Shown: in pieces, positions 1-64,000 of the stretch
How the letters are laid out: each line of letters opens with the position of its first letter
How positions within the stretch are numbered: position 1 is the first letter of the stretch
NCBI GenBank assembly: GCA_963758525.1
Contig: CAVWVQ010000001.1
Location: 192,001-256,000, forward strand
Direction: 5' to 3'
Length of the DNA stretch: 64,000 nt
DNA from: an uncultured Phycisphaerales bacterium
GTDB taxonomy: Bacteria; Planctomycetota; Phycisphaerae; Tepidisphaerales; Tepidisphaeraceae
The notes under the pieces: generated by a model
What the model saw: the letters and a program-made list of their open reading frames with translations, nothing else
Told to the model about the DNA's origin: nothing
Databases searched by the model: none
Position numbers and translations under genes: made by a program

Positions 1-400
1 TGAGCACGTGGCACAGAATCAGCGACGTCGAGCCCCCGATTTCCAGCCGGGACGGATGATCGATCTGGGAGCCGAGATCGCGCAGAAGCTGCAAGATGGT
101 TTCAGGCTTGGTAGCGTCCGTGATGCGCCGGGCAAGTGAAGGGAAGCCGGCGGCCCCAAGATCTGCGAGCTGAAACTGCTCGAGCCGCGGAGATTCTGGT
201 GATCCTGCAACCCATCGACTGAGTCGATCCGGCCCCCAATGCGCTGCCAGCGCCTGTAGTCCGTCACGAATCAACAGTCGTGTGCGGAAGTCGGGGTGTT
301 CCTCGCCGACCTGATCCTCGATCGCGGTTGCTAGGTCCGCCGCCTCAATCGGCAGTCCGCTGCGAGCCAATCCCCAAAGGGTTGGTTTGAGCGTTGTCAT
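1..400 (-). CDS. Hypothetical protein, possibly DUF6036-like nucleotidyltransferase (N-terminal part, runs off the window)
   Basis: Own translation from ATG at 400: MTTLKPTLWGLARS...PDFRTRLLIRDGLQAL...LLRDLG...LEIGGSTSLIL, open to the edge. Family assignment is from recall. Confidence 0.45.
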   Translation of the reverse strand, partial: MTTLKPTLWGLARSGLPIEAADLATAIEDQVGEEHPDFRTRLLIRDGLQALAAHWGPDRLSRWVAGSPESPRLEQFQLADLGAAGFPSLARRITDATKPETILQLLRDLGSQIDHPSRLEIGGSTSLILCHVL

Positions 401-538
401 AACCTTTAGTAGTTTGTTCCATCAGAATTTGCGATTCTGTCAATCTGCGGTAGGGCGATTGATCCCGCCGCGGTTTGAGACACGCGGGGATGAATCACGC
501 ATTACACGCGCAGCTCGGGGAACAGCCCACCAGACCGA

Positions 539-673
539 TCAGACAACCTGCACGGCGCGCCCGACGCGGCGCTTGCGGTTGATCATCTGACGGCCCTTCT
601 TGGTCTTCATTCTGCCGCGAAAACCGATGTTGCGGGCGCGCTTAATCTTGCTGAGCTTGTGGGGGTAATGCAT
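539..673 (-). CDS. rpmH: 50S ribosomal protein L34
   Basis: Own translation (44 aa, below track cutoff): MHYPHKLSKIKRARNIGFRGRMKTKKGRQMINRKRRVGRAVQVV, with the L34 GFRxRMxTxxGR motif. Confidence 0.92.
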   Translation of the reverse strand: MHYPHKLSKIKRARNIGFRGRMKTKKGRQMINRKRRVGRAVQVV

Positions 674-812
674 GTCCTGTCTCTTTCCTGACTCTCGCTA
701 TAGGGCCTTGCGCGATCAGCGCTTCCAAACACTATTTTTCACGGCCGCCCAGAGGCTGCCAATCCTTTTCACATCGCGTACTGGCGCGTTCAAGCTCTTC
801 AATTCGACCGGC

Positions 813-3506
813 TCACCGCGAGGCGGTGGGGCCTTCCACCTTCACGAACACGTTCTGAAAGGCCTGATTGCCCTTGGAATCGGTTGCCCGCAGGGTGACC
901 TGATGCGTCCCGGTCGCCAAGCCTTTGATGTCAAAACTGATGGATTCAGTGGGACTGTCGTAGATGTTACTGACTGGAAGCACCAACTGCCAGTCCTTGC
1001 CCGAATCGACGACGTAATCGACCGCCGCAACGGTGCTCGACTGGTCCGCAACGGTCAGGGCCAGATGCACGGCCGCGCCGCTTTGCTTCCATTGAATGTC
1101 GCCGACATCGGGAGGTGTATTGTCCACCACGATCGGGTCGCTGACGCGCGACGCCGTCTTTCCCTGGCCGGGGGCGTTGGCGCCGGCATCGGAAGCGACC
1201 ACTTTGATCTGATAGCGACCATCCGCCACCAGCCGGGTGTCCCATTGGAAAGTATTATCGGTCAGCCCGTCACGAAGCAGAATCCACGGGAGATCGGAGC
1301 CGCGGCGGAAGTAGAGGGAATAGGAGAGCGGGTCGCTATTGGGGTCGGATGCGTCCCAGACCACATTGACCACCGGTTGCGGTTCCACGCGCCGCGCATC
1401 AATCGGCGCCGGCGGTGGAGGGCTGCCCGCCTGCGGAGATGCCTGCTGCTGCGCCGCCGCGGCGGCGCTCTGCGCCGCGGCATCCGGTCCGCTGACCAGC
1501 CGTATCGATTTGATCTGCGGCGCCAGGTTCGGCATCTGATACGCGACGGTCACGTCATCAACGATCGGTGACTTCGTGCCGTCTTTGCTGCTGAGCGTCA
1601 GGCGGTATTGCATGAATCGCGCCGAGGGTGAGGTGACCGGCAGAAAATCGTGCGCGGAGACGTCGTCGGTCCACTTCGACCAGTCCTTGTCGGACGCCTC
1701 CTTTACGTTGCCGCTGCGCGTGCTGACCATCAGCGTGGTGCCGGCGGGAAGCGAGCCGTGAAGCTGCATTTTTCCGAACCGGCTGATTTGCGTGGCGTCC
1801 AGAACCGAGCTGATATACGTGCCGCGGGTGGCAAAGCCTTCGCTCATCGTGGCGATGCTTCCGACATTGGCCATGCCGACATAGAGCTGCCCGTCATGCG
1901 CGGCCAGGAGGCAGGTTACCTGTTTGGCATCGACTTTTGCCAGCGCCACGGTTTCCCCGGCGTCCGGATCGACCTGGAAAATCTGCCCTTCGCTGCCCGT
2001 CGCGATCAGCAGTGTCCCATTATTTTCCACCATCGCCAGCACAAGCACCTGCTGGCGGAAGACCTCGGTGACAAAGCCGTCCCGATCGATCTTGTAGACA
2101 GCGTTGCCCTCCGGCTTGGCTTCGCCGGTCCCGGCGGTGTCGACGGGAGGCTGTTTCGTCACATCGGGGCTTTCCGAGGGCGCGGTCTCGGGCTGGGCTT
2201 TGGGAAGGGTGGCCGAATCGTCAGGAGTGTCTGCCGCGGGCGCATCGCCGGCTCCAAGGACGCACTGGATGACCGGCGGGGTCTGACAATTTCCAGGCGA
2301 CAACGGACCGACTGCGTTTACATGCCCGCGATTGCAGGCTGGAAGCTTTCTCGACAATGTGCTGCTCGGAAATTCGCCCATGCTCACGACCGGCTGGCGA
2401 AGGCGAAGCGCGGCGTGCTGCTTGGGAATCGGATCAGGCCGGCCGGGATTGGGATCGGGCGGGGCCGGCTTCTTTGGCGCTTCGGGAGGGGCTGCCGGGA
2501 TCGGAACCCCGGTCTGCCCTCCCTCGGGCCGGCCGGTTTTGTCCTGGGCATCAGGATTCTGCGGCGGAGCGGGCGGTTCCTCGCGCGCCTCGCCCGTGGC
2601 GGCATACAGATTTCCTTTTTGGTCCAGCGCCAAGGCCGTGATCTCCGCCTCGGGCGCGTTGTACACGACAAAACTTTCGCCGGTGTTGCGATTCACGCGG
2701 TAGACCAGCCCGTGAGGGTCGGTGCCAACGTAGAGCATCTCCTTGCCGTCTGAAACGAGGCTCAGCAGGTTGTTCTCCGCCGTTTCGAGCAGGACTTTCG
2801 ACGAGCCGTCCGGTTTAATCTGAAAGAGTTTTCCGGTGGGCCCGGTGGCTGCATACAGATTGCCATCGAGAGTCGCCGTCAGCGACCAGATATATTGAAC
2901 GCCGTCGGCGGAAAAAATCTCCCGCGGCTTATCGCCCGGCTTATCGATGCGCAGGATCTTTCCATGTTCGCCTCCGGTTCCGACCAGCAGCGCGCCGGCC
3001 TTGTCCACCGCCAACGAAAGCACGTCCGTCGCGTCAGCAATCTGCGCCGCGGTGCTGACCTTCTGATCCTTCACCTGCAGCAATACCGCGTTAGGCCCGG
3101 TCCCGGCGTAGATCGTGCCGTCGGGCGCTTCAATCAGCTTGTTCACCGTGCTGATGCGCGGATCTTCGTCTAAAAGCGTCTTGACCGCTCGTGAAAGCTT
3201 CAACTCGCCGAGGTTGGTCGCGACCACGCTGTCGAGCGTCCCGCTCTTGAAGTCGGCCTCGCTCGTTTGCGTCCAGTAGCTGGTGCTGACCGCCAAAGCC
3301 GGCGCAGCAAACATCGCAAGCAGACCGAGCACCGCCCACCATGGTTGCCGGCAGGAGGAGCCGGAAGCGATCGATGTGCGCCGCGAGAAGCTCGTCACGA
3401 AGTTCTTGTAGGGTCGACGTACTTGCCCGCCGCCTGGAAGGGGAGAAGAGGTGGGCGGGTACACCCGCCCTGCATTTTGATTCTCTCTGGGGGAGTGCAG
3501 CGTCAT
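813..3506 (-). CDS. Secreted beta-propeller repeat protein with C-terminal Ig/FN3-like domains (true start probably downstream)
   Basis: Repeated DGxxYAGTGPxG / LYAATG blade motifs, signal-like segment LLAMFAAPALA, Pro-rich linker, DGRYQIKVVASD...DNTPP. Confidence 0.7.
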   Translation of the reverse strand: MTLHSPRENQNAGRVYPPTSSPLPGGGQVRRPYKNFVTSFSRRTSIASGSSCRQPWWAVLGLLAMFAAPALAVSTSYWTQTSEADFKSGTLDSVVATNLGELKLSRAVKTLLDEDPRISTVNKLIEAPDGTIYAGTGPNAVLLQVKDQKVSTAAQIADATDVLSLAVDKAGALLVGTGGEHGKILRIDKPGDKPREIFSADGVQYIWSLTATLDGNLYAATGPTGKLFQIKPDGSSKVLLETAENNLLSLVSDGKEMLYVGTDPHGLVYRVNRNTGESFVVYNAPEAEITALALDQKGNLYAATGEAREEPPAPPQNPDAQDKTGRPEGGQTGVPIPAAPPEAPKKPAPPDPNPGRPDPIPKQHAALRLRQPVVSMGEFPSSTLSRKLPACNRGHVNAVGPLSPGNCQTPPVIQCVLGAGDAPAADTPDDSATLPKAQPETAPSESPDVTKQPPVDTAGTGEAKPEGNAVYKIDRDGFVTEVFRQQVLVLAMVENNGTLLIATGSEGQIFQVDPDAGETVALAKVDAKQVTCLLAAHDGQLYVGMANVGSIATMSEGFATRGTYISSVLDATQISRFGKMQLHGSLPAGTTLMVSTRSGNVKEASDKDWSKWTDDVSAHDFLPVTSPSARFMQYRLTLSSKDGTKSPIVDDVTVAYQMPNLAPQIKSIRLVSGPDAAAQSAAAAAQQQASPQAGSPPPPAPIDARRVEPQPVVNVVWDASDPNSDPLSYSLYFRRGSDLPWILLRDGLTDNTFQWDTRLVADGRYQIKVVASDAGANAPGQGKTASRVSDPIVVDNTPPDVGDIQWKQSGAAVHLALTVADQSSTVAAVDYVVDSGKDWQLVLPVSNIYDSPTESISFDIKGLATGTHQVTLRATDSKGNQAFQNVFVKVEGPTASR

Positions 3507-3644
3507 GAAAAACTCCGGGCGAGGGTCAGGGGATGGGTCGGAGACAGACGTTTCATAAAACTACTCAAGGCTCAGGACTTTTTGCAGATCTTCGGCGCCG
3601 GATGCCGGTCCTGGACGGTCAAGCCGGAAGAGGAGCGATTGGGG

Positions 3645-3760
3645 ATTGCAAATCGCAAATCGCAAATTGCAAAATTTGGAAAGGCGGCCACGGCCCCGTC
3701 CCCAATTTGCAAGTTGAAATTTGAAATCTCAAATTTGCAATTTGCAATCCTCAATTTGCA
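3645..3760. repeat. Inverted arrays of degenerate heptamers (AAATCGC/AAATTGC versus AATTTGC)
   Basis: gcaaatcgcaaatcgcaaattgcaaaatt followed by aatttgcaagttgaaatttgaaatctcaaatttgcaatttgcaatcc in an intergenic gap. Confidence 0.6.
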
Positions 3761-5907
3761 GCTCCCCCCGAATGCTCCGCCGGCGCGACGGCGGGGGGGC
3801 TTCCCTTATCGGCCTTGGGCGCCTGCGGCTCGTTGTTCTGCGCCTTTCCCGGATGCGATGCGCCAACGGTCACTTTCGGGCTGGTGTCAATCGTGATGGC
3901 AAACTCCGCCGACCCGCTCATCACGTCGTCGGTTGGAATCACCTTCACCGTCGAGCTGACAAATGCCGTCGTCGCGCTGCGGCCCGCGCCCAGCAGAATC
4001 TGTCTGCGCGATGATGGAAGCCGCTGCAGCGCCGTGCGCCCGATCGCCACTCCGTCCGGCTGCCGTACCAAACGCACGTAGAGCGCGTTGTCGCGGATTT
4101 TCGCAAGGTCGTGCAGCACCGAGAAAACGTCATCCACCTTCTCAGCGGTGAAGCGGAACGGCTGCGACTGCTGCTCATCCTGCACGTATCGCTGCGCGTC
4201 GGAGACGATGAGCCGATACGTTCCCTTCGGCAGATCGCGCGGCAATTCCATCTCGATCGGCAACGTTCCCTCATTGCCCCAGAACGGCTTGTAGGTCGCG
4301 AAGCCCTTGAGCATTTCCCCGGGGCGATATTTCTCCTTTGGAACGGTGATGTCGATCAATTGAGCCGCGTGCGGCGTCCCGCTGATGCGGATGGTGCCGC
4401 TCACACGCCGGATCAGAACGCGCTGAAACGGATTGTCCGCCGCCGTCACGATCGGCGTGCCGACTTCCCCAAACAGATCGGCCGCGGCGGCGTTTGCCGC
4501 GCGGTCCTGAATCCGCAGCGTCTGTCCATTGGCAAAGTCCATGACCAGGTCGTAATCGACCGTGTTGTATTGCGGCAGATCGTTGGGTCCCGTCAGTGCC
4601 GAGCCAAACGCCACGCCCGCCACCATCGGCGTCAGTTTCGGATGCAGCGCGCTTTGGAAGTGATACGACCGCGTCGGCGAGCCATCGGCATAAGAAACCA
4701 CATAGTCCATCGGCACCATCGGAGGCACCGCGCCCACGTGCCCGGCAACGCCCACCGACATATCCGTGGTCAGTGTCCCGCAACCTTTTGACATGGAGCC
4801 GAGCTTGAAGCTTGTCTGCAGGTTCGCGATCACCCCCTGAATTTCCCCGCCGCCCATCGGCAGGGCGATCGATCCTTCATTATTGAACGGATGCCCGAAC
4901 CCGAACATCCGGTCGCCCAGCACTTCGGTCACCGTGCCGATGGCTGTCAGATCCGCATCTCCCGTGAGCAGGGGAACGGCCAGCACCGAGCCTGGCTGCA
5001 ACGGCAGACCGTTGCCCTGCGGCGACGATCCGCCGCCCGATTGAAGCATCGTCAGCCCCATCGACTTGAACGCCGGCGTCAGCTCGTCCATCAGCCGCGT
5101 CGAGATTCCTGACGCCATCAGCGGGGTCGTCAACGGCCGCAGCCGCGGGAGCGATTCGCCATTGCCGGCAAGCGGTTCGTTGCCCGTCGATGCCTCATCG
5201 ACTCGCCCCAGGCCGGCCAGAAGATGATGCACCGATCGATATCGTGCCTGCATCATCAGCGCCACATTCGTCATCGACCATGCCGCCCGGCCCGCCGCCG
5301 GAGCATCATCGGTTTTAACCTGGCCGTCACCGGTTGCCGCGCTCTGCGAAGTCGTCGGCGACGGCTTCGCCCCCGGCAACGCCAGCATGTATTCGATCGG
5401 CTGGACGCCCGCCACCGGATCTTTCGTCAACGGCCACCCGTACGCGAATGCCCCGATCATCCGATCGCGACCCCGCGCGTCCCGCAGGTAAATCGGCGAG
5501 CCGCTCATCCCCGCGATGCTCCCCGCATGCTCCAGGAAATCTCCCTTGCAGCGAATCAGCACCACATCATCCTGCGGATTGAAATTTCGCAGGATCGAGA
5601 GCACTTCGATGTCAAACTTTTCGATCTTCGAGCCTTGAAACACGCTCAGCCCATACCCGGTCATCCCCGGGCGAACCTCTGAAATGCGCATGTGACGGCC
5701 CGGGTCAAACAGCGCCGGAGCGGGCGTCTGCTGCTCGATTTGCGCCTCGGCTCGCACCGATCTGCACAGACTCAACCCCAGCACCAATGCCACCGTCGCA
5801 AGACACACAGACTTCATGTGCACCTCAATCAAATCCAGCGCCGAGGCTCGCTCCCAAACGGACCATACCATCGTAGTGGCCCAGCCATTTGCCAGCAATG
5901 GCGGCAA
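3751..5907 (-). CDS. SpoIVB-like peptidase S55 domain protein (probable start ATG 5817)
   Basis: GMTGYGLSVFQG, AGMSGSPIY, AIGTVTEV...FGFGHPF motifs and a signal peptide. Confidence 0.85.
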   Translation of the reverse strand: MPPLLANGWATTMVWSVWERASALDLIEVHMKSVCLATVALVLGLSLCRSVRAEAQIEQQTPAPALFDPGRHMRISEVRPGMTGYGLSVFQGSKIEKFDIEVLSILRNFNPQDDVVLIRCKGDFLEHAGSIAGMSGSPIYLRDARGRDRMIGAFAYGWPLTKDPVAGVQPIEYMLALPGAKPSPTTSQSAATGDGQVKTDDAPAAGRAAWSMTNVALMMQARYRSVHHLLAGLGRVDEASTGNEPLAGNGESLPRLRPLTTPLMASGISTRLMDELTPAFKSMGLTMLQSGGGSSPQGNGLPLQPGSVLAVPLLTGDADLTAIGTVTEVLGDRMFGFGHPFNNEGSIALPMGGGEIQGVIANLQTSFKLGSMSKGCGTLTTDMSVGVAGHVGAVPPMVPMDYVVSYADGSPTRSYHFQSALHPKLTPMVAGVAFGSALTGPNDLPQYNTVDYDLVMDFANGQTLRIQDRAANAAAADLFGEVGTPIVTAADNPFQRVLIRRVSGTIRISGTPHAAQLIDITVPKEKYRPGEMLKGFATYKPFWGNEGTLPIEMELPRDLPKGTYRLIVSDAQRYVQDEQQSQPFRFTAEKVDDVFSVLHDLAKIRDNALYVRLVRQPDGVAIGRTALQRLPSSRRQILLGAGRSATTAFVSSTVKVIPTDDVMSGSAEFAITIDTSPKVTVGASHPGKAQNNEPQAPKADKGSPPAVAPAEHSGGAAN

Positions 5908-5953
5908 GAGCTCTTGCCCGCTCCCGCCTTTGTCTACTCTTTGCTTTCCACCC

Positions 5954-7035
5954 TCAAATTTCCCGCGCAGCGAGCCGATCGAGCGGGCTGGTTACCGCCG
6001 TCGCGGGCTTATTCATCACGTGCGTGTAGATCATGGTGGTCTTGAGGTTGGCGTGCCCGAGCAGTTGCTGCACCTGGCGGATGTCATAGCCTGCTTCGAG
6101 CAGATGCGTGGCAAAACTGTGGCGAAAAGTGTGCGGCGAAACACGCTTGCTCACCCCGGCGCGCCGTGCCGCCGCGGCGATCGTTCGTCCCAAAACCCCC
6201 GGATGCGCATGCCAGCGAAACCCGCGGCCCTGCTCGTCGCGACGAAGCGTCGCGCTGGAAAAGACAAACTGCCAGCGCCAATCCACCTCCGCCGACGATA
6301 TTTTGTTGGCCACCGGATCGGGCAGCGCCACGTACCCGCCTCCCTTGACCACATCGCGCCCGTGAACGGTTCGCACCCGCCGGCACCGCTCCGCCAGGGC
6401 CGCGCGCGATGACGTCGGGAGCATCACCATTCGGTCCTTCTGCCCCTTTCCGTCGCGGATGATGATCTGGCCCCGATCAAAGTCGATGTCGCGCAGCCGC
6501 AGCGTGCAGCATTCCATCACCCGCATCCCCGTCCCATAGAGCAGTTCCGCCATCAGCCGATGCATCGATCCCGAGCGGATCGCGTCGAGCACCACCGCGG
6601 TCTCATCGGCACTGAGGACCGTCGGCACCCGCGCCGGCCGCCGCGAGCGCTCCGCGGCGAATCTGCCCAGATGATCCTCCGGCACCTCGCCCGCGAGAAC
6701 CTGCTTATAAAGAAAGACAATCGCGTTGGTCGCCTGATTCTGGGACGAAGCGCTCAGGCGTCGATCGCGCGCCAGGTGGGTCAAAAATGCCTCGACGTCC
6801 GCCGCTCCCAGTTCCCGCGGATGGCGCCAGCGGACCCCCGAGGTCGACGGCGCAACCATCGCCGCCGACGAATCATCCATGGCAAGGAACTGATCGATCG
6901 CGTCCAGCGGCTTGGTTTCAGCCGGCTGGCGCAGTAGCGCAGAAACTCTCGAATCCATCGCTGATAACACTCAACGGTTTTCCGCGCCAGGCGCAGCCGG
7001 GCCGCCACCTCGCCGACGCGCTCCAGCAACATCAT
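5954..7035 (-). CDS. intI: Integron integrase (tyrosine recombinase) with a -1 frameshift near 6930
   Basis: LLYGTGMRVMEC, RDGKGQKDR, IntI-specific insertion (WRWQFVF...RWH), HTFRHSFATHLLEAGYDIRQVQQLLGH...TTMIYTHV. The N-terminus (CYQRWIREFLRY) is in another frame. Confidence 0.9.
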
Positions 7036-7042
7036 GCATCCT

Positions 7043-7113
7043 AACCTAGCGCATGAATTCGTCCTGTCAATATTCCGGCGATAGTTGACACAGGCTGCGA
7101 AAATAAAGATGAT
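7043..7113. promoter_or_regulatory. Candidate divergent PintI/Pc promoters
   Basis: Back-to-back TTGACA hexamers (7065-7070 on -, 7085-7090 on +), kept in the second copy. The minus-strand TTGACA-N16-TAGGTT lies just before the intI ATG. Confidence 0.45.
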
Positions 7114-7140
7114 TCTGGAACCGCGAGGGATTTCCTGTAA

Positions 7141-7180
7141 CCGCTATAGGGACCCCAGCGCGTGAGATTTGTAGTTCTCC
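7141..7180 (+). other. attI site, copy 1 (crossover G|TT at 7174-7176)
   Basis: Identity with the second copy ends exactly after gtagTT. The following GTTCTCCCGC complements GCGGGAGAAC at the end of cassette 1. Confidence 0.75.
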
Positions 7181-7196
7181 CGCACAGGCGCCTCCC

Positions 7197-7514
7197 TTGG
7201 AAGCGACCATCGAAATCATCAACACGCGCCCGGAACGCAGGCGGGTCTGGATCGAGCCTTGGTGCTCGGAACACTTCCTCGCGGCCGACCAGCAGCTCGG
7301 TATCATCATCGAGCACGCTTCAGAACCAACCTTCGATGTTCGGGAGGACGAGAACGTGACGGTTGTTTGGCTGAACCAACACACGGCGGCTTACATCTTG
7401 GACCACGGCGTGCGCCGCCACATCCTAGACTGCTGGTGCGAAACGCCGGCGTCGCCTACCGGAGGTGCGGGAGAACCAGCCGTTGCTGTGGACGGGCCCG
7501 CGTCGCGTCGTTAG
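7197..7514 (+). CDS. Cassette 1 hypothetical protein (reads into attC)
   Basis: ORF between attI and the first attC. Confidence 0.55.
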   Translation: MEATIEIINTRPERRRVWIEPWCSEHFLAADQQLGIIIEHASEPTFDVREDENVTVVWLNQHTAAYILDHGVRRHILDCWCETPASPTGGAGEPAVAVDGPASRR

Positions 7515-7579
7515 CTTATTCTTTATCCGCGTTCTTCCGGCGCGTCGCGTTGCCCGCCACAGAACGTCATCCGTTATCT
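7470..7579 (+). repeat. attC site
   Basis: GGAGAAC...ctgtgg.cgggc...gcccgccacag...GTTATCT palindrome. Confidence 0.85.
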
Positions 7580-7594
7580 GCCTCGGTGCTCGCC

Positions 7595-8386
7595 ATGTCC
7601 AAGCGATTCTCGACAACCATTGCGGCCGTCGCTCTGCTCGTCTCGGTGTGCCTTGCCGGCATCCGATCCGAGGGCAAGTACAGCGGCGTAGTCATCTTCG
7701 ATCGTTGGGGTGGGTGCACGCTCTACAGCGGCATCTACGTCATGTACGTCTCCGAGGGCGTCAAGGAGCAGCTGCGACCGGAGGCAGGCAAATGCGTGCA
7801 GCTTGACGCGACGAAGGTCGAGCAGCCGATGAATCCCGGCGATGGATTGATCAAGCAGTTCAAACTTCTCGGGGCCGCTCCCGCTGCTAAGGAGTGGGAA
7901 TCGCCGGAAGGATTGAAGCTCACCGTTGTCCGAGCCTTCGAGGATGGAAACGCGCCGGAGTTCATCATTCAAGTCGAGAATGTCAGCGATAAGCAGAGAA
8001 CACTTCGCATGGACTCCCTCGCTCCGACGCTGCTTGCTGCGAAGACAAAGGGCGGCGATCGGTGGAGCCCGTCCGACGGACCTTCGGCTGCGGTTGTCAC
8101 GCGCCAATCATTTTGGATCGGCACCGACGGGCCCCGTATGCAAGGGGCCAATGAGACCTGGCAATGGAAGGTCGTTGCCCCGCAGAAACTGGTCGAGAAA
8201 GTATCGCTAGATCCAAAGGCGGTTTTCGAGCTGCGATTGTCGTTCAAACTTCCGCCCGGGGAATATGAGTTCCTGGCTGGCTACGGCGGCGGCACGCATG
8301 ACGGTCAGTGTATCGCTTCAAATCTCATTGGCTTCGATGTGAAGGAAGATGGCACAGCGGTCCTGGCGAAATCGGCCGGCAGATAA
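7595..8386 (+). CDS. Cassette 2 secreted hypothetical protein
   Basis: ATG 7595 after the core site, signal peptide MSKRFSTTIAAVALLVSVCLA, stop inside R''. Confidence 0.7.
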   Translation: MSKRFSTTIAAVALLVSVCLAGIRSEGKYSGVVIFDRWGGCTLYSGIYVMYVSEGVKEQLRPEAGKCVQLDATKVEQPMNPGDGLIKQFKLLGAAPAAKEWESPEGLKLTVVRAFEDGNAPEFIIQVENVSDKQRTLRMDSLAPTLLAAKTKGGDRWSPSDGPSAAVVTRQSFWIGTDGPRMQGANETWQWKVVAPQKLVEKVSLDPKAVFELRLSFKLPPGEYEFLAGYGGGTHDGQCIASNLIGFDVKEDGTAVLAKSAGR

Positions 8387-8481
8387 CCACGCACTGGAAC
8401 GGACCGGCCGGGCAGAACGGTCCTTGTATTTCGAGAGATGGTCGAGCGCCCGGCCGGCCGTTCAATGCTGATCCGTTATAC
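8381..8481 (+). repeat. attC site
   Basis: AGATAAC...gaacggaccggccgggc...gcccggccggccgttc...GTTATAC. Confidence 0.85.
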
Positions 8482-8498
8482 AGCACGAGGAGCTCTCC

Positions 8499-8834
8499 AT
8501 GTCAATTGCATATTGGTGGATTCCGAACATTCTCGCCGCGGTCGGTCTCGCTGTCTGCATCACTCAAGGCATTCGTCGTCACAGCCTCGGCCTCCTGCTG
8601 TTCGCTCTTTATTTTGCTTACAATCTTACGATCGCCGTTGTCGCGGCTGTCCGGCAACATGAGCAGGACGCCGAGTATGTTCGCAACTTCGTCGCTCGCC
8701 AGGTAGGTCCCAACACGTGGACGGCACCGGTGCTGCACAGCAGCGTGAATTTGGCGGCTCCGTTTACTCAGGCGTTGTTGGTTGTGGCGGTGATCCTCTT
8801 ATCGCGTCGTCTGGCAACCCGGCGTGCTGTATAA
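8499..8834 (+). CDS. Cassette 3 small membrane protein
   Basis: RBS (gaggag) plus ATG, three hydrophobic segments, stop inside R''. Confidence 0.7.
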   Translation: MSIAYWWIPNILAAVGLAVCITQGIRRHSLGLLLFALYFAYNLTIAVVAAVRQHEQDAEYVRNFVARQVGPNTWTAPVLHSSVNLAAPFTQALLVVAVILLSRRLATRRAV

Positions 8835-8938
8835 CCAGCCAATGCTGTGGACGGCCCCGCGTCGCGTCGAAAGTATGTCTTTGGTATAATGTCCCCCGGC
8901 GCGTCGCGTTGGCCGCCACAGATTGTCATCCGTTATGC
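8829..8938 (+). repeat. attC site
   Basis: GTATAAC...GTTATGC; member of the dominant attC family here. Confidence 0.85.
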
Positions 8939-9285
8939 CCCTTGAGCCCTCCCGAGAACTAGTCCTCAGGAAGATCCGCGACTGCTTCCCAAATCCGCAG
9001 TCCGCGGCCGACGCTTTGGAGATCATCGACTTATACGGGACCAAGGACTCGCATCGTGAGCGAGAACGAGTTCAGCTCGCGATGCTCATGCAATCTCATG
9101 GCGACCTTGGGCGGCTTTGGCAACTTGAGGAGTTGGCCGACCGTGACTTCCGGGACGCGCTGGTTGGAGCCGAGTTCCCAGAGCAGTTCCAGGCACCGTT
9201 CAAAACACCGCCCGAGGAAATGGCGGCCATTCGGCAAAGGGATCGTGCGCAATACGAAGCGTGGCTGCAGTCCGGCGGGGCATAA
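8935..9285 (+). CDS. Cassette 4 hypothetical protein
   Basis: ATG directly after GTT, stop inside R''. Confidence 0.65.
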   Translation: MPLEPSRELVLRKIRDCFPNPQSAADALEIIDLYGTKDSHRERERVQLAMLMQSHGDLGRLWQLEELADRDFRDALVGAEFPEQFQAPFKTPPEEMAAIRQRDRAQYEAWLQSGGA

Positions 9286-9390
9286 CCAAACACTGCTCTG
9301 GACCGTCCCGCGTCGCGTCGTATGATTGTCCCCGATCCTTGCGTCCCCTCGCGCGTCGCGAGGACGGCCAGAGAGTGTTATCCGTTCTCC
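9280..9390 (+). repeat. attC site
   Basis: GCATAAC...ctctggaccgtcc...ggacggccagag...GTTCTCC. Confidence 0.85.
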
Positions 9391-9403
9391 CGCCTCTGCA
9401 CTC

Positions 9404-9889
9404 ATGTCAGATGCCACCGACGAGTTTCGCCGCAAGCACCTCGACGAGGGTAACGGCGTCCGTTGGCCCAGCGGCGACGCCGCGAAAACGGACGTCGCCC
9501 AAACATTGCTCGGCATTCACTGTGTCGGCACCTGCGACTACTGGTATCAATTCGCCGCCGACCTGATCCAGAACCCGCAGCCGGAAAAACCGTATGTCAG
9601 GGCTTGGAATGACGCCGCCAAGAAAGACCGCGCGTACCGCGAAGCTTTTTCCACGTTCAATGATGAACAAAAGCAGGTTGTTCTGCGGCTGCTCCGGCAG
9701 GTCGTCAACGGGACAATGTACTCGGCGCTCGTGACGCTAGATCAGTTTCCGCACGCCGATGTAGTGATCCAGTTTGTCAATCGAGAAGATGATGCCGTGT
9801 ACACCGTGCAAGTGCTGCCAGGCGAATTCAACCTGCATGAGCGCTGGCATCAATGGGTAAAGGAGTTCTCTGATTTGCCGCAACCGTGA
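9404..9889 (+). CDS. Cassette 5 hypothetical protein
   Basis: ORF bounded by attC sites. Confidence 0.65.
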   Translation: MSDATDEFRRKHLDEGNGVRWPSGDAAKTDVAQTLLGIHCVGTCDYWYQFAADLIQNPQPEKPYVRAWNDAAKKDRAYREAFSTFNDEQKQVVLRLLRQVVNGTMYSALVTLDQFPHADVVIQFVNREDDAVYTVQVLPGEFNLHERWHQWVKEFSDLPQP

Positions 9890-9909
9890 CGGCAGCGGAA
9901 CGGCCGGCG

Positions 9910-10018
9910 GGAGAACCAGCCAATGCTGTGGACGGCCCCGCGTCGCGTCGAAAGCTTGTCTTTGGTATAGTGTCCCTCGGCGCGTCGCGTTGGCCGCCAC
10001 AGATTGTCATCCGTTGAA
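9910..10018 (+). repeat. attC site
   Basis: GGAGAAC...GTTGAA; dominant family. Confidence 0.85.
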
Positions 10019-11954
10019 ATCGGGGTAGGGAAGGCCGGTTTCCCGGCCTCCCCTCCCGCCGAACCGGACTGGCGGTTCTCCCGCATCCGGCTCTCCAGTC
10101 AGTGGGTTCCCGTTCGAGCGGGTTGACAGGCCAAGCGATGGGCTTGTAACAGCGAGAAAAGTCCCAGCTTGGCAAAGTATGCATTGGGCCAGCGGTAGTG
10201 GTCACGACCACCGCCACGTCCACGCCCGCCGTGGCGTCGCCGCAAGATGCTTCGCAGCCTCATACGGATCCACGCGTCCAGCGGAGCGAACGTCTCGCGT
10301 CGGCTGTGTTTGAAGTAGCCAAACCAGCCACGCAGCGTCTGATTGACCGTGCCGATGATGCAGACCATTCGAGTGCCGTTCCGACGTTGGGTCTTTTCAC
10401 GAATGGTGTCTTTGAGTTTCTTGAGGCTCTTGCTCCGGGGTTCTCTTTGACCTTGGCCAAAGTGATAGCCCAGGAAGTCGAAGCCCTTTTGTCGCTCATC
10501 GACGATTCGTGTCTTCTCCGGATGCAGCGTCAGACCGGCTTGCGCCGTCCATCGTTGCACCTCGGCCAGCGCCCGCTCGGCCTCCTCTTGGCTCTGACAC
10601 AGGATCACAAAGTCATCCGCGTAGCGCACCATCTGGAATCCCTGCCGGGCCATCAGATGGTCCAGCGGGTCCAGATAGACGTTACTCAGCAGTGGGCTGA
10701 GCACCGCGCCTTGCGGCGCGCCGGATGCGGGCGTCCACTGGTCCAGTCCTTCCAGCACGCCTTGCGTGAGGAATGATTCGATCAGTTTCAGCACTCGTCC
10801 GTCGGCCACCTTCTGGCTCACCCGCTCCATTAACTGCCGGTGCGGGATCGTGTCAAAGTAGCTTTTCAGATCCGCGTCTACCACGTACCGGTATCCGTCG
10901 TCCAAAAGTTTCTGCACGTGACGCAGCGCGTCTTTGCATCCCCTTCCGGGGCGAAAGCCGTAGCTGTGCTCGTGAAAGTCCTTCTCGAAGATCGGTTCCA
11001 GCACGTGACGCAGCGCGCCCTGAACCACGCGGTCCTGCACAGTCGGTATCCCCAGCGGTCGCCCCTGGGCGCTGCCGGGTTTGGGGATGTAGCACCGGCG
11101 GATCGCCTTGGGCCGATACGTCCCGGCCCTCAGTTCTTCCGTCAGATGCTCGATGTGCTTTTCCACATGGCGCTCGTACTGCTTCACCGTCACATGGTCC
11201 ACGCCTGCCGCTCCCTTGTTGGCCGCCACCTTACTCCATGACGACCAGAGGTTGCTGCGTTTGTAGACTTTATCAATCAGGCTGAACCAGATGCCTCCTT
11301 TGACCCCTTGTTCAAGGGCCTGCAACATGCGCGCTGTCCAGACCGATGGTTCCGCCCATGCCCATCGCGAGCCTGCGCCCGCGATGCGATGGGATTCTTC
11401 GGCTTGCTTAGCCCCGAGTCGGGGCACTCGCGCCGATTGTTGTTCCATTGGTCTATTCATCCCGCATCCACTTTCCTGCGTCCCTTGGCTCCACGCCCGT
11501 TAAGGCGTTTCGTCGCTACTACGGACGCTCTGACTCCTGCCCCGGCGGCTCTTCGACGCCGACTGGTTACGGCGTATGAACTCCGTTCGCTTTCCGGAAC
11601 AGGTCTCCCTGCTTCACGCACCAGCACTTCCAACCATTCCGACTCCAATCACCCTCACGGCCCCGGCATCGCTTTACGAGAGGCTCGTCGCCTCTCTGCA
11701 CGTTACCCTTCAGCTCACCGGGCTTCCCTTGAAAGATGCATCGCTCCCTCGCGGGTCTGGACTTCGCCACTTTTAGGCAGGCTCGTCACCGTTTCAGGCC
11801 GAATCGAGTTCACTTGTGTTTCGGACTGGTCGTTCACCTCCAGTTGCTCTCCACCTGGCCTCACGGCCACGCAGTTACTTTCAGTTACGGGCTGGAGAAC
11901 GCTATGCCCGGAGAGGACTTGCACCTCTCTATGCTGGTACGCTCGCAGGCGCAC
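10019..11954 (-). mobile_element. Group II intron, copy 1 (1936 nt)
   Basis: 5' GTGCG at 11954, domain V GAGCCGGATGCGGGAGAACCGCCAGTCCGGTTC (10061-10093), domain VI and 3' end ...CCTACCCCGAT, internal RT ORF. Confidence 0.92.
10099..11460 (-). CDS. ltrA: Group II intron reverse transcriptase/maturase, no endonuclease domain
   Basis: NKGAAGVD, RPLGIPTVQDRVVQ, SYGFRPGR, PQGAVLSPLLSN, RYADD, GFDFLGY, LRGWFGYF. Confidence 0.93.
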   Translation of the reverse strand: MNRPMEQQSARVPRLGAKQAEESHRIAGAGSRWAWAEPSVWTARMLQALEQGVKGGIWFSLIDKVYKRSNLWSSWSKVAANKGAAGVDHVTVKQYERHVEKHIEHLTEELRAGTYRPKAIRRCYIPKPGSAQGRPLGIPTVQDRVVQGALRHVLEPIFEKDFHEHSYGFRPGRGCKDALRHVQKLLDDGYRYVVDADLKSYFDTIPHRQLMERVSQKVADGRVLKLIESFLTQGVLEGLDQWTPASGAPQGAVLSPLLSNVYLDPLDHLMARQGFQMVRYADDFVILCQSQEEAERALAEVQRWTAQAGLTLHPEKTRIVDERQKGFDFLGYHFGQGQREPRSKSLKKLKDTIREKTQRRNGTRMVCIIGTVNQTLRGWFGYFKHSRRETFAPLDAWIRMRLRSILRRRHGGRGRGGGRDHYRWPNAYFAKLGLFSLLQAHRLACQPARTGTH

Positions 11955-12155
11955 CTAAACCGCTGCGCGGTGGGCAGTCGCCCGGCGTTCGGTACTCTAA
12001 GCATTGCCGCAGCCTTCTCTCTGACGAGCGATTATCAGTTTGCGACACCGCCTTTTTTGTCGGAAATATGCTATGAATACAATCCCCTGTAATAATGTAT
12101 GCGCACGGTTTTTCGGGCTAATTGCTCCCGTGCGTTGACGTCCAAAATCGGTTCA

Positions 12156-12242
12156 GTTCAACAGACTTTATCCAGCGTGCGACAAGCGGTCGCGAGTACC
12201 GGCGTCGCTGGCGCACGCTGGATAAAGTCCTCTTCGTTATCG
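12156..12242 (+). repeat. attC of the ORF-less, intron-carrying cassette
   Basis: GTTCAAC-agactttatccagcgtgcg...cgcacgctggataaagtc-ctcttc-GTTATCG. Confidence 0.85.
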
Positions 12243-12253
12243 GGCACAAGACG

Positions 12254-12811
12254 ATGCCGACCAGCGAATCCATGCGTGGTGCGTTCGCGACCGATGCGGG
12301 CATGCACGCCCTCTGGTCGCCGGAAGCCTTTTCGCAGGTCCATGACTACCAAACGTGGGCGCGGGAACTGGAGGATGACGCAGACATAACACGGCACATC
12401 TCGGCCGGCGACTTCGTCCCGATCAACATCGGCCGAGACATGGTCGCGGAGGTAGAGGTGCGTATGAGCAGCGCGGGCGTGGCTGCGCTTTCGGAGCGAG
12501 AGCGGCGATACCTGTTCCTCGCCTCCGAGCCGTACCGCTTCGTCTCCCGCGGGGCGGTCGCGGTCGGCGGAATCGAGCATGTTGCCGGGGAGGTGACGCG
12601 GTCGACACGGGCGATGCCGTTGGCGGCCGGGCAATGGTCCGTTGTCGTGCACATGATCAACTGGGACGACGAGCCGGGCGCATTCGCGTCCCCGGGCAAG
12701 CCGGCGGTGACGGCCCTGCCGGACTACCTGGTCACGATCAGTCCGGCCGTAAAAGGCCAAGCCTTCCGCGCCGAGCTGCGTACCTTCCCGCCGCCCGGAA
12801 GTGCCCGATAA
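12254..12811 (+). CDS. Cassette hypothetical protein, followed by only the left half of an attC (12806-12860)
   Basis: Cassette start GTTATCGGGCAC complements its end GTGCCCGATAAC. Confidence 0.65.
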   Translation: MPTSESMRGAFATDAGMHALWSPEAFSQVHDYQTWARELEDDADITRHISAGDFVPINIGRDMVAEVEVRMSSAGVAALSERERRYLFLASEPYRFVSRGAVAVGGIEHVAGEVTRSTRAMPLAAGQWSVVVHMINWDDEPGAFASPGKPAVTALPDYLVTISPAVKGQAFRAELRTFPPPGSAR

Positions 12812-12865
12812 CCAGCCAATGCTGTGGACGGCCCCGCGTCGCGTCGAAAGTTTGTCCTTGTTGAA

Positions 12866-13194
12866 ATCGGGGTAGGGAAGGCCGGTTTCCCGGCCTCCCC
12901 TCCCGCCGAACCGGACTGGCGGTTCTCCCGCATCCGGCTCTCCAGTCAGTGGGTTCCCGTTCGAGCGGGTTGACAGGCCAAGCGATGGGCTTGTAACAGC
13001 GAGAAAAGTCCCAGCTTGGCAAAGTATGCATTGGGCCAGCGGTAGTGGTCACGACCACCGCCACGTCCACGCCCGCCGTGGCGTCGCCGCAAGATGCTTC
13101 GCAGCCTCATACGGATCCACGCGTCCAGCGGAGCGAACGTCTCGCGTCGGCTGTGTTTGAAGTAGCCAAACCAGCCACGCAGCGTCTGATTGAC
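12866..13194 (-). pseudogene. 3' fragment of the same group II intron
   Basis: Matches the 3' end of copy 1 (from 10019) and is cut off at the RAYT element. Confidence 0.88.
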
Positions 13195-13195
13195 T

Positions 13196-13990
13196 GGTGA
13201 GGAAAGGGGGTCATCAGCCTTTTCTGCCGATTGAGTTGATGGTATGCTGGTGGAATGGCCCGTAAACCCCGATTCTCTCCCGGCGGTTTGGTGTATCACG
13301 TGATGAACCGCACGCCGGGACGCGTCGAATTGTTCGAAGCTTCCGGCGACTATCAGGCGTTTGAGAAGGTGCTGATTGAGGCGCTGGATCTGCATCGGGG
13401 GATGCGGCTCTGCGCCTATTGCCTGATGCCCAACCATTTCCATCTGGTGCTCTACCCCAAGACCGATGGCCAATTGTCCCGCTTCATGCAATGGCTCACC
13501 ATGACCCATGCCGCCCGCTGGCATGCCCATCGCCACAGCGTGGGGCGGGGGCATCTGTATCAGGGGCGGTTCAGGAGCTTTCCCATTCAGCAGGACGGCC
13601 ATTTTCTGAGCGTCTGCCGCTACGTTGAGCGGAACGCATTGCGGGCCAATCAGGTTGCCAAGGCACAGGACTGGCGGTGGAGCTCGCTATGGGCCCGGGA
13701 TGATCGCAGCAGTGCGATCGCTCCTTTTCTGGCTCCCTGGCCGGTGGAGAGGCCGGCCCGATGGGTGACGCTGGTGAACCGGGCGGAAAGCGAGGAGGAG
13801 CTTGCCGCGTTGCGCCGCGCGGTTGCCCGCGGCCGGCCGTACGGCGATGATCGCTGGTCGCAACGGACGGCGAAGGCGCTGGGCACGGAAAGCTCGTTGC
13901 GCCCGATCGGCCGTCCGAGCAAATCAAAGTCGCGAAAGAAAGGCTGATGGCGGATGCCGGAAGATTGGCTTATGACCCCCTTTCCTCACC
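13196..13990 (+). mobile_element. RAYT/IS200-like Y1 element with 24-bp terminal inverted repeats
   Basis: ggtgaggaaagggggtcatcagcc (13196-13219) and ggcttatgaccccctttcctcacc (13967-13990) are 23/24 complementary. Confidence 0.75.
13255..13947 (+). CDS. REP-associated tyrosine (HUH Y1) transposase
   Basis: YHVMNR, AYCLMPNHFHL, GHLYQGRFRS, YVERNALRA, WRWSS. Confidence 0.88.
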   Translation: MARKPRFSPGGLVYHVMNRTPGRVELFEASGDYQAFEKVLIEALDLHRGMRLCAYCLMPNHFHLVLYPKTDGQLSRFMQWLTMTHAARWHAHRHSVGRGHLYQGRFRSFPIQQDGHFLSVCRYVERNALRANQVAKAQDWRWSSLWARDDRSSAIAPFLAPWPVERPARWVTLVNRAESEEELAALRRAVARGRPYGDDRWSQRTAKALGTESSLRPIGRPSKSKSRKKG

Positions 13991-13994
13991 CGAC

Positions 13995-14280
13995 GCGCTC
14001 AGGCGTCGATCGCGCGCCAAGTGGGTCAAAAATGCCTCGACCTCCGCCGCTCCCAGTTCCCGCGGATGGCGCCAGCGGACCCCCGAGGCCGACGGCGCAA
14101 CCATCGCCGCCGACGAATCATCCATGGCAAGGAACTGATCGATCGCGTCCAGCGGCTTGGTTTCAACGGACTGGCGCAGTAGCGCAGAAACTCTCGAATC
14201 CATCGCTGATAGCACTCGACGGTGCTCCGCGCCAGGCGCAGCCGGGCCGCCACCTCGCCGACGCGCTCCAGCAACATCAT
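13995..14280 (-). pseudogene. intI: 5' fragment of a second intI copy
   Basis: Near-identical to 6750-7035 with several substitutions, truncated at the RAYT element. Confidence 0.85.
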
Positions 14281-14386
14281 GCATCCTAACCTAGCGCATG
14301 AATTCGTCCTGTCAATATTCTGGCGATGAGTTGACACATGTTGCGAAAATAAAGATGATTCTGGAACCGCGAGGGATTTCCTGTAA

Positions 14387-14426
14387 CCGCTATAGGGACC
14401 CCAGCGCGTGAGATTTGTAGTTATGC
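14387..14426 (+). other. attI site, copy 2 (G|TT at 14420-14422)
   Basis: Duplicate of the promoter/attI segment; diverges from copy 1 right after GTT. Confidence 0.75.
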
Positions 14427-14800
14427 ACCCGATGAGCACCGCCCACCAAGACATGCTCGCCGGCGGTTGCGTGTCCATTTGGCTCGGCGACATGGCCGAC
14501 GAGGACGAACTCGACGCATACCTCGGCGAGGACTTCGCCTCCGACTTTGGCTTCGACATCCACGAGCCGAACGGGCCGGAGTACGACATTCAGGATTCGA
14601 CCGACGTTCGTTCGCTGCTGGAGGGGTTCTCGCAGTGGCGGCAATTCGTCGGCGCGGCGGTGGCGGCCGCGGCAGACGCAGGCATCACCGAGGCGACGAC
14701 CGCGGTAGTGTTCTACTCCCTCAAGTACGACCCCGATCTGGCCAACAATCCGGTCGCCCCGCTGCGGTTCATTGGCACGGTTCCGCTGTCGGCCGCGTGA
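14423..14800 (+). CDS. Cassette: immunity protein 22-like (Imm22)
   Basis: VSIWLG..DELDAYL..FASDFG..SLLEGFS..AVVFY..LRFIG pattern; acidic. Family is from recall. Confidence 0.6.
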   Translation: MHPMSTAHQDMLAGGCVSIWLGDMADEDELDAYLGEDFASDFGFDIHEPNGPEYDIQDSTDVRSLLEGFSQWRQFVGAAVAAAADAGITEATTAVVFYSLKYDPDLANNPVAPLRFIGTVPLSAA

Positions 14801-14820
14801 CTCGCGGCATCCCGGCGGTT

Positions 14821-14927
14821 GCATAACCAGCCGCTGCTGTGGACGGGTCCGCACGCGGCTGTTATCGTTCGTCCTCCAACGTCTGTCGGCGCGTGCGTTA
14901 CCCGCCACAGAGCGTCAGTCGTTATGT
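14821..14927 (+). repeat. attC site
   Basis: GCATAAC...GTTATGT. Confidence 0.85.
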
Positions 14928-14937
14928 GCCTCGTCGC

Positions 14938-15210
14938 ATGAGCAGTCCGCCACCCACCATCGACGGTGCCCGTGTCCTCTGGTGGGCATGGGCGGGCGAC
15001 CAGCCATTCGGAACATCCGGCGACATCGAAGTTTTCGGGTTCGCGATCTGCCAGTACGAGTCCGGCAGCCTTTACCGCTTTAGCTGCGATCGAAATTGGG
15101 AAACGGTGAACGACTCTGATCATTGCGACGTCGAGGAAGCGAAGGCGCAAATTCCCCAGAACTATTCGGCAGCCGCCGACAGAATCCACTGGCAGTCGGC
15201 CGGCACATAA
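14938..15210 (+). CDS. Cassette hypothetical protein
   Basis: ORF between attC sites, stop inside R''. Confidence 0.65.
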   Translation: MSSPPPTIDGARVLWWAWAGDQPFGTSGDIEVFGFAICQYESGSLYRFSCDRNWETVNDSDHCDVEEAKAQIPQNYSAAADRIHWQSAGT

Positions 15211-15312
15211 CCAGCCGTTGCTGTGGACGGGCCCGCGTCGCGAATATATTCTCTTCTAATCTGGCGGTTGTCAGCGCGTCGCGTTGCCCGCCACAGAACG
15301 TCATCCGTTGAA
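15205..15312 (+). repeat. attC site
   Basis: ACATAAC...GTTGAA. Confidence 0.85.
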
Positions 15313-17248
15313 ATCGGGGTAGGGAAGGCCGGTTTCCCGGCCTCCCCTCCCGCCGAACCGGACTGGCGGTTCTCCCGCATCCGGCTCTCCAGTCAGTGGG
15401 TTCCCGTTCGAGCGGGTTGACAGGCCAAGCGATGGGCTTGTAACAGCGAGAAAAGTCCCAGCTTGGCAAAGTATGCATTGGGCCAGCGGTAGTGGTCACG
15501 ACCACCGCCACGTCCACGCCCGCCGTGGCGTCGCCGCAAGATGCTTCGCAGCCTCATACGGATCCACGCGTCCAGCGGAGCGAACGTCTCGCGTCGGCTG
15601 TGTTTGAAGTAGCCAAACCAGCCACGCAGCGTCTGATTGACCGTGCCGATGATGCAGACCATTCGAGTGCCGTTCCGACGTTGGGTCTTTTCACGAATGG
15701 TGTCTTTGAGTTTCTTGAGGCTCTTGCTCCGGGGTTCTCTTTGACCTTGGCCAAAGTGATAGCCCAGGAAGTCGAAGCCCTTTTGTCGCTCATCGACGAT
15801 TCGTGTCTTCTCCGGATGCAGCGTCAGACCGGCTTGCGCCGTCCATCGTTGCACCTCGGCCAGCGCCCGCTCGGCCTCCTCTTGGCTCTGACACAGGATC
15901 ACAAAGTCATCCGCGTAGCGCACCATCTGGAATCCCTGCCGGGCCATCAGATGGTCCAGCGGGTCCAGATAGACGTTACTCAGCAGTGGGCTGAGCACCG
16001 CGCCTTGCGGCGCGCCGGATGCGGGCGTCCACTGGTCCAGTCCTTCCAGCACGCCTTGCGTGAGGAATGATTCGATCAGTTTCAGCACTCGTCCGTCGGC
16101 CACCTTCTGGCTCACCCGCTCCATTAACTGCCGGTGCGGGATCGTGTCAAAGTAGCTTTTCAGATCCGCGTCTACCACGTACCGGTATCCGTCGTCCAAA
16201 AGTTTCTGCACGTGACGCAGCGCGTCTTTGCATCCCCTTCCGGGGCGAAAGCCGTAGCTGTGCTCGTGAAAGTCCTTCTCGAAGATCGGTTCCAGCACGT
16301 GACGCAGCGCGCCCTGAACCACGCGGTCCTGCACAGTCGGTATCCCCAGCGGTCGCCCCTGGGCGCTGCCGGGTTTGGGGATGTAGCACCGGCGGATCGC
16401 CTTGGGCCGATACGTCCCGGCCCTCAGTTCTTCCGTCAGATGCTCGATGTGCTTTTCCACATGGCGCTCGTACTGCTTCACCGTCACATGGTCCACGCCT
16501 GCCGCTCCCTTGTTGGCCGCCACCTTACTCCATGACGACCAGAGGTTGCTGCGTTTGTAGACTTTATCAATCAGGCTGAACCAGATGCCTCCTTTGACCC
16601 CTTGTTCAAGGGCCTGCAACATGCGCGCTGTCCAGACCGATGGTTCCGCCCATGCCCATCGCGAGCCTGCGCCCGCGATGCGATGGGATTCTTCGGCTTG
16701 CTTAGCCCCGAGTCGGGGCACTCGCGCCGATTGTTGTTCCATTGGTCTATTCATCCCGCATCCACTTTCCTGCGTCCCTTGGCTCCACGCCCGTTAAGGC
16801 GTTTCGTCGCTACTACGGACGCTCTGACTCCTGCCCCGGCGGCTCTTCGACGCCGACTGGTTACGGCGTATGAACTCCGTTCGCTTTCCGGAACAGGTCT
16901 CCCTGCTTCACGCACCAGCACTTCCAACCATTCCGACTCCAATCACCCTCACGGCCCCGGCATCGCTTTACGAGAGGCTCGTCGCCTCTCTGCACGTTAC
17001 CCTTCAGCTCACCGGGCTTCCCTTGAAAGATGCATCGCTCCCTCGCGGGTCTGGACTTCGCCACTTTTAGGCAGGCTCGTCACCGTTTCAGGCCGAATCG
17101 AGTTCACTTGTGTTTCGGACTGGTCGTTCACCTCCAGTTGCTCTCCACCTGGCCTCACGGCCACGCAGTTACTTTCAGTTACGGGCTGGAGAACGCTATG
17201 CCCGGAGAGGACTTGCACCTCTCTATGCTGGTACGCTCGCAGGCGCAC
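15313..17248 (-). mobile_element. Group II intron, copy 2
   Basis: Same ends, same length and identical RT translation as copy 1. Confidence 0.92.
15393..16754 (-). CDS. ltrA: Group II intron reverse transcriptase/maturase
   Basis: Identical 453-aa translation to 10099-11460. Confidence 0.93.
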   Translation of the reverse strand: MNRPMEQQSARVPRLGAKQAEESHRIAGAGSRWAWAEPSVWTARMLQALEQGVKGGIWFSLIDKVYKRSNLWSSWSKVAANKGAAGVDHVTVKQYERHVEKHIEHLTEELRAGTYRPKAIRRCYIPKPGSAQGRPLGIPTVQDRVVQGALRHVLEPIFEKDFHEHSYGFRPGRGCKDALRHVQKLLDDGYRYVVDADLKSYFDTIPHRQLMERVSQKVADGRVLKLIESFLTQGVLEGLDQWTPASGAPQGAVLSPLLSNVYLDPLDHLMARQGFQMVRYADDFVILCQSQEEAERALAEVQRWTAQAGLTLHPEKTRIVDERQKGFDFLGYHFGQGQREPRSKSLKKLKDTIREKTQRRNGTRMVCIIGTVNQTLRGWFGYFKHSRRETFAPLDAWIRMRLRSILRRRHGGRGRGGGRDHYRWPNAYFAKLGLFSLLQAHRLACQPARTGTH

Positions 17249-17449
17249 CTAAACCGCTGCGCGGTGGGCAGTCGCCCGGTGTTCGGTACTCTAAGCATCG
17301 CCGCAGCCTTCTCTCTGACGAGCGATTATCAGTTTGCGACACCGCCTTTTTTGTCGGAAATATGCTATGAATACAATCCCCTATAATAATGTACGCGCGC
17401 GGTTTTTCGGGCTGATTGCTCCCGTGCGTTGACGTCCAAAATCGGTTCA

Positions 17450-17536
17450 GTTCAACAGACTTTATCCAGCGTGCGACAAGCGGTCGCGAGTACCGGCGTC
17501 GCTGGCGCACGCTGGATAAAGTCCTCTTCGTTATGC
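17450..17536 (+). repeat. attC of the second ORF-less cassette
   Basis: Same sequence as 12156-12238. Confidence 0.85.
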
Positions 17537-17540
17537 AGCC

Positions 17541-18014
17541 ATGGCATGTCGGAGCAAACAACTTACCGCCGCAATGGACTTCGCCTTCGCAGAATTGAAA
17601 CGCCTCGGCGGTAAACCTGACCATTTGCCCGAACCGCTGCGAATCGTCGTCATCATCATCTCGGCTCAAGGCGTGATCGATAACGGCGGTCTGCAATACT
17701 TCCTTGAAGAGGACTTCCCGAACAACCCGCCGTATTCGGTTTTCGTGGATGCGTACCGGACGATAGGTGTTGGAGCCGCTGCCGACGCCATTGCCGCGGC
17801 TGTCGCCTTATTCCCATTCTCCGAGCCTCATCTCTTTAAGAAGAAGCGAAACGAGTTTCTGGATTCATTTAACGACGAGGACGACGAGCCGGTTGATAGT
17901 CCCTTTGAGCCGCTGTCGGACCAGCTGTGTGGTAATCAAACTATATGGCAAGCGCTGGACGCGTATGTCGGTCGGCATAGCCTTGCCTTCCAACAATCCG
18001 GCGGCGGTCGGTAG
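17541..18014 (+). CDS. Cassette: DUF4375/DMP19-like protein (start uncertain)
   Basis: GVIDNGGLQYF...AYRTIG motif; acidic C-terminus. Confidence 0.65.
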   Translation: MACRSKQLTAAMDFAFAELKRLGGKPDHLPEPLRIVVIIISAQGVIDNGGLQYFLEEDFPNNPPYSVFVDAYRTIGVGAAADAIAAAVALFPFSEPHLFKKKRNEFLDSFNDEDDEPVDSPFEPLSDQLCGNQTIWQALDAYVGRHSLAFQQSGGGR

Positions 18015-18017
18015 GCT

Positions 18018-18127
18018 GCATAACCCGCCAATGCTGTGGACGGCCCCGCGTCGCGTCGAAAGTTTGTCCTGGGTATAGTGTTCCTCGGCGCGTCGCGTTG
18101 GCCGCCACAGATTGTCATCCGTTCTCC
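18018..18127 (+). repeat. attC site
   Basis: GCATAAC...GTTCTCC; dominant family. Confidence 0.85.
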
Positions 18128-18143
18128 CGCAGGAGCGTTCCCA

Positions 18144-18578
18144 GTGACCCCCACCGAATCGGACACCGAACTGCGCCGTCGAGTCGGCGTTCCGCTCGAC
18201 AGTCTGGCCGTCCGGCAAGGCATCGAAGCCATGCTGGCCTTTTACGCCGATCAGCGAGCCGACGGCGTCCACATGGACGAAGATGGCGACATGCTTTTAT
18301 TCCAATGGGGCGTGTATAGCTTCTCGGGACCTCCGACTTTTCAGCTTAATCTGACTCGGCAATTCATCTTGCCAGATGAGGACGAGCCGTACCAGCTTTC
18401 GCTGACTTTCCATCATGCGCCTTCCGATCAAATGAAGGCGTTGGAGGCAGGAAATCGCTGGTGTCATTCGACCGATGATCTGCCGGAATTCAGGACGTTC
18501 ATCGATCGTTCGGCAGCAGTCGCAGCAGCAATGGGTTCTCAACCGCTCAAGGTGGATCTCACGTTCAGCCAGTGTTGA
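18144..18578 (+). CDS. Cassette hypothetical protein
   Basis: aggag RBS plus GTG; DGDMLLFQWGVY...LTRQF. Confidence 0.65.
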   Translation: MTPTESDTELRRRVGVPLDSLAVRQGIEAMLAFYADQRADGVHMDEDGDMLLFQWGVYSFSGPPTFQLNLTRQFILPDEDEPYQLSLTFHHAPSDQMKALEAGNRWCHSTDDLPEFRTFIDRSAAVAAAMGSQPLKVDLTFSQC

Positions 18579-18601
18579 GATCATCCGCCATCCGGCCTGC
18601 G

Positions 18602-18711
18602 GGAGAACCAGCCAATGCTGTGGACGGCCCCGCGTCGCGTCGAAAGTTTGTCCTTGGTATAGTGCTCCTCGGCGCGTCGCGTTGCCCGCCACGGAACGTC
18701 ATCCGTTAATG
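18602..18711 (+). repeat. attC site
   Basis: GGAGAAC...GTTAATG. Confidence 0.85.
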
Positions 18712-18727
18712 CTCCAAAGGTCTTCCG

Positions 18728-19258
18728 ATGGGATTCCGCGTGCAACTGATCGCTGTAACGGGGAAGGAACCGCGTGCAATCCAGCGGGACTACGGCGTCC
18801 TGCCCTCGGGTGATCGCGAAGAAATTCCCGAGTCCCCGATCGTCGGAGCAGCGCTGCCAAACGACGTCTATCTGCTGTACATCAACGACCCGAGCAAGAT
18901 CATTCCTGATGATAAGGTCTTCGCTCGTCTCTCAGAAGGCGCGTCGCTGGTTGCCTGTTACGCCAACGAGACCGTAATGAACAGCTATAGCTGCGGTTGG
19001 GCAAACGGCGCAGAGAAGTGGTCTGTTTTCCACGACGCCCAACAGGATATCAAACACCTTGAAACGAGCGGGAATCTTCCGCCGGAGTTCCACGCCATTC
19101 GCGATCGACTTTTCGCGGAGCAAGAAGGCGGTGATGGTGGCACTGACTTCGTTTTCGATATCCCAGTCGAGTTGTTTGCCGCTCTTGGGGGCATCAGATA
19201 CGACCATGACATTCCGGGTGCGGGACCTGACCCGTGGGAAATTCTGGACCCGCAGTAG
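18728..19258 (+). CDS. Cassette hypothetical protein
   Basis: 176-aa ORF between attC sites. Confidence 0.7.
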   Translation: MGFRVQLIAVTGKEPRAIQRDYGVLPSGDREEIPESPIVGAALPNDVYLLYINDPSKIIPDDKVFARLSEGASLVACYANETVMNSYSCGWANGAEKWSVFHDAQQDIKHLETSGNLPPEFHAIRDRLFAEQEGGDGGTDFVFDIPVELFAALGGIRYDHDIPGAGPDPWEILDPQ

Positions 19259-19268
19259 CAGCGGTGCG

Positions 19269-19365
19269 GGATAACAAGTCGCTGCAGCTGACCAGGGCCG
19301 CATTATGGTTCTTCGAGCGCCACTGCCCTTGCAGCGGCCCCGGCAGGTGAGCTTGGTCGCTATAC
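19269..19365 (+). repeat. attC site with mutated core (GCT instead of GTT)
   Basis: GGATAAC-aag...gctgaccagggccgc...gcggccccggcaggtgagcttggtc-GCTATAC. Confidence 0.65.
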
Positions 19366-19383
19366 GCTCGCGGCCGCAAAGCG

Positions 19384-19866
19384 ATGAACGTACTTCAAGT
19401 CGATAGTGCTCGCCCCATCAAAGGCTGCTCATCTGCCGCGGAAGCGATTTCGGCGGCGAAGGGAAATCCGCGGCAGCCGAAGGCACGAGCGGACGGCGCG
19501 TTGCTTGCCGGTCAATCTTTCGTGGGTGGACGCGCCACGTATTCGCGATGGTGTCTTGAGTTCACCGGACCAAAATTTGTTGACATCATTTGTGGCAACG
19601 ACGAGGTCGAGTGGCAAGTCACGCAGGAACCGCCATCCTTTGAAGATTTGTCCGAGGCGCATGCGCTTCAATGGACGTCAGGCATCGAAAGCACAATCGA
19701 TCCATCGGCGCTGTTTGCGAACCGCGCAGGTGCGGAGTTCTGGCAACTTTGGGTGAACGAAGCAGGCTTTTATGTTTATCTTCGTCGAAAGTTGATCCTG
19801 AACTTTCACGCAGTGCGCAGCGTTGATGATCGGTCGTGCATTCTCGCGGTGTGCGAGGACGACTAG
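19384..19866 (+). CDS. Cassette hypothetical protein
   Basis: 160-aa ORF followed by a decayed attC resembling 8381-8481. Confidence 0.6.
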   Translation: MNVLQVDSARPIKGCSSAAEAISAAKGNPRQPKARADGALLAGQSFVGGRATYSRWCLEFTGPKFVDIICGNDEVEWQVTQEPPSFEDLSEAHALQWTSGIESTIDPSALFANRAGAEFWQLWVNEAGFYVYLRRKLILNFHAVRSVDDRSCILAVCEDD

Positions 19867-20202
19867 CGCGAGGTATCACCCAACGCCGCACTGGACCGGC
19901 CCGGCGGAACGGGTCCTCGTGATTCGAGAGTTGGTCGGCGCCGGGGAAACCGAGGGTGCAAGCACCCCCGGCGTTCGGGGAGTCGGCAGGTGCCTGCAGC
20001 AACGTTGCGGCTATGGCAGAACGAGCGGTGGTCATTGATGGAACGCACGACGCTGAATTTGAAAGCCGCGCGGTGCTGGCACACTCGGTTCTTCGACTTT
20101 CCGCGAGACGACGCCCCGGCGGCACGCTACGATGCGCGAAGCCGCAGTCGGGTCAGTTCAACAGACGTTATCCCGCAAACGACGAATATTGGAGATCCGA
20201 CG

Positions 20203-20742
20203 GTGTCACACCTCCACGCGCGAAGCAGCGCTGCTACCCTCGCAACCTTCATTGCTCTGCTTGGGGGATGCGCAGCATCAGCGAACAAGGGTGCCGCGAC
20301 AGTCGAAGCAAAACCGTCGCTCGAAGTTCCATACGCTGTTTCCTTTGAAGGCGCCCAAGACGTATTCGGCCGAAACGCCGTCGGTGATGCGATTGTGGTT
20401 ACCGCAGTCCACGGAACCGCTGCAACGATCGCGATTGGCAATACCTATCGCATTGACGGAGCATATACCTTGGCATCACACGAGCAGGCGATGCTCGCAG
20501 CATTCGCGACGGCCACTGTGCCCGACGAACCCCATCGACAAATGATCGCGGGGCAGTCACTCACGATCAAAAAAGGGTCGGGGACTTTCACGCTCTTCCT
20601 GAAGGTAGAGGATCCCGAATGCCCGCATGTCAGTTTTTATCCGAGCGGCGGCGGTGAGAGCTTTGCGGGAGAATACTTTGGTACAGGTAGCTTCATTCCG
20701 CCTGAATCCTGGCGGCTTAAGACCCAAAGCGCGGTACGCTGA
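20203..20742 (+). CDS. Putative lipoprotein, last cassette-like ORF
   Basis: Lipobox LLGGC; flanked by ~120-bp imperfect direct repeats (about 20049-20173 and 20752-20865). Confidence 0.55.
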   Translation: MSHLHARSSAATLATFIALLGGCAASANKGAATVEAKPSLEVPYAVSFEGAQDVFGRNAVGDAIVVTAVHGTAATIAIGNTYRIDGAYTLASHEQAMLAAFATATVPDEPHRQMIAGQSLTIKKGSGTFTLFLKVEDPECPHVSFYPSGGGESFAGEYFGTGSFIPPESWRLKTQSAVR

Positions 20743-20938
20743 CGGGAGCGGGACGCTGAATTTGAACGCCGCGCGGTGCTCGCACCCTCGGTTCTTCGAC
20801 TTTCCGAGAGACACTGCCCCGGCGGCACGGTACGATGCGCCAAGCCGAAGCGGGTTCAGTTTGGCACACCTCATCCATCGTGCGAAAACCCCGAGGAGCG
20901 GCGTTCAGTTGCAAGCAATCTCACTTGCCGGATAATCC

Positions 20939-21955
20939 ATGCGGGGCGGTGAGCCCTGTAGCATGGATGCCAAGTTGTTGGAATTTGCCCGGCAGGTGAT
21001 CGAGACTGAGGCGGGGGCGGTGCGCGGAATGCTGGCCGCGCTGGATGAATCGTTTTTGCGGGCAGTGCAACTGATCGTCGATTGCCCGGGCTCGGTGCTG
21101 GCCAGCGGGATCGGCAAGGCGGGGCATGTCGCCCGGAAGCTGTCGGCGTCCTTCAGCAGCACGGGCACGCCGAGCCATTTTCTCAACCCGGCAGAAGCGC
21201 TTCACGGCGATCTGGGGGCGATCCGCAAGGGGGACGTGGTTCTGATTCTCTCGCATAGCGGGGAGAGCGACGAAATCCTGCGGATGATCAGTGTCATCCG
21301 CAAGCTGGGCCATCCGATCATTGCCATTACCGCGTCGGGCGAGAACGCGCTGGGGCGTTTCGCGGATGTCGTGCTGAAAACGGGGAAGATCGAGGAGGCT
21401 TGTCCGCTGGGGTTGGCGCCCAGCGCATCGACGACGGCGATGACGGCGCTGGGGGACGCGCTGTTTCTCACGGTGATGCGGGCGCGGAACTTCACCGCCG
21501 ATGACTTTGCGATCTATCATCCCGGCGGACAACTGGGGCGGAAGCTGATTCGCGTTGCCGAGGCGATGACGTTTCGATTGGGCGAGAATCTCCCGGTGGC
21601 ATCGGATCGGTTGACGGTGGGGCAGGTGCTGCATGCGGTCAGCTCGATCAAGCGGCGCAGCGGCGCGGTGATTCTGGTCAATGACCAGGAGACGGTGAGC
21701 GGCATTTTCTCGGACGGAGACCTGCGGCGGGCGTTGACCGACGATGACGGCTCGGCGCTGTCGCGGCCGATCAGCAAGTATATGACACGCGACCCCAAGC
21801 GGATCGGCGGCGAGCAGCTTGCCAGCGAAGCGATCGGGCTGATGCGGCGATTTCGCATTGACGAGCTGCCGGTGGTCGATCAGGCTGACCGGCCGATCGG
21901 GCTGATCGATATTCAAGACCTGGTTGTATTGCGCATGCTGGACGTGGAAGCCTGA
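20939..21955 (+). CDS. kdsD: KpsF/GutQ family arabinose-5-phosphate isomerase
   Basis: GIGKAGHVARK, EALHGDLG, SHSGES, HPGGQLG, two CBS domains. Confidence 0.92.
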   Translation: MRGGEPCSMDAKLLEFARQVIETEAGAVRGMLAALDESFLRAVQLIVDCPGSVLASGIGKAGHVARKLSASFSSTGTPSHFLNPAEALHGDLGAIRKGDVVLILSHSGESDEILRMISVIRKLGHPIIAITASGENALGRFADVVLKTGKIEEACPLGLAPSASTTAMTALGDALFLTVMRARNFTADDFAIYHPGGQLGRKLIRVAEAMTFRLGENLPVASDRLTVGQVLHAVSSIKRRSGAVILVNDQETVSGIFSDGDLRRALTDDDGSALSRPISKYMTRDPKRIGGEQLASEAIGLMRRFRIDELPVVDQADRPIGLIDIQDLVVLRMLDVEA

Positions 21956-21967
21956 TCGATCGCACTC

Positions 21968-24900
21968 ATGCGGACTTACGTGCTTATCTTCGCCACGGTC
22001 GGACTGCTCGGCAGCGCGTTCTATCTTTATTGGCATCTGCAGCCCAAGACACTGGCGCAACAGGATGTGGTGCATCCCGCGGAGATCGCCACGAAGCCCA
22101 CGACCGAGCAATATCAGGGCGTCAGTGTGGGCTCCCGCCCGTGGGTCAAAATGATCGACTCCAGCGGGAAAGTTTCATCTCAATATCGCGCGGATGAATA
22201 CCAGCCGCGTCCGGACGGGACGGTGCGGATGATCCTGCCGGAGGCTGACTTTTTCCTTGGGGAGCATCAGCGGCTGCACGTAACAGGAGCGGACGGCAAC
22301 GTCGTCATGCACGGATCTTCCAATGCCGGGATCGGCGCCAGCGGCTCGCAGCCCAGCGGGAAACCCAGCCGCGGGCGTCTCAATGACGTGATCATGACAC
22401 TCATCGACGAGACGGATCCGGCAGATCCGCTCACCAATTTGACGATGACGACGAACAATATTGAGTTTGACAACGATTCGTTCCTGATCACCACCGGCGG
22501 ATACACCGCGTCTGACGGGACGCGAATTTCTCCGGACCAGGTGCCGGTGAAGGTGCGCGGCGAATACGACTTTGACGGCCGAGGCCTGACGCTGCGATGG
22601 AACGATCAGGACGATCGCCTGGAGATGCTGGAAATTGCACACGGCGAAATGCTGCGGATCAATCATCCGTCGAATCAAAAAGGGCAGCCCGGCGCCGGCG
22701 CGAAGACGCGTCCGACGACCGAGCCGGACTCCGGAAATCTCACTTCCGCCAGCGGAGCTTCGGGAGAGCGCGGGAGTGAAAACCCTAAGTCCGATCCGAG
22801 CCCCGATGCGCCGCAGTCCAAGACACGCGAGGAAACTGCCGCTCCACTCATCTCCCCGAACGCCGGGCGGGGTGGCCATGAGCCCGCGAAGTCTGCCGTG
22901 GCTGCTTCAACCAGCCCATCGTCCGTCTCGAAGAAGCGACCCAAGGCGAGCCGTCCGGTGTATCTGGCGACGTTTGAAGATGCGGTGCGCATCACGCAGG
23001 GCAATGAAATGCTGATGACGGGCGACTTGCTGCGGATGCACTTCAAAATGAAGGAAGAAAAAAAGGCCGGCACCACCCGGCCGAGCGAGACGAAGCCGGC
23101 GCAGACGACGCAGGGCGGTGCGAGACCGGATGACGCACTTCGACCCGCTGAAAGCGCGGAGGCTCAGACTCGGCGTTGTCAGCGTGAATGCGCATCGACG
23201 CTGCTGCCCTTGCACAATTCGATCTCTGGACCGCCCGTGATGCTTGTCGATGCGCCCGCGAAGTCGCGCGGGCCCGCGCTGGCGGACGTTCCGATCGTGG
23301 TGCGGTGGACAGGGAAGCTGAAAATGATTCCCGAGCCCGTCGCGCCGCCGCGCCCGGTGTTGCCGGGGGATGCGATCATGGAACTGGTTGGCATAACCTC
23401 GCCGGTGCATGTGTTTCGCACCGCAAGCGAAGATTCGCCCGCCACCGAGGCGCATTGCGCCATGCTGACCTACGTCACCGCCGACGAAAGCGCGCTGCTC
23501 GTGGGTTCGCAAGCACTCGGCCAGGTTCAATTGGTGCGCAGGGCGTTGCCCATCTCGATGGAGGACGATCCTGGTCCGCCGACGATTATTACCACCGATG
23601 TGCTCGATTATGTCGGCAGCGCGCATTTCGCGACACTGAGCGGCAGGGGCCATGCGATCATTCCGGCGGCACAAAATCCGGGCGAAAAGCCGGCCGCGAT
23701 TGACGCGACCTGGTCAAAGCAGGCGACATTTGATTTTCTGCCGCGCACCAATGATGAGATGGCAATCAAAGACGCGACGTTCGCCGGCGATGTCGTGATC
23801 ACCCATCCGCAGCTTGGTCTGACCGCGCAGCTGTTGACGCTGCTGTTCGACGCGCCGGCGGGAACCGGCGCGAAATCGACGACGGGGCAGTCGCCGGCTT
23901 TAAGCGAAGTGAGGGCGACGGATCCTGGCGATCATGTACATTGCGAACTGATCGACGCGGCGGGGAAGAAGCAAACCATCAACTGCCAGACGCTCGACCT
24001 GCGGACGGCGCGCACGAATGACAATCGCGTGCTGGCCCGGCAAGTGGATGCCGCGGGCAATGTCCACGCGTCCGACGGCGCGCAGAAGCTCGACTGCGAT
24101 CGCGTGCAGATGCTGCTGCGGCCGGCGAATGGCAAAGCTCGAGCCGCGCAGGAATCGGCGGGGGGCGTCGATACGTCGTCGGTCGAATTGGAGCGATTGG
24201 ACGCGCGGGGAAGCGTGAAAGTGACCTCCAAGGACGGATCGGTTGCCCGCTCGGATCAGTTGCTGGTCGCCAACGACCCCGACGGCCCGCACATGATGCT
24301 CACGGGCGATTCGCTCTGCAGAATCACCGACGTCAAAGCCAACGAGCTGACGGGCGAGAAGATTGTCATCCAGCCGAAGCGGCAATTGGCGCACGTCATC
24401 GGTCCTGGAACGCTTCACACCATCGGGGAGCAGGCGAAGGGCTCGCCTCCCGGCACGGCGGCGCGCAAGATGGACGTGATCTTTTCCGACGGCGCCGATC
24501 TCGACGCGGCGGGCAATCAGATCAACATGCGCGGCAAAGTGGTCGCGACGATGCCGGACTCAGACGGCACAATCAACACCGCGCAGGGCGACCGCGTGCA
24601 CATCGATCTGCGGACCAAGCCGGCGCCCGCAACGCAGGCCGTCGCGAGCACCAGGCCTGCCGCCACCACGCGACCGGCGGACGATCTGAACCTGCTGGGC
24701 AATAAGGAGCCGAGCATGATCACGCTAGACGGCAATGCCGTCGTTGCATCCAATTTGTCGGATGCGACGGGAGTGCTGCGGCAATTCGAACTCAAAGCGC
24801 CGCGCATCATCTACGCGGTTTCCGGCGCCCAGGACATTGCCGATCACACGCTGCTGGTGCCGTCGGCCGGAGTCATGCTCGTCCGGGACCATCGCAATCC

Positions 24901-25399
24901 CACGACAGCGCCCGCCGGCGGCGACGACGCGGGACTCGGAAGCGGGCGGGGCGCGACGGCGTTCAAGTGGACCCGCCGGCTGACTTACAACGAAGATACC
25001 CGCAAGGCGATCATGAACGGCGATGTGCTGGTCGTGCATGAATCGGACAACGCGAAGGAGCTGCCGGTCCAGCTCACCGCGGACCAGGTGACCGCGCTCT
25101 TTCAGCCCGCGTCAGGGAAGAAAACCCCGACCACCCAGCCGGCCGGATCGCAGGCGCTGGAAATGAAGAGCATGGAAGCCGTCGGCAACGTCGTGGTGAA
25201 CCGCGGCCCCACGCAGATCAACGCGCAGCGGATTTATATCGAGCCGGCCAGTCACTGGATGACGGCGCAGGGAACGTCGCAGTCGCCGGTGACGATCATC
25301 GACGAAAAGGGGACGCAGTCGAGCACCGACGAGGTTCGGTGGAATACGCAAACGTGGGACTTTGTGATGAAACACGCAGGCGGAGAAGCCAGGCGGTAA
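21968..25399 (+). CDS. Large membrane-anchored LptC/LptA(OstA)-like beta-jellyroll protein
   Basis: N-terminal TM, repeated AxGNV/GDVV beta motifs, position directly after kdsD. Confidence 0.55.
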   Translation: MRTYVLIFATVGLLGSAFYLYWHLQPKTLAQQDVVHPAEIATKPTTEQYQGVSVGSRPWVKMIDSSGKVSSQYRADEYQPRPDGTVRMILPEADFFLGEHQRLHVTGADGNVVMHGSSNAGIGASGSQPSGKPSRGRLNDVIMTLIDETDPADPLTNLTMTTNNIEFDNDSFLITTGGYTASDGTRISPDQVPVKVRGEYDFDGRGLTLRWNDQDDRLEMLEIAHGEMLRINHPSNQKGQPGAGAKTRPTTEPDSGNLTSASGASGERGSENPKSDPSPDAPQSKTREETAAPLISPNAGRGGHEPAKSAVAASTSPSSVSKKRPKASRPVYLATFEDAVRITQGNEMLMTGDLLRMHFKMKEEKKAGTTRPSETKPAQTTQGGARPDDALRPAESAEAQTRRCQRECASTLLPLHNSISGPPVMLVDAPAKSRGPALADVPIVVRWTGKLKMIPEPVAPPRPVLPGDAIMELVGITSPVHVFRTASEDSPATEAHCAMLTYVTADESALLVGSQALGQVQLVRRALPISMEDDPGPPTIITTDVLDYVGSAHFATLSGRGHAIIPAAQNPGEKPAAIDATWSKQATFDFLPRTNDEMAIKDATFAGDVVITHPQLGLTAQLLTLLFDAPAGTGAKSTTGQSPALSEVRATDPGDHVHCELIDAAGKKQTINCQTLDLRTARTNDNRVLARQVDAAGNVHASDGAQKLDCDRVQMLLRPANGKARAAQESAGGVDTSSVELERLDARGSVKVTSKDGSVARSDQLLVANDPDGPHMMLTGDSLCRITDVKANELTGEKIVIQPKRQLAHVIGPGTLHTIGEQAKGSPPGTAARKMDVIFSDGADLDAAGNQINMRGKVVATMPDSDGTINTAQGDRVHIDLRTKPAPATQAVASTRPAATTRPADDLNLLGNKEPSMITLDGNAVVASNLSDATGVLRQFELKAPRIIYAVSGAQDIADHTLLVPSAGVMLVRDHRNPTTAPAGGDDAGLGSGRGATAFKWTRRLTYNEDTRKAIMNGDVLVVHESDNAKELPVQLTADQVTALFQPASGKKTPTTQPAGSQALEMKSMEAVGNVVVNRGPTQINAQRIYIEPASHWMTAQGTSQSPVTIIDEKGTQSSTDEVRWNTQTWDFVMKHAGGEARR

Positions 25400-25470
25400 A
25401 TGGCCTTGCGCGATCAGGCGCTATCGATCACCGCTTTTAGAAGCGGGTTCAGAACGCCCGATTCACCGCG

Positions 25471-25554
25471 CCACGCCGAGTCTGAGGTACTCCGAAGGCT
25501 CGGATTTCCTCGGCGCTCGATCCGAGCCTTCGGGGTACCTCAGACTCGGCGTGG
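25471..25554. repeat. Extragenic long palindrome (half copy near 35045-35075)
   Basis: ccacgccgagtctgaggtactccgaaggctcggat...atccgagccttcggggtacctcagactcggcgtgg. Confidence 0.75.
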
Positions 25555-25984
25555 TTGTAACGCACGGAGTCCGACTATGGACTGGCGCTCAACGCACGGC
25601 GCGGAGCAATGGAGGACCTTCGGATTTGCGTTTACCAGTCGTTCGTCTGGCCGCCGAAGGAACCGCCGACAGTGGAATGGCTCTGCGAAATGCCGCGCGT
25701 GGATGGCAGAATCTTGCCGGAAACCCACTTCAAGCCCACGAGCATCCCAATGCATGCCACGAAAAACCACGGAAGCTTCATGCGTCGCCGGCGCGGCACG
25801 CAATAACGTTTATCACGTTTATCGCGGTTATCGATTTTCTCCATCTTATCCATGATGCACTTTCTCCCTCGAAGCGCGCGGCAGATTACTGATCCAGCAA
25901 CTTGAAATCAAGCAGGAAATGCCTGTTTTTAACGGGTTTTCAGCGTTGAATCGGCACGGCGCGGGACCATTCCGAATGCGCCAG

Positions 25985-26543
25985 TTAAACGCCTTCGAGG
26001 ACCTCGATGGTCATTGAGCCGTAAATGCGGACGTCGCGGCGTGCAAGGGGCGCCAAATCGAGGGTATCGGCGGCGTCATGCCGGAAGAGCACGGTTCCCT
26101 GGCGAGCGAGATGGTCTTCCGCCAGCCGAGCCGCGAGCGCGCAGATCGCCGGGCCGTTCGGCAAGAAACCGATAGGGGGGGTCGAGAAAAACCAGGTTCG
26201 CCCGTTCAGAGGTTGCCCGGTCGGCACTCTGAAACCATTTGAAGAGGTCCAGGGCAACGATCGTGCTGTGATGCGCGAAACCCAGCGTGACAACGTTTTG
26301 CCGAAGCAGGCGCACCGCCGAGCGGTCCGATTCAAAAAAAGTCGCGTGGGTCGCGCCGCGGCTCAGCGACTCGAGGCCCATGCTGCCCGTCCCGGCGAAC
26401 AGATCGAAAACGCGCGCGCCCTCGATGCGCGGCGCGAGCATGTCGAACAGAGACTGCTTCACGCGATCGGTGATCGGCCGAGTGGCATCGTTGGCTGGCG
26501 AGAGCAGCCGTCGCCCACGATGTGTGCCGGCGATGATTCGCAT
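25985..26543 (-). CDS. rsmD: 16S rRNA m2G966 methyltransferase (frameshift near 26140)
   Basis: MRIIAGTHRGRRL, TRPITDRVKQSLF, DLFAGTGSMGLESLSRGA, LVFLDPPY. Confidence 0.88.
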
Positions 26544-26623
26544 GAAAATACTCTAACTCCAGCGGAGGGTCGGGCGAACCATCGGCGGGTATCGAAATAT
26601 TATCGTTGCGCTAAGCCTCCGCT

Positions 26624-26678
26624 GTAGCACAGCCGTCTCGGCTGTGATCTTGGGCCACAGCCGAGACGGATGTGCTAC
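26624..26678. repeat. GTAG-type REP doublet (REPIN-like)
   Basis: GTAGcacagccgtctcggctgtg...cacagccgagacggatgtgCTAC. Confidence 0.65.
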
Positions 26679-26966
26679 GAAAAATCAACCCCCATCCTAA
26701 CCTTCTCCCGGCGTACCGGGAGAAGGGATCGGAACGGGTCCGGGCTTTAGCCGTGCGAAGAGGAATGAACAGGTGCCGAGGCGCGTTCGAGGTTGCGACA
26801 CGGTGCTAAGTTGAGCCCATCTTCATATCCACGGTCAGCCCTGACGCGCAGGGGAGGCATGTTCTGAGCGATCGCTCAGAAATCGTATCGGTTTTATAAG
26901 CCGCATTCGCTCGCAATTTCCAGCGTTACCTGCTTCACTGCTCCGGCGGGCATAACCAAAACACAT

Positions 26967-28718
26967 TTGGGAAAGGGAAGGGCGATGGAAGCACGAACGT
27001 GGAAGCTGATGGGATCTGGCGGAAGGAACTTGTTTGTTCCGGTTTTCCTGGTCATGGCCGTCGCGGTCGGATGCTCCAAGCAGGATGCTTCGACGCCTGC
27101 CGCATCTTCGTCGGACGCTCCGCAGGCGACGAACGTTCCGACGGATCCCAACGCGCTGCAGCTCACGTTCGTCTACGGCTCGGAGAAAAAAGCGTGGATC
27201 ACGGATGTGACGGACGCGTTCAACAATGCGGGGAACAAAACGCCGGATGGCAAACCGATTCAGGTGAAAGCCATTCCGATGGGATCGGGCGAGTGCGTCG
27301 ATTCGGTGCTCGATGGAAGCACGCAGGCCGATATCATCAGCCCCGCGTCGGGCGCCTTCATCAAGCTGGGCAACGCGCAATCACGCAGCAAGATGGGAAG
27401 TGATCTGATCGGGTCGACCGACAATCTGGTGCTTTCCCCGGTGGTGATTGCGATGTGGAAGCCGATGGCCCAGGCACTGGGTTGGGGGAGCAAGCCGGTC
27501 GGCTGGGCGGATATTCTCGCCGTCGCCAAAAATCCCGATGGCTGGGCAGCATATGGACACCCCGAATGGGGCAAATTCAAATTCGGTCACACGCATCCCG
27601 ATTACAGCAACAGCGGATTGATCTCCTCCCTGGCGATCGTCTACGCCGGCACCGGCAAGACCAAGGGCCTGACGCTCGACGATGTTTCCAATCCAGCAAC
27701 CGGGCAATTCATGTCGGAGATTGAATCGGCCGTGCAGCACTATGGCAGCTCGACCGGCTTCTTCGCCGACAAAATGGAGTCCGGCGGGCCGGGGTATCTC
27801 AGCGCGGCAGTGCTGTATGAAAGTCTCGTCTGCGATTCGTACAAGCTCAAGGATTCGCTGCCGTTTCCGCTGGTCTGCATCTATCCGAAGGAAGGGACGT
27901 TTTGGAGCGATCACCCGGTCGGCATCGTGCAACGGCCGTGGGTCACTGACGATCGCAAGGCAGCGGCGAAAGTCTACATCGATTATCTGCTGGCCAAGCC
28001 GCAGCAGGAAAAGGCGCTGACCTACGGCTTCCGTCCCGCCGACCCGTCGGTGCCACTGGCCGCGCCGATCACGGCGGACTTTGGCGCCGATCCGAAAGAG
28101 CCGATGACCACGCTGGACGTTCCCTCCGCCGACGTGATGAATGCCATCCTGCAGCTTTGGCATCAACATAAGAAGGCAGCCAACATCGTGCTGGTTTTCG
28201 ACACGTCGGGCAGCATGAACGACGACAACAAGATCAGCAGCGCCAAGGGCGGCGCGGCGCAGCTTCTGACGCAACTGGATGATGCCGATCTGGTGTCATT
28301 ACTGCCGTTCAGCGGCGCGTTGCGATGGTCCGGCCAGGGAATCTCCATGCATACCTCGCGCCAGCAGGCGCTGAATGTTGTCGACAATCTGATTGCCGAC
28401 GGGGGCACGAGGCTGTACGACTCGATCGACGCGGCGGTGCAGTATCAGGTTTCCCATCCGACTCCAGATCAGATCCAGGCGGTAGTGGTGTTGACTGACG
28501 GACAGGACACCGACAGCGCGATGAACCTCGAGACGCTGATCCGACACGTGCAATCACATGGCGAGCACCAGGCGATTCGAGTATTTACCATTGGCTATGG
28601 GCACGATGCCGATGAATCGGTGTTGAAGAAGATCGCCGACGTGACGGGCGCGAAGTATTACAAGGGGACGCCGCAGAACATCAAGGAAGTGTTTCGCGAC
28701 ATCGCGACGTTCTTTTGA
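26967..28718 (+). CDS. Lipoprotein with extracellular solute-binding domain and VWA domain
   Basis: Lipobox AVGC, YGSEK, HTHPDYSNSG, MIDAS DTSGSM, GGTRLYD, VLTDGQD. Confidence 0.85.
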   Translation: MGKGRAMEARTWKLMGSGGRNLFVPVFLVMAVAVGCSKQDASTPAASSSDAPQATNVPTDPNALQLTFVYGSEKKAWITDVTDAFNNAGNKTPDGKPIQVKAIPMGSGECVDSVLDGSTQADIISPASGAFIKLGNAQSRSKMGSDLIGSTDNLVLSPVVIAMWKPMAQALGWGSKPVGWADILAVAKNPDGWAAYGHPEWGKFKFGHTHPDYSNSGLISSLAIVYAGTGKTKGLTLDDVSNPATGQFMSEIESAVQHYGSSTGFFADKMESGGPGYLSAAVLYESLVCDSYKLKDSLPFPLVCIYPKEGTFWSDHPVGIVQRPWVTDDRKAAAKVYIDYLLAKPQQEKALTYGFRPADPSVPLAAPITADFGADPKEPMTTLDVPSADVMNAILQLWHQHKKAANIVLVFDTSGSMNDDNKISSAKGGAAQLLTQLDDADLVSLLPFSGALRWSGQGISMHTSRQQALNVVDNLIADGGTRLYDSIDAAVQYQVSHPTPDQIQAVVVLTDGQDTDSAMNLETLIRHVQSHGEHQAIRVFTIGYGHDADESVLKKIADVTGAKYYKGTPQNIKEVFRDIATFF

Positions 28719-28735
28719 CGCAGGAGTATTCGACC

Positions 28736-29994
28736 ATGGCCGATACCACGCAAAGCCCGGACGGTCCAAAGCTGACGTTCATCGGCAAGCTGTTTGTGCT
28801 GCTGGTGATCGCCGGCAGCTTCTGCGGCGCGTACTACCTCTTCTTTCAGGGCCATGGCAAAGAGGCCGTTCCGAATGCGACGAGTGGATCGGGCAATGCG
28901 CCGACCCCTGCCGCGTCCGGCGGCTCAGCGCCGACGCCCGCTCCGCTGAATCCAGTGACCATCGGCGTGGCGTATGGATCGGAGAAGGAGAAGTGGCTGC
29001 TGCAGGTGGTTGACGATTTCGCGAAGACGCCCCAGGGGGCGAACATCAAGGTGAATCTCATCAGGAAAGGCTCCATCGAAGGGCGCAGGAAATCCTGCGC
29101 GGCGACGATGCCGCCAAAAAGATCAATGCGTGGGCGCCCGCAAGCTCGCTGTACAAACAGGCCTTTGTGCAGGACTGGCAGGACAAGTTCGGAAACAACC
29201 CGATTCTCAAGGAGGAGCAGCTTGCGTTGACGCCGATGGTGTTTGTTTTCTGGGACGAGCGATATCAGCCGTTCGTGCAGAAATATCACGAGGTGAACTT
29301 CAGGACGATCGGTCAGGCTCTGAACGAGAAGGGGGGCTGGGACGCCATCGCCGGGAAAGCCACCAACTGGGGATTCTTCAAGTTTGGTCACACGCATCCC
29401 ACCAAATCCAACAGCGGCCTGCTGACGCTGGTGCTGATGGGTTATGACTTTCGCGACAAGAGCCGCGGACTGACGTTGGGCGACATTACGGCTCCGGATT
29501 TCCAGGACTGGATGAACGGCATCGAGCGCGGCGCCAGCGACACCGTGGAAAGCACCGGCACGCTGATGCGCGACATGGTCCTCAAGGGACCCAGCACCTA
29601 TGACGCGCTGTTTGTCTATGAAAGCGTCGTGATCGACTACCTCAAAAGTGCCGAGGGACGTTCTGGGAGACTGCATGTTGAATATCCGAAGTACAATATG
29701 TGGAACGACAACCCTTATTACATCCTCGACGCCCCATGGAGCACTCCTGACCAGCGACAGGCCAGCCAGGTTTTTCTCGACTATCTGATGAGCGAGCCGG
29801 TGCAAAAGCAGTCGCTGGTTCACGGTTTTCGGCCCGGGGATCCCAATGTTCCGATTAAGTTTCCAGAAAGTCCCTTCGTGCAATACGAATCGTACGGACT
29901 GAAGGTGGACCTTCCGGTGGTGTGTGAATCGCCCAAACCCGAGGTGATTCAGAATTTGCTGGTAGGATGGCAAAGAAGCAATGGGGACCGATAG
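28736..29994 (+). CDS. Membrane-anchored solute-binding-domain paralog without VWA (frameshift near 29085)
   Basis: YGSEKEKW, FKFGHTHPTKSNSG, GFRP shared with the preceding gene. Confidence 0.75.
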
Positions 29995-30052
29995 GCCGGC
30001 ATGCTGAAACCAGAAGCCCGAATGTTGAAAATGAGTACAGGAGACTCCGCTC

Positions 30053-30813
30053 ATGTTTGCTCGCATCGCTAATCTCTTCAAGGGCTTTATGAGCCTCTTT
30101 ATTTCCGGCGTTGACGCAAGAACCCCCAGGCGTTGCTCGAGGTGGAGAAGGAAAATCTCCGCAAGCAGATTGCGCGCTACAACGACGGGCTGGCTTCCCA
30201 TGCCGGGCTTTGCGAGCGGCTGATGACGCAGGTGAAGAAACTGGAGAATGAAGAGCGCGACCTCCGCTCCCGCGCGTCGGCGAATCTCAAGGCGGGGAAT
30301 CGCGATCTGGCAGGGCAGTATGCGCTACGCCTGCAGACGGTGACGCGCGAACTGGAGGAGAATCGCACCCAGGCCACGCAGGCCGAGCAGACTTATAAGA
30401 GCCTGGTCACGGCGCGCGACGTGGCGATCAAGGCGGCCAAGGACAAGATCGAATCCCTGCGGCAGAGTCTGGACGATCTGAAGGTGAAGAAGGCGATGGC
30501 GGAACTGACCGAGATGGCTTCGGGAATGGTGTCGAAGATCGGTGGATCGGGCGATACGCTCGATCGTCTGCATTCGATGGTGGAAGAGGACCGCGAAAAA
30601 GCGGCAGGTCGCGTGCGCGTCGCCAGGGACAGCTTCAATACCGCCGACATCCAGCTAAAGGAATCCGAGCAGAAGGCGCTGGCCGATCAGGCGCTGGCGG
30701 ATTTTGCTTCGCGGGAGGGCATCGCGCTGGAGGCGAAGGACTCCACTGCGGTCAGCGCCGAATCTCTCGACGGGGATGGCGCCAAGAGCATGGGCCCCGT
30801 GAAGGAAGGCTGA
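30053..30813 (+). CDS. pspA: PspA/IM30 family protein (frameshift near 30115)
   Basis: MFARIANLFKG...NPQALLE N-terminus, coiled coil, AGNRDLA. Confidence 0.8.
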
Positions 30814-30820
30814 CCGCCGA

Positions 30821-31636
30821 ATGTTTCGTTACCTCAAAGCCGCTTTCCTCATTCGTCCGGTGGTTCCCGGACTGGGGGCGCTGCCGCTGAACGCTTTGCT
30901 GGTCGCGGCGATGATCATCCTGGGGTTTGGCCATCCCGCGTTCTGGCTCCTCGGTCTGGGGCTGGAGACGGCGTTTCTGGTGGCTCTTTCGACCAATGCG
31001 CGATTTCAGAAGGTGGTCGATGCGATGGCAATCGACATGGTCGAAGGGGACGCCGAGTCCAAACGGCGGGGGCTCATCCAGGAGCTTTTCGTTCCCGAGC
31101 AGCGGCGCATGGCCGACCTGGATGCCAAGTGCAAGCGGGCGGCCGATCTGGCGCGCGGGCAGGGCGTCGAAGACTACATCATCGACAGCAATAGGGACGC
31201 GCTGAACAAACTCGCCTGGTTGTATCTGAAACTCCTGCTGGCCCGGCAATCGCTCCGGTCGCAGGAGAGCGCGGCCAACGAACCGGAGTTGCGGCGGCAA
31301 ATCGCCCAGCTTCAGCGCGAGGCGGGCGATACGAAAGTCGGCGCGGCTCTGCGCGAATCGAAATCGGCGACATGCCAGATCCTGCAGAAACGGCTGGAGA
31401 ACTCGCAGCGCCGCGACCAGTCGTTGCAGGAAATTGAAAGTGATCTGACGCGGATCGAAGCGCAGGTGGACCTGGCGCTGGAGAACGCGGGCATGAGTGG
31501 GCAGCCGCAGGCAGTCTCGTCGAATATTTCGCTGGTGAGCCAGTTGCTGGAGCCCGACCTGTTTGGGCAGTCGCAATCCGCGGTCGCGGATCTGGATCAG
31601 GCGTTTGGAAAAGAGACCGCGCGGGAAGGCGCCTGA
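30821..31636 (+). CDS. Membrane protein with coiled-coil C-terminus
   Basis: Two N-terminal TM segments, helical remainder, operonic position. Confidence 0.7.
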   Translation: MFRYLKAAFLIRPVVPGLGALPLNALLVAAMIILGFGHPAFWLLGLGLETAFLVALSTNARFQKVVDAMAIDMVEGDAESKRRGLIQELFVPEQRRMADLDAKCKRAADLARGQGVEDYIIDSNRDALNKLAWLYLKLLLARQSLRSQESAANEPELRRQIAQLQREAGDTKVGAALRESKSATCQILQKRLENSQRRDQSLQEIESDLTRIEAQVDLALENAGMSGQPQAVSSNISLVSQLLEPDLFGQSQSAVADLDQAFGKETAREGA

Positions 31637-31642
31637 CCATCT

Positions 31643-33352
31643 ATGCCCCCGATTCCCCCGACATCCTCGCGACCCGCTCCCGCGCCGCTGGTGCTTGCAC
31701 CCGGCGCGAGTCTTCCCAAATGGGCGTCCGACCTCATCGCGCAATACGAAAGCGACGCGGCGAGTCAGTTCATCCTGTATGGAAACGTCGGCGATCGGAT
31801 GGTGCTGCCGGTAGGGGAGAGGCCGGAGCTTGGCTCGCTGCAGGATTTCCTGTTGCGGGGATTGCTGCCGCGGTTTGACGTGGTGCTGAGCTACGATCTG
31901 GGCAATGGAATTCGCGTCGAGAAAGGGGAGGAGATTTTCGCGCAATGGCCGCTGATTAAGGAAACGCCGCAGCTCCCCCGCGCCCCCCGGCAGGCGATCG
32001 AAGCCTTGACGCTCTTTTTTCGGTACATCGCGAACCTCGCCCGGCTCAAGCGCGGGCACTTTCACGTCGCCTGCATCATTCGCGGCGCGTCGCTGGTTGC
32101 TCCGGCTTTGCAGGGTGGATTGAACTACGATCTCAATGCGCTGGCGCTGCTGATCCGCGACTGGTCGACCGATACGCTGCTGGCCGGCCATTCTCTGGCG
32201 ACGTTCCTGGTGGCCGAGAACCTCAACGACCTGCATCCGCTGCTGGCAACCAACACCCGCGCGGCTCAGGTGAAGATTCCGCTGCCTCCGCCAAAAGAGC
32301 TGGCCGACGCCTTTGGCATCATGTCCGCAGCGTATGTCACCGCGCTGCAGGGATACGCGAATCGAACTCCGGAACTGGCGGCGCAGCTTGCTGGCGCGAG
32401 CACGGCTTCGATTGAGGCGATGTTGAAGACCGCCGAGTATCGCAAGCAGCCGCTGATCGATGACGATATTCTTCGATTGAAAAAACAGTTGGTTGAGCAG
32501 GACTGCAACGGTCTGATCGAGTTCATCGAATCGAAACGGACGCTCGACGACCTGCACGGCCAGGAGAAAGTGAAGGCGTGGCTTCGGCAGGATTTTGCCC
32601 TGTGGCGGAAGAATGATCTGCCCGCGATGCCAATGGGATACCTGCTGTGCGGCCCCGTCGGCACCGGGAAGACTTATACCGCAGAATGTCTGGCGGGCGA
32701 TGCCGGCGCGCCGGTCGTGAAGCTCAAGAACTTTCGCGACAAGTGGGTGGGCAGCACGGAAGGCAATCTCGAGAAAATCTTCCGGCTTCTGCACGCGCTG
32801 GGACGCTGCTTCGTCTTTATCGACGAAGCCGATCAGACGCTGGGCAAGCGCGACAGTCAGTCGGGGGACAGCGGCGTTTCCGGGCGGGTCTATTCGATGA
32901 TGGCCGAGGAAATGAGCAACACCGCCAATCGCGGCAAAATCATCTGGGTGCTGGCCTCCAGCCGGCCTGATCTGATCGAGGTCGATTTGAAACGGCCGGG
33001 AAGAATCGACGTGAAGATTCCGCTGTTTCCCACGTCGACCGCCGGCGAGGGCCTCGCATTGATCCGCGCCTTGTGCAAGCGCAAGGGGCTCCAGATCGAG
33101 ACGGACGATGTTGCCGGGATCGAGCCGATGGTCCCGTCATTGCTGACCCCCGGAGCCGCGGAGACGCTGGCAACGAAAGTGTATCGGCTGTCGCGAACGC
33201 AATCGCTGACGGCGGCCCAGGCGATCAAGGCATGCCTGACGGATTACCGCAATCCGGTTCCGAAGGAAGTCATGGATTTTCAGATTGCCCTGGCCGTCCG
33301 AGAAGCCAGCGATGCGGAGTTCATCCCGCCCGCGTTTCGCGGTGTATTGTGA
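31643..33352 (+). CDS. Classical AAA+ ATPase
   Basis: GPVGTGKT, pore loop KWVGSTE, FIDEAD, SRH SSRPDLIEVDLKRPGRID. Confidence 0.88.
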   Translation: MPPIPPTSSRPAPAPLVLAPGASLPKWASDLIAQYESDAASQFILYGNVGDRMVLPVGERPELGSLQDFLLRGLLPRFDVVLSYDLGNGIRVEKGEEIFAQWPLIKETPQLPRAPRQAIEALTLFFRYIANLARLKRGHFHVACIIRGASLVAPALQGGLNYDLNALALLIRDWSTDTLLAGHSLATFLVAENLNDLHPLLATNTRAAQVKIPLPPPKELADAFGIMSAAYVTALQGYANRTPELAAQLAGASTASIEAMLKTAEYRKQPLIDDDILRLKKQLVEQDCNGLIEFIESKRTLDDLHGQEKVKAWLRQDFALWRKNDLPAMPMGYLLCGPVGTGKTYTAECLAGDAGAPVVKLKNFRDKWVGSTEGNLEKIFRLLHALGRCFVFIDEADQTLGKRDSQSGDSGVSGRVYSMMAEEMSNTANRGKIIWVLASSRPDLIEVDLKRPGRIDVKIPLFPTSTAGEGLALIRALCKRKGLQIETDDVAGIEPMVPSLLTPGAAETLATKVYRLSRTQSLTAAQAIKACLTDYRNPVPKEVMDFQIALAVREASDAEFIPPAFRGVL

Positions 33353-33567
33353 GCATGGCGCCTACAACAGGGCGCGGCCCGCGCTTGTGAGCGTTGCTGC
33401 GCACGCATTGAGAATGCCCTCTCGGTAAACCGCGAGCAAGCTCCTCTTCGTCCTCACTCCACTCCTCGTCCTCACCCTTCGTGCCTCCGTGCCTACGTGC
33501 CTTCCCCAATGTTTGTTATTCAGGTCGCAGGGTTCTAAAATAATGACCGAACCTCCGGGGTGCCCGC

Positions 33568-34062
33568 ATGGATCGCAATGTTCATTACGAAGCCGCGTTC
33601 GAGGCGTTTTTGCGCGATCGGGGGATCCCTTGCGTGGCGGTGGATGAAGCCAAGAAGGCGCTGTTTGCCAATGCGCGGCTGAAGTCGTTCGACTTTGTCG
33701 TCTACAGCAAAAGCGGGCCGAACTTGCTGATCGACGTCAAGGGCCGGCAGCTTCGCAATCGATCGGCCATCAAGGGTTTCGAAACCTGGTCGACGGAGCA
33801 GGACGTGACGGACCTGATGCAATGGCAGCAGGTGTTCGGGGAGGGATATCGGGCGCTGCTCACGTTTGTCTACTGGATCGATCCGCCGTTGAACCCCGAG
33901 CCGGGGATGTATGCGTACCGCGGGCGGTGGTATCTGCTGCTGGGGATCGACCTGGAAGAATATCGAAAGCACATGCGGCGGCGGTCTGCCAAGTGGGAGA
34001 CGGTTTCTCTGCCGGCGCAGGAGTTCCGTTCTCTTGCCCGGCCGATTGAGAACTGGTTATGA
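33568..34062 (+). CDS. HYExAFE family protein (PD-(D/E)XK-like)
   Basis: HYEAAFE, KSFDFVV, LIDVKGR. Confidence 0.8.
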   Translation: MDRNVHYEAAFEAFLRDRGIPCVAVDEAKKALFANARLKSFDFVVYSKSGPNLLIDVKGRQLRNRSAIKGFETWSTEQDVTDLMQWQQVFGEGYRALLTFVYWIDPPLNPEPGMYAYRGRWYLLLGIDLEEYRKHMRRRSAKWETVSLPAQEFRSLARPIENWL

Positions 34063-34313
34063 TGATGGGCATGAAGTTTCGGCGGTTGCTGATTTGTCTG
34101 TGGCTTGCCTGGCTGGCAATTCCAACTGCCGTGGTGCGGGCCGACGACGACGAATTGCCGGATTTTGACGCACGCACGCAGGGATATCCCGCCGGCTTCA
34201 CAACACACCTGACAAGCAGCAGCACGCTGGGCGCGTGGTTTTTGTTTGTGGTGGTGGGCTCCGTAACGCTCTCGGTAATGTTGAAGAACTCAAACCGTTC
34301 ACACCTGGACTGA
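34059..34313 (+). CDS. Small membrane protein
   Basis: Signal peptide plus C-terminal TM. Confidence 0.55.
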   Translation: MMMGMKFRRLLICLWLAWLAIPTAVVRADDDELPDFDARTQGYPAGFTTHLTSSSTLGAWFLFVVVGSVTLSVMLKNSNRSHLD

Positions 34314-34374
34314 CGACGCGCGGCGCCTGTCCGATCCGGGCGAACCGATCCCCTTTTTTCCGCTGGAGGACGAT

Positions 34375-34671
34375 ATGAAATCCAAGACTGTCGTGGCGCT
34401 GGTCGCCCTGAACTGTCTTCTGCTGGCTGCGCTGCTGATGCAGTGGTGGAAGCCGACGCCCGCATATGGTCAGGCGGCGGGGCGTGCATCGGACTACATC
34501 ATGATTCCCGGAAAAGTGGTCGGCGGAAATTCGTCGCTGGTCTACATGATCGACACGCAGAACGGTCTGCTCAGCGCCCGCACCTACGACGGGACGCAGA
34601 TCCAGGACAAGCGGCCGGCCATCGATCTGGATCGCGTGCTGGGCCGCAACGCAGGCGCCCCACGGCGTTAA
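34375..34671 (+). CDS. Small secreted hypothetical protein
   Basis: ggagg RBS and signal peptide. Confidence 0.6.
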   Translation: MKSKTVVALVALNCLLLAALLMQWWKPTPAYGQAAGRASDYIMIPGKVVGGNSSLVYMIDTQNGLLSARTYDGTQIQDKRPAIDLDRVLGRNAGAPRR

Positions 34672-34709
34672 GCTGAATCTGACCAGGCGACCCGACGGGA
34701 GAAATCGTC

Positions 34710-35020
34710 ATGCAAGGAACTGTCATGCTCGACCGCAAAACATTCATCATCGGAATTCTGTCGCTCTCCGCAGTGCTGCTGCTTGCCGCCAACATCGTCA
34801 TGCCGCGCGCGCCATGGCCGATCAACTGGTGAAGGATCGTGACTACCAGGCCGTCACCGCGGGGATCAGCGTGCCGGGCGGAGATGCGCTGTACATCACC
34901 GACACGCACAGCGGGATGATGGCCATTTACATCTACGATCCCAACATCAAGGACCTCAAGCTCGTGGGCGTCAAGCCCGTGATGGAAGCGTTTCCGAATG
35001 CCGGGCGTCGGGGCGGATGA
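34710..35020 (+). CDS. Small secreted hypothetical protein (frameshift near 34810)
   Basis: Signal-like RKTFIIGILSLSAVLLLAAN joins the 34814-35020 frame; architecture similar to the previous gene. Confidence 0.5.
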
Positions 35021-35110
35021 ACTGAGAGTCCGTTTCACCCCCTCCCGAGTCTGAGGTACTCCGAAGGCTCGGATCCCGCGCGGGCTGGATTGACCGGAGG
35101 TTTTTGAGAA

Positions 35111-36139
35111 ATGCGCCACGATTGGACGCTGGACGAAATTCGCGAGTTGTTCTCCGCGCCGCTGCTGGATCTGGTGTTCAGAGCAGCCTGCGTGCATCGC
35201 GCGCACCACGAAGCGTCGGAGGTGCAGGTCTGCAAGCTGATCTCGATCAAGACCGGCGCGTGTCCCGAGGATTGCAGCTACTGCTCGCAATCTTCCCGCT
35301 ACCAGACCGAAGTGGAGCCCTCGCCTTTGATGCAGCGGGAGCAAGTCATGGAGATCGCGCGACGCGCGCAGTCTGCCGGCGTCACGCGCGTCTGCCTGGG
35401 CGCGGCATGGCGCGAAGTCCGCGACGGGCGGCAGTTTGATCGCGTTCTGGAAATCGTGAACGACGTCGCGTCGCTGGGCCTGGAAGTCTGCTGCACGCTC
35501 GGCATGCTCAATGAGCAACAGGCGGTCCGTCTCGAACAGGCCGGCCTGTATGCTTACAATCACAATCTCGACACATCGGAAAACTACTACTCGACGATCA
35601 TCACAACGCGAAAATATGCCGACCGGCTGGCGACGCTTGCCAACGTGCGCAAGACCAGCGTGACGCTCTGCACCGGCGGAATCATCGGCCTGGGCGAGAG
35701 CGAAGCAGACCGCATGTCGCTTCTGCACACGCTTGCCAACATGCATCCACATCCGGAGTCGGTGCCGATCAATGTGCTGGCAAAGGTGCCTGGCACGCCG
35801 CTGGAGAACCAACCTGACGTCCCCATCGAGCAGACCGTGCGGATGATCGCCGCCGCTCGGATTCTGATGCCGGGCTCCGTGGTGCGGCTGTCGGCCGGCA
35901 GGGCGTCCATGTCCGGCAGCGATCAGGCGCTCTGCTTTCTGGCCGGCGCCAACTCGATCTTCTCCAGCGACGATCGCCGGATGCTCACGCAGGCCGTCGA
36001 GTCGCCCGATTACGACGCCGACCGGCAACTCCTGGAGACGCTCGGCCTCAAACCGCGCCCGCCGCGAAAAACGGTGGCGGGGGGGATCGGGAACACTGAA
36101 ACGATCCACGGCGTTTCCCTCGAATCTCCCCGGGCGTGA
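35111..36139 (+). CDS. bioB: Biotin synthase
   Basis: [41 protein letters not shown]. Confidence 0.96.
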
Positions 36140-37344
36140 TGACGGTGGCGTCCAGCGCGGAAAAGCTCGCCAGCGATCGCCCGGCCGACATTCCGACTTC
36201 GCCGCTTGATCCTTCCACGCCGGTCATCACTTCGGCGGGGCTCGTCACCGCACTGGGCCAGACCTCGGCCCAAACGTGGGCCGCACTGCTGGAAGGGCGA
36301 TTCATCTCCGATCACGCGCGCGTTCCCATCCCATCGTCCCAAGACGAACCGCGCGTTGTCTCTCTCGCCAGAGCCGCGGTCCGCGAAGCAAATAACAAAC
36401 AACAGACGCACAGCCCTCACGCGCCCGATCGCAGTGCGCTGGTCGTCGGCACCAGCAAAGGCCCAATTGAGCAGTGGCTCAAATCCCCTCGTCATATGGC
36501 GCAATCGCCATATGATGGCGAGGGCCTCGCGCCAACCGGCCTCGGTCAGATCGCCGAGCGGCTCGGCAGTGACTTGCTCCTTCGCGGCCCCCGCCTCACG
36601 GTCTCCGCCGCCTGTGCCAGCGGTCTGCTGGCACTGATCCGCGCCGCGATGCTCATCAAAAACGACCAAGCCGATCGCGTTCTCGTCGTTGCCGCCGAGG
36701 CGTCGGTTCACCCGCTCTTCATCGGCAGCTTTCAACGATTGGGCGTCCTCCCCAAGACAGGCGGCGGGTGCCGGCCTTTCGATCAGCATCGCGAAGGATT
36801 TCTGATGAGCGAAGCCGCCGCCGCGGTCTGGCTGCACCGCGCGGATTGCGTCTCCGCTCAGACGGATGGAGACGACGCTCCCATCCGTGTCGCGGTCGAT
36901 CGTTTCTCCTTCGGCGCCGACGCCGCGCATCTCACCGGGATGGATCCCAACGGCAGGGTGCTCCGACGTGTCATCACGGATGCCGTCGGCGGTCGCCCGC
37001 TCGATCTGATCCATGCCCACGGAACCGGCACAACCCTGAACGATCCCGTCGAACTGGCCGCGATCAACGAGGCCGTGGCGACCCACGCGACCGTTCCGGA
37101 AATCTACTCGCACAAAGGCGCGCTCGGCCACAGCCTCGGCGCCTCCGGCCTGGCGTCACTTGCAATCAACTATCTGATTCATTCGCAGGGAACCGTTCCG
37201 CCGAACGTGAAGACCACTTCGCCGATCCCCACAGGCCGATTGCGGATTCATCCTCACCTCGTCCAACGCCCCGTCCGGCGAAGCCTCGCAGTCGCCGCCG
37301 GTTTCGGCGGGACGATCGCGGCGGTTGCGCTGCAAACAATATGA
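36136..37344 (+). CDS. FabF/FabB-like beta-ketoacyl synthase
   Basis: [33 protein letters not shown]. Confidence 0.85.
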
Positions 37345-37387
37345 AAGTCTGAACCGCATCCGTAATGAGCCACGGATTGCCGGGAGA

Positions 37388-37726
37388 TCACCCGGCTCTG
37401 CGCTGGTTCATGACTAGTCGCAACCCTTCCGCCACCATTTGGGACCGCTTGAGTTTGTGCCGTTTCGCGAACGAGTCCGCCTCCTTGAGGAGGGTGCGTT
37501 CGATGCTGACGGACATCACCTTCGCGCCGGCGCCGACGGTGGGGCGTCCGCGCACCTTCCGCTGGAAGCGCTTCCATATCTTGCGTTCCGCGGCATTGAG
37601 GGGACGGGACTCCGAAAGCGGAACTTCTCCGCGCTCAAATATCGCCAGCTCCGCAGCTTTCTCGGCCGGGGAAAGTGCCAGGAATTTTTCCACCGCATCC
37701 GGCTCGCGCCGCTTTGCCTTTTTCAT
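37388..37726 (-). CDS. Putative antitoxin with C-terminal RHH-like domain
   Basis: RGRPTVGAG...VSIERTLLKEADSFAKRHKLKRSQMVAEGL; lies downstream of a BrnT-like gene. Confidence 0.6.
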   Translation of the reverse strand: MKKAKRREPDAVEKFLALSPAEKAAELAIFERGEVPLSESRPLNAAERKIWKRFQRKVRGRPTVGAGAKVMSVSIERTLLKEADSFAKRHKLKRSQMVAEGLRLVMNQRRAG

Positions 37727-37749
37727 AAGAACGCCTTTCTTCGTTTGCA

Positions 37750-37998
37750 TCATCGCCGCCGCCGGCCGGTCATTGGCATCGCGTGAATGATGTAGTACAC
37801 CCCGTCGCGATCGATCACGTATGCCACCTGGACCCATCGATCGCCGACGCCACGGCCGATGACTTGCCATTTGTCATCCCTGACGCGCCGGGGATACGGG
37901 CGCGCGCCGCCCGCACGACGCGCTCCGCCTCCCAGACCGAACGCCGTGCCTGGCCGCATGTTCAAATTCCAGTCGTTCCAGCGGAATTCCGCTTTCAT
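37750..37998 (-). CDS. BrnT-like toxin (possibly with internal indels)
   Basis: EFRWNDWN...VIGRG...VAY...YYIIHAMPMT. Confidence 0.6.
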   Translation of the reverse strand: MKAEFRWNDWNLNMRPGTAFGLGGGARRAGGARPYPRRVRDDKWQVIGRGVGDRWVQVAYVIDRDGVYYIIHAMPMTGRRRR

Positions 37999-38095
37999 CT
38001 GATTTAATTATGGAGTTAATCCGCGTCGATGCAAACTTATTCCGACGGAAACTATTATTCTTGCGTCCACTCCGATTTTCGCATATATAATAATC

Positions 38096-38359
38096 GTGCG
38101 GCAAGCGGATGACTTCCGGTGGAACGATGCGAACTTGGAGCATGCGACGAAGCACGGCTGCACGATCGCTGAGATCGAGCATCTGCTGCTGAATATTCCG
38201 CACGGATTTCCGCGCAGGATTGATCGCCACAAACGGCTGGTCATAGGACGCGGGCAGGGCGGACGACTCATCAGGGTGATCTACCTGCTCGATCCGCCGC
38301 CCGATGCTGCTTACTACGTCCTCCACGCCATGCCGCTGACATCGCGGCGCAGGCGGTGA
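38096..38359 (+). CDS. BrnT-like toxin
   Basis: FRWNDANLEHATKHG...VIGRGQGGRLIRVIY...YVLHAMPLT. Confidence 0.7.
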   Translation: MRQADDFRWNDANLEHATKHGCTIAEIEHLLLNIPHGFPRRIDRHKRLVIGRGQGGRLIRVIYLLDPPPDAAYYVLHAMPLTSRRRR

Positions 38360-38394
38360 GGATCAACACCCGGCAATGCCGGGGGAAAGGCCAC

Positions 38395-38742
38395 ATGGCT
38401 CGCAAAACTGAAAAGGAACCAGCGACAGGCCGTGACTTCGAAGCCCTGCCGCGCGCCCAACGGGAGCGGATCATGGCGGAGCTTGACGCGGCCTCGACAG
38501 AGGAGCTGCTGGCCCGCTCCAAGCCGCTCACTCGCTCGCAAGCCGCCGCCGAGCGACGTCTGTGCGATGCGGTGAACGATCGCCGGGGACGCGGACGCCC
38601 AAAAGTCGGCAAGGGATCAAAACTTGTGGCTGTCACGCTTGAACAAGGTCTGCTGGAGGAAGTCGACCGTTTCGCCAAGCGGAAGAAGATGAAGCGTTCA
38701 GAGATGATTGCCAGCGGACTGAGACTCCTGATGGCTTCATAG
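38395..38742 (+). CDS. Putative antitoxin with RHH-like domain
   Basis: Paralog of 37388-37726 (RGRPKVGKG...FAKRKKMKRSEMIASGL). Confidence 0.65.
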   Translation: MARKTEKEPATGRDFEALPRAQRERIMAELDAASTEELLARSKPLTRSQAAAERRLCDAVNDRRGRGRPKVGKGSKLVAVTLEQGLLEEVDRFAKRKKMKRSEMIASGLRLLMAS

Positions 38743-38854
38743 AGCGTTCGCGGATCTTTGAAACCACACTTTTTAGGCAAGCGGCCGCTGCATAACCAGC
38801 CAATGCTGTGGACGACCCGCGTTGAGACAACGCAAAGTATACCAGTACCTTGCA

Positions 38855-38882
38855 ACTTAACATAACATGGATTATCGGACGT
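38855..38882 (-). other. dif site (XerC/XerD), left prophage junction
   Basis: Minus strand ACGTCCGATAA-TCCATG-TTATGTTAAGT has the 11-6-11 layout; E. coli dif is GGTGCGCATAA-TGTATA-TTATGTTAAAT. Confidence 0.88.
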
Positions 38883-39203
38883 GCAGAAGGGCGGCCAGAG
38901 AGGCCTATAACCGGCGGACACCGTTGATAGGTGCCCGCCAGCTAGAAGCCCACGGACTCCGGCCTGATGATAAGAGCCGGGCCGTGGAGAGCCCAAGTGT
39001 ACGTCCGAATATGCCCCGAGGCAAGAAATCATCATATCACCATTGACTGACTGCTAGCGGCTTCTAACCCGCTGCGCCAGATACCACCGGTGGGCTTCTA
39101 CTCCACCAACGATACCACCTATTGAACCAAACCCCGGCCCGACGTCAAGTGCCCTGCCCAGCAAAAATTAATCTTTTTTCGTCCCCAGCGCCGATTTGAG
39201 AGC

Positions 39204-39371
39204 GTGCCCGCCACAAAACCATTCAACCTCGACGACGCCTACAAACTCCAAAACATCTGGCGCGGCATGCGCGTCCTATGGCTCCCAATCACATTCGCTT
39301 TTTTCGTCGGCATGGGGATAACCATCCTCAAGGCACTTTTCACGCGACGCCCTCCAAGACGCCGACGATAA
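39204..39371 (+). CDS. 55-aa single-TM peptide with basic tail
   Basis: Own translation: MPATKPFNLDDAYKLQNIWRGMRVLWLPITFAFFVGMGITILKALFTRRPPRRRR. Confidence 0.45.
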   Translation: MPATKPFNLDDAYKLQNIWRGMRVLWLPITFAFFVGMGITILKALFTRRPPRRRR

Positions 39372-39444
39372 TTCTCGGATTACAACCCACCACCCCTTGA
39401 CAGCGATGCAATCGACCTGTAACGCGCCGCAGGCCTGCAGGCAG

Positions 39445-40443
39445 TCACCACAATTTTGCCCCCTTGCTGGCCAGCACCAACCGCCACGCCCGCAACCCCA
39501 CCAGAAACCCCAACCCCAACGCGCTCGACTCCCCATACAAATGCAGCGCGCCCTCCAACCCCGCCAGCTGCGACGACCACGGCGACAACTCCACCGCAGC
39601 GCGCGAGAGGCGCGGAGCCACTCCTCCCCCGGCCGAACCCCACGGCGCGATCGGCCAAGACGCCACGTCGTCCGCCACCACCGCCCCGCCCACGAACCGG
39701 TTATCGGACGCTCGACCACCCGCCGAATACATCCCGTTCAGGATGTTGGTTCCCCAACCCTCGCAATCATTTCCGGTTATCAAAACATTGCTCTCGCCCA
39801 TGATTTCAATAGCGGTCTTGGCCCACAACGACACGCCCGCATCCGGCCCGGTCTGCAATAACACATTATTGCTTATCGTAATGTTGCTGCCGAACCCCAC
39901 CCACTCGGACCCGTCCCAATATCCGCCCGTCGCGCACGAAATCCCGATGTGCGAATCAACCCCGGCCCCGTCAACATGCGGCAACCAAGAGGACATCGAA
40001 TTACCGTCGACCAAAAGATGCGTCATACCCTTTTGTAGCTCAATCCCGATCCGCGTCGCATGCGTGATCACGTTCCCTTGCACCGTCAGCCCGTCACAAG
40101 CGGCCGACAGATGCACCGGCTCGTAAACCGCATCAAACGTGTTGCCCACGATCCGGCCACCGTCCCCCGGGTAGCCATAAATACCGCTACCACTCACCCC
40201 CGAAAACGTGCAACCAACGATCGACCAGTCACGCGCCCCCGCCCCTATAAAGATTGCGTCCCCATCAATGCCACTGAAGCTCGACCCCTCCACCACCACC
40301 CCGACCGCCCCATCCGCAATCACGACCTGCACACCTGGTCCGGTCACACCCCGCAACGAATCGCCCGACCCCAGCCGCACAACCGACCCACACGCACCCG
40401 AGGCCCACAACAGCAGAAACACGCAACACCGCCGCTGAGTCAC
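39445..40443 (-). CDS. Secreted right-handed beta-helix protein with C-terminal minor-coat-like module
   Basis: Signal-like N-terminus; repeats such as IVGNTF, TVQGNVI, VDGNSM, NITISNN, ITGND; tail similar to 47560-47697. Confidence 0.7.
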   Translation of the reverse strand: MTQRRCCVFLLLWASGACGSVVRLGSGDSLRGVTGPGVQVVIADGAVGVVVEGSSFSGIDGDAIFIGAGARDWSIVGCTFSGVSGSGIYGYPGDGGRIVGNTFDAVYEPVHLSAACDGLTVQGNVITHATRIGIELQKGMTHLLVDGNSMSSWLPHVDGAGVDSHIGISCATGGYWDGSEWVGFGSNITISNNVLLQTGPDAGVSLWAKTAIEIMGESNVLITGNDCEGWGTNILNGMYSAGGRASDNRFVGGAVVADDVASWPIAPWGSAGGGVAPRLSRAAVELSPWSSQLAGLEGALHLYGESSALGLGFLVGLRAWRLVLASKGAKLW

Positions 40444-40504
40444 ACCCAGGTCAGTCACCCCAATTCCAAGCAATCCACGCATTTCTCGTCGCACTCTTTT
40501 CCCT

Positions 40505-40690
40505 CCCTGACACGGCGACCCCCCAATGACCCCATCAAACCGTCCAGCAGCTGCATGAAAGCGCCGCACGTCCCCGCCCCACAGAAGATCGGGCCCACGA
40601 ACGACCGCGAACCCCGCCGCCTCAAACCCCCGATCCATCAGGCCAATGCCCGGAAACAACGAAAGCACGACGCCGGCACACTCACACATC
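40505..40690 (-). pseudogene. N-terminal fragment of a C5 cytosine DNA methyltransferase
   Basis: Motif I VLSLFPGIG...GFEAAGF and motif IV GGSPCQ; no ENV or later motifs. Confidence 0.7.
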
Positions 40691-40861
40691 ACGCACCACC
40701 TTCCCGGAGGGTCACACCACTCCACAAACAACACCAGCGGAAACACCCACAACCGATGCCACCGTGACACGCCCGGCCGAAACTCCAACCGCCACGCGAC
40801 GCCACACGCTCGACAAAAGCGCCCCATCACGCACCACCTTTCTCTATTACTTGCCGACACC

Positions 40862-41038
40862 TCATCCTGCGTACTCCTCATGCTCCCGGATCAAACGACG
40901 GGCAGACTCCTCGATCACTTCCCGCACCGAAGCGCCCCCGCCCAACTCGCGTCGCACGTCACCGACCATCCGCGCCCACGCCTCGACCAGCAAAGTAAAG
41001 ATCTCTCCCACCTCGCACACACACTTGTCACCTGCCAT
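40862..41038 (-). CDS. 58-aa phage hypothetical protein
   Basis: Own translation MAGDKCVCEVGEIF...HEEYAG with an aagga RBS after rep. Confidence 0.4.
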   Translation of the reverse strand: MAGDKCVCEVGEIFTLLVEAWARMVGDVRRELGGGASVREVIEESARRLIREHEEYAG

Positions 41039-41052
41039 AGCGCACGTCCTTT

Positions 41053-42080
41053 CTAAATCGGCAGCCGATCGCAGTGACGCACAGGAGCCGGAGCCGGCTC
41101 ATCTGGCAGAAGCTTGCGATCGCCGTCACTCATCCTCGAATGCCCCCTTGCAAGCAGATTCTGGAGAAACATTTCCGCCCAGGCGTCACCCTGTTCTCTC
41201 TTATGCCACTCATGAACCATCGCCAGACGCCGACTTACTGTTCTCTCCAACCATCGCTGCATCGCCTCAAGCTCCTCCACCTCCTTCGGGTAGACCTTCA
41301 CCGCCGCCACGCCGAAGCCACCCCCGGATCGTCTCCCAAAACGGAGCCCGCCGGCGGCGCTCGACATGCAACGCGCGATCCTGATAGAAGTCGATCGACC
41401 CAGCCACCAACTCCCCAATCCGCCGAACCAACTCAGCGCCGGTGTACACGCCAAGCAGCTTGTCCCACACCGCGTCGGCATGAGCCTTAAAAAACCGTGC
41501 CTCATACCTCACCGCGTTAATCTCGCCATCCGATTCCGCCGCCTTGTCATACACGCACACCACCCGCCCGCCTTCACGCTCACCGAAATAAATCGTGTTC
41601 CCCTGCCGCCCCCCCTTGCCATCCCCCTCCTGGTGATGGCGGTGGCGACCCGGCCCAAACAATCGCGGCTCTGCATACCGCTCCCACAAGTCCGCCACCT
41701 CAATCACGCGCTCGAAGTCATCGAACGCACAATCCACCCGCGTCGCCTTGACCCCATGCACCCCACGCAGCCGCAACAGAAACCCCGCCATCGTCTCCGC
41801 GTCCAGCTGCGCAAGCCTGGCCGGTCACGTTCAGACAGACATCCGGCCTCGAGAACTCATCAGGGCCGCCATCCTCACACGGCGAGAAATTCAGCGTCAC
41901 ACCCGCCGTAAAGGCGTAGTGGCACCGATACCCCCGCACAACGCCGAACCGTTCCTCATGCGGCCACCCGAACACCTCTTCCACGATGTGCAGCAACGCC
42001 CCAATCTCCGTTGCCGGCGTCACAAACGTCAGCCAATCCAAACGAAGGACAGAACGACGTACACCACTTGGCGCATCCAT
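41053..42080 (-). CDS. Rolling-circle replication initiator, Rep_trans family (two frameshifts)
   Basis: RLDWLTFV, TRVDCAFDD, GNTIYFG, VYDKAAE, RYEARF spread over three frames. Confidence 0.85.
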
Positions 42081-42102
42081 GCTTACTCCGACTTGTCAAT
42101 CT

Positions 42103-42128
42103 GGACCCCCTGTTAGAGGGTGGGGTCC
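42103..42128 (-). other. Candidate double-strand origin (nick-site hairpin)
   Basis: GGACCCC-accctCTAACAG-GGGGTCC just upstream of rep; resembles Rep_trans/MOBT nick sites. Confidence 0.55.
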
Positions 42129-42329
42129 CCACAGACCACCACCCGCCCCGCCCCACAACGACAACGCCTACTCTCACAACAGCGCCCGCCGTCGACATCC
42201 ACCGCCAACCGAATGCGTCCACCGAAGACGATCACGACGACCCCGCCGCCCGGCAACGTCACCAACTCGCGAACGCACTCGAACCGAGAGACATCAAACC
42301 ACGCCTCAGAGTTTTCATTTTCCCGCCCG

Positions 42330-42700
42330 CTCGAGCCGGCCCGAGCTCCGCCAGCCGGTCCCCGCCTTTGCTCAGAAACGCATTTACACGACGTGCGCAT
42401 ATGTCCACCTCGTAAAGTGTCAGATCTGATTCAATCGCAGAGCAGGGGGCGGCCCCCCTGCAACCCCCGGAAGGCGGCTCCGCCTGAAGGAAGCCGGCAA
42501 CAGCACCGGCCACGCCGGCAGCAAGCCCACCACTCCCGCAACAGTGCTGCCGTCATGTCCGGTGCAGATGCCGGCAGAAAGTGAGCGCTGCGCACAAGGA
42601 CGCTGCGCGGCCAATCTTTTTCCACCGCTCGCTGGGACGGAAGCGAGCGGCGGAAAAAAAATGTGCGGGGGGATGTTCCTGCCCGCACTCTCACGATGCC
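42330..42700. other. Hairpin-rich intergenic region (candidate single-strand origin/packaging signal)
   Basis: Several stems (cagggggcggcccccctg; ttttttccaccgctcgct...agcgagcggcggaaaaaa) between pIV and rep. Confidence 0.45.
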
Positions 42701-42744
42701 GCCGCGCTTCGCTTACCACCCGGCCCGGCCGGAAAGGATCCACC

Positions 42745-43155
42745 ATGGCACGCCCCACCGAACTGATCGAGATAGACGGAGAAATCGAACACTTACGCCG
42801 ACGCATCAACGATCTCACGCAATCACTCGCCGTCACAGACGCAACGGCGGACCTCGCGCGAAAGGAACTCGCACGGCTCAACGCGTACATCGGCGGAGTG
42901 CACGGCGAACACGGCCGCGGTATCGGAGCGTTACAGCAGACTTGCGCGGACCTCATCAAGAGCCTCGACGCGGTCGCAACCGAAACACAAAAGCGGCTCG
43001 ACGAGATCCGCGCCAACCTCGACGAGCTCGACGACATCGTAGAGAGCCACCTCAAGGTCACGCAGAGACTCGACGCCCGCCAAAACCAAGCACACGACTG
43101 GCTAACAGCGTTAGAAGCTCGCATAGCGCAACTCGAGGCAGACGACAACCCCTGA
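42745..43155 (+). CDS. Coiled-coil phage protein on the opposite strand
   Basis: aagga RBS plus ATG; heptad pattern. Confidence 0.6.
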   Translation: MARPTELIEIDGEIEHLRRRINDLTQSLAVTDATADLARKELARLNAYIGGVHGEHGRGIGALQQTCADLIKSLDAVATETQKRLDEIRANLDELDDIVESHLKVTQRLDARQNQAHDWLTALEARIAQLEADDNP

Positions 43156-43196
43156 TGGATCAACACGCCGGCGGCGCACCCGCGCCGCCGGCACAG

Positions 43197-43433
43197 TCAC
43201 ACGTCCCCCGCCGCCGAGTCACAGCCTGGCGAGTCACACATCCCCACCACCGGCGACGGCCCACCCCCGTCCCGCACCGCACGCCACACCCGCTGCGCAT
43301 CCGCCCCGTGCGCGAACTCCACGCGCCCGCCCACGAAGGAAATCACCAAGCGGTCCGAACCCTCCCACCGCACCGACGCCACGTAGCGCAGCACAATCAC
43401 CGTACGACCCAAGACCAACCGTTCGTCCGTCAC
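43197..43433 (-). CDS. 78-aa phage hypothetical protein
   Basis: GTG start overlapping the secretin stop codon. Confidence 0.45.
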   Translation of the reverse strand: MTDERLVLGRTVIVLRYVASVRWEGSDRLVISFVGGRVEFAHGADAQRVWRAVRDGGGPSPVVGMCDSPGCDSAAGDV

Positions 43434-44902
43434 CGTCCACCTGCCTTTGCTACCGCTATCGCCGCCTCTGCCGCCGACAACCGATCCTGATCGGCCCGGT
43501 ACACGGCTTCCCACTCACGGCGAATCGCCAACACGTCACGCCCGACCTCCTCGACCGATCTATCCACCGGAGCCGGCCCCCGCCCAGGCACGTCTACCGG
43601 CCCCACCGGCTTGAGCGGCACGTCCGGCGACCCGCTCGGCCTAGGGGCCTCGCTCCCGCCGTCCGTCCGCTCCACCGGCCCGCCTGTACCCCGGCCCACG
43701 CGCGTCACGCTGGCCCACAGCTGGACGACCCGGCCGGAGCTCTCCGCGTCCGCCAACGATTGCAGCCCCAGCGTATGACTCAGCGTCCACGTGCGGCGCT
43801 CCACCTCGCCCACCAGCGCCGTCCCACCAACGTCGATCGGGGCCGAGGCGGCGAACTGGAAACCGGTCGTCGTCGGAACCCCCTGATCAGACAGCGCCAG
43901 CAACGACGTGCTGGAATAATCCACCGTCAACGCAGCACGATCCGTCCCGGCCGGACGAACAGTCAACGTCACGTCGAGGCCCACCCGATAAGGAACCAAC
44001 GTGCTTTGCGTTTGCGTCCCCTGATCATTCGTCGCCGACTGCGGCAACAGGTACGTCGTCCCATCCGACAACTTCCCCGGCACGCCGCCCGCCAGCACCA
44101 TCAGCGGCGACACCAGCGCCCGCACGTGATTGTTCTCATGGCTCGCCACAATCATGGCCTGCAACATCGCGCTTGCCACCGTCGTGACTCCACCGGTCGC
44201 GACATGGCCCAACACGCCCTGGAGCGTCACAGTCGCCGAACCGTCCCACCCCACCTTTTGCAGAAACTCGCGCGACACGTCGAACGCGTAGACGTGAATC
44301 AGCCACGCATCCGCCGGCGCCGCATCAAGCTGCGCCAACACATCGCCTATCTTCTGGTCGATTTCCACGCTGTCACCCACGACTACGATTCCGTCCTCGG
44401 TCACCGAAAGCCGCCCGGCGTCCGACAGATAGACCCGCAACAGCGCATCCAACTTATCCGGCGCGACCCGAGCACACCGACCAACGAGAACCGCGCGATC
44501 CTGCGGCCGCAATGAGCCGATAAACCACAACGACCCCAGGCGAGTCACATCCGCCCCAACGCGCCTCGCGACCGCCGCCAGCACGTCGCCCACCGGCACG
44601 CCCTGCACCCGAATATTCACTGTTGACTTATCCAACTTGGCCTCACAGATCGCCGACACGCCATCATCCACCGCCAGCCGCCCGAGGAACTGCTCGAGCG
44701 TTATGCCCTCCGCTGACAACGAAACGCGCGCCCCCGTGTCCCGTGTCTGCAGCGCCGACGCCACCGGCAGCGCTGCCGAGTACGCCGCCCGGAACTCCCG
44801 CTCCGCCCGCAACTCCGGCGCTTCTTGGCACCCAATCGCGACCGAGAGCCACATGCCGCACCACCCCGCGCCGATCGAACGTAGCAACGCCTTCAACATC
44901 AT
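43430..44902 (-). CDS. pIV/GspD-like secretin
   Basis: Lipoprotein-like signal, N0/N3-like region, secretin-like C domain (GKLSDG...VGLDVTLTVRP...GGTALVG); follows zot. Confidence 0.75.
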   Translation of the reverse strand: MMLKALLRSIGAGWCGMWLSVAIGCQEAPELRAEREFRAAYSAALPVASALQTRDTGARVSLSAEGITLEQFLGRLAVDDGVSAICEAKLDKSTVNIRVQGVPVGDVLAAVARRVGADVTRLGSLWFIGSLRPQDRAVLVGRCARVAPDKLDALLRVYLSDAGRLSVTEDGIVVVGDSVEIDQKIGDVLAQLDAAPADAWLIHVYAFDVSREFLQKVGWDGSATVTLQGVLGHVATGGVTTVASAMLQAMIVASHENNHVRALVSPLMVLAGGVPGKLSDGTTYLLPQSATNDQGTQTQSTLVPYRVGLDVTLTVRPAGTDRAALTVDYSSTSLLALSDQGVPTTTGFQFAASAPIDVGGTALVGEVERRTWTLSHTLGLQSLADAESSGRVVQLWASVTRVGRGTGGPVERTDGGSEAPRPSGSPDVPLKPVGPVDVPGRGPAPVDRSVEEVGRDVLAIRREWEAVYRADQDRLSAAEAAIAVAKAGGR

Positions 44903-46100
44903 TCACCACCTCAAGCCGCCAACCCAACGCGGCACCACTCTCCACAGTTTCGCCCACACGCAACACGGCCCCATCCTCAAACACGACCTCTTCCCGACGC
45001 ACGAGCACCAGGCGAACAACCCCCACGCGATCGTCGACCAACGCCGGCCGACCAGCCGCTGCCCCCCCCCCCACACCACCTCCACCCCGATATCGCCCCC
45101 CGCCGAGCTCAGTCACACGATGCCCACCCACGCCCTGGTCGGTCACCCCCGCAGGCCCAGCGCCTTGTGACGCCGGCAACGCGGCCCGCATATTCTTCGC
45201 AGCAAACCCCCCGACCCCCGACACGATGCCGTGCACGAGGCACCCGCCGCCGCCACAGACGAAAAACAACGGCAACCACAAAAGCCAAGACCGCATCAAC
45301 AACGCATAAAAGTGCTTCGACACGAACCAATTGATCAGGCCCGGCCAAGACCGCCGCTCATACTCCCTCTTGCGCGGCCCGCCCGCCTGCCCGCCCCCCG
45401 ACTCCGGCTTGGAGTAGCTGTCGTAGAGCTCAAAGTACCGAGGCAGAAGGTAGTGAAACTTTTCGCGCTCGCGGATGAAGCGCGCATTAACTTCGCGCCC
45501 CAGTGTCTCCCAAACCGCCGCAAGATATGTCCCGGTAAGTTTTGCGCGTAATTCATACCAATCTCCGAGCTCGATGTGAAAAAACGGGTCGGGGCGCTCA
45601 TCACTATGAACGAGCTCACGACGGAGCCCGCTCTCATTCTTGATAACGCGCGCCACCTTCATCTCGTTCTGACTTAGAAATTCTATAGTCGCCCCCTGAT
45701 GCCGAATCGTCCCCAACCATTTCTGCCACTGCGCCAGATATGACATCTTCGCCCCGACCCCCGCATACTCATGGATTTCGTCAATGGCGATATGGGTATC
45801 GGCCAACGATTGCCCCTTGAAGAAATCCCACGGGCCGCGCTGCCCCAGCCGCCACGCCGCCAACTCCTCCTCCGGGAAACGATGCAGCCGCGCCTCATAC
45901 TCATCAGCATCGCCATTCTTATTCTTCGACCACTGCGCCGCCAAGACCGCCAACGTGCGCGGCTCATACGGAAAGTTGCTCCAATGATGCAAGTTCGTTT
46001 CCGGCAGCAACTCCTCCGAGAGGAATTTCGCACACCGCAGCAAACTCTTGCCGCTGCCGGCCCGCCCCACTGTGAATTGAACCGACGTCCTGACGGCCAT
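44664..46100 (-). CDS. Zot/pI morphogenesis ATPase (3' end probably frameshifted at the G-run near 45065; real stop near 44903)
   Basis: Walker A GRAGSGKS, Walker B IAIDEIH, RHQG...SQ, LYDSY, then a TM segment. Confidence 0.88.
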   Translation of the reverse strand: MAVRTSVQFTVGRAGSGKSLLRCAKFLSEELLPETNLHHWSNFPYEPRTLAVLAAQWSKNKNGDADEYEARLHRFPEEELAAWRLGQRGPWDFFKGQSLADTHIAIDEIHEYAGVGAKMSYLAQWQKWLGTIRHQGATIEFLSQNEMKVARVIKNESGLRRELVHSDERPDPFFHIELGDWYELRAKLTGTYLAAVWETLGREVNARFIREREKFHYLLPRYFELYDSYSKPESGGGQAGGPRKREYERRSWPGLINWFVSKHFYALLMRSWLLWLPLFFVCGGGGCLVHGIVSGVGGFAAKNMRAALPASQGAGPAGVTDQGVGGHRVTELGGGRYRGGGGVGGGAAAGRPALVDDRVGVVRLVLVRREEVVFEDGAVLRVGETVESGAALGWRLEVVNDVEGVATFDRRGVVRHVALGRDWVPRSAGVAGGAGVPGGVLGSAAGGVGAADTGHGGARFVVSGGHNARAVPRAAGGG

Positions 46101-46226
46101 ACTACTCCCAATCCTGCAACGCAACCCACAACAGCGCGGCCATCCCCCACCCGCAAAGCGCCAGCTTCACCAACAAGTCGACCACCACATCGGACCGCAT
46201 CGCGACTCCCTGGACAGTCACGCCCC

Positions 46227-46490
46227 TCAGAACAGCCGCACGACCAGCTTGACGCAAAAGTACACAATGAACGACACCAGAAACCCCGCGAGGAGCTCAC
46301 AAAGCGTATCCAGTGGAAACCACAGATTGAGCAGCGAGCAGTACGTCGCAAGCGTCGCCAGCGTTGCGTTAGTCGGGATCGTCGGCAGCGGCGCGACCGC
46401 CAGTTGCAGCAACGTGTACCCGAGCTCGCACGCCCAATTCTCGAGGTACCCCAAGAAGTTCAGCAGCGCCTGCAACACGTAATAAATCAT
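46227..46490 (-). CDS. pVI-like minor coat protein
   Basis: 87 aa, hydrophobic, located between pIII and pI. Confidence 0.7.
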   Translation of the reverse strand: MIYYVLQALLNFLGYLENWACELGYTLLQLAVAPLPTIPTNATLATLATYCSLLNLWFPLDTLCELLAGFLVSFIVYFCVKLVVRLF

Positions 46491-46493
46491 GGG

Positions 46494-47521
46494 TCACCAG
46501 TCCTTCAACGTCTTCCACAACAGCCAACAAAACGACATGACCAAAAAGAATGTCGCCACCCCACGAACCGTGCCCTGCGCCCCCGACACAGCCGAACCAT
46601 AAGGCGTACCGTTCAGCGTGAACGACCCCGACTGCGGGTTAACGTCGATGCGGATTTCCGACCCGCCAAGCACACTCGGCAGATGCCAATCGACCGGCTC
46701 CAACGTCATCTGTTCAGAGAGATTCGCCGAACTGAACTGCGCGGCGAATGGAAACTTCGTGGTCAGCAACGTCTCAATCTCCCCCATGCAACTGGGCGCC
46801 GTCGTCGCGGGTTGCGTTGTCGGAGAAGGGCTGGTCGTCGTCGACGTGTCAGACGCCCCGGTAGTCGGGGCCAGCCCCGTAATCGTGATCTGCGCGTACC
46901 CCGGCGGCACCGAGTGCGACGCCCACGCATTTTGCCCTCCATTCAACGCGGTGAACAACGGCGAGAATGCCATCGTCACGTAGTAATTCGTCGCCCCGCC
47001 ACCCGACGGATACGACACGGGATCTTCCCCAAAATCCCCATTCAGCTTCGTGGCCGACGAATACGGCTCGCGCCAGTAGAACGTGTTGACATCGGTCCCC
47101 TGATCCCCAGCGTACACCTGGACCCCACCAATCCAGACCTGATACCCCGTCGCGTCGAGCTCGATCTTAAAATCCACCTCGAGCCGATCCCCGTTCGGAA
47201 CGTACGCCGACCCGCTCCAGCGCCACAAATCCAAAGCAAACGTCCCCTCATAGACGCCATTACTCCCGCTAGACCCCAACCCGCACTGGACCGTCAGCAA
47301 GTTTTGAAATGAAGGGAACCCCGAATTAACTTGGCCCGGCGGCAAGAACACGTCCGGGAACCCCGCCCGTGGGTATTGCGTCAGCGCCCCGACAGGTCCC
47401 CGTAAAAGAGGCTGCTCCCGTATTGGTACGCTACCGTCGCTTCCGCCTGAAAATCCACCGGATTGCCAGCCGCCCCACCCGCCACGACCGACAAGGCCAG
47501 CGCCACGAAGGCAACCCGCAT
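46494..47521 (-). CDS. pIII-like attachment protein (frameshift near 47385)
   Basis: Signal peptide MRVAFVALALSVVAGGAAG, Thr/Pro linker, KFPF motif, C-terminal TM anchor. Confidence 0.7.
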
Positions 47522-47559
47522 CGCACCCAGCTCAGTCACACCACCGCCCATCGCACGCC

Positions 47560-47697
47560 TCAAAAGAATTTGGACATCTTGGAGAGCATCACCAAGCGCC
47601 ACAGCTGCAACCCGACGAGGAAACCGACGCCGAGCGCTATCGCCTCACCATATAGATTGATGGCACCCATCAACTGGCTGAACTGGTCATCCGTCAT
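47560..47697 (-). CDS. 45-aa pVII/pIX-like minor coat protein
   Basis: MTDDQFSQLMGAINLYGEAIALGVGFLVGLQLWRLVMLSKMSKFF: acidic N-terminus, TM, basic C-terminus, within the structural cluster. Confidence 0.6.
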   Translation of the reverse strand: MTDDQFSQLMGAINLYGEAIALGVGFLVGLQLWRLVMLSKMSKFF

Positions 47698-47831
47698 ACG
47701 CTTCCGACCCCGAGCACTCATGCTCAACCTTGCAATGCCAGTACGCGGCCGACATGGACTTGACAATGTCACCACACATCGGACACCGCAACGTCACACC
47801 AGTACCGTAAGACACGGCGACCTCCAATCAC

Positions 47832-47872
47832 AAAAGGGGAGCGGAGCGCCCGCAACGCAGGCGCCCCGCTCA
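47832..47872 (-). terminator. Rho-independent terminator after the major coat gene
   Basis: gagcggggcgcctgcgttgcgggcgctccgctc followed by cccTTTT. Confidence 0.55.
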
Positions 47873-47887
47873 GGCGGAAAACCGGGA

Positions 47888-48130
47888 TCAGCCACCCTTG
47901 ACGCCGCGACGCGCCCACTTCCAGAACGCGGCGAAGATCACCAGCGCGATGAACACGCCGAACAAGACACCGAGAATGGTGCCCATGTTCGCCGCAGCCG
48001 CGGTGGTCAAGGAGCCAGCGTCAACGCCGAGATCAAACGGCGTGGAATCCGCGCGGGCCGTGGCCGACAGACCCACAAGAGCAGTGCACATCAACAGTGC
48101 ACCGACGATACGAGAACGGAACCGAGACAT
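47888..48130 (-). CDS. pVIII-like major coat protein
   Basis: gaggag RBS, signal peptide ending ARA, 53-aa mature protein with acidic N-terminus, TM and basic tail WKWARRGVKGG. Confidence 0.8.
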   Translation of the reverse strand: MSRFRSRIVGALLMCTALVGLSATARADSTPFDLGVDAGSLTTAAAANMGTILGVLFGVFIALVIFAAFWKWARRGVKGG

Positions 48131-48201
48131 AGAAACTCCTCATACATGACGACCACACCGGCCGTCCCTCTTACCGAGGCTTGACCCGCCAAACACCCTG
48201 G

Positions 48202-49319
48202 TCAGTCACCACCCACCATCCGACCTATCAACGCTTCCGCTTTTCCACGACACTCCACGCAGCGCGAGTTCCCCGCAATCACAGGAGCCCCACATTCCCA
48301 ACACGTAGGCGACTCCACCTCCTCCGCCTCACTCACAGCCCCCCCCGGCGAATTGTCCCCCAACTCGGAGCCCATCGACTCCAACGACTCTCCACCCGAC
48401 ACCTCCCCATACACATGATGCTCGACCGCCCCCACCACCGCGCCTTCGTTCGAGTCAATCACCATCCCCCCATCTTCGCCCGCCATCTGCCGCACGCACC
48501 GCCGACAAAAACCGCCGCCGTCACCATCGCGCTCAGCACGACTCAACCGAACCCCGCACCCGTCACACCGCCACGCATCAACCCCCGGCCCCTCCTCCAC
48601 CGCAGGCTCCGTCCCGCCTCCCACCGACCGCTTAGACCAAATCCAAAACGCGCCGAGGACCAAGAGCACAAGAACACACCGAAGATCAAACCCAGGTGAC
48701 CCCCCATCGCCGACGCCACGCTCGCCACCTTAGCCCCCACCGAACCCGAACCCGCCTTCCCCAAACCCGCCGAATCAAAGGTATAAGTGCCCGCCCCATC
48801 CCCCCCCCCACCGCCACCAGCCCCGCCACCCGAACCGCCACCACCCGAGCCACCACCGCCCGATCCGCCACCTGAACCACCGCCAGCACCGAAACCACTC
48901 CCAGGCGACGACCACAGGACCCCCGAGCCCGAAACCGTCCCATCCGTCCCCAGCGAAACGACATCGTCCACACCCGACGTCAGCACATCCGCCCCACTCA
49001 CCGCGTCCGCTTCTGCCGCAGCTAACGCCGACGAGTCACCCGCGAACCCACCGTCAAACACCACCCCACTCTCTGAATCGAAGCCCACACTCTCACGGGT
49101 CTCACCGGCGGAAACCGTATCGTAATAAAACGGCGAACCATCCACACTCACCAACTCAGTCACCCAAAACCCCTCATCATTAACGCCACCAACCAGGTTC
49201 GGAACCGAATCATCAGAAAAACTAATCGTCCGAGACTGCGCCCGACACACCCCCGGCAACACTAGAAATGCCAGCAGCCAAACCACAAGCACGGGTAGCG
49301 CACGACCAGTTGACCGCAC
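48202..49319 (-). CDS. Signal peptide + acidic domain + Gly/Ser linker + major-coat-like module + two Zn ribbons (one frameshift near 48670)
   Basis: Joining ORFs 48543-49565 and 48202-48669 restores MGGHLGLIFGVF-x-VLLVLGAFWIWSKRSVGG; four CxxC motifs follow. Confidence 0.55.
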
Positions 49320-49561
49320 CACACCACCCGCACCACCCACAGAACCAAGGTTACCGCAACAATCACGATCCGAGCACATACACACCACCTTTCGACCGCG
49401 CACACTGACGACACGACCAAGCCTCGCATCGCGCCACCCCACACACACACGCGACCCACGACACGAGGCACCATGCGACTCCACCAAAACCAGACCACCA
49501 CGACTCACAGTCGCCCCAACCCAACAACCGCAGCTATCGCACAACGCCACCAACGAACACA

Positions 49562-49720
49562 TCACCCACCCCCCACAGCCCGAGCCGCATGCCTGGCCAG
49601 CGCCCCAAACACATTCAGCGCCACCTGAATCGACACCATCAAACCCACCACAAGCGCCAGCGTCGCCACGAGCTCACCCAACACTTCCAACGGCACAAAA
49701 CCCGGATCAGGAATAGTCAT
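49562..49720 (-). CDS. 52-aa single-TM protein (minor-coat-like)
   Basis: Own translation MTIPDPGFVPLEVLGELVATLALVVGLMVSIQVALNVFGALARHAARAVGGG. Confidence 0.55.
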   Translation of the reverse strand: MTIPDPGFVPLEVLGELVATLALVVGLMVSIQVALNVFGALARHAARAVGGG

Positions 49721-49741
49721 CACTTGCCCTTAGAAAACGCC

Positions 49742-50050
49742 TTATCCACCCAACCCCAACCCCGCGCCGCCTGAATCAGCAGGTGGATCGTCAGGCCGCA
49801 CCCGAATCCCACCCCCACCCCGATCCGCAGGAGCTCCCACGCCGTCGCGACCTCGATCGTTGGCATTGTCGTAGGCATCGCGCCGAACCTTTCTCACCCC
49901 CAACAACAACCCCAAAACCGACGCGAGCATCATCGCCAACACGAACCGCCCGAACGCACAGGACGCACACGCCAGCACCATGACAACTCCCAAAACACCC
50001 AGCGGGGTCGCTAGACCCCGCCGAGCGGACAGAAACACACCGACCAGCAA
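49742..50050 (-). CDS. Small hydrophobic phage protein (boundaries uncertain)
   Basis: Two TM-like segments, position after pV. Confidence 0.4.
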   Translation of the reverse strand: MLVGVFLSARRGLATPLGVLGVVMVLACASCAFGRFVLAMMLASVLGLLLGVRKVRRDAYDNANDRGRDGVGAPADRGGGGIRVRPDDPPADSGGAGLGLGG

Positions 50051-50431
50051 CTACCTCGCAGCCTGGGCAGTCACAGGCCCAGCACCATTTCCGGGAGCCT
50101 TCACCGCCGCAGGCATGCCGCGCTTGCGGATGCCCATCGCCGTCAGGTCACATTCCGCCAACAGCGCTTCCGGCTCAAAAGACACCACACGCAAAACCGT
50201 CGTGCGGCCGTACGTCTCCTCCTCCACGTCCACGTTGACCACGATCGGACCACCGGCAGCGATCGTCCCCGCAAAATCGGTCGCGATCGCCTTCGTCGTC
50301 CGATACGTCTTGGCCTCATAGCCAAAGGCGCCCGTCTTCTTGGTCACACTGCCCATGAGCGCCCACAACTCGCTGTAGTCACGCCCGTCATCTGCCACAC
50401 GCGGGTTCGCACCCGTAACAATCAGACGCAT
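50051..50431 (-). CDS. pV-like ssDNA-binding protein
   Basis: 126 aa, beta-rich OB-like pattern (GRDYSEL...GAFGYEAKTY...VVNVDVE), first gene of the structural operon. Confidence 0.6.
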   Translation of the reverse strand: MRLIVTGANPRVADDGRDYSELWALMGSVTKKTGAFGYEAKTYRTTKAIATDFAGTIAAGGPIVVNVDVEEETYGRTTVLRVVSFEPEALLAECDLTAMGIRKRGMPAAVKAPGNGAGPVTAQAAR

Positions 50432-50583
50432 ACCGGCCTCTCTTTCTATTGCGAGCCTATCACTCGCCACCACACTCCAGACCGACAGCGCACGAGAACG
50501 CCCCGCCCGCTGGTCAGAGTTAAAAAGCGCAAAAATTGAAATAAACGTTAATGCCGCAAGAATCGGCAAAAACCCCTCTTTTT

Positions 50584-50611
50584 CAATTGCATAACATGGA
50601 TTATCGGACGT
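50584..50611 (-). other. dif-like site with degenerate XerD arm, right prophage junction
   Basis: ACGTCCGATAA-TCCATG-TTATGCAATTG. Confidence 0.85.
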
Positions 50612-50700
50612 AGGGGGGCTAAGTCCTTATTTTCCGGGGATCTACGATCTGGCGTGATGGTTATTGCTTCAAACGCCGCCTACATGGCCGGCTTTGGGAG

Positions 50701-51780
50701 TCATTTCCCCGCGACATGAGCCTCGACGATTTGCTGCAGTCGTTCGTCAAACGCGCGGCAGGCGCCCAGAGCGTCAAAGCTGTGGAAGAGCTGGCGAAAC
50801 TCGGCGACCGGGGGTTGCGGGGACTCGCGCAAAACCTCTGTCAGGCGGCTGGACAGCGCGTCGGCGCTGAGCTCGTACAGATAATTGCCCTGAGTCTCGA
50901 AGTCGCCGGGGAGCAGTTCCAGATAGCAGCCGGCGGCGGGGAGCAGCGGCCAGCAGCCGGCGACCATGCCGCGGATGCCGAGGTAGTCGCTGGGGGCGAA
51001 TCGCTTGACGCTGAGGAAGATTCCGGCTTCGAGGAGGCCGATCATCTGGCCGTCTTCGTCGGTCTCGCTGATCGTCCGGCGATCGAACTGCTCGGCGAGG
51101 TGCTCGACCGGGCCGGTGGTGATCAATTTGAATTTTTCGCCGCGGCGGACGAGCCGTTCCAGCGAGTCGTTGAGCAACTCCATGTCGACATCACGCGTCT
51201 CTACGAAAATCGCCCGCGGGTTGCGAACCGGCTTGCGAGCCGGAGAGATCGCGTTGGCCGCGCCCAGGTCGATCGGCTCGAGCATCACCCGGGCCTTGCC
51301 GCGCACGTGCGGCAAGGGATTTCGGCTGGAAAGCTCGGCGTGCCTCGTGACGACCGCGGCGGCACGCTCGATGAAAGTTTCAAGGTGATAGGACGAGTTG
51401 AACCAGATTTCCGTCGCGGCGGCCGCGGTGTTGAGATTGACCAGCTCAAGCGCCCCGCCGTCGGCGCCGGGACGGGGAAGCTCGTTGGAATGGAAATAGA
51501 CGACCGACGGCTTCCTGGCCAGCACGGGCATCATGCGATTCAGATTGGCCAGGTTCAGCGCCTCGCTGGTGAAGAGCAGATCGACGCTGCCGGCCCAGTG
51601 ACGCGTGAGTTGTTCGGCAAACCAGTTGGCGGCGGCCGTGAGCCGGCGCTCGATTCGCCGCGGCGGAAGCTTCAGGAGCGTCCAGCGATGACGGCTGCAG
51701 CGGATGACGGTTTCGAGCATCGCGCGGTGCGCGCCGCCGTAGAACGGTTCCAGCGCCAGAATGTCCAGTTGCCGAGGCAT
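50701..51780 (-). CDS. DUF3524/GTDC1-like glycosyltransferase
   Basis: LEPFYGGAHR, VYFHSNEL, IWFNSSYH. Confidence 0.8.
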   Translation of the reverse strand: MPRQLDILALEPFYGGAHRAMLETVIRCSRHRWTLLKLPPRRIERRLTAAANWFAEQLTRHWAGSVDLLFTSEALNLANLNRMMPVLARKPSVVYFHSNELPRPGADGGALELVNLNTAAAATEIWFNSSYHLETFIERAAAVVTRHAELSSRNPLPHVRGKARVMLEPIDLGAANAISPARKPVRNPRAIFVETRDVDMELLNDSLERLVRRGEKFKLITTGPVEHLAEQFDRRTISETDEDGQMIGLLEAGIFLSVKRFAPSDYLGIRGMVAGCWPLLPAAGCYLELLPGDFETQGNYLYELSADALSSRLTEVLRESPQPPVAEFRQLFHSFDALGACRAFDERLQQIVEAHVAGK

Positions 51781-51850
51781 CGATCAGTGTTCCCCGTGGG
51801 CGGCCAGTATTTGCATGTGCCATGTGACGCGAATTGAACAAGGCTCCAAT

Positions 51851-51906
51851 TGTGGTGCAGGCTTCCAGCCTGCCTTTCGACGATGGCAGGCCGGAAGCCC
51901 GCACCA
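51851..51906. repeat. REP-like doublet
   Basis: gtggtgcaggcttccagcctgc...gcaggccggaagcccgcaccac. Confidence 0.6.
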
Positions 51907-51952
51907 CCCCGGGGCACATACGATTGCCACGTTTGCACGGCTCGCTCGAATC

Positions 51953-53283
51953 TTAGTCGGTAAGCCGGTCCATGAGAAATCCCCTGATCTGGTCAATGCC
52001 GATCCGCTGCTGGCGCATCGAGTCACGTTCCCGGAGAGTGACTGTCTGATCTTCCGCAGTCTGGCCGTCCACAGTGATGCAAAAGGGCGTGCCGGCCTCG
52101 TCCTGACGGCGGTATCGCCGCCCCACCGCGCCCTTCTCATCGTAGAAAACGGGCCAGTGCTTTTGCAGATCGTGATAGATCGCCATCGCCCGCTCCGGCA
52201 TTCCCTCTTTTTTCACCAGCGGGAAGATCGCCGCTTTCATCGGCGCGAGGCGCGGCTTGAATCGCAGCACGGTTCGCATCTCCCCTTCGACCTGCTCCTC
52301 GGCATAGGCCTCGCACAAAAACGCCAGCGTCGCGCGCGTGGCCCCCGCCGCCGGCTCGATGACATGCGGAACGAATCGCTCCTTGGTTTCGTCGTCGAAG
52401 TAACTGAGGTCCTTGCCGCTGAATTTGATGTGCTGCTGCAGGTCGTAGTCGCCGCGGTGAGCGATGCCCTCCAGTTCGCCCCATCCCCAGGGGAATTTGT
52501 ATTCGATGTCGCTGGTGCCGCTGGAATAAAACGCCAGCTCGTTCTTTTCGTGCTCGCGGAGGCGCAGGTTTTCGCCGGCCAATCCCAATTGCTGATACCA
52601 GGCGAAACGCCGGTCGCGCCACTGGCGATAGGTGTCCTGGCTGTCCTGCGGCTTGCAGAAATATTCGATCTCCATCAACTCGAATTCGCGCGAGCGGAAG
52701 ATGAACTGCTTGGGCGTGATCTCGTTGCGGAAGGCCTTGCCGATCTGCGCGATGCCGAACGGCAGTTTCACGCGCGTCGAATCGCAGACGTTTCTGAAGT
52801 TGACGAACATCCCCTGCGCCGTCTCGGGCGCAGATAGACCGTCGCGGCATTCTCTTCCACCGGGCCGACAAACGTTTTGAACATCAAGTTGAACTTGCGG
52901 GCGTCGGTTAGCTGGCAGTCCGCGAACTGCCCGGGCGGCTTCGAGGGTTTTCGCGGGCAGGCGCTCTCGGCGATCTGATCGGCACGAAACCGCGCCTGGC
53001 AAGTCTTGCAATCCACCAGCGGATCGGTGAACGCCGCTTCGTGCCCGCTGGCCTGCCAGACGGTGCGGTTCATCAGAATAGCTGAGTCGAGGCCGACGAC
53101 ATCGTCGCGGGTGGTGACGTTGTCATGCCACCATGCGTTCTTGACGTTGCGCAGCAATTCGACGCCCAGGGGGCCGTAATCCCAGGTTCCGGTGAGTCCG
53201 CCGTAGATTTCGGAGCCGGGGTAGACAAAGCCGCGGCGTTTGCAAAGGGAGACGAGTTTGTCCAGCGTTCCAGCTTCAGCCAT
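51953..53283 (-). CDS. glyQS: Glycine--tRNA ligase, alpha2 type (frameshift near 52830)
   Basis: LCKRRGF, WDYGPLG, YLRPETAQG (split by the shift), [20 protein letters not shown]. Confidence 0.93.
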
Positions 53284-53608
53284 GATGAACGACCTCCGAC
53301 CCCGCGACAGCCGCGGTTGCCGCTCCGCAGCGCCTCGCGTGGCAAAATCCCGGGAGGACACCCTTCATTCCTCCCCTGGTGCGCCCGGGGAGGATTGAGG
53401 TCGGGACAGACGGTGCGGATCGCAAGATATGGCTCCGTTAGCCGTTTAGAGCCGGTTTCATTACCCCCTCTCCCGGATTGCCGGCAGAGGGAGTAGGTCG
53501 CTCGAAGTTCTGAAACGTCCTCTTGGCCCGCAGCAGGCCCAAAGGCGTATTTCACGATTTCAGCGCGCTCCGTGCGCGTCGCGGCTAAACAGGGATCTGA
53601 AGCTGCCT

Positions 53609-53938
53609 CTAAGCTTTCGCGGCCGCGGCTTTCGCGGCCTTTTTGCCGGTCGCTTTGGGTGCCACCGGCTTGGCGACGCGTGCCGCGTTGAGACGCAGGG
53701 CGAGCCGGCTGCGCTTGCGGGCGGCGGTGTTCTTATGAATGGTCCCCTTGGCAGCCACCTTGTCGAGTCGGCGCGTCACCTGCCGCAGTTCAGTCTCCGC
53801 CTTGGCAAAATCGCCCGCCGTGAGCGCTGCCGAGAAATTCTTCACCACCATTTTAATCGCTTCCTTGCGGGTGCGATTGCGGATGCGTCCCTTGATGTTC
53901 TGACGGACGCGCTTCTTTGCCGATAACGAATGGGCCAC
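53609..53938 (-). CDS. rpsT: 30S ribosomal protein S20
   Basis: SAKKRVRQ...LDKVAAKGTIHKNTAARKRSRL. Confidence 0.95.
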   Translation of the reverse strand: MAHSLSAKKRVRQNIKGRIRNRTRKEAIKMVVKNFSAALTAGDFAKAETELRQVTRRLDKVAAKGTIHKNTAARKRSRLALRLNAARVAKPVAPKATGKKAAKAAAAKA

Positions 53939-54035
53939 GGTTGCAGTCTCCTTCGATTTCCTCTAATTCCACCACGCTCGCAGCGCGGGCTCTCAAGCAT
54001 AAGGCGGAGGGGGGATTTGTCCAGTGAGGCGTCGG

Positions 54036-54256
54036 GGTTTCAGGGGGTCGAGAGGGTTCAGGGTGTCAGGGTTCAGGGTGTCAGGGTTCAGGAGTGTCAC
54101 GTATTTCCTGCATCGTGAGGTCGAGAACGTTCAGAGTTTCCGGTGCATTGAGTCCAGGGAGAGCACCCGTCTTTCCTGAACCCTGACACCCTGACACCCT
54201 GAACCCTGACACCCTGAACCCTGACACCCTGAACCCTCTCGATGCCCTGAACCCTC
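54036..54256. repeat. Inverted arrays of CAGGGTT/CAGGGTGT short repeats
   Basis: Tandem units at about 54040-54092, reverse complements at about 54175-54256. Confidence 0.7.
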
Positions 54257-54283
54257 CCGGCATTCTGCAAGCCATCGGCAACC

Positions 54284-55699
54284 CTACGTCGCCGCAGCGG
54301 CTCGAAGCCGCTTGATGCGCGTCTGCACGTCCCGGTAATTGAAATCCCACTGCGCGATCTGACTGTAGGCTTTGATTGCCGTGGGAATTTCCTTCTGCTG
54401 TTCGAGCGCGCGGGCATACCAGTAATACATCTCGCGCGAGCGCTCGTCTCCCTTGGTCGGGTACTCGTCGATGATGGCCTTGAGCGTCTCGGACGCCTCG
54501 TCGACGAAGCCTGCTTCGAGGAACGCTTCGCCGAGCATCATCGAGGCGTTGATCTTGAACTTCGGATCGGACCGCACGCCCTGGAAAACCGGAATCGCTT
54601 CCTGGAATTGCTTGAGGGCAAACAGCCTGCGCCCGACCTGATAGCGCGCTGATGCATCGGTCGGGTAAGCCTCGGCCAACAGCCGATACTCTTCCAACTC
54701 CATCCTGGTCTTTTCCAGCACAAACTCGCGAAGGGTCTGCTGCACTTCGACGTCAGTCGGATCGGCGGCCAATTGCTCCCGCAGGCTGCGCTCCATGCGG
54801 GCCATCTGCGCCATGCGGATCTCGCCCACCTTCTGGCGATAGCGATACTGCTTGGTTTCCTCGAAGAATCCTTCGAGAATCTCGACCGCCCTTTCCTCGT
54901 ATTCGGCCTTCTCCGTGCGGCGCAGGGCATCGATGTATTTCGTGAGCTTCCCCGCGTCCTGCGGATCGCCGCGCCATTCCAATTCGGCGTCGTTGACCGC
55001 GCGAACCAGATGATCGACGCTCTGAACGTCCCGGTCGTTCTCCAGCAATTTATTCTGAAGACTCGCGTCCTTCATGCTCTCGCGGAAGCTCTTGGCTTCG
55101 CCGTAGCCGCCCTTGCTCATGGTGTGCTGCGCGCCGAGATTTTTCATCTCCGTCTGCAGGGCCATGTCGTTGGGCCGCATCTTCATGGCGTATTGGCAGG
55201 CGTCGGTCGCCAGCTTCCATTCGCCAAGCTGCTTGTAGATGTCCTTGAGGGTGATGAACTTGGCGACGTCGGGGCTCTTTGAGTCGGCGTTGGATTTCTG
55301 CAGGATCGGGCCGACCCACATCACCGTGTCGAAGTAGCCGGCGCGATGGGCATTTTGCAGGATCTGCAGCAGATAGTCGGTGTTGCCGGGGTCATACGAG
55401 ACAAGCATCTCGAAGTTGAGCATGTTCTGCTTGTCATCTTTGCTGACCTTCTGCAGCTTCATCCGATCCAGCATTCCCAGTGACTTGCCGCCGCTGGCCT
55501 TGCGCCGCATGGCAATCTCGCGCAGAGCTCGATGGGCCTCGATCTCTTCGGGGTCGAGCTTCAGCCCGGAAATATACATTTCGATCGCGTATTCGTAATT
55601 GCCGGTATCAGCGACGGTCTTTCCGCGATCGAAGAACGCCTTTGCCTTGCGGCGGTCCTCCTCGGGAATATTCGCATAGCCTTCGGGAAGTTGCGGCAC
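54284..55699 (-). CDS. Tetratricopeptide repeat protein
   Basis: GNYEYAIEMY...LKLDPE, YYWYARALE...AIKAY...NYRDV. Confidence 0.8.
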   Translation of the reverse strand: MPQLPEGYANIPEEDRRKAKAFFDRGKTVADTGNYEYAIEMYISGLKLDPEEIEAHRALREIAMRRKASGGKSLGMLDRMKLQKVSKDDKQNMLNFEMLVSYDPGNTDYLLQILQNAHRAGYFDTVMWVGPILQKSNADSKSPDVAKFITLKDIYKQLGEWKLATDACQYAMKMRPNDMALQTEMKNLGAQHTMSKGGYGEAKSFRESMKDASLQNKLLENDRDVQSVDHLVRAVNDAELEWRGDPQDAGKLTKYIDALRRTEKAEYEERAVEILEGFFEETKQYRYRQKVGEIRMAQMARMERSLREQLAADPTDVEVQQTLREFVLEKTRMELEEYRLLAEAYPTDASARYQVGRRLFALKQFQEAIPVFQGVRSDPKFKINASMMLGEAFLEAGFVDEASETLKAIIDEYPTKGDERSREMYYWYARALEQQKEIPTAIKAYSQIAQWDFNYRDVQTRIKRLRAAAAT

Positions 55700-55843
55700 G
55701 GTACAATCCAGAAAAAGTTAACGGACTCAATGGCAGGCGTCCGGCGATACCAAACTCGGGAAGCGCAGTTTGCTCGCACGAATGTACGCGCTTTGCACAA
55801 ACCCTGTCAACAATTTGATCTGTCCATTAAACTCGCGTGCTAA

Positions 55844-56428
55844 ATGGTAGGCCTCGACTCCCCCACCGTCATGCCCGAACCGCTCCGGATCATCTTCTGG
55901 CCCGATCCCCGTCTGAAGCGCATCAGCCAGCCAGTGGAGGCCTTCGACCAGGAGCTGCGCGAGCTGACCGCGCGCATGTTTGAACTGATGCGCGAGAACA
56001 AAGGCGTCGGCCTCGCCGCGCCCCAGGTCGGGGTGAATCTCCGGCTTTTCGTCATGAACGCCACCGGCGACCCAGCCGACGATCGCGTGTATGCGAATCC
56101 CACCCTTTCCGACGCGGACGGTGAAGAGGAAGACGAAGAGGGCTGCCTCAGCCTCCCTGAAATCCGAATCCAGGTGCTGCGCAACAGGACCATGCGCATG
56201 GCGGCATTCGATCTGGAAGGCAAGCCGCTTGAGCAGACCGCGAGCGGATTTGTTGCCCGCGTCTGGCAGCACGAGTTCGACCATCTCAACGGCATCATGC
56301 TCGTCGATCGCATGGGCCCGGTGGCGCGGATGGCCAACCGCCGGCTCCTGAAGGATCTTGAAGACAAGTATGAACTGGAGCATCCCCGGCCGGCCCGCCC
56401 GGCTCCAAAGCGAAAGCCGCGCAAGTAA
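55844..56428 (+). CDS. def: Peptide deformylase
   Basis: GVGLAAPQ, EGCLS, QHEFDHLNG. Confidence 0.96.
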   Translation: MVGLDSPTVMPEPLRIIFWPDPRLKRISQPVEAFDQELRELTARMFELMRENKGVGLAAPQVGVNLRLFVMNATGDPADDRVYANPTLSDADGEEEDEEGCLSLPEIRIQVLRNRTMRMAAFDLEGKPLEQTASGFVARVWQHEFDHLNGIMLVDRMGPVARMANRRLLKDLEDKYELEHPRPARPAPKRKPRK

Positions 56429-56434
56429 TCTGAC

Positions 56435-57373
56435 ATGGGCTCACTTCGCGTCATTTTTGCGGGAAGCGGCGAGTTCGGACTCCCCTCGCTGGCTGCGCTG
56501 ATCGAGTCGGAACACAAGCTGGTGCAGGTGATCACGCAACCCGACCGCCCCGCCGGTCGAGGACGTGCGCTCTTGCCGACTCCGATCGGGGCTGCTGCCA
56601 CCGCGGCGCACCTGCCGGTGCTGAAGACTGCCGACATCAATCGTGAAAGCCTGCCGCAAGCGGATCTCATGCTGGTCATCGCGTTCGGTCAGAAAATCGC
56701 GCCGGCGCAGGTCGATCACGCCCGGCTGGGGAGCATCAATCTTCACGCATCGCTCCTGCCCAAATATCGCGGCGCGGCCCCGATCAACTGGGCGATCATC
56801 CGGGGGGAAACGGTTGCCGGCAATTCAATCATCCGCTTGGCCGAGCGAATGGATGCCGGCGCGATCCTCGCGCAATCGTCGCTGGGCATCGGGCCAGTCG
56901 AAACCGCCGGCGAGTTGCACGATCGCCTGGCGGTCGATGGTGCTCTGCTGGTGCTCCGAACGCTTGCGGCATTATCTGACGGAAAGAGCAACGAGGTGGC
57001 GCAGGACGAATCGGCAAGGACGCTTGCGCCAAAGCTCTCGCGGGAAGCGGCGGCTCTCGATTTTAATCACCCCGCCGACGAGATAGCGCGCCGGATTCGC
57101 GGCCTCTACCCCTGGCCCGGCTGCCGGGTCGCTTTGCGGGACGGAGCCAACACGCAGATCGCCCGTCTGAGATTGGTCCGTGCCCGCCCCGCCGTCGATG
57201 ATGAAGGCGAGCGCTGGCAACCGGGCGAAGTGATGATGTCGGCAATGATCAGAACGCCGCAGGGCGCATTGGAAATTCTCGAAGTTCAACCCGAGGGCCG
57301 CACTCCGATGTCGCTTGCCGATTATCGTCGTGGACACCGCTGGGAGCCGGGAATGAATCTAACGCCGGTATAG
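56435..57373 (+). CDS. fmt: Methionyl-tRNA formyltransferase
   Basis: TQPDRPAGRG, INLHASLLPKYRGAAPI, MDAG, PWPG. Confidence 0.95.
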   Translation: MGSLRVIFAGSGEFGLPSLAALIESEHKLVQVITQPDRPAGRGRALLPTPIGAAATAAHLPVLKTADINRESLPQADLMLVIAFGQKIAPAQVDHARLGSINLHASLLPKYRGAAPINWAIIRGETVAGNSIIRLAERMDAGAILAQSSLGIGPVETAGELHDRLAVDGALLVLRTLAALSDGKSNEVAQDESARTLAPKLSREAAALDFNHPADEIARRIRGLYPWPGCRVALRDGANTQIARLRLVRARPAVDDEGERWQPGEVMMSAMIRTPQGALEILEVQPEGRTPMSLADYRRGHRWEPGMNLTPV

Positions 57374-57788
57374 GGGTGCCCGTGCCAGCGCAGCGCACGC
57401 CGTACCGCGTCGGAACGCGAAACGCCAGGCAGAAAATCATCAGGCCGCAGGAGAGAGTAAAGGGGACGTGGCAGAAGACAACCGGACGTAGCAGAAGACA
57501 ATCGAACGCGCAGGGAACGCGGCGATGGGTGTGACACTTTCGGGCGGACTCTCTTTTCCCCTCCCCTGGTATTCCGGGGGAGCGTTAGGGTGGGGGCTCG
57601 ATGGGAACGGCGTGGAGAGGCGATCGAGCGCTTGGGGACACCACCGCCCCCACCCCGAGTACCAGGGGAGGGGGAAAGGCCAGGCCCGCGGAAAGCATCG
57701 CGCACCCCGCGGAAAGTGTCGCGCACCCTGCGGAAAGCGTCGCGCACCCCGCCGCGATCTTCGGTCGACGGCTGACTGATCAAAGGTA

Positions 57789-58673
57789 TCACGGCGTCGT
57801 CAGCCCGTAGGCTTCCACGGCGGTTTCGCCGAGAATCCTCTGCTGCTCGTCGGACGTCAACGTCGCGATGAAATCGCGCACCACGGCCTGCCAGCGGCCA
57901 TAGTCGCAGGCAAGCAGACACACCGGCCAGTCAGATCCCATCATCAATCGCTTGGGGCCGAACGCCTGCAACGCCACGTCAAGATAGGGGCGAAGCTGGG
58001 CTGGGGTCCAGTTGTGATGATCCGCCTCGGTGACCATGCCGGAGATTTTGCAGTAGACGTTGGGACGGCGGGCGAGGTCGATCAGCCTTTCGCGCCAGGG
58101 CGAAATTTCTCCTTGGGCAATTCTCGGCTTGGCGACATGATCGAGCACGAAAATCTGCCGGGGATGGCGATCGACCAGTTCGATGGCGGCTTGAAGCTGC
58201 CGCTCGTAGATCAGGATGTCGTAGCGCAGTCCGAACTGGCGGAGCAGGCCAATGCCGCGATTGAAGTCGTCGCGCGCGAGATATTCGTTGGGCTCGTCCT
58301 GCAGCACGTGCCGAACCGCGATGAGTTTTTTGCGATCGACCAGCCGGTCGAGCTCGGCGGCAATTCGATCCGAAATCAACGGCACCCAGCCGACGACGCC
58401 GCGAATGAAGCTCGCGTTTTCTTCCTGCTCCGCCAAGTCGAGCAGCCAGTCGGTTTCCGCCACGGTCTGGCGAGCCTGGACCGAAATCACGCCGTCAACT
58501 CCCGCGGCGTTGGCCGCCTCGCGCAGGTCCGGGGGAAGAAAATCCCGCCGAAGAACGCTCATCGCGTCGTTGATCCAACCGTATTCGAGGGCGGTGTATT
58601 TCCAAAAGTGATGATGGGAGTCGATTGTGGTCATGGCTGCGTTGAGAATCGGCTCACAATGCGAAAAACGCAA
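57789..58673 (-). CDS. Amidohydrolase_2 family (L-fuconolactonase-like)
   Basis: IDSHHHFW, VLDHVAKP, CKISG, GSDWPVC. Confidence 0.85.
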   Translation of the reverse strand: MRFSHCEPILNAAMTTIDSHHHFWKYTALEYGWINDAMSVLRRDFLPPDLREAANAAGVDGVISVQARQTVAETDWLLDLAEQEENASFIRGVVGWVPLISDRIAAELDRLVDRKKLIAVRHVLQDEPNEYLARDDFNRGIGLLRQFGLRYDILIYERQLQAAIELVDRHPRQIFVLDHVAKPRIAQGEISPWRERLIDLARRPNVYCKISGMVTEADHHNWTPAQLRPYLDVALQAFGPKRLMMGSDWPVCLLACDYGRWQAVVRDFIATLTSDEQQRILGETAVEAYGLTTP

Positions 58674-58724
58674 GGCGCGGGAAGCGTTTGCGGCTTCGAT
58701 GTCACTTGCGAGGTTCGGCGACGA

Positions 58725-59228
58725 TCACGCCGGCAGCTTCCTGTTATTCGACGTTGCCGGCGGCACGGGCGTCGGCGGGAGATGCAGCTCGATTCGGCCC
58801 ATCACTAGGCGGGCGGTCGGCTCGGACCCGAACAGCCCGACGTTCACACGGCAGCGGCACAGCGTCGGCGTCCGTCGCTCAAGATTCACTTCGATCCTTG
58901 ATTTCCAATCGTCTTCGAGCTGGAACAACCAGACGTCGCCGCGCTTGCTTTGGCTGCAGTCGTGAACAATCTTGAGGTGCAGGTCGGCCGCGGCGCGGCG
59001 GACGGCGTCTTCGACCTGGCTGGAGTCGGCCATGAAGGCGGTGTCGAGCTTGCCGGCGGCGTATACCGCCGGGCCGGTGGAAACGGCCGCGCCGGCGATG
59101 TCGAAGACGGCCCCGAGCGTCGCCACCGGGATCAGCGCACATCCGCCGCAGAACGGCGCAATCGCGACGGCGAGGGTGATCAGCCGCGCGAGTCGAAAAA
59201 CCGCCTGAGGCCTGCTTGCGAGAACCAT
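58725..59228 (-). CDS. DUF3568-like lipoprotein
   Basis: GGC lipobox, YAAGKL, RVNVGLFG. Confidence 0.6.
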   Translation of the reverse strand: MVLASRPQAVFRLARLITLAVAIAPFCGGCALIPVATLGAVFDIAGAAVSTGPAVYAAGKLDTAFMADSSQVEDAVRRAAADLHLKIVHDCSQSKRGDVWLFQLEDDWKSRIEVNLERRTPTLCRCRVNVGLFGSEPTARLVMGRIELHLPPTPVPPATSNNRKLPA

Positions 59229-59321
59229 GAGTTACGGAATGTACGGGCAGCTGCGTCGTTTGGCATCGTACAAATACGCCGATTGGGTGTGACGCTCAAT
59301 TGCGGCGATTGGCCGCTCTTG

Positions 59322-59440
59322 CCCCCTCTCCTGGTACGCCGGGAGAGGGTCGGGTTGAGGGTGATTTTGGTTCGTCGGACGCCGTCGGTGCTCGAAATCA
59401 CCCTCACCCTATCCCTCTCCCGGCGTACCGGGAGAGGGGA
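59322..59440. repeat. Inverted pair of CCCTCTCCC...GGGAGAGGG extragenic palindromes (related copies near 26690-26730 and 57557-57675)
   Basis: ccctctcctggtacgccgggagaggg...ccctctcccggcgtaccgggagaggg. Confidence 0.7.
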
Positions 59441-59515
59441 CCGGAGGGCGTTCGCCGCAAACAAGATGCATGAAGGATTGCACGGGTCACGTCTGTTACA
59501 CCGTGCCGATGGCGG

Positions 59516-60336
59516 CTATCGGGAGAGGTGCAGCGACTGCGGCAGTTCCAGCCGGCCGGCATGGACCGCGAACCAGATGCTCCCCGCGATCGCGAGCCCG
59601 ATGAAACCGACGACCGCGGCACCCAGCAATGCGCGCCGGCGGGGAGTGCGGGCGATCGAATCGGGAGCATCTTCCGGTTGAACGAGATCGCGCGATTCGA
59701 GAAAGGCCGCGAGCCTGCTGCCGAGGTCGCGCAGCGTGGTCTTCTGCTGCCTGGCGGTGGAAAAGATCCTGCCGAGGGGAGTGTCAGATTCCCCGCGCAT
59801 CTGCATGACATAACAGAGCAGGGCCATGACCGATTCGGCGTCAACCGCAGGTTCGCAATAGAGCAACGGGCTCACGTGCGTCAGCCGAATGCCCGCGCCG
59901 GGACGGACGATGATATTGCCGGCCACCAGCGCGCCGTGAATGATCCCCTGCAAATGGAGCGAGGCGGTCGCCAGGGCCAACTCGCGCACGGCAAACGCGA
60001 TCTCGCGGGCGCGCGGCCCGGCGCGGCAGCGTACTGGTCGAACGGAATGCCATCGACGAATTCCCAGATCAGATAGGCCGCCGGCCCATCGCGTCCGACG
60101 CCGTGCAGATTGGCGACGCCGCCGTGCGGAAGCTCGCGCACCCGGCAGAGTCTTTCGCGGATGCTCGGATGGAGCAGCCCGTGCAGCAGGCATTCTTCGT
60201 CGAGCTTCTTCAGGACGATCCCGCGCCCGCCGGGACCGATGGCGAGGTATGTCCTACCCGCCGCGAGGGTCGCGGCGACGCTGTAGCCGCACAGGTCGGT
60301 CGGCGCGTCCGCTGGGCTCTGGGCCGGAATTTCCAC
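59516..60336 (-). CDS. Degenerate Ser/Thr kinase-like membrane protein (frameshift near 60020)
   Basis: IVLKKL, YLIWEFVDG, LHLQGIIHGAL...GNIIV, C-terminal TM. Confidence 0.6.
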
Positions 60337-60466
60337 GCAACTCCCCGATCACGCGATGGTGATTCTTCGATTCAGAGAGATGTCCTGAACAAAACCACCC
60401 TTCGACGCGGCGGATGATCCATCGACAGCGGGCATGGGATTGCTCCTTTCAACAGGTGCGACGAGT

Positions 60467-61258
60467 CTAGCTCCTTCGCGAAGAGACGCTCGTTCCGACA
60501 TCGGGAGCGATGGATTCATACTCCGGGCGAGCAATACACTGATCTTTCTCGACACTCGTAACTTTCATTGGGACTGGCTGATTCTTCAGGGAGAGCCAAA
60601 GCCGCATCCCGACAAACACCCGGTTGTCCGTTCCCAAATCGATGGTCATTTCATGATCGGCGATGAACTGGCCGGCTTTGTTCGCTGCCGCCTTTTCCGC
60701 GGCGGAAATCTCTTTGACGCTTGTGACGTGCCCGGTGACCGGTGCGGGAAGCAGCATGCCAGCCCACTGGGCTGGAATCGCGGGCAAGCCTGAAACCGGC
60801 TTCTTCCAGTCATTGAGACGGAGCAGGGCGGTGGGATTCCAGTCATCAGTTCGCGGCTCAATTCCGCCGTTTACGTCATTGCAGAAGTCCACCATGTTTT
60901 CCTGATAAACCAGGTACGCCCTCTTGCCCCACTCGATCGGGATGAGCTTTGAATACGCCTTCTGGATGTCCACTCCGAGCTGCACCTGTCCATCGACCAC
61001 CCGCGCGGATCCGTCGGTGCGATCGGCGCCGGTGCACGTGCTGCACTCCAGCGAAAAGGTGTTGTCCGAATGAAGCTTCAGCAGGAGACCGCTGCCGCGA
61101 ATTCCGCCCTCTCCGGTGGTGAATGAGGCGTTCGGCAGAGTAATGTCCGGCTGGCGTCCGTTGGATGCCACTGCGCGATGCGAGCTTGCGGGAAGAGACG
61201 AGAGTGCAACGAGAAGTGCGAAACCGAACCTAACCCGTCGAAGCGGATCGAAACGCAT
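60467..61258 (-). CDS. Secreted hypothetical protein
   Basis: Signal peptide; 263-aa ORF. Confidence 0.6.
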   Translation of the reverse strand: MRFDPLRRVRFGFALLVALSSLPASSHRAVASNGRQPDITLPNASFTTGEGGIRGSGLLLKLHSDNTFSLECSTCTGADRTDGSARVVDGQVQLGVDIQKAYSKLIPIEWGKRAYLVYQENMVDFCNDVNGGIEPRTDDWNPTALLRLNDWKKPVSGLPAIPAQWAGMLLPAPVTGHVTSVKEISAAEKAAANKAGQFIADHEMTIDLGTDNRVFVGMRLWLSLKNQPVPMKVTSVEKDQCIARPEYESIAPDVGTSVSSRRS

Positions 61259-61475
61259 TGCGTGATTATACCCTCGTCTCGGCGATTGCGTCGTCCTGCA
61301 CGGAAGGTTTCCGCGCCGACATTCTCGCTCCGGATGTTCTCTGTGGTTGGCGGCCTATCGATCGGATCGCGAGCGACATAACACGCGCAAAAACCGGCGC
61401 GTCGCATCCTCGCACAAATTGCGAGATGCGACGCGCCGGTTTAAAGCAGCACGATCCATTAAGGTCCTATCGCGA

Positions 61476-64000
61476 TCAGACTCCCTGCGGAACCGTTTCG
61501 CGCGACGTGATGGTGACGACTGGGGCCGGCTCCTCTCGAATCACCCGCGTTACCGGCATTGCCTCGGGCACTGCCGGGGGTTCGGCCAGGTGCTTGATCT
61601 TCAGGTTCAGGTGGGGATTGAACGCCGTACCGGCCGGGATCAGATGGCCGAGAATGACGTTCTCCTTGAGGCCCACGAGAGTATCGATCGCGCCCGCAAG
61701 GGCCGCCTCGGTGAGGACCTTGGTGGTCTCCTGGAAGCTGGCGGCAGAGATGAACGACTCACTCTGCAGCGAGGCCTTGGTGATGCCCAGCAGCAGCGTC
61801 TTGCCGCGGGCCGGCTTGGGACGCTTGCCCTTGGCGTGATCCTTGCCGGCCACTTCGGCGGCGTCGTTGGCTTCCTTGAGCTCGACCTTGGTGACGACGT
61901 CCCCTTCCTTGTAGGAAGTGCCGCCCGGCTCGCTGACCTTGAGGCTCTGGGCCACCAGATCGTTGCCGGCGCGGAAACGGAATTTGTCGAGCACTTCGCC
62001 CGGCAGGAACTTGGTGTCGCCGGCGTCCTCGACCTTCACCTTGCGGAGCATCTGATTGAGGATGATCTCAATGTGCTTGTCGTTGATCTTCACGCCTTGC
62101 GAGCGGTAGACGTTCTGCACTTCCGTCAGCAGGTATTGATAGAGGGCTTCCTCGCCCTTGATGCGAAGAATGTCGTGCGGAATGATCGGCCCGCGGATGA
62201 GCGGATCGCCGGCCTCGACGTAGTCGCCGGCGTGAACCTGCAATTCCTTGTCCTGGGGGACATGGTGCTCTTTCTCCATGCCGGACTCGTTCTTGATGTT
62301 GATGGTCATCTTGCCGCGCCGCTTGTCGCTGCGCAGTTCGATGGTTCCGGAAATTTCCGCGAGCACGGCCGGGTCTTTCGGCTTGCGCGCCTCGAAGATT
62401 TCCGTGACACGGGGGAGACCGCCGGTGATGTCCATCGTACCGGCCGCTTCGCGCGGCTGGCGTGCCAGCATCTGCCCGGCGTCAATCTTCTGGCCGTTGA
62501 GCACTTCGATACGGGCCTTGGCGGGCAGATAGTGGAAGTCCAAAATCTTGCCGTCCGCGCCTTCGATGGTGATGCGCGGATGACGCTCGCCCTTGTGCTC
62601 GATGACAACGAGCTTGGCCTCGGCGCCGCCGCCGCCCTTGCGCTCTTCCTCGGTCCGGACGGTTTCGCCCTCTTCGATATCCTCGTAGCGGACGATACCA
62701 GCCTTCTCGGCAAGAATCGGAGTGATGTGCGGATCCCAGACCACCAGTTGCTGGCGCGGCTTCACCTTTTCGCCGTCGGCGACGAGGATGGTTGAGCCGT
62801 ACGGAACCTTGTACTTCTCGAGCTCGCGGCCCTTCTGATCGGCGATGACAAGCTCGCCGTTACGCTTGAGGGCGGTGAGGCGTTTGTTGCCCTCGGCGTC
62901 GGTGACCTGCACGGCGTTGATGTCGCGATGCTGGACAACACCGCCGGCAGCGGCCTTGATGTCGTTCTCGATGAGGCTTCCGGTGGCGACGCCGCCGGTG
63001 TGGAAGGTACGCATGGTGAGCTGCGTTCCAGGCTCGCCGATGGACTGGGCGGCGATAATTCCGACGGCAAGGCCTTCCTCGACGACCTGGTTGGTGCTCA
63101 TGTCCACGCCGTAGCAGCGGGCGCAGATGCCGCGGGTGCTCTCGCAGGCCAGCGGCGAACGCACGCGGATGCTCTCGAGCTTGAGCTCCTTGAGCTTGTC
63201 CGCGATGTCGTTGGTGATCATCTGATTTTCAAAGACGATCGTTTCGTCGGTGATCGGATTGCGGATCGTGTCGCGGGCGGTTCGGCCCACGATCATGTCC
63301 TTCAATTCGACTTCGACGGTTTCGCCCTTGTAGATGGTCGTCTTCGACACGCCGTTGAGCGTGCCGCATTCGAGCTGCGTGATGATGACGTTTTGCGCCA
63401 CATCCGCGAGCTTGCGGGTGAGGTACCCCGAGTCGGCGGTCTTGAGAGCGGTGTCGGCCAATCCCTTGCGGGCGCCATGCGTGCTGGAGAAGTACTCGAG
63501 CACGGACAGGCCCTCACGGAAGTTGGCCTTGATGGGCGTTTCGATGATTTCGCCCGACGGCTTGGCCATCAGACCGCGCATTCCGCCGAGCTGACGAATC
63601 TGGTCGACGTTACCGCGGGCGCCGGAGACGGCCATCATCGCAATCGGGTTGAGATACTTGAGCGTGCCACCGGCCTTGGGGGCCACGGCACGGCCGTCGG
63701 CGTCGCGATAGTCGTTCTGCAGACCAGCCATGAGGTCTTCGGTGACCTGCTTGCGGGCGTGGCCCCAGACGTCGATCAGCGCGGCATACCGCTCCTGATC
63801 GGTGATGGCGCCCTGACGGTATTGCTTCTCGATGCGGTCGGCCTTGGCCTGACCTTCGTCGAGAATCCGCTGCTTGCTGTCGGGCGAGCGGATGTCGGTG
63901 ATGCCGAAGCTCAGACCCGCCAGCGTCGAACGTTTGAAGCCCAGCGATTTCATGTCATCCAGCAGCTTGATCGTCGCGGGACGGCCGAGCAGCGCGTAGG
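61476..64000 (-). CDS. rpoC: RNA polymerase beta' subunit, C-terminal part (5' end outside the window)
   Basis: [64 protein letters not shown]. Confidence 0.98.

Follow-up and report, generated by a model that had tools for sequence, protein, structure and literature searches.

The window, a 64,000-nucleotide stretch of the genome of an uncultured Phycisphaerales bacterium, carries an integron integrase gene and a cassette array in which a group II intron interrupts the start of a short non-coding unit. The features of the locus, in window coordinates, are as follows.

5954..7035, minus strand: integron integrase gene intI (TIGR02249, 339 bits, cut-off 265)
~7041-7185: attI-like region beside intI
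9910..10015, plus strand: canonical attC of the upstream gene cassette, with two extrahelical bases 6 bp apart on the bottom strand
10013-10015, plus strand: R' GTT of this attC, the crossover where the mini-element begins
10013..10018, plus strand: GTTGAA, the first six bases of the element left end; on the minus strand, the intron 3' exon (+1 = T, IBS3)
10019..11954, minus strand: group II intron of an unclassified lineage outside class C, 1936 nt, antisense to the array
10019..10095, minus strand: intron domains V and VI, AGC triad at 10092-10090
10099..11460, minus strand: RT/maturase ORF of the intron, 453 aa, YADD motif
11649, minus strand: candidate EBS3, an A at intron position 306, partner exon +1
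11772..11776, minus strand: EBS1 (CUAAA), pairing with IBS1 TTTAG, with covariation
11955..11959, minus strand: IBS1 (TTTAG), the 5' exon end
11959..11971, minus strand: terIS-like subterminal mini-hairpin, 5-bp stem and GCA loop (bottom strand), 4 nt before the splice site
11955..12236, plus strand: body of the mini-element ('pad'), with left end, ~170-bp interior and right end
12149..12162, plus strand: right inverted repeat CGGTTCAGTTCAAC, which includes the R''-like GTTCAAC
12160..12238, plus strand: attC-like terminal hairpin of the element family, with an unbroken 18-bp basal stem, an asymmetric spacer and GTT at its end
12860..13194, minus strand: third insertion, GTTGAA plus 329 nt of the intron 3' end (the 3' fragment itself at 12866-13194)
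15307..17530, plus strand: second complete copy of the intron (15313-17248) and mini-element (17249-17530), after another canonical attC

Without the intron the unit measures 287 bp, in agreement with the ~290 bp of the initial annotation, and six-frame translation revealed no cassette-spanning gene, although one plus-strand frame, which contains the terminal hairpin, stays open over part of its length. Five intron-free copies of the unit on contig C2 of the same genome (G000:C2), found by the search for intron-free cassettes that had been proposed, read GTTGAACTAAACCG uninterrupted, which places the intron between the sixth and seventh bases of the GTTGAAC core, as had been deduced from the locus itself. 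The GTT triplets at 10013 and 12236 are both intact, and the right inverted repeat is complementary to the left end at 13 of 14 positions, again as first described. The ~200-bp segment beyond the intron is not intron RNA, since it occurs intron-free and since an intron copy on contig C3, located in the left end of a long-type element, is followed by other sequence after 20 bases. The interior of the unit (~170 bp) matched, among the loci compared and apart from the copies in this genome, solely a metagenome contig (L150), where an intron-free mini copy with an 85% identical interior stands in tandem with a full-length element. Within 60 related genomes the interior was found in none and the terminal hairpin alone matched in five, while the 16-mer of the left end occurs in three of 400 further genomes from the class and the left-end motif in none of the viral contigs. 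The only Rfam match to the unit was a sub-threshold miRNA hairpin, taken as chance.

The intron begins at 11954 with GUGCG, conforming to the group II 5' end GUGYG, and terminates in a domain V/VI that ends in AY, as expected at a group II 3' end. The reported AGC triad of domain V holds, with RF00029 matching 10095-10019 of the minus strand at 50.5 bits (cut-off 40); the encoded RT/maturase reaches 404.5 bits against TIGR04416 (cut-off 300), and no endonuclease domain was found in this 453-aa protein. Splicing and reverse splicing are predicted at the bonds defined by 10019 and 11954; the only RNA run had a word share of 0.05 and contained just short, mostly diverged pieces of related introns, which are uninformative on splicing. 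The genome contains four full copies of the intron, 0-1 base apart, all at one identical bond type, yet TTTAGT occurs 331 times in the genome; this bears out the retrohoming into the site that had been proposed. The second full copy and the 329-bp fragment in the window were absent from the initial annotation. The fragment at 12860-13194 has one junction in the loop of a truncated attC and is cut short by a REP-tyrosine-transposase element.

Could these repeats have arisen in assembly, or by homologous recombination among arrays, rather than by transposition or retrohoming? One block, comprising the intron, the unit and the next gene, is present on two contigs, which have a variant in common and show a single mismatch over the initial 516 bases of the gene cassette, and several mobile genes carry indels. 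However, 19 alignment columns vary among the copies, whose flanks are also different, two types of element are occupied by the intron, and an independent run (X1) produced one 949-nt contig with the intron 5' end and the unit, with 5 differences, which together make such an origin highly improbable.

The intron RT groups with an 'Unclassified' intron of Miura et al. 2022 (PMC8919778) with clade support of 100/99, and stands apart from the labelled members of classes D, E, F (g2-g5) and G (g1), in a tree that holds one or two references per IIB-like class on long branches and leaves out A, B, g6, CL and ML. The careful tree comprises 26 rows; the 80-row version is only a quick tree. An assignment to class G/g1 is supported neither by the RT tree nor by the label of the nearest named relative. 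Membership of the IIC-attC introns was likewise rejected, as in the initial annotation, on the basis of an AGC instead of a CGC triad, a separate RT clade and another insertion site; an AU test excludes the RT from the IIC-attC clade (p=1.16e-5), and the AGC triad is found in 42 of 42 domain V matches of the lineage.

The proposed EBS1, CUAAA at 11776-11772, is substantiated by covariation over 46 intron/exon pairs, in which EBS1 and IBS1 form 205 of 230 possible Watson-Crick pairs vs 74 +/- 7 in 5000 shuffles, although these, like the other counts on relatives, come from related sequences and are non-independent. In an unbiased column scan, EBS1 ranked first among the columns covarying with exon positions -1 to -5. 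The EBS3 candidate is complementary to exon +1 in 36 of 38 sites against 30.6 expected, a weak signal, as 34 of 38 sites have C at +1. For exon -6 to -20 the covarying columns formed no run, such that an EBS2-IBS2 pairing, as expected of the IIB-like classes D, E, F and G, was not seen. The lineage inserts just after short hairpins: the exon hairpins preceding the splice site average -9.6 kcal/mol, compared with -4.2 and -4.6 in controls, and z<-2 is reached in 26 of 38 sites, the own hairpin of the 10019-11954 intron being weak (z = -1.2). Related introns at six other loci follow the same hairpin type, with a recombinase/IS91 gene coming next in three of them (L084, L085 and L121). It is likely that the intron targets the left-end hairpin of an IS91-type unit, as related introns do in Proteobacteria.

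At G000:C2:274989-272503, Phage_integrase, Zn_Tnp_IS91 and Y2_Tnp domains lie between the two end types of the mini-element. This parent element of ~2.5 kb has two genes, for a tyrosine recombinase that is without ~40 residues of the IntI insertion region (I2) and for an IS91-type transposase (417.7 bits against profile NF033538, cut-off 125), in which the HUH and YxxxY motifs of HUH-Y2 enzymes are present. The left end, the right inverted repeat and the terminal hairpin are common to mini- and long element, and the layout is kept throughout the family. The 13/14 inverted repeat and the 'attC' of the unit are the ends of the Y-recombinase/IS91 family. All 33 distinct left ends of relatives have a hairpin with a G..A loop (bottom strand), and the left 7-mer is complementary to the R''-like 7-mer at 6-7 of 7 positions in 22 of 23 two-ended elements, covarying variants included. 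The long element in this genome may be dead, given its 13 gap positions relative to L150 and the fusion of both genes into a single frame. The unit itself is short, non-coding and multicopy, shares both ends with an autonomous element, as miniature elements do, and has an interior unrelated to the parent, so that it is no simple deletion derivative; we infer that it would be mobilised in trans by enzymes of the parent.

These shared ends, the hairpin without extrahelical bases, the I2-less recombinase and the position of most relatives away from attC sites make it likely that the unit is a non-autonomous element of the IS91 type. We consider it probable that the 287-bp unit represents a miniature of the Y-recombinase and IS91 element, inserted at GTT crossovers by the parent recombinase acting in trans, and that the intron occupies one bond of its left end, found via EBS1 and the hairpin. 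This contrasts with the dedicated landing-pad cassette of the initial annotation, an idea that finds no support here: the ends belong to the transposon family, the 85%-identical intron-free copy in L150 adjoins a full-length element, and the unit is not dedicated to the intron because the intron also uses long-element ends and five of the eight units in the genome are empty.

The same unit could be read as a normal ORF-less cassette of the integron, derived perhaps from a single capture of an IS91-type element, which IntI now shuffles and the intron uses as a landing pad. All eight copies lie in cassette arrays at G|TT, seven after a canonical attC and one after another mini copy, the latter a tandem arrangement as circle integration would give; the unit lies between GTT crossovers with an R'' complementary to the leading core site, as the cassette rule demands; intI passes TIGR02249; and an IS91-like element beside an attC has been named 'a new gene cassette structure' (PMC9229058). 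The terminal hairpin, however, has none of the extrahelical bases of a gene-cassette attC, changes in which shift recombination 10- to 1000-fold (PMC7439510), and its family differs in the basal helix, which is unbroken over at least 12 bp in 24 of 27 element-type sites, whereas extrahelical bases limit it to 6-8 bp in 7 of 7 array attCs. In addition, the first ~36 codons of intI are out of frame with the core as assembled, possibly through an assembly error, whereas the gene is in frame in all five relatives that could be assessed. Since this is the only intI above the cut-off in the genome, and since extrahelical bases are missing, excision and integration of the unit by IntI appear doubtful, and we regard the cassette reading as unlikely.

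Among relatives of the element, 18 of 25 testable left flanks are without an attC-type fold. IntI is able to use GTT-type secondary sites, so insertions outside attC do not exclude it, and the presence of all eight mini copies in cassette arrays would be equally expected of IntI-driven assembly. Of 12 non-attC flanks, classed by eye, nine have TAA at -10..-6, vs 1.7% of background GTT sites, which fits the core sites of a recombinase rather than a bare tetranucleotide; a symmetry test on eight reconstructed non-attC target sites gave a modest result, with at least 4 of 5 arm matches in 3 of 8 sites vs 6 of 205 in the background.

A miniature IS91 element might instead have spread by classical rolling-circle transposition, in which Y2 nicks and joins DNA at a tetranucleotide while the recombinase has an accessory role. 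The left end fits the terIS of IS801/IS1294, GTTC plus one subterminal palindrome (PMC13181058), here upstream of tnpA in the parent element family; the transposase keeps its catalytic motifs; and the junction at 12860 follows CTTG, an IS91 target. Yet 13 of 13 reconstructed junctions are at [G/A]|TT, where the long hairpin ends, and not at a tetranucleotide beside the ori-like motif. A conserved CCCCATAG-type motif is present in the element family, with the junction ~100 nt further on, at G|TT. In the mini-element the ori-like motif is separated from the right repeat by ~60 nt rather than 8-10, and the motif is altered in L150; in L141, covariation of the core triplet is seen at three places. 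This route therefore appears improbable, even a little more so than a spread of the unit as a promoter or regulatory leader for the next cassette, with its origin incidental. The leader idea, compatible with the miniature element, would suit the near-strict alternation in which the unit precedes different genes of the C2 array, the 85% conservation of the AT-rich interior in L150 and the promoter-bearing ORF-less cassettes described in the accessible part of PMC8876359; it is nevertheless quite unlikely, given that two scanned copies contained no sigma-70-type promoter, the scan covering this promoter type, and that a 1.9-kb antisense intron stands at the unit start in three of eight copies.

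For the miniature Y-recombinase and IS91 element, we envisage that the element leaves as a circle with a folding bottom strand, which the HUH transposase would probably make single-stranded, and that the I2-less recombinase would put the circle in at [G/A]|TT, with attC ends preferred in this genome. The mini-element would then mimic an ORF-less cassette in alternation with gene cassettes. Reverse splicing of the intron would take place just behind the hairpin, in the single-stranded bottom strand, in the way that class C introns insert behind terminators, and the insertion splits the bottom-strand GTTC of the terIS-like end; a changed EBS1 may have retargeted the intron to the element end from the REP-like hairpins of its nearest relatives. 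Intron, mini-element and next gene cassette could subsequently be copied as one DNA block, either because IntI passes over the atypical site or through recombination.

More tentatively, Y-recombinase-IS91 elements may be self-mobile cassettes, in which HUH makes the single strand and the I2-less recombinase joins a folded site without extrahelical bases, the unit being their non-autonomous cassette and the AGC intron lineage having been retargeted to the single-stranded end several times; this is possible, but we do not favour it. Single-strand recombination is described as exclusive to integron integrases, in which I2 docks the extrahelical bases (PMC7790495); if true, it would also exist outside them, and the elements would offer a living model for the ancestral attC/IntI pair. 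The small unit, which occurs filled and empty in one genome, offers a natural substrate for identifying the enzyme that moves recombinase-IS91 elements and for asking if the I2 helix is required when folded strands recombine, questions that touch on how attC sites arose.

The distinction drawn here separates two look-alikes in integron arrays, true ORF-less cassettes and cassette-mimicking miniature IS91-type transposons, which cassette-finding programs would likely count together as cassettes. For the 'unclassified' lineage the analysis also defines target recognition: a catalytic domain of IIB-like type goes together with hairpin targeting that resembles class C, and the 5-nt EBS1 varies from target to target. 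Transposon ends would thereby join homing sites, terminators and attC, the three target types listed for group II introns (PMC4424553), as a fourth.

Partial precedents are in print, namely IIB introns in integrons and ISShvi3 beside attC. The IIC-attC introns (S.ma.I2 type; beside blaIMP-4 in NZ_CP028486 and NZ_KX863568) are likewise antisense in a cassette array, with no endonuclease domain, a short EBS1, a hairpin before the splice site and no EBS2. They differ by a CGC triad and a shortened domain V (the criteria of PMC1702495), both reference introns showing an IIC-type domain V, and insert after the folded attC bottom strand at R'', whereas the present intron follows an IS91-type 5-bp hairpin at the unit start. 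The initial premise that all integron introns are IIC does not hold, as CL1 and class E introns occur in cassette arrays: in the available portion of PMC7923331, the IIB introns UHB.I2 (CL1) and H.ha.F1/F2 (class E) lie in integrons or CALINs, one directly after an attC, but have other IEP classes, UHB.I2 being in sense orientation, and that portion describes no defined target or mini-element. The ORF-less cassettes of Treponema, Vibrio and Xanthomonas are also non-coding between two GTT crossovers in an array and, as far as the accessible text of PMC8876359 and PMC6557892 goes, carry a classical attC, in contrast to the transposon ends, atypical site and absence of a detected sigma-70 promoter in this unit. 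A bioRxiv study (10.64898/2026.09.22.753630) mentions neither IS91 nor attC nor integrons. Closest to the intron are the 'Unclassified' (U1-U3) introns of Miura et al., for example that of Paraburkholderia aromaticivorans pBN3 (NZ_CP022993:23112-24969), which falls in the same RT clade and likewise sits in the left end of an integrase and IS91 element, one base from the site used here. In the accessible part of PMC8919778, U1/U2 introns often follow terminators, and RNA anatomy, an EBS1 rule and an IS91-end target do not appear. Closest to the element is ISShvi3 (PMC9229058), a recombinase and Y2 transposase adjacent to an attC and cassette-like in a Shewanella integron, whereas here the hairpin is part of the element, is free of extrahelical bases and stands on an amplified 287-bp non-coding miniature that serves as an intron target.

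The feature is real. On the minus strand of the window, Rfam locates three group II intron 3' ends (10019, 12866 and 15313), each bearing an AGC triad. The features discussed are:

5954-7035, minus strand: integron integrase gene (intI)
10019-11954, minus strand: full intron in the left end of a 287-bp non-coding unit
12808-12860: element left end fused to a truncated attC
13197-13990: REP-associated tyrosine transposase gene between ~17-bp inverted repeats
13985-14289, minus strand: partial intI copy

The 282-nt segment that follows the intron is present in eight copies in the source genome (BLAST), three with the intron and five without, the latter all within one array on another contig, C2. 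At 274989-272503 this array contains a 2.5-kb element whose first 24 bases are those of the unit, and whose right end carries the inverted repeat of the unit and the same kind of hairpin. The element codes for a tyrosine recombinase and an IS91-family Y2 transposase, here joined into a single frame; aligned with a relative, the element shows 13 gap positions. Among 401 genomes of the phylum, 32 had a match at E<=1e-40, from which 30 loci were returned, and metagenomes supplied a further 79 loci. The right repeat was located in 56 of 112 loci examined, many of the contigs being truncated and the ends of distant members being different, and the left end in 33 distinct loci, all of which (33/33) have a mini-hairpin loop of the G..A type on the bottom strand. 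Such loops make very stable DNA hairpins. Both ends are available for 23 loci, and in 22 of these the 7-mer of the left end is complementary to the R''-like 7-mer at 6–7 positions, with covarying variants at, for example, L141 and L169; the 13/14 complementarity noted for the unit is thus a trait of the element family. On the metagenome contig L150, an intron-free miniature (interior 85% identical) has a canonical attC on one side and a full-length element on the other; apart from this contig and the copies in the source genome, the interior of the unit had no match among the loci compared, nor in 60 related genomes. The unit therefore does not appear to be the dedicated ORF-less landing-pad cassette proposed in the initial annotation, but a miniature of a transposon, its ends being common to the recombinase-IS91 family.

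Several arrangements of these ends are observed elsewhere. In the C2 array (278000-266000), which has an attI-like region 76% identical to that of the window and no intI beside it, mini-elements and gene cassettes take turns, and the leading cassette is a different unit, likewise short and non-coding. At ~267430-267330 of the same contig, the last bases of a canonical attC are swapped for the right end of a mini-element, possibly a scar of mini-element loss. A fully symmetric form of the terminal hairpin is found at the 3' end of ordinary sequence on contig C3 (101275-101362) and in L151, in the latter directly 3' of a gene stop codon, as an attC would be; it may be the inversion product of two elements, and would supply a gene with an attC-like site. 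Longer family members (about 3.6 kb; L144-L147, L234 and L237) carry within the left end an additional recombinase gene, and several have an identical ten bases before the crossover, and in L091 the element sits within an apparent integron-integrase-like gene.

Four full 1936-nt copies of the intron are present in the source genome (two of them in the window, and one each on C2 and C3), differing by 0–1 base, together with a partial 329-nt fragment (BLAST). Because empty copies of the unit exist for comparison, the insertion bond is known to the base, between bases 6 and 7 of GTTGAAC. The 6-mer TTTAGT occurs 331 times in the genome, yet all four full introns sit in element left ends, of which there are ten (four filled, six empty); among the filled ends, the one on C3 is a long-element end. 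The variants suggest at least three insertions and one copying between contigs of a block comprising intron, unit and next gene. In other samples, one contig carries the intron 5' end and unit with 5 differences, and on another an attC leads into a long-type left end that is empty. We note also a small cassette cluster on C3 (3035957-3033400) flanked on both sides by element remnants, namely an orphan long-element right end, then one gene cassette with its attC, and an intron-filled truncated left end.

Pairing of EBS1 with the 5' exon was assessed in 46 distinct pairs, to which 59 of the 60 aligned introns contributed, with Watson-Crick pairs in 46, 44, 43, 40, 32 and 16 at positions 1–6. Over five positions, 205 of 230 pair, against 74 ± 7 in 5000 shuffles, the relatives not being independent of each other. 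A scan of all columns returned EBS1 as top partner of exon positions -1 to -5 and a candidate EBS3 for +1, whereas no run of partner columns was seen for EBS2. The predicted splice anatomy of the initial annotation is right, as is its whole sequence-level description. Over 38 distinct sites, the folding energy of the final 40 exon bases averages -9.6 kcal/mol, compared with -4.2 for the 3' exon (n=36) and -4.6 kcal/mol for random flank (n=37), and z is below -2 in 26/38 sites, although only -1.2 in the query. The lineage has left traces of a second intron (C3:2745877-2745193; pieces 77–87% identical) beside another hairpin, where the exon ends in CTA; the EBS1 loop of this remnant starts UA, in agreement with the covariation rule.

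The best 80 of 323 relatives, from 185,579 genomes scanned, are 51–67% identical. A quick tree was built from 80 of 87 proteins, after removal of 7 (4 stray or partial frames and 3 near-duplicates); in it the query falls in a 66-row clade separate from class C (SH-aLRT 99). A careful tree with 26 of those rows supports this clade at 100/99; references number 1–2 per class, with A, B, g6, CL and ML absent. Class labels follow rows of Toro 2013 Table S2 (PMC3552965) and Miura 2022 Table_3, in which the pBN3 intron, within the same clade, is 'Unclassified'; the C-attC label of L210 and L211 rests on tree position and domain V. Constraining the query with two C-attC references was rejected (p-AU 1.16e-5), which, with the AGC triad, bears out the earlier view that the intron is not IIC-attC. 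All 42 domain V matches carry the triad; 18 of the 60 introns gave no usable 3' end by pattern search, and three plasmid introns among these read AGC too. Because of the triad, EBS1, the lack of an EBS2 run and the exon hairpins, the lineage combines an IIB-like domain V with an IIC-like target rule (IIC as defined in PMC1702495).

Seven of the 60 introns, the query among them, follow an element-type hairpin, and the nearest relatives of the query (L009 and L014) follow REP-like hairpins. In L084, L085 and L121, a recombinase gene, or recombinase and IS91 gene, adjoins the intron on the opposite strand; these introns have other EBS1 sequences, sites a base or two off, and belong to a different subclade, such that retargeting to the element end likely occurred more than once. 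Two genomes of the phylum have different group II introns next to recombinase-IS91 left ends; the L109 intron is directly in the left end, and the L110 intron, IIC-attC-like, in an attC just ahead of it.

The window intI (TIGR02249, 339 bits versus a cut-off of 265) is the sole above-cut-off intI in the 91% complete genome and is followed by gene cassettes with 96–102-bp attC sites. In both the full and partial copies, the first ~36 codons are out of frame, separated from the RHPREL region by ~80 additional bases and a change of frame, whereas intI is in frame in 5/5 assessable relatives; the integrase may be dead or use an alternative start, or an assembly error may have recurred. The transposase gene at 13197-13990 (Pfam Y1_Tnp match; NF047646 58 bits, under the cut-off of 80) links a truncated intron fragment to the partial intI with a second attI-like region, and has three near-full-length copies elsewhere in the genome (81–86% identical).

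As to which enzyme moves the unit, extrahelical bases break the basal helix of the array attCs after 6–8 bp in 7/7 folds, whereas the unit hairpin is predicted as an 18-bp helix without a break, and 24 of 27 element-type sites have an unbroken helix of 12 bp or more. The element recombinase, at 193 below the integron-integrase cut-off of 265, is without about 40 residues of the I2 region that in IntI docks attC extrahelical bases (PMC7790495). Eight left flanks were too short to test; among the other 25, an attC-type fold is absent from 18 and present in 7, of which two are element-type hairpins and one is weak. Junctions fall at [G/A]|TT in 13/13 reconstructed pairs, TAA stands at -10..-6 in 9/12 non-attC flanks, classed by eye, versus 1.7% of 706 background sites, and arm symmetry of >=4/5 is seen in 3/8 sites versus 6/205. 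In these respects the sites resemble tyrosine-recombinase core sites, a likeness to dif/attI. We would rank the recombinase of the element itself above IntI, and IntI above the transposase acting by itself, although all eight miniatures (8/8) lie in cassette arrays and the local parent element is damaged, both of which speak against the element's recombinase; that it recombines a folded strand without I2 is a bolder reading, and less likely than not. At 12808-12860 and at C2 ~275030-274989, element left ends are fused into the central loop of truncated attCs, not R', and the window junction at 12860 is preceded by CTTG, the IS91 target tetranucleotide.

In the titles and abstract openings of papers listed by full-text search, with most subscription papers and ISfinder outside this scope, neither a miniature recombinase-IS91 element in arrays nor an intron homing to such an end was found. 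IIC-attC introns (PMC3001079, PMC4424553, PMC8876359) and non-IIC introns in cassette arrays (PMC7923331) are known, and Miura 2022 (PMC8919778) describes U1/U2 introns as often following terminators. The IS91-like ISShvi3, beside an attC, was called 'a new gene cassette structure' (PMC9229058), and the element left end matches the description, in PMC13181058, of the terIS of IS801/IS1294 as GTTC with one subterminal palindrome. The feature combines known kinds of element in a nested parasite, an intron in a putative mini-transposon in an integron, for which we propose a mechanism.

Follow-up and report, generated by a model that had tools for sequence, protein, structure and literature searches.

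A dif-integrated inovirus prophage in a probable planctomycete, with putatively exported domains fused to duplicated coat proteins

The window analysed here, a 64,000-nucleotide stretch of a 6.47-Mb genome, contains a prophage of 11,729 bp bounded by an exact 22-bp direct repeat (38861-38882 and 50590-50611). Such 22-bp pairs are expected by chance about 4e-4 times in 64 kb; the repeat was measured directly and lies outside the top 20 of a generic repeat search. It falls within the only two dif-like sites found in the genome at six mismatches or fewer, both on the minus strand. The first (38855-38882) is an intact dif, ACGTCCGATAA TCCATG TTATGTTAAGT, that matches the consensus of sites from 28 relatives and is read as attR, with the XerC arm contributed by the phage and the XerD arm by the host on either side of the central 6 bp; the flank downstream of it is similar to the empty site of two same-genus genomes, G001 and G002. 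The second (50584-50611) shares the XerC arm and the central 6 bp with the first and departs from it in the XerD arm, TTATGCAATTG, where five of the six outer positions are changed and the inner TTATG is kept. Comparison of the arms identifies it as attL, in which the XerC arm comes from the host, the XerD arm from the phage and the central 6 bp are unchanged; G001 and G002 have the same 6 bases upstream of their empty site. The strand skew of the element (GC -0.30, AT +0.25) exceeds the maxima of 547 same-size host windows (0.128 and 0.157, respectively). Along the six-contig assembly the GC skew is flat and marks no replication terminus; the dif site is single-copy and conserved. Pfam- and PHROG-type profile searches matched no integrase inside the element, the closest tyrosine recombinase being 32 kb away. 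These results bear out the original prediction, made from the sequence alone, of an integrase-free 11.7-kb element, sharply altered in strand composition, that has an intact dif on one side and on the other a dif copy degenerate in its XerD arm; the circle, which had been closed at 50590, is instead joined from 50611 to 38883.

The genes lie on the minus strand unless stated otherwise and follow the predicted circular order, rep-cargo-attP-pV-coats-pIII-pVI-pI-pIV-intergenic region. The likely pV single-strand-binding protein (50051..50431) has no Pfam match and is named from its position and an Atlas feature match (0.91, below the recognition threshold) to a cluster with 25% CTX_RstB. It is followed by a small two-transmembrane (TM) ORF of uncertain start (49742..50050; seen by hydropathy, with no homolog found by search), a 52-aa single-TM protein that is a candidate minor coat by size and position (49720..49878), and a 53-aa single-TM protein with weak likeness to the major coat (49562..49723; score 57, reached by 0 of 2000 shuffles, yet the best host TM window scores 56). 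Beyond the Gly-linker gene discussed below lies the pVIII-like major coat protein (47888..48130), recognised by its signal peptide, TM segment and basic C-terminus, whose family has 43 matches across pI-related loci. The gene precedes a terminator-like hairpin (47839..47871; 15 pairs, 12 of them G-C), although such sites are no more numerous in the region than in shuffles, and a small CxxC...H..H zinc-finger-like ORF (47687..47827) with homologs in L123 and L153. For the stand-alone 45-aa protein encoded next (47560..47697) we infer a pVII/pIX-like minor-coat role from size, topology and position; its family has no Pfam or PHROG match and sits between the major coat and pIII in related loci. 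The pIII-like adsorption protein (46494..47551), identified by position and a C-terminal TM segment as in intact relatives, has its signal-peptide part and body in different frames, and the pVI-like protein (46227..46490) has homologs (best E 2.7e-7) that immediately precede pI in many loci. The Zot-like morphogenesis ATPase pI (44664..46100; PHROG 197, E 1.6e-7) has 22 homologs, and Pfam Zot is matched by 18 of 23 pI homologs, though not by the query itself. The expected phage-encoded secretin, pIV (43430..44902), is supported by PHROG 1012 (E 1.1e-6) and by profile matches to PilQ (E 1e-15) and f1 pIV (7ofh, E 9e-8), with GspD among the best secretin matches. The order from pV to pIV, the secretin and the hairpin after the major coat gene recall the Ff phages (f1/M13/fd).

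The region originally described as intergenic in fact holds two ORFs, one of 78 aa without matches (43197..43433) and one divergent on the plus strand with sub-cutoff coiled-coil matches only (42745..43155), together with a 17-bp-stem hairpin (42612..42663) that is a candidate packaging or origin signal. The Rep_trans rolling-circle initiator (41053..42080; PF02486, E 3e-18) is spread over three frames by two frameshifts; its C-terminal piece matches at E 0.067, and Rep is 37% identical to the intact Rep of G015. Downstream are a 58-aa ORF (40862..41038) and an N-terminal remnant of a C5 DNA-methyltransferase (40489..40689; PF00145, E 0.002, below cutoff) that is in frame with the next gene, a beta-helix fusion (39445..40443). 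An ORF call adds a divergent 55-aa single-TM protein on the plus strand (39204..39371). As had been stated, profile searches matched no repressor or HTH protein within the element.

The features by which inoviruses are recognised (Roux 2019) are present, namely a pI ATPase, a rolling-circle initiator (here frameshifted), single-TM coat proteins of 30-90 aa near pI and a genome within about 5-15 kb. The element is thus confirmed as an inovirus prophage, carrying Rep, pV, coats, pIII, pVI, pI and secretin, and the matches of its Zot-like pI and its Rep do not contradict that assignment. An alternative view, in which the Zot-like ATPase and the secretin belong to an island for secretion or pilus assembly, could draw on the prominence of PilQ and GspD among the secretin matches, and on the finding of nothing for pI or a Rep fragment by tblastn against 50,697 GenBank phage records. 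It is largely refuted, and very improbable, given the rolling-circle Rep, the conserved small coat families, the pIII-pVI-pI order, the extreme strand skew and the existence of circular relatives with terminal repeats (L155, L162, L164, L188, L200).

The prophage had been called complete-looking, a description qualified by four frameshifts in the assembly, two in rep and one each in pIII and the Gly-linker coat paralog. As rep and pIII are among those affected, the prophage may be dead. Real frameshifts in a decaying prophage, one that makes no virions now and whose fusions are relics here (functional in relatives), would account for four breaks within about 10.5 kb of coding sequence and for the truncated methyltransferase remnant, but this reading is improbable. 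The assembly is indel-prone, with 20 of 93 conserved host ORFs changing frame relative to G001 (a lower bound of 0.15-0.18 per kb), and glyQS, adjoining the prophage, is likewise split; 1.6-1.9 breaks would be expected, and four or more would arise with P ~0.08-0.13 (hand Poisson calculation). Moreover, no in-frame stops were seen, pI and pIV are intact, and close relatives sit on phage-sized contigs of 10,914 and 11,140 bp.

The best matches of glyQS, used as a single marker, are to Tepidisphaeraceae, Tepidisphaerales and Planctomycetota (77-80% identity), which backs the predicted planctomycete and makes a host in the Tepidisphaeraceae (Phycisphaerae) probable. Complete prophages of the same layout occur in four family members and a truncated one in a fifth. 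In a pI tree built without named inoviruses, which shows only these relationships, P0001, P0002 and P0004 cluster (support 99/99) and G015, G326 and G438 have distant pI proteins. Viral contigs yielded no confirmed relatives when searched with a single pI protein or with a beta-helix profile, and none of the 20 matched by a 15-base dif motif has pI, pIV or coat matches. The coat region of five family prophages includes a gene of PEP-CTERM or PEP-CTERM-like type; a -1 frameshift was considered for those of G015 and G020, and those of G062 and G326 are plain. Inoviruses of planctomycetes and filamentous phages of the TLC class have both been published before, and the novelty of the lineage implied by the original prediction was overrated, as five Planctomycetes inovirus species were reported from Pirellula, Jettenia, Planctomyces and unclassified hosts (Roux 2019; PMC6813254, supplementary files 4-5). 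These share the phylum, size (9.5-12.8 kb) and pI-based gene set of the present phage, and the supplements hold no entry beginning with Phycisphaer or Tepidisphaer and no mention of "XerC" or "dif site". No paper on dif integration in planctomycetes was found in the open-licence literature.

The attachment sites point to the mode of integration. There is a single 28-bp attP with a dif-like XerC arm, an identical central region and a degenerate XerD arm, the layout of the TLC/GGI class, whose filamentous members include phiLf, Cf1c and Xf-phi-f1 (PMC4246890, Table 2). Each of the five complete family prophages has matching central 6 bp at its two ends and a degenerate XerD arm. Judged from these sequences, the attP class is GGI/TLC and not CTX. 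VGJ is known for a central region that mismatches dif towards the XerD arm, which is not seen here. In GGI1, four of the six outer XerD-arm positions differ (PMC9226527), compared with five in this prophage. Differences from TLC/GGI elements are the host phylum and the lack of a repressor gene at attP. The rule of a G at position 5 or a T at position 1 (Miele 2022) fits 6/6 attL arms, such that six natural attP arms conform to sequence rules measured in Vibrio. The work also yields a dif consensus for Phycisphaerae; dif prediction had failed for Planctomycetes in Kono 2011.

Empty dif sites, anticipated in related genomes, are present in both G001 and G002, and the host encodes XerC, XerD and FtsK; with the att geometry, these support Xer-exploiting integration in this lineage, as proposed. 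The replicative form would recombine at dif through host XerCD, on a double-stranded GGI/TLC-type site. Unlike in TLC, XafT had no match over cutoff in any of five genomes searched for DUF3653, which we take to be the name of the XafT activator domain. The phage XerD arm keeps TTATG and so belongs with the arms that retain the inner five bases, for which integration by FtsK was possible in Vibrio (Miele 2022), and XafT would therefore not be required. The changed outer bases likely let FtsK strip XerD off attL, which would limit excision, as proposed for GGI. The inner arm is altered in four of six natural attP arms, and these four, with no XafT homolog found in their genomes, predict either an unrelated Xer activator or tolerance.

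In CTX-like integration, by comparison, XerC would act alone on a folded single-strand attP, and what looks like a degenerate arm would be half of a hairpin. The fold of the attP region is indeed more stable than that of shuffled sequences (z -4.9), an inverted copy about 120 nt upstream pairs with eight bases of the XerC arm, and G015 carries an inverted dif-like copy (p~0.003). A complete inverted site is nevertheless absent from this phage (p~0.07, with 25 of 280 internal windows scoring equally high), whereas the same hairpin test is clearly positive in L167 and L179 (p~0.003), and the identity of the central 6 bp at both ends is unlike CTX and VGJ (PMC4246890). The hairpin model is consequently disfavoured on sequence grounds and appears quite improbable. 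With CTX/VGJ of Vibrio cholerae the phage shares its filamentous type, Rep_trans, integrase-free dif integration and, as a lead, an RstB-like pV; it differs in having its own secretin, no inverted two-site hairpin and no RstR-like repressor that could be found.

What had been described simply as cargo is a beta-helix fused to a minor coat protein, and the coat fusions had been missed. The gene at 39445..40443, outside the coat operon and after rep, encodes a signal peptide, a predicted right-handed beta-helix of about 240 aa (PF13229) and a C-terminal second copy of the minor coat. This tail is 59% identical over 41 aa to the stand-alone minor coat (47560-47697) and scores 123 against it, compared with a maximum of 51 among 1998 host TM windows; the similarity at the DNA level extends to the stop codon. 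The host has seven chromosomal paralogs of the beta-helix, which was likely captured from this family. A Foldseek search with the model returned the HK620 and Sf6 tailspikes, PL6 alginate lyase and the PfbA adhesin (E~2e-4, 11-14% identity). The model thus has the right-handed beta-helix fold of phage tailspike depolymerases, but the matches are generic and name no activity, and the domain is shorter and is carried on a filamentous-phage coat helix rather than a tail. The sister protein P0025 is the same fusion (minor-coat HMM, 29.3 bits). Among 141 representatives of the minor-coat family, 20 have at least 90 residues in front of the coat; these passengers are mutually unrelated (0 pairs at E<1e-3) and include F5/8-C, Ig, Gly-rich and CE2_N-like Pfam domains. 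The 20 are stand-alone database sequences, and about three of them (P0087, P0118, P0133) seem to be products of a mis-called start or of read-through.

The second fusion (48202..49319) consists of a signal peptide, an acidic domain of about 110 aa, a Gly linker, a major-coat paralog and a Zn-ribbon tail. A one-base frameshift near 48670 interrupts the gene, and an in-frame Cys-rich stretch reaches up to 49562. Its coat segment scores 98 against the phage's own major coat, a value reached by 0 of 1998 host TM windows. The acidic domain has no Atlas match, and a single-sequence model of the protein has a pLDDT of 46. An apparent likeness of this domain to the pIII N-terminus of G015 was unsupported by phmmer. 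The sister phage retains both fusions, its P0032 having the Gly/major-coat design in one frame and without the Zn-ribbon tail; the P0032 tail matches the clade coat HMM weakly (E 0.04), and its score against the coat of this phage is 58. Intact genes of the signal peptide-domain-major-coat type occur in L178 and, more weakly, in L155.

The design matches laboratory display on pVII/pIX and pVIII, in which a signal peptide, passenger and coat are joined and wild-type coat is present alongside; here, unlike in Ff or the laboratory, the fusions are natural, the genes duplicated and the passenger host-related, and Ff does not integrate. N-terminal display on these coats is structurally allowed, according to passages in PMC10175506 and PMC4823517. 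The passenger would be exported by its signal peptide and anchored N-out in the inner membrane by the C-terminal coat helix, and pI would build the fusion into the particle together with the stand-alone coat, placing the minor-coat version at the round tip and scattering the major-coat version along the filament at low density. For the beta-helix, the most likely role would be to bind, and possibly cleave, surface or matrix polysaccharide. That a dif inovirus likely using the XerCD, GGI/TLC route carries its coat-fused domains as accessory surface proteins of some virions is, taken as a whole, a proposition with about an even chance of being right.

The coat-derived tails might instead serve solely as inner-membrane anchors, with passengers that stay periplasmic as accessory proteins in lysogenic conversion, envelope remodelling or superinfection exclusion; the prophage and its integration route would be unchanged. 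Consistent with this rather unlikely alternative, the frameshifted major-coat paralog runs on into its Zn-ribbon tail, a 130-aa cytoplasmic continuation that could not fit the virion lumen, and long C-terminal tails are also found on coat paralogs of L123, L152, L153, L155, L156 and G015. The beta-helix gene is housed in the rep/accessory block, and the PEP-CTERM genes of the five family prophages carry a host-surface sorting signal. The minor-coat fusions, however, stop where the coat stops and retain its basic C-terminus, and a plain anchor needs neither 59% identity to a specific coat nor recurrence on about 17 unrelated passengers.

Incorporation into the virion remains our working interpretation. 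More tentatively, and doubtful as yet, the phage may belong to a widespread, undescribed inovirus lineage with natural phage display, in which a spare tip or major coat acts as a cassette for swappable passengers, here a tailspike-like beta-helix derived from the secreted proteins of the host. No such fusions were met in the parts of Roux 2019 covered here, and the open-licence literature yielded no paper on natural fusions between inovirus coats and other domains. If this display reading is true, a filamentous virion would gain a polysaccharide-binding or -degrading tip. With the fusions on the particle, filamentous phages would evolve their surfaces by whole-domain capture onto duplicated coat genes, a receptor- or matrix-binding function would be added at the end opposite pIII, and the fusions would constitute naturally selected scaffolds for large N-terminal display.

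The filamentous element of 11,729 bp lies between two minus-strand sites, 38855..38882 and 50584..50611, sharing an exact 22-bp direct repeat (38861-38882 and 50590-50611, measured directly) with a chance expectation in the window of ~4e-4. Their arms are named XerC and XerD by the E. coli dif convention. Read on the minus strand, ACGTCCGATAA TCCATG TTATGTTAAGT at the left site makes up a complete dif; at the right site the XerC arm and central hexamer are identical to these and the XerD arm is TTATGCAATTG. This is the pairing of an intact dif with a degenerate copy that the original prediction described. The Vibrio dif layout follows the same arm convention (PMC9226527). No further dif-like site with six or fewer mismatches was found elsewhere in the genome (G000; six contigs, 6.47 Mb), in which the window spans C1:192001-256000. 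A lone match to the XerC arm plus centre (16/17), without an XerD arm, occurs at L199:5386 (G000:C3:2369385).

Host placement by glyQS, a single marker read by best hits, gave Tepidisphaeraceae, Tepidisphaerales and Planctomycetota metagenome-assembled genomes at 77-80% identity, the next match being at 65%, in keeping with the planctomycete host first proposed. The GC skew of the genome is flat and gives no terminus position, and dif prediction in Planctomycetes is described as unsuccessful by Kono (2011; PMC3025954). Host XerC and XerD each exceed their own NCBIfam cutoff, and FtsK was also found. With up to three mismatches, the 22-mer is present in 38 of 60 relatives (the unpublished G004 contributes one to this count and one of the 28 consensus rows, and none of the conclusions rests on it) and in 29 of 36 within the family; it is single copy in 36 of those 38, and a reversed 22-mer matched none of the same relatives. 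The consensus of 28 relatives' sites equals the intact site. In both same-genus relatives, G001 and G002, the prophage-flanking genes adjoin across a single dif, which is the empty site that had been anticipated. Because the six bases 5′ of the XerC arm in these empty sites match those 5′ of the degenerate site, the right site is attL, its degenerate XerD arm having arrived with the phage.

Several features lie outside the prophage. Two divergent toxin-antitoxin-like gene pairs (37388-37998, minus strand, and 38096-38742, plus strand; weak DUF4258 and RHH-like matches) occupy the interval from a KAS gene to dif, a stretch with no blastn match in the G001 and G002 loci. In G046, the strand opposite to dif bears two additional half sites resembling the XerC arm, ~430-510 bp away from it (L006:994-1072). 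An integron-like region at 5954-20900 comprises a tyrosine recombinase (5954-6970, minus strand) followed by about nine repeats of ~110 nt, together with two 2.3-kb units, 98.5% identical, with group II intron reverse transcriptases (10099-11460 and 15393-16754).

A Pfam Zot search was positive in 5 of 140 family genomes. Four (G015, G062, G326 and G438) carry prophages of 9.2-10.5 kb flanked by two dif-like sites, and the fifth, G331, has a 9.3-kb contig on which no dif-like site was found; G020 holds a truncated prophage. In these four complete prophages and in the window's own, both ends share one central hexamer and degeneracy is confined to the attL XerD arm, a geometry shared with the TLC class as defined by Das (2014; PMC4246890), whose members include phiLf, Cf1c, Xf-phi-f1 and GGI. 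CTX-type integration, in which an inverted dif-like partner folds with attP, would accord with the well-folded attP region of this prophage (z -4.9) and the inverted dif-like copy in G015, but the inverted partner in attP reaches only p~0.07, with 25 of 280 internal windows scoring equally high, whereas the same test detects the positive controls L167 and L179 at p~0.003. According to Miele (2022; PMC9226527), an inner TTATG is required for FtsK-driven integration, whereas an arm used in XafT-driven integration may have either G at position 5 or T at position 1; the differences of GGI1 lie in the outer six bases. The inner five bases of six attL XerD arms are TTATG (the window's prophage), AGAGG, AAGTG, ATACG, CTACG and TTTCA; all six, which are kin and not independent, obey the G-or-T rule, and the window's prophage, with its TTATG arm, is GGI-like. 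DUF3653, the domain of the XafT activator, was over cutoff in none of five genomes tested.

Among pI relatives further removed, the integration site is dif, in various geometries, tRNA-Met or tmRNA, and those at tRNA-Met carry what we read as a serine-recombinase-like gene. The circular contig L155 has one degenerate-arm site only. In two related prophages (L157:2555/14139 and L178:4562/13086) it is the XerC arm that is lost from the second site, with centre and XerD arm retained, which mirrors the present geometry. At G297:C1:~684000-707000 (L125-L126) lie two copies of a pI-pIV block, 93% identical and 18.6 kb apart, with neither dif nor tRNA found close by.

Starting at attL and following the minus strand, the order is pV, three small TM ORFs, a Gly-linker gene (48202..49319), a pVIII-like major coat (47888..48130), a 15-bp hairpin, a zinc-finger ORF, a putative 45-aa pVII/pIX-like minor coat (47560..47697), pIII, pVI, pI, pIV, two unknown ORFs, a hairpin with a 17-bp stem, Rep_trans and a beta-helix gene (39445..40443). 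An Atlas lead connects pV to RstB-like proteins. The pI protein hits PHROG 197, and some of its 22 homologs are assigned by name to Planctomycetota; 18 of the 23 pI proteins, the query not among them, match Pfam Zot. The predicted phage-encoded secretin is borne out by the pIV profile, which matches secretins including f1 pIV, and gene searches of the prophage yielded no HTH, repressor or integrase match, as expected. Neither pI nor the Rep fragment matched any of 50,697 GenBank phages. The reported shift in strand composition is equally sharp on measurement (GC skew -0.30, AT skew +0.25, beyond all 547 equal-size host windows).

The complete look first described is tempered by four frameshifts in the assembly, two in Rep and one each in pIII and the Gly-linker gene. 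The assembly as a whole is prone to indels: among 314 G001 ORFs of at least 300 aa, 93 passed an orthology filter and 20 of these change frame in the host genome (0.15 per kb), and a stricter cutoff gave 15 of 55. Four breaks in the prophage against 1.6-1.9 expected give P ~0.08-0.13 by hand calculation, so assembly error is likely, although the frameshifts may be real decay.

The gene after rep, originally taken as cargo, does lie there but is a coat fusion: from 40443 a signal-peptide-like stretch leads into a right-handed beta-helix (PF13229), and the protein ends in a tail that shares 59% identity with the minor coat over 41 aa. This tail scores 123 against the minor coat, compared with 51 for the top-scoring of 1998 host TM windows, and at the DNA level the similarity extends as far as the stop codon. 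Predicted confidence is mostly above pLDDT 70 over residues 21-250 and low in the C-terminal helix (290-327). Fold searches returned tailspikes, lyases and an adhesin (E~2e-4, 11-14% identity), matches that name the fold only and no activity. Seven chromosomal paralogs (43-58% identity) all lack the coat tail; three paralogs are in G001, and matches at E<1e-20 are confined to 4 of 140 family genomes. These findings make the host lineage the probable source of the captured domain. The Gly-linker gene combines a signal peptide, an acidic domain, a Gly linker and a segment that scores 98 against the phage's own major coat (best host window, 56). A Cys/His-rich stretch (49320-49562, minus strand) lies in frame ahead of its signal peptide and is conserved in P0032. 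That database protein, 65% identical, has the same design in a single frame and ends after the TM; P0025, 72% identical to the beta-helix protein, has the same coat fusion. These two and the pI protein P0004 (81% identical) are all on contigs of 10,914 bp and, given the equal lengths, probably belong to one sister phage. L178 (HMM 42.9 bits) and L155 (11.9 bits) each carry a domain-major-coat gene that is intact.

A minor-coat profile of 13 sequences, searched against 1.84 billion proteins, yielded 141 representatives. Of these, 114 stand alone, 7 are long proteins that match at their N-terminus, and 20, known from their protein sequences, have at least 90 residues in front. Most of these 20 open with a signal-peptide-like stretch, about three resemble gene-calling artefacts, and no pair of N-terminal parts aligned at E<1e-3. 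Pfam passengers among 22 proteins scanned were F5/8-C, Ig, Gly-rich and CE2_N-like, mostly below cutoff.

In f1, all coat proteins are described as N-out in the inner membrane, with pVII/pIX forming the round tip and open to display at their N-termini only (PMC10175506). Laboratory display uses signal peptide-passenger-coat fusions together with wild-type coat (PMC4823517), a design common to both phage genes, which makes co-assembly of the fusions into the virion beside the stand-alone coats the best reading. The main rival, in which the coat helix is put to new use anchoring proteins in the membrane, draws on the long cytoplasmic tails of some coat paralogs and on PEP-CTERM genes in other prophages of the family; we consider this anchor role less likely, though a real possibility.

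In five other dif prophages of the family, the interval from pV to the major coat includes a gene of signal peptide-domain-PEP-CTERM(-like) design (L196:3921-4343; L198:~12173-13123, minus; L197:6557-7105; L031:8127-8570, minus; L032:1218-1700, minus), over the Pfam cutoff in G062 and weak or motif-only in the other four. This is an exosortase-type signal in an inovirus; the window's prophage has no such gene. In G015 and G020 (L031:~8130-8230 and L032:~1180-1290, both minus) the PEP-CTERM end follows 7 or 9 consecutive T, beyond which the -1 frame reads as a paralog of the same phage's major coat; frameshifting could here switch one anchor for the other, or the two genes may overlap. Related inoviruses also carry accessory membrane enzymes, namely an acyltransferase/TraX-like gene and PEMT/ICMT-like methyltransferases (L196:10192-10779; L197:2666-3277; L164:3358-3999).

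Since five Planctomycetes inovirus species were already recorded by Roux (2019; PMC6813254) and filamentous phages of the TLC class have been described before, the advance in host range and integration route is incremental. In a search of open-licence literature, at the level of listings, neither natural coat-domain fusions nor dif integration in planctomycetes turned up as the subject of a paper. That the element is a dif-integrated inovirus is close to certain; for the whole model, in which such a phage would also co-assemble its coat fusions into the particle, we judge the chances to be about even.

Follow-up and report, generated by a model that had tools for sequence, protein, structure and literature searches.

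A candidate minor coat protein that may naturally display a beta-helix passenger in a planctomycete inovirus prophage

Can a filamentous phage carry a folded domain on a coat protein other than pIII? To our knowledge, the folded domains of these phages are thought to be carried only on pIII, and the question is raised by an open reading frame (ORF) in a 64,000-nucleotide stretch of a contig from an uncultured Phycisphaerales bacterium (hereafter the window, whose coordinates are used throughout). The ORF encodes a signal-like peptide, a beta-helix and, at its C-terminus, a second version of a 45-aa protein that the same element also encodes on its own. An initial annotation had taken the 45-aa protein for a virion tip protein and the longer ORF for a fusion copy that displays the beta-helix. 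The comparisons reported here indicate that the fusion is real, conserved and more general than that annotation could see. The proposition that the 45-aa protein anchors passengers naturally as a minor coat protein, and is kept here as wild type plus fusion, strikes us as somewhat better than even, and display of the passenger on the virion is likely, going by the sequences.

Both genes lie in an 11.75-kb element with a strong strand skew (Table 1), bounded by a 22-nt direct repeat at positions 38861 and 50590, 11.7 kb apart. In its layout the repeat resembles what we take to be a dif site, and no further copy occurs in the genome at four or fewer mismatches. The features by which inoviruses are recognized are present: a rolling-circle Rep and a secretin within 5–15 kb of DNA between attachment repeats, a pI/Zot-like ATPase (phrog_197, E 1.6e-7), and a short major coat protein with a single transmembrane (TM) segment, made as an 80-aa precursor. 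The sole PDB match of the major-coat family profile at E ≤ 10 is the coat protein of the inovirus PH75 (E 0.015). By this content the element is an inovirus prophage (Tubulavirales).

Table 1. Features of the prophage in order of position along the window.
Feature	Positions	Strand	Remarks
Attachment-site repeat, dif-like	38861..38882	.	
Fusion gene: signal-like peptide, beta-helix passenger, linker, 45-aa-gene paralog	39445..40458	-	preferred start GTG 40458
41-aa tail, paralog of the 45-aa gene: hydrophobic segment, basic/aromatic C-terminus	39445..39570	-	
26-aa linker	39571..39648	-	14/26 identical in P0002
Right-handed parallel beta-helix passenger	39649..40386	-	40-53% identical to 7 host paralogs
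Signal-peptide-like leader, 24 aa, weak	40387..40458	-	starts in 16-nt motif
Truncated DNA-cytosine-methyltransferase stub	40455..40689	-	in frame with fusion in this assembly
Rep_trans replication initiator, three frames (two breaks)	41053..42080	-	PF02486 E 3e-18
pIV-like secretin	43430..44902	-	phrog_1012 E 1.1e-6
pI/Zot-like assembly ATPase	44664..46100	-	phrog_197 E 1.6e-7
pVI-like gene	46227..46490	-	homologs in same slot
pIII-like gene (signal peptide, C-terminal TM), two frames, break near 47390	46494..47539	-	position and anatomy only
Stand-alone 45-aa single-TM protein, candidate minor coat, directly upstream of gene III	47560..47697	-	clade core gene
Strong hairpin, terminator-like, 3' of major coat gene	47839..47871	-	
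Major coat protein precursor (pVIII-like, signal peptide)	47888..48130	-	
Second coat fusion	48202..49565	-	frame break near 48670
53-aa weak major-coat paralog	49562..49723	-	E 0.007
52-aa single-TM gene in the canonical pVII/pIX slot before the major coat gene; belongs to a second small family that is also conserved	49720..49878	-	
Probable ssDNA-binding protein	50051..50431	-	inferred from position
Attachment-site repeat, dif-like	50590..50611	.	

The second coat fusion (48202–49565) runs from a leader-like segment through an acidic passenger and a long Gly/Ser linker to a major-coat paralog and a zinc-ribbon extension; the paralog is recognized by its profile at E 4e-6 when the break is read through with X. 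An intact gene of similar build is present at 4568–5329 of a related locus, L017, and major-coat paralogs, two to three per genome, are common in the clade (L014, L017, L039, L041, L042, L043 and L048). Two small hydrophobic ORFs of the prophage, at 46102–46221 (minus strand) and 39204–39371 (plus strand), are without a Pfam match. Outside the left attachment repeat, at 37388–38742, lie two divergent small gene pairs, each consisting of a weak DUF4258-like gene and a ribbon-helix-helix-like gene and with more copies elsewhere in the genome, which are presumably toxin-antitoxin pairs of the BrnT/BrnA type.

The tail of the fusion aligns without gaps to the stand-alone protein encoded at 47560–47697, and the 24 identities in 41 residues given by the initial annotation were confirmed on re-counting (81 of 126 nucleotides are identical). 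In 100,000 shuffles the maximum was 14 identities, and the match reached E 1.8e-10 in a tblastn search against the whole genome. The window tail keeps the W-x-L..K..aromatic ending of the 45-aa family and is less hydrophobic than the stand-alone protein (1.45 vs 1.91). Among the 41 codon pairs there are 12 identical ones, 12 with silent differences and 17 with a changed residue, and the duplication is thus an old one. When 118,635 six-frame segments of the genome were ranked by a profile built from other phages only, the stand-alone gene led at E 1e-5, followed by the fusion at E 0.065 and, as the next best, a segment at E 2.3; the tail is thus a phage module without a host counterpart.

The same build recurs outside the window. 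P0002, one of seven homologs found, comes from another contig, is 72% identical to the window fusion (211 of 295 residues) across passenger, linker and tail, and has the same passenger-linker-tail junction in frame. P0011 is a stand-alone 45-aa protein, identical to the window copy at 42 of 45 positions (93%), and the longest contig is 10,914 bp for P0002 as well as for P0011; we infer a second phage carrying both the fusion and the stand-alone copy. A HMMER search over 1.84 billion representatives gave six matches, namely P0011, P0002, P0013, P0014, P0012 and P0015, and P0012 and P0015 were dropped as repeat proteins. The window fusion was not found in IMG/VR, and a JGI scan returned only two paralog loci that did not look like phage (L012 and L013).

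The fusion gene itself had been placed at 39445..40443. Its open frame is real, but it reaches upstream to 40881, through the methyltransferase stub that the database call (P0001, 414 aa) takes in, and the start at 40443 was replaced by the GTG at 40458. This codon overlaps the stop of a shifted upstream frame and sits in a 16-nt motif that is also found at the likely start of gene III, and codon use in the 17-codon stretch between stub and passenger is a poor match to that of the phage (score -0.92; 8 of 17 end in A); for these reasons GTG 40458 is the preferred, inferred start. The motif has three exact copies genome-wide, all in the prophage (40458, 48209 and 47539, the last being the likely gene III start), and copies with two to three mismatches at 50074, 46221, 45146, 45116 and 43237, all on the coding strand and mostly at gene junctions. 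There are seven copies at two or fewer mismatches against about 0.02 expected, a ratio to be read in the knowledge that the motif was derived from the copies then counted. It is possible that the motif serves as a translational-coupling cassette, an operator or a recombination site.

The signal-like peptide noted earlier is present but weak, with an 11-residue core of mean hydropathy 2.1, and P0002 as called begins without a signal peptide. The leader may be a copy of that of pIII: the DNA motif is common to the two, and no protein alignment was found between them. The reading of GSAGGG as a glycine linker did not hold up: the sequence is not conserved, being GSVGGV in P0002, and it aligns with the end of the host domain.

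That domain, the passenger, is matched by Pfam Beta_helix (E 5e-12). In an AlphaFold model of the fusion (pLDDT 82 overall, below 50 for most of the linker and tail) the beta-helix extends over about 260 residues; the fold proposed from the sequence therefore stands, but its extent of some 280 residues was an overestimate. The same genome has seven chromosomal paralogs of the passenger, whose match stops at the linker and several of which begin with export-type leaders. At E 1e-25, 4 of 141 genomes in the order have the family, with strong matches confined to this genus. A midpoint-rooted tree of 14 rows, from which two of the seven host paralogs were omitted, joins both phage copies in a single branch (100/98); this branch and the five remaining host paralogs all fall within an 11-row group (100/100). 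With the root at a midpoint, this topology only suggests a transfer of the passenger from host to phage. The third codon positions of the passenger are phage-type (G 47%, C 25%), against 51–59% C in the host paralogs, and it has thus been on the phage for a long time.

Several residues are invariant in 14 of 14 rows (in model numbering His93, Arg113, Glu117, Gln119, His147, Ser151, Cys152 and Glu195), and in the sequence register these residues recur at like positions of successive repeats, an arrangement such as a binding or catalytic groove would have. Structure searches returned alginate epimerases, lyases, PfbA and tailspikes, tied at Z 19–25 and 9–19% identity; rows so nearly tied at such identity allow a fold assignment only. 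Family matches consisted of generic Beta_helix/NosD and an 83-aa stretch of phrog_2234, and the ESM Atlas gave only generic beta-helix clusters. The passenger is likely a sugar-active domain that host genes also encode. One host paralog (G000:C3:735104-735874) is embedded in a 1615-aa protein that looks, in our reading, like a GspK-like type II secretion pseudopilin, and a 1707-aa frame in G001 contains a similar match.

How widespread is the 45-aa gene? Searches with the ATPase found related inoviruses in 1 of 140 family genomes, 4 of 400 from the phylum, 6 of 400 from the class (one of the six weak), 5 GTDB loci and 6 IMG/VR loci. Twenty loci were examined; L047 duplicates L044, and L040 and L045 are without the region, leaving 17. 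By the family profile, 16 of the 17 have exactly one family member directly upstream of gene III, and L048 has a small hydrophobic ORF in that slot that the profile missed. Among the 16, ten are in the profile and six were picked up independently at E 4e-5 or better; three more came from an earlier profile built without them, and L029 owes its assignment to position. Two copies occur only in the window. The sole copy is plain in most loci. It has a signal peptide alone in L029, L041 and L042, a signal peptide plus about 90 aa in L011 (tail E 2e-4), and a signal peptide, a LamG domain (PF13385, E 2.7e-14) and a Pro-Glu linker in L027 (tail E 2.9e-6 with a leave-one-out profile; the single-sequence fold was poor, pLDDT 43, and was not used). 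In L026 (9830-11455, minus strand), a single-contig genome, a homolog of the small gene continues in frame into the pIII leader, making one 542-aa ORF.

The signal-peptide and passenger forms in L029, L041, L042, L011 and L027 indicate that in nature export and folded passengers are compatible with the N-terminus of the module; of its three passengers, two have carbohydrate-type folds. On gene content, the 45-aa gene is a core structural-cluster gene of this clade. A word-index search with the 45-aa query found no longer proteins carrying it, and the family profile found three, all of architectures already seen. In INPHARED the 45-aa protein had one chance-level match (E 8), and a secretin-pattern scan of IMG/VR found nothing; members of the family in named complete genomes are L019 and P0022. 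One of the closest relatives is carried by L016, a Tepidisphaerales record. The region G751:C1:678000-716000 has two copies of a related inovirus, separated by about 19 kb and 93% identical over 4.2 kb, one of which is without the coat region. Compared by eye, L011, L014, L015, L017, L018 and L019 share the same structural module with apparently different replication proteins.

Under the reading that we prefer, a small core gene, likely a minor coat gene, would have been duplicated and the copy fused behind a host-type beta-helix. The leader would export the passenger to the periplasm, and the tail would insert with its N-terminus out and its C-terminus in, like all Ff coat proteins. Fusion and wild-type subunits could then co-assemble, placing one or a few beta-helices at a tip, with the wild type guaranteeing assembly as helper-supplied pVII and pIX do in phagemid display. 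The displayed domain may bind or cut extracellular glycan, be it host capsule, holdfast or biofilm matrix, and such action may help virions attach, reach the receptor or get free. For this PVC-associated clade as a whole, the case is evenly balanced that pIII is not the sole natural display anchor. The second would be a small coat gene, universal and placed before gene III, to which exported passengers were added repeatedly (a beta-helix, a LamG lectin and a 90-aa domain) and which was duplicated in one lineage. Tips there would be mosaics of wild-type and passenger subunits, nature's equivalent of two-gene pVII/pIX display, the displayed enzyme being host-derived and glycan-active.

Engineered phages provide the precedent. 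In PMC10175506, Ff coat proteins are described as residing first in the inner membrane with their basic C-termini toward the DNA, and this orientation is why pVII and pIX display is N-terminal only. Folded domains are displayed on both proteins with or without pelB, with helper-phage complementation (PMC3044770); N-terminal pVII/pIX display works, and display on pIX was raised by pelB (PMC10175506, PMC3044770). The geometry of the fusion matches such display. The initial annotation knew of no described natural example, and in the full-text literature, most subscription journals being outside the scope of the search, no natural small-coat fusion in an inovirus was found; the supplementary protein-family tables of PMC6813254 may contain these proteins. 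Polysaccharide-induced filamentous phages are reported from Lentisphaerae in PMC11361711, where the word "coat" does not occur.

The main result against the display reading is that the fused tail drifts faster than the stand-alone protein. Between the two phages, identity is 42/45 for the stand-alone protein, 177/236 for the passenger and 21/38 (55%) for the fused tail; at the last 12 tail residues it is 2/12, and P0002 is without the family ending. A subunit backed up by a wild type can drift, and it is possible that the altered C-terminus of P0002 reflects a sequencing indel. Weaker constraint on the tail, together with the loss of its conserved end in P0002, would also suit a lysogenic-conversion gene, in which the tail is only an inner-membrane anchor and the beta-helix acts from the periplasm on the host envelope (e.g., on a receptor or surface glycan) and is not packaged. 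The fusion gene does lie in an accessory region after rep, outside the structural cluster, and the coat-paralog fusions of the window and of L017 have long C-terminal extensions for which the capsid lumen would have no room. A generic membrane anchor, however, has no need of the family-specific residues that the window tail retains; the 45-aa gene seems to be universal, and L027 and L011 have it solely in the extended form; and the host already has its own seven paralogs of the passenger. We regard conversion as unlikely, though far from negligible.

Display also presupposes that the 45-aa protein belongs to the particle. It and most of its homologs are small, with one hydrophobic helix, an acidic N-terminus, a basic C-terminus and no leader, a leader being present in five homologs. 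The structural signature of inovirus coat genes given in PMC6813254 is 30–90 aa with one TM segment, and the 45-aa protein matches in size, single TM segment and charge. Minimal relatives have two small TM genes besides those for pVIII, pIII and pVI, which is the Ff count (pVII and pIX); one belongs to the 49720–49878 family before gVIII and the other to the 45-aa family. PHROG 7781, "minor coat protein", was matched weakly by 3 of 14 family members (best E 0.09), the family had no PDB match under E 0.5, and the 45-aa protein had no informative match in the ESM Atlas (0.81). HHalign of the family gave a probability of 10% over 8 columns against M13 pVII and 1% against pIX, and the other small family matched neither. 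The pVII/pIX slot, between gV and gVIII, is held by that other family; the 45-aa gene lies between gVIII and gIII, following a terminator after gVIII and abutting gene III, unlike M13. The 45-aa protein probably functions as a minor coat protein does and is assigned to neither pVII nor pIX; as to the tip, the count of small coat genes points to a pVII/pIX equivalent, and the gene position points to the pIII end. Of the proposed pairing of a wild-type tip protein with a displaying copy, it has been upheld that the fusion exists and recurs in another phage, that the 45-aa gene belongs to the core and that relatives have N-terminal extensions, but the HHalign scores and the slot do not bear out a pVII or pIX of the M13 kind.

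Constant adjacency to gene III, downstream of the post-gVIII terminator, the frame shared with the pIII leader in L026, and the lack of a significant match to known coat proteins could instead mark the family as a pIII-tied assembly or entry helper, with the fusion tethering its passenger at the assembly site, outside the particle. This we consider improbable: size, single TM segment and acidic-N/basic-C charge fit the inovirus structural signature (PMC6813254), and without the 45-aa gene minimal relatives would be left with a single small tip gene.

Neutral decay of a chimera, in a prophage that is itself defective, might be supposed from the frame breaks in rep (two), gene III (one) and the second coat fusion (one) and from the adjacent methyltransferase stub. 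The host glycyl-tRNA synthetase gene (window 52600–53400, minus strand) is frame-broken as well, however, and this break, with those in at least two host paralogs, makes the prophage indels probably assembly errors; moreover, two phages that differ by 28% both have the fusion as an open frame with its invariant residues intact, and decay is quite improbable. That an assembly error joined two separate genes, in an assembly prone to indels, is scarcely credible and largely refuted, because the independent P0002, from another contig, has the same in-frame junction and the actual frame at the window's passenger-tail junction has the best codon score of the three (0.56), which together indicate that the fusion is not an assembly artefact.

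If the display reading is true, it would explain the long "accessory" ORFs that are discarded by coat size filters (30–90 aa in PMC6813254). A second anchor with carbohydrate-type passengers would mean that chronic phages could bind or clear capsules and biofilm matrix, and evolution would have arrived at the same pairing of wild type and fusion as phagemid display. In a planctomycete inovirus clade that is itself undescribed, the anchor family would be a coat component either additional or relocated.

Inoviruses that use XerCD and dif, such as CTXphi, integrate between dif-like repeats. The prophage resembles CTXphi in lying between such repeats with no integrase among the ORFs scanned, and differs from it in its planctomycete host and in that no INPHARED phage matched its pI at E 0.01. 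The passenger is like HK620, CBA120 TSP2, AlgE4, the PL6/PL9 lyases and PfbA in fold (VIA-align Z 19–25 over 216–264 residues), whereas identity is 9–19%, no trimerization or head-binding domain of the tailspike kind was seen in it, and its closest sequence relatives are uncharacterized planctomycete chromosomal proteins. With inovirus pIII the fusion shares a natural layout of signal peptide, variable N-terminal domains, linker and, putatively, a virion anchor at the C-terminus; unlike pIII, it has as anchor a 41-aa segment paralogous to another gene, and the prophage has its own pIII-like gene besides. Compared with pVII and pIX of Ff (M13/fd/f1), the 45-aa protein is likewise a tiny single-helix membrane protein with an acidic N-terminus and a basic C-terminus, but family members have 45–57 aa rather than 32–33, the gene lies between gVIII and gIII, and HHalign puts a match to pVII and pIX at probabilities of no more than 10% and 1%. 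Finally, the arrangement as a whole resembles engineered pVII/pIX phagemid display as described in PMC10175506 and PMC3044770, with an N-terminal folded domain behind a leader and a wild-type copy alongside, and differs in being natural, with both copies on one genome.

Follow-up and report, generated by a model that had tools for sequence, protein, structure and literature searches.

The DNA directly upstream of the major coat gene of an inovirus prophage raises the question of whether a filamentous phage can keep, beside its normal gene VIII, a second copy fused to other domains, and what the product of such a copy would do. The window analysed here comprises 64,000 nucleotides from an uncultured Phycisphaerales bacterium (contig CAVWVQ010000001.1, positions 192,001 to 256,000). 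In it, the fusion gene runs on the minus strand from a GTG start at 49319 to a stop at 48202, 71 nt before the ATG of gene VIII (48130). The first-pass annotation had described a signal peptide, an Asp/Ser-rich domain, a linker, a coat-like module and four CxxC motifs for this gene. All of these elements were recovered on the minus strand at the positions given below, and the observation of a coat-paralog fusion in the window is confirmed. Prophage genes and the host GlyRS gene lie on the minus strand unless stated otherwise.

Read with an X at a frame break, the fusion comprises 372 aa: a 26-aa leader, a 116-aa acidic domain, a 30-aa linker, a 20-aa spacer, a 44-aa coat module and a 136-aa tail. 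The leader (49242..49319) is a predicted type I signal peptide with a hydropathy peak at residue 7 and three basic residues. It was assigned to residues 1-26 from hydropathy and by eye, and the presumed cleavage would leave a mature protein starting with QSRT, as is also predicted for the homologous protein P0002. The acidic outer domain (residues 27-142; 48894..49241) belongs to no known family and is 68-73% identical to P0002. It contains 19 D/E versus 2 K/R and reads as coding with a codon score of +16.9. No match to this domain was obtained in Pfam or PHROG and no usable one in the Atlas; an AF2 model built from two sequences was uninformative (pLDDT 33.5). The following Gly/Ser linker (residues 143-172; 48804..48893), with glycine at 23 of 30 positions, has a shorter form in P0002. 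The pVIII-like module (48613..48743) consists of an amphipathic and a membrane helix followed by two basic residues, and is split by a one-base shift at 48670-48671. In frame with its 3' half is the acidic tail (48202..48612), predicted to be cytoplasmic, with eight cysteines in two C4 zinc ribbons whose CxxC motifs begin at 48567, 48507, 48303 and 48261. Since the fusion has two hydrophobic peaks only, in the leader and in the module, the predicted topology puts the outer domain on the outer side of the membrane and the tail on the inner side. A longer start is uncertain: an open, Cys-rich stretch of 81 codons (49320..49562) precedes the GTG in frame, and its candidate ATG at 49562 overlaps the stop of the preceding gene. 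No Pfam match better than E 0.1 was found for this stretch. It scores poorly on phage codon usage (-24.5), hence 49319 is the likelier start. In the called P0002 protein a Cys-rich stretch likewise precedes the leader, as judged by eye.

The fusion gene is part of a strand-skewed segment of 11.75 kb (38861..50611), bounded by two identical 22-nt direct repeats (38861-38882 and 50590-50611), which we take to be dif-like. No integrase was matched among the 17 ORFs scanned in the segment, and integration through the host XerCD is likely. The segment encodes a pI/Zot-like assembly ATPase (phrog_197, E 1.6e-7; 27 homologs found, many with PF05707), a pIV secretin (phrog_1012, E 1.1e-6), a rolling-circle Rep with a frameshifted gene (Rep_trans PF02486, E 3.7e-18) and, as in Inoviridae, short single-helix structural proteins including a major coat. 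Judged by this gene content, it is an inovirus prophage. The true gene VIII (47888..48130) was recognised by a profile of the coats of 30 relatives with the window coat itself left out (E 1e-7). A 24-sequence clade profile that included the window pVIII matched the coat of inovirus PH75 (PDB 1HGV) at E 0.0009. A terminator-like hairpin of 15 pairs, 12 of them G-C, lies 3' of gene VIII (47839..47871); the scan gave 5 such sites versus 4.8 expected, and only the strength and position of this one are notable. Further structural candidates are three small one-helix genes (49720-49878, 49562-49723 and 47560-47691) and a pIII-like gene (46494-47531).

Some further frames were noted in and near the prophage. 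An ORF of 46 aa (47687-47827), flanked by the hairpin of gene VIII on one side and by the small minor-coat-like gene on the other, contains a CxxC motif and His/Cys residues and matches Zn_ribbon_RlmA weakly (E 0.048). The 53-aa leaderless ORF at 49562-49723 gave a weak match to the pVIII profile (E 0.06-0.13) and is possibly a third coat-like module of this phage. On the plus strand, between pIV and rep, a 203-aa ORF (42544-43155) gave weak coiled-coil matches. Outside the left repeat, short gene pairs (37365-38742) have a toxin-antitoxin or DNA-binding look by eye.

The frame break within the module determines whether one gene is read or two. Two bases (48671-48670) stand where one codon belongs, and in a DNA alignment with gene VIII one base is missing at this point. 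The frequency of such breaks was estimated with 291 ORFs from 400 kb of a genome of the same genus, 127 of which had usable orthologs in the host assembly. Frameshifts were found in 24 of these 127 host genes (26 junctions or 0.168 per kb, of which 17 were -1 shifts); with the roles of the two genomes reversed, 133 genes showed 2 junctions. The only GlyRS found for the host (51953-53361) is split across frames by one frameshift, and the phage rep gene (41053-42080) contains two. Because so many of the host genes tested are also frameshifted, the shift in the fusion is probably, and with good confidence, an assembly error. The first-pass annotation had read one gene across the shift, and both the alignment to gene VIII and the host frameshift rate bear this out. 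Were the shift real, the gene would be inactivated: translation would give a 258-aa product with a garbled end, and the zinc-ribbon frame would either stay silent or be read alone from an internal GTG. The two shifts in rep are in line with such a loss, as is the prior chance of an assembly error in a 1.1-kb gene, which is only 17% at the measured rate. Still, we consider inactivation unlikely. The three shifts in the prophage, two in rep and one in the fusion, compare with 1.97 expected at the host rate (P(3 or more) = 0.32), the repeats at the prophage ends are identical, and the reading frames of pIII, pVI, pI and pIV are open. Even with a real shift, the ancestral gene would have been a continuous fusion. 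By the alignment, both halves descend from one continuous gene in either case. A programmed -1 shift was rejected, as a slippery heptamer is absent by eye. A hidden stop after the module was rejected as well; the second error that it requires, no more than about 30 nt away, has a chance of about 0.5% at the error rate found here, and the DNA aligned to the gene VIII stop is more than one base away from any stop.

The next point concerns the origin of the module. The identity of 16/31 residues with the major coat, as counted previously, was correct, and a longer gap-free alignment with the mature pVIII of the same phage gave 19/42 (45%) with a score of 108. The maximum in 20,000 shuffles was 61. 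Of the hydrophobic segments in all six reading frames of the genome (5,529 in total), only pVIII itself reached 108; next came the 3' half of the fusion itself (61) and the best unrelated segment (56). Generic membrane composition, with at most 61 for shuffles and 56 for other host segments, is therefore ruled out as cause of the similarity. Compared with 37 coats, the module ranks its own pVIII first (108 versus 66), and in a tree it groups with this pVIII and the P0002 module (support 97/94). Over 41 codons dN is 0.55 and dS 1.45 (pooled over seven phages 0.58/1.67), with identities of 56/68/39% at the three codon positions; these values derive from short protein-guided alignments, by which the ratio is biased low. 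With the window pVIII left out of the profile, the fusion scored at E 0.075 only and P0002 was not matched. Thus, shuffles, genome segments, tree and constraint agree with the earlier claim of a duplicated pVIII, and the module is an old and constrained duplicate of the phage's own major coat gene. With about 346 aa in its mature form, including the 136-aa tail, versus about 50 aa for mature pVIII, the product does not have the size of a major coat protein and is classed as a pVIII-derived fusion.

The first-pass annotation had proposed a search for intact versions, and P0002 (247 aa, 68% identical to the fusion over 140 aa) holds domain, linker and coat module together in one frame. This protein shares the predicted mature start, the Gly linker and the coat-like helix, and ends right after the coat module without a tail. 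Its module has diverged; it scores 58 against the window pVIII and is not matched by the clade profile. An AF2 model of P0002 alone reached a pLDDT of 39.9, with only the C-terminal helix above 60. The architecture, as judged from the protein itself, fits a gene VIII copy with an N-terminal fusion. In the searches with the outer domain P0002 was the sole homolog, and nothing was found in viral or metagenome contigs.

The tail is a different case. Its codon score is +8.2 in the frame that continues the 3' half of the module, versus -56.0 and -85.4 in the other frames, and it matches DZR weakly (E 0.0012, below the cut-off). No credible homolog of the tail was found among 1.84 billion protein representatives. 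The sole match (E 4.7e-4), a repeat protein aligned over 31 residues without CxxC, was rejected as chance, and Atlas matches of at most 0.83 are leads only. Its Gly-rich start with acidic residues could act as a linker. As the tail is absent from P0002, the only homolog found for the outer domain, and no relative of it turned up in this search, it is an accessory of the window copy. By this comparison, the fusion has a conserved core made up of domain, linker and coat module, to which the tail is a lineage-specific addition.

Related phages were examined regarding the occurrence of such paralogs. A single-sequence Zot scan of viral contigs gave no match, and no relatives were found among 50,697 annotated phage records; the loci, 75 in number, came from an alignment search with pI. 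The coat profile, applied to 15,486 frames, identified 36 distinct true coats. The census covers the 30 that are flanked by 1.5 kb or more on either side and omits the remaining 6. A further pVIII-like module of at least 12 bits within 5 kb was called a paralog. By this definition 15/30 distinct relatives have a paralog and 15/30 have none. Large fusions were detected in seven (L021, L022, L033, L034, L040, L041 and L055; E 9e-11 to 0.03, three of them at 0.006-0.03); an intact frame in each of them encodes a hydrophobic leader, then an outer domain of about 80-185 aa, then a coat module. In L033 a minor-coat-like segment stands at the start of the frame, which may combine two separate genes. 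Three of the seven (L021, L040 and L041) also carry tails of 44-292 aa and thus show the full layout of the window gene, while the fusions of L022, L033 and L034 end within 0-3 residues of the module. Polar-tailed paralogs (about 37-292 aa) occur in 9/30 relatives, six of them lacking a large outer domain, and three relatives have short leaderless pVIII copies. Not all paralogs are close to gene VIII; those of L036 and L040 lie 4.1 kb and 2.9 kb upstream of it. Outer domains and tails are mutually unrelated across phages (BLASTP), Pfam gave no match for any of 16 proteins, and among the phages compared only the window tail contains CxxC motifs. A screen of 400 genomes of the phylum added two prophages, each with one coat gene and no paralog.

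The smaller paralogs fall into recurrent types. A conserved 47-aa leaderless paralog directly after gene VIII is present in prophages of the Sedimentisphaerales type (L016 5933-6085, L019 5839-5982, L020 5934-6077 and L048 589-732) and forms a supported clade (98/90). In a second recurrent architecture, a pVIII-like helix without large outer domain is followed by charged, mutually unrelated tails of 37-116 aa (L006 2634-2942, L011 5165-5584, L028 3722-4249, L034 2543-2944, L036 870-1223 and L045 3252-3713).

In the tree of coats and paralogs (57 rows and only 53 columns, with long branches) the well-supported branches force at least five changes of the paralog label. The paralogs of L022 and L041 pair with their own coats (100/92 and 100/98). 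A single origin of the large fusions was rejected: one clade for the nine large fusions gave p-AU 0.029, for a group defined by architecture and tested after the tree had been seen. The own pVIII is ranked first by 6/19 paralogs, and the others rank it 2nd to 20th. These sequence comparisons indicate that paralog fusions arose repeatedly; co-evolution with the resident coat would give the same pattern as repeated duplication.

The reading we favour, with a probability of about one half, is that the fusion, an old pVIII duplicate, would be built into the filament as a minority subunit and would display a swappable acidic domain along the particle on its Gly linker. According to excerpts of PMC4823517, virion proteins are located in the inner membrane and enter the filament with the help of basic residues at their C-terminus, and fusions are normally made to assemble by supplying the virion gene in a second copy. 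A wild-type gene VIII and a second, N-terminally fused copy with signal peptide are present in one genome in the window and in 7/30 relatives. The fusion gene precedes the terminator-like hairpin of gene VIII and hence would probably be co-transcribed with it. Its GTG start is without the clear GGAG site of gene VIII, so translation would be weaker and smaller amounts would be made. After processing by signal peptidase, the acidic domain would be periplasmic and tethered to the membrane through the coat helix, whose basic end would face the cytoplasm; the pI/pIV machine may occasionally add the fusion in place of pVIII. The displayed domain may serve adhesion, receptor binding or shielding. 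That the phage coat helix appears re-copied each time, and not just any membrane anchor, would fit a need to pack with pVIII.

The tail is the main difficulty for incorporation into the filament. The first-pass annotation had cautioned that a C-terminal extension of about 135 aa may prevent packaging, and this objection stands. The f1 lumen is lined by four lysines per pVIII (excerpt of PMC10175506), and the tail would start there, in the DNA-filled lumen at the C-terminal lysines of pVIII; 136 aa with two zinc sites are a serious obstacle to packaging. Engineered M13 p8 displays 9-residue C-terminal peptides (excerpt of PMC6100724), and for pIII, display of longer C-terminal fusions required wild-type subunits as well as a glycine linker (excerpt of PMC10175506). 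If the fusion is packaged, the tail would lower its incorporation, and would have to pass between subunits to the outside, be cut off, or do its work in the cytoplasm beforehand.

The fusion may also stay in the inner membrane and never be packaged. Its helix would dock to the pVIII pool or to pI, its domain would block related phages or tune assembly, and the zinc ribbons would bind DNA or a partner. The long predicted cytoplasmic tail with its eight cysteines would be in place there, and the polar-tailed paralogs of the relatives fit a membrane role at least as well as display. The module has two K/R in its last 12 residues versus four in its own pVIII; the range in 37 coats is 2-5, and basic residues at this place would be anticipated in membrane proteins generally. 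In the filamentous phage Pf4, a protein is known that prevents superinfection (excerpt of PMC8764522). Nevertheless, we regard this main alternative as clearly less likely than display. P0002, the closest homolog, is tail-less and ends like a coat protein, and three of the large fusions in relatives stop at the module in the same manner. Moreover, an exclusion factor could do with any membrane helix as its anchor, but it is the coat helix that was repeatedly re-used and has remained under constraint.

A filament subunit could also be confined to one end. According to excerpts of PMC10175506, Ff pIII has the same order of signal peptide, outer domain, Gly-rich linker and C-terminal membrane anchor, and the fusion might correspondingly be an extra tip or cap subunit, pVII/pIX-like, with a second receptor-binding domain. 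In contrast to pIII, the anchor is a pVIII copy and not a 150-aa pIII C domain, and the position before pVI is held by the separate pIII-like gene. The phage already has this gene and the three small one-helix genes named above, half of the relatives and the two additional prophages lack any paralog, and a C-terminal tail is equally awkward for a tip subunit. A role at one end only is thus the least likely of the alternatives considered.

The incorporation of the fusion along the filament can be compared with known systems. For Ff phages, the shaft is described as built from a single polymerised coat protein. Accessory surface proteins decorate the capsid of T4 (Hoc and Soc), and the A1 read-through protein of Q-beta is a coat protein with extension that forms a minority subunit. 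Both have icosahedral capsids, whereas the window gene is a separate duplicate whose product would be inserted through the membrane. With inovirus pVIII (nearest solved structure the coat of Thermus phage PH75, PDB 1HGV; Ff pVIII) the fusion shares the signal peptide, the amphipathic and membrane helix, a conserved Trp and, less clearly, basic C-terminal residues; it differs in its outer domain, Gly linker and tail, and in being accessory, not universal. The closest likeness in design is to engineered display vectors with two genes VIII ('type 88'). In these and in phagemid p8 display, wild-type gene VIII is accompanied by a second, fused copy behind a signal peptide (excerpt of PMC4823517). 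The window version is natural and uses a diverged paralog (45% identical), and such fusions apparently arose repeatedly.

Planctomycetes are among the inovirus hosts, with five species (PMC6813254), and inoviruses are reported in Lentisphaerae by a study whose main text never mentions 'coat' (PMC11361711). No description of natural pVIII-paralog fusions was found in the literature searched, which excluded most subscription papers, nor in the text and seven supplementary files of PMC6813254. More tentatively, and with considerable doubt, inoviruses of planctomycetes and related hosts may have invented multivalent pVIII display at least five times, with gene VIII duplicated and fused to swappable secreted domains and with mosaic filaments as result; in some of them a coat subunit would also bear a large C-terminal cargo, which in the window phage consists of two zinc ribbons. 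So far, fusions to a second copy of pVIII are known from the laboratory, where they serve as a tool. Natural versions that are intact, constrained and repeated would, if confirmed, mean that shafts can be mosaic and decorated. This would bear on the roles of inoviruses in adhesion, host range and biofilms, and would offer natural scaffolds for the display of domains of 80-185 aa. Large C-terminal cargo on a coat subunit would go beyond the short peptides reported for engineered M13 p8 (excerpt of PMC6100724).

The first-pass annotation had further held that this phage made such a fusion twice, and a second one was indeed identified. At 39445..40503, a beta-helix domain (PF13229, E 2e-12) continues into a copy of the small minor-coat-like gene (47560-47691; 58.5% identity over 41 aa). 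The small gene represents a conserved family located between pVIII and pIII in the relatives, and would be pIX-like by size and position. One relative may contain a further minor-coat fusion: a 155-aa protein of L003 (2990-3457), not matched by the profile, has a leader, a small domain and a C-terminal helix like this family by eye. Seven host loci share 43-58% identity with the beta-helix, a resemblance that suggests cargo taken from the host. In frame upstream of it, within 39445-40881, is a truncated DNA-methyltransferase-like stretch (phrog_363, E 0.017).
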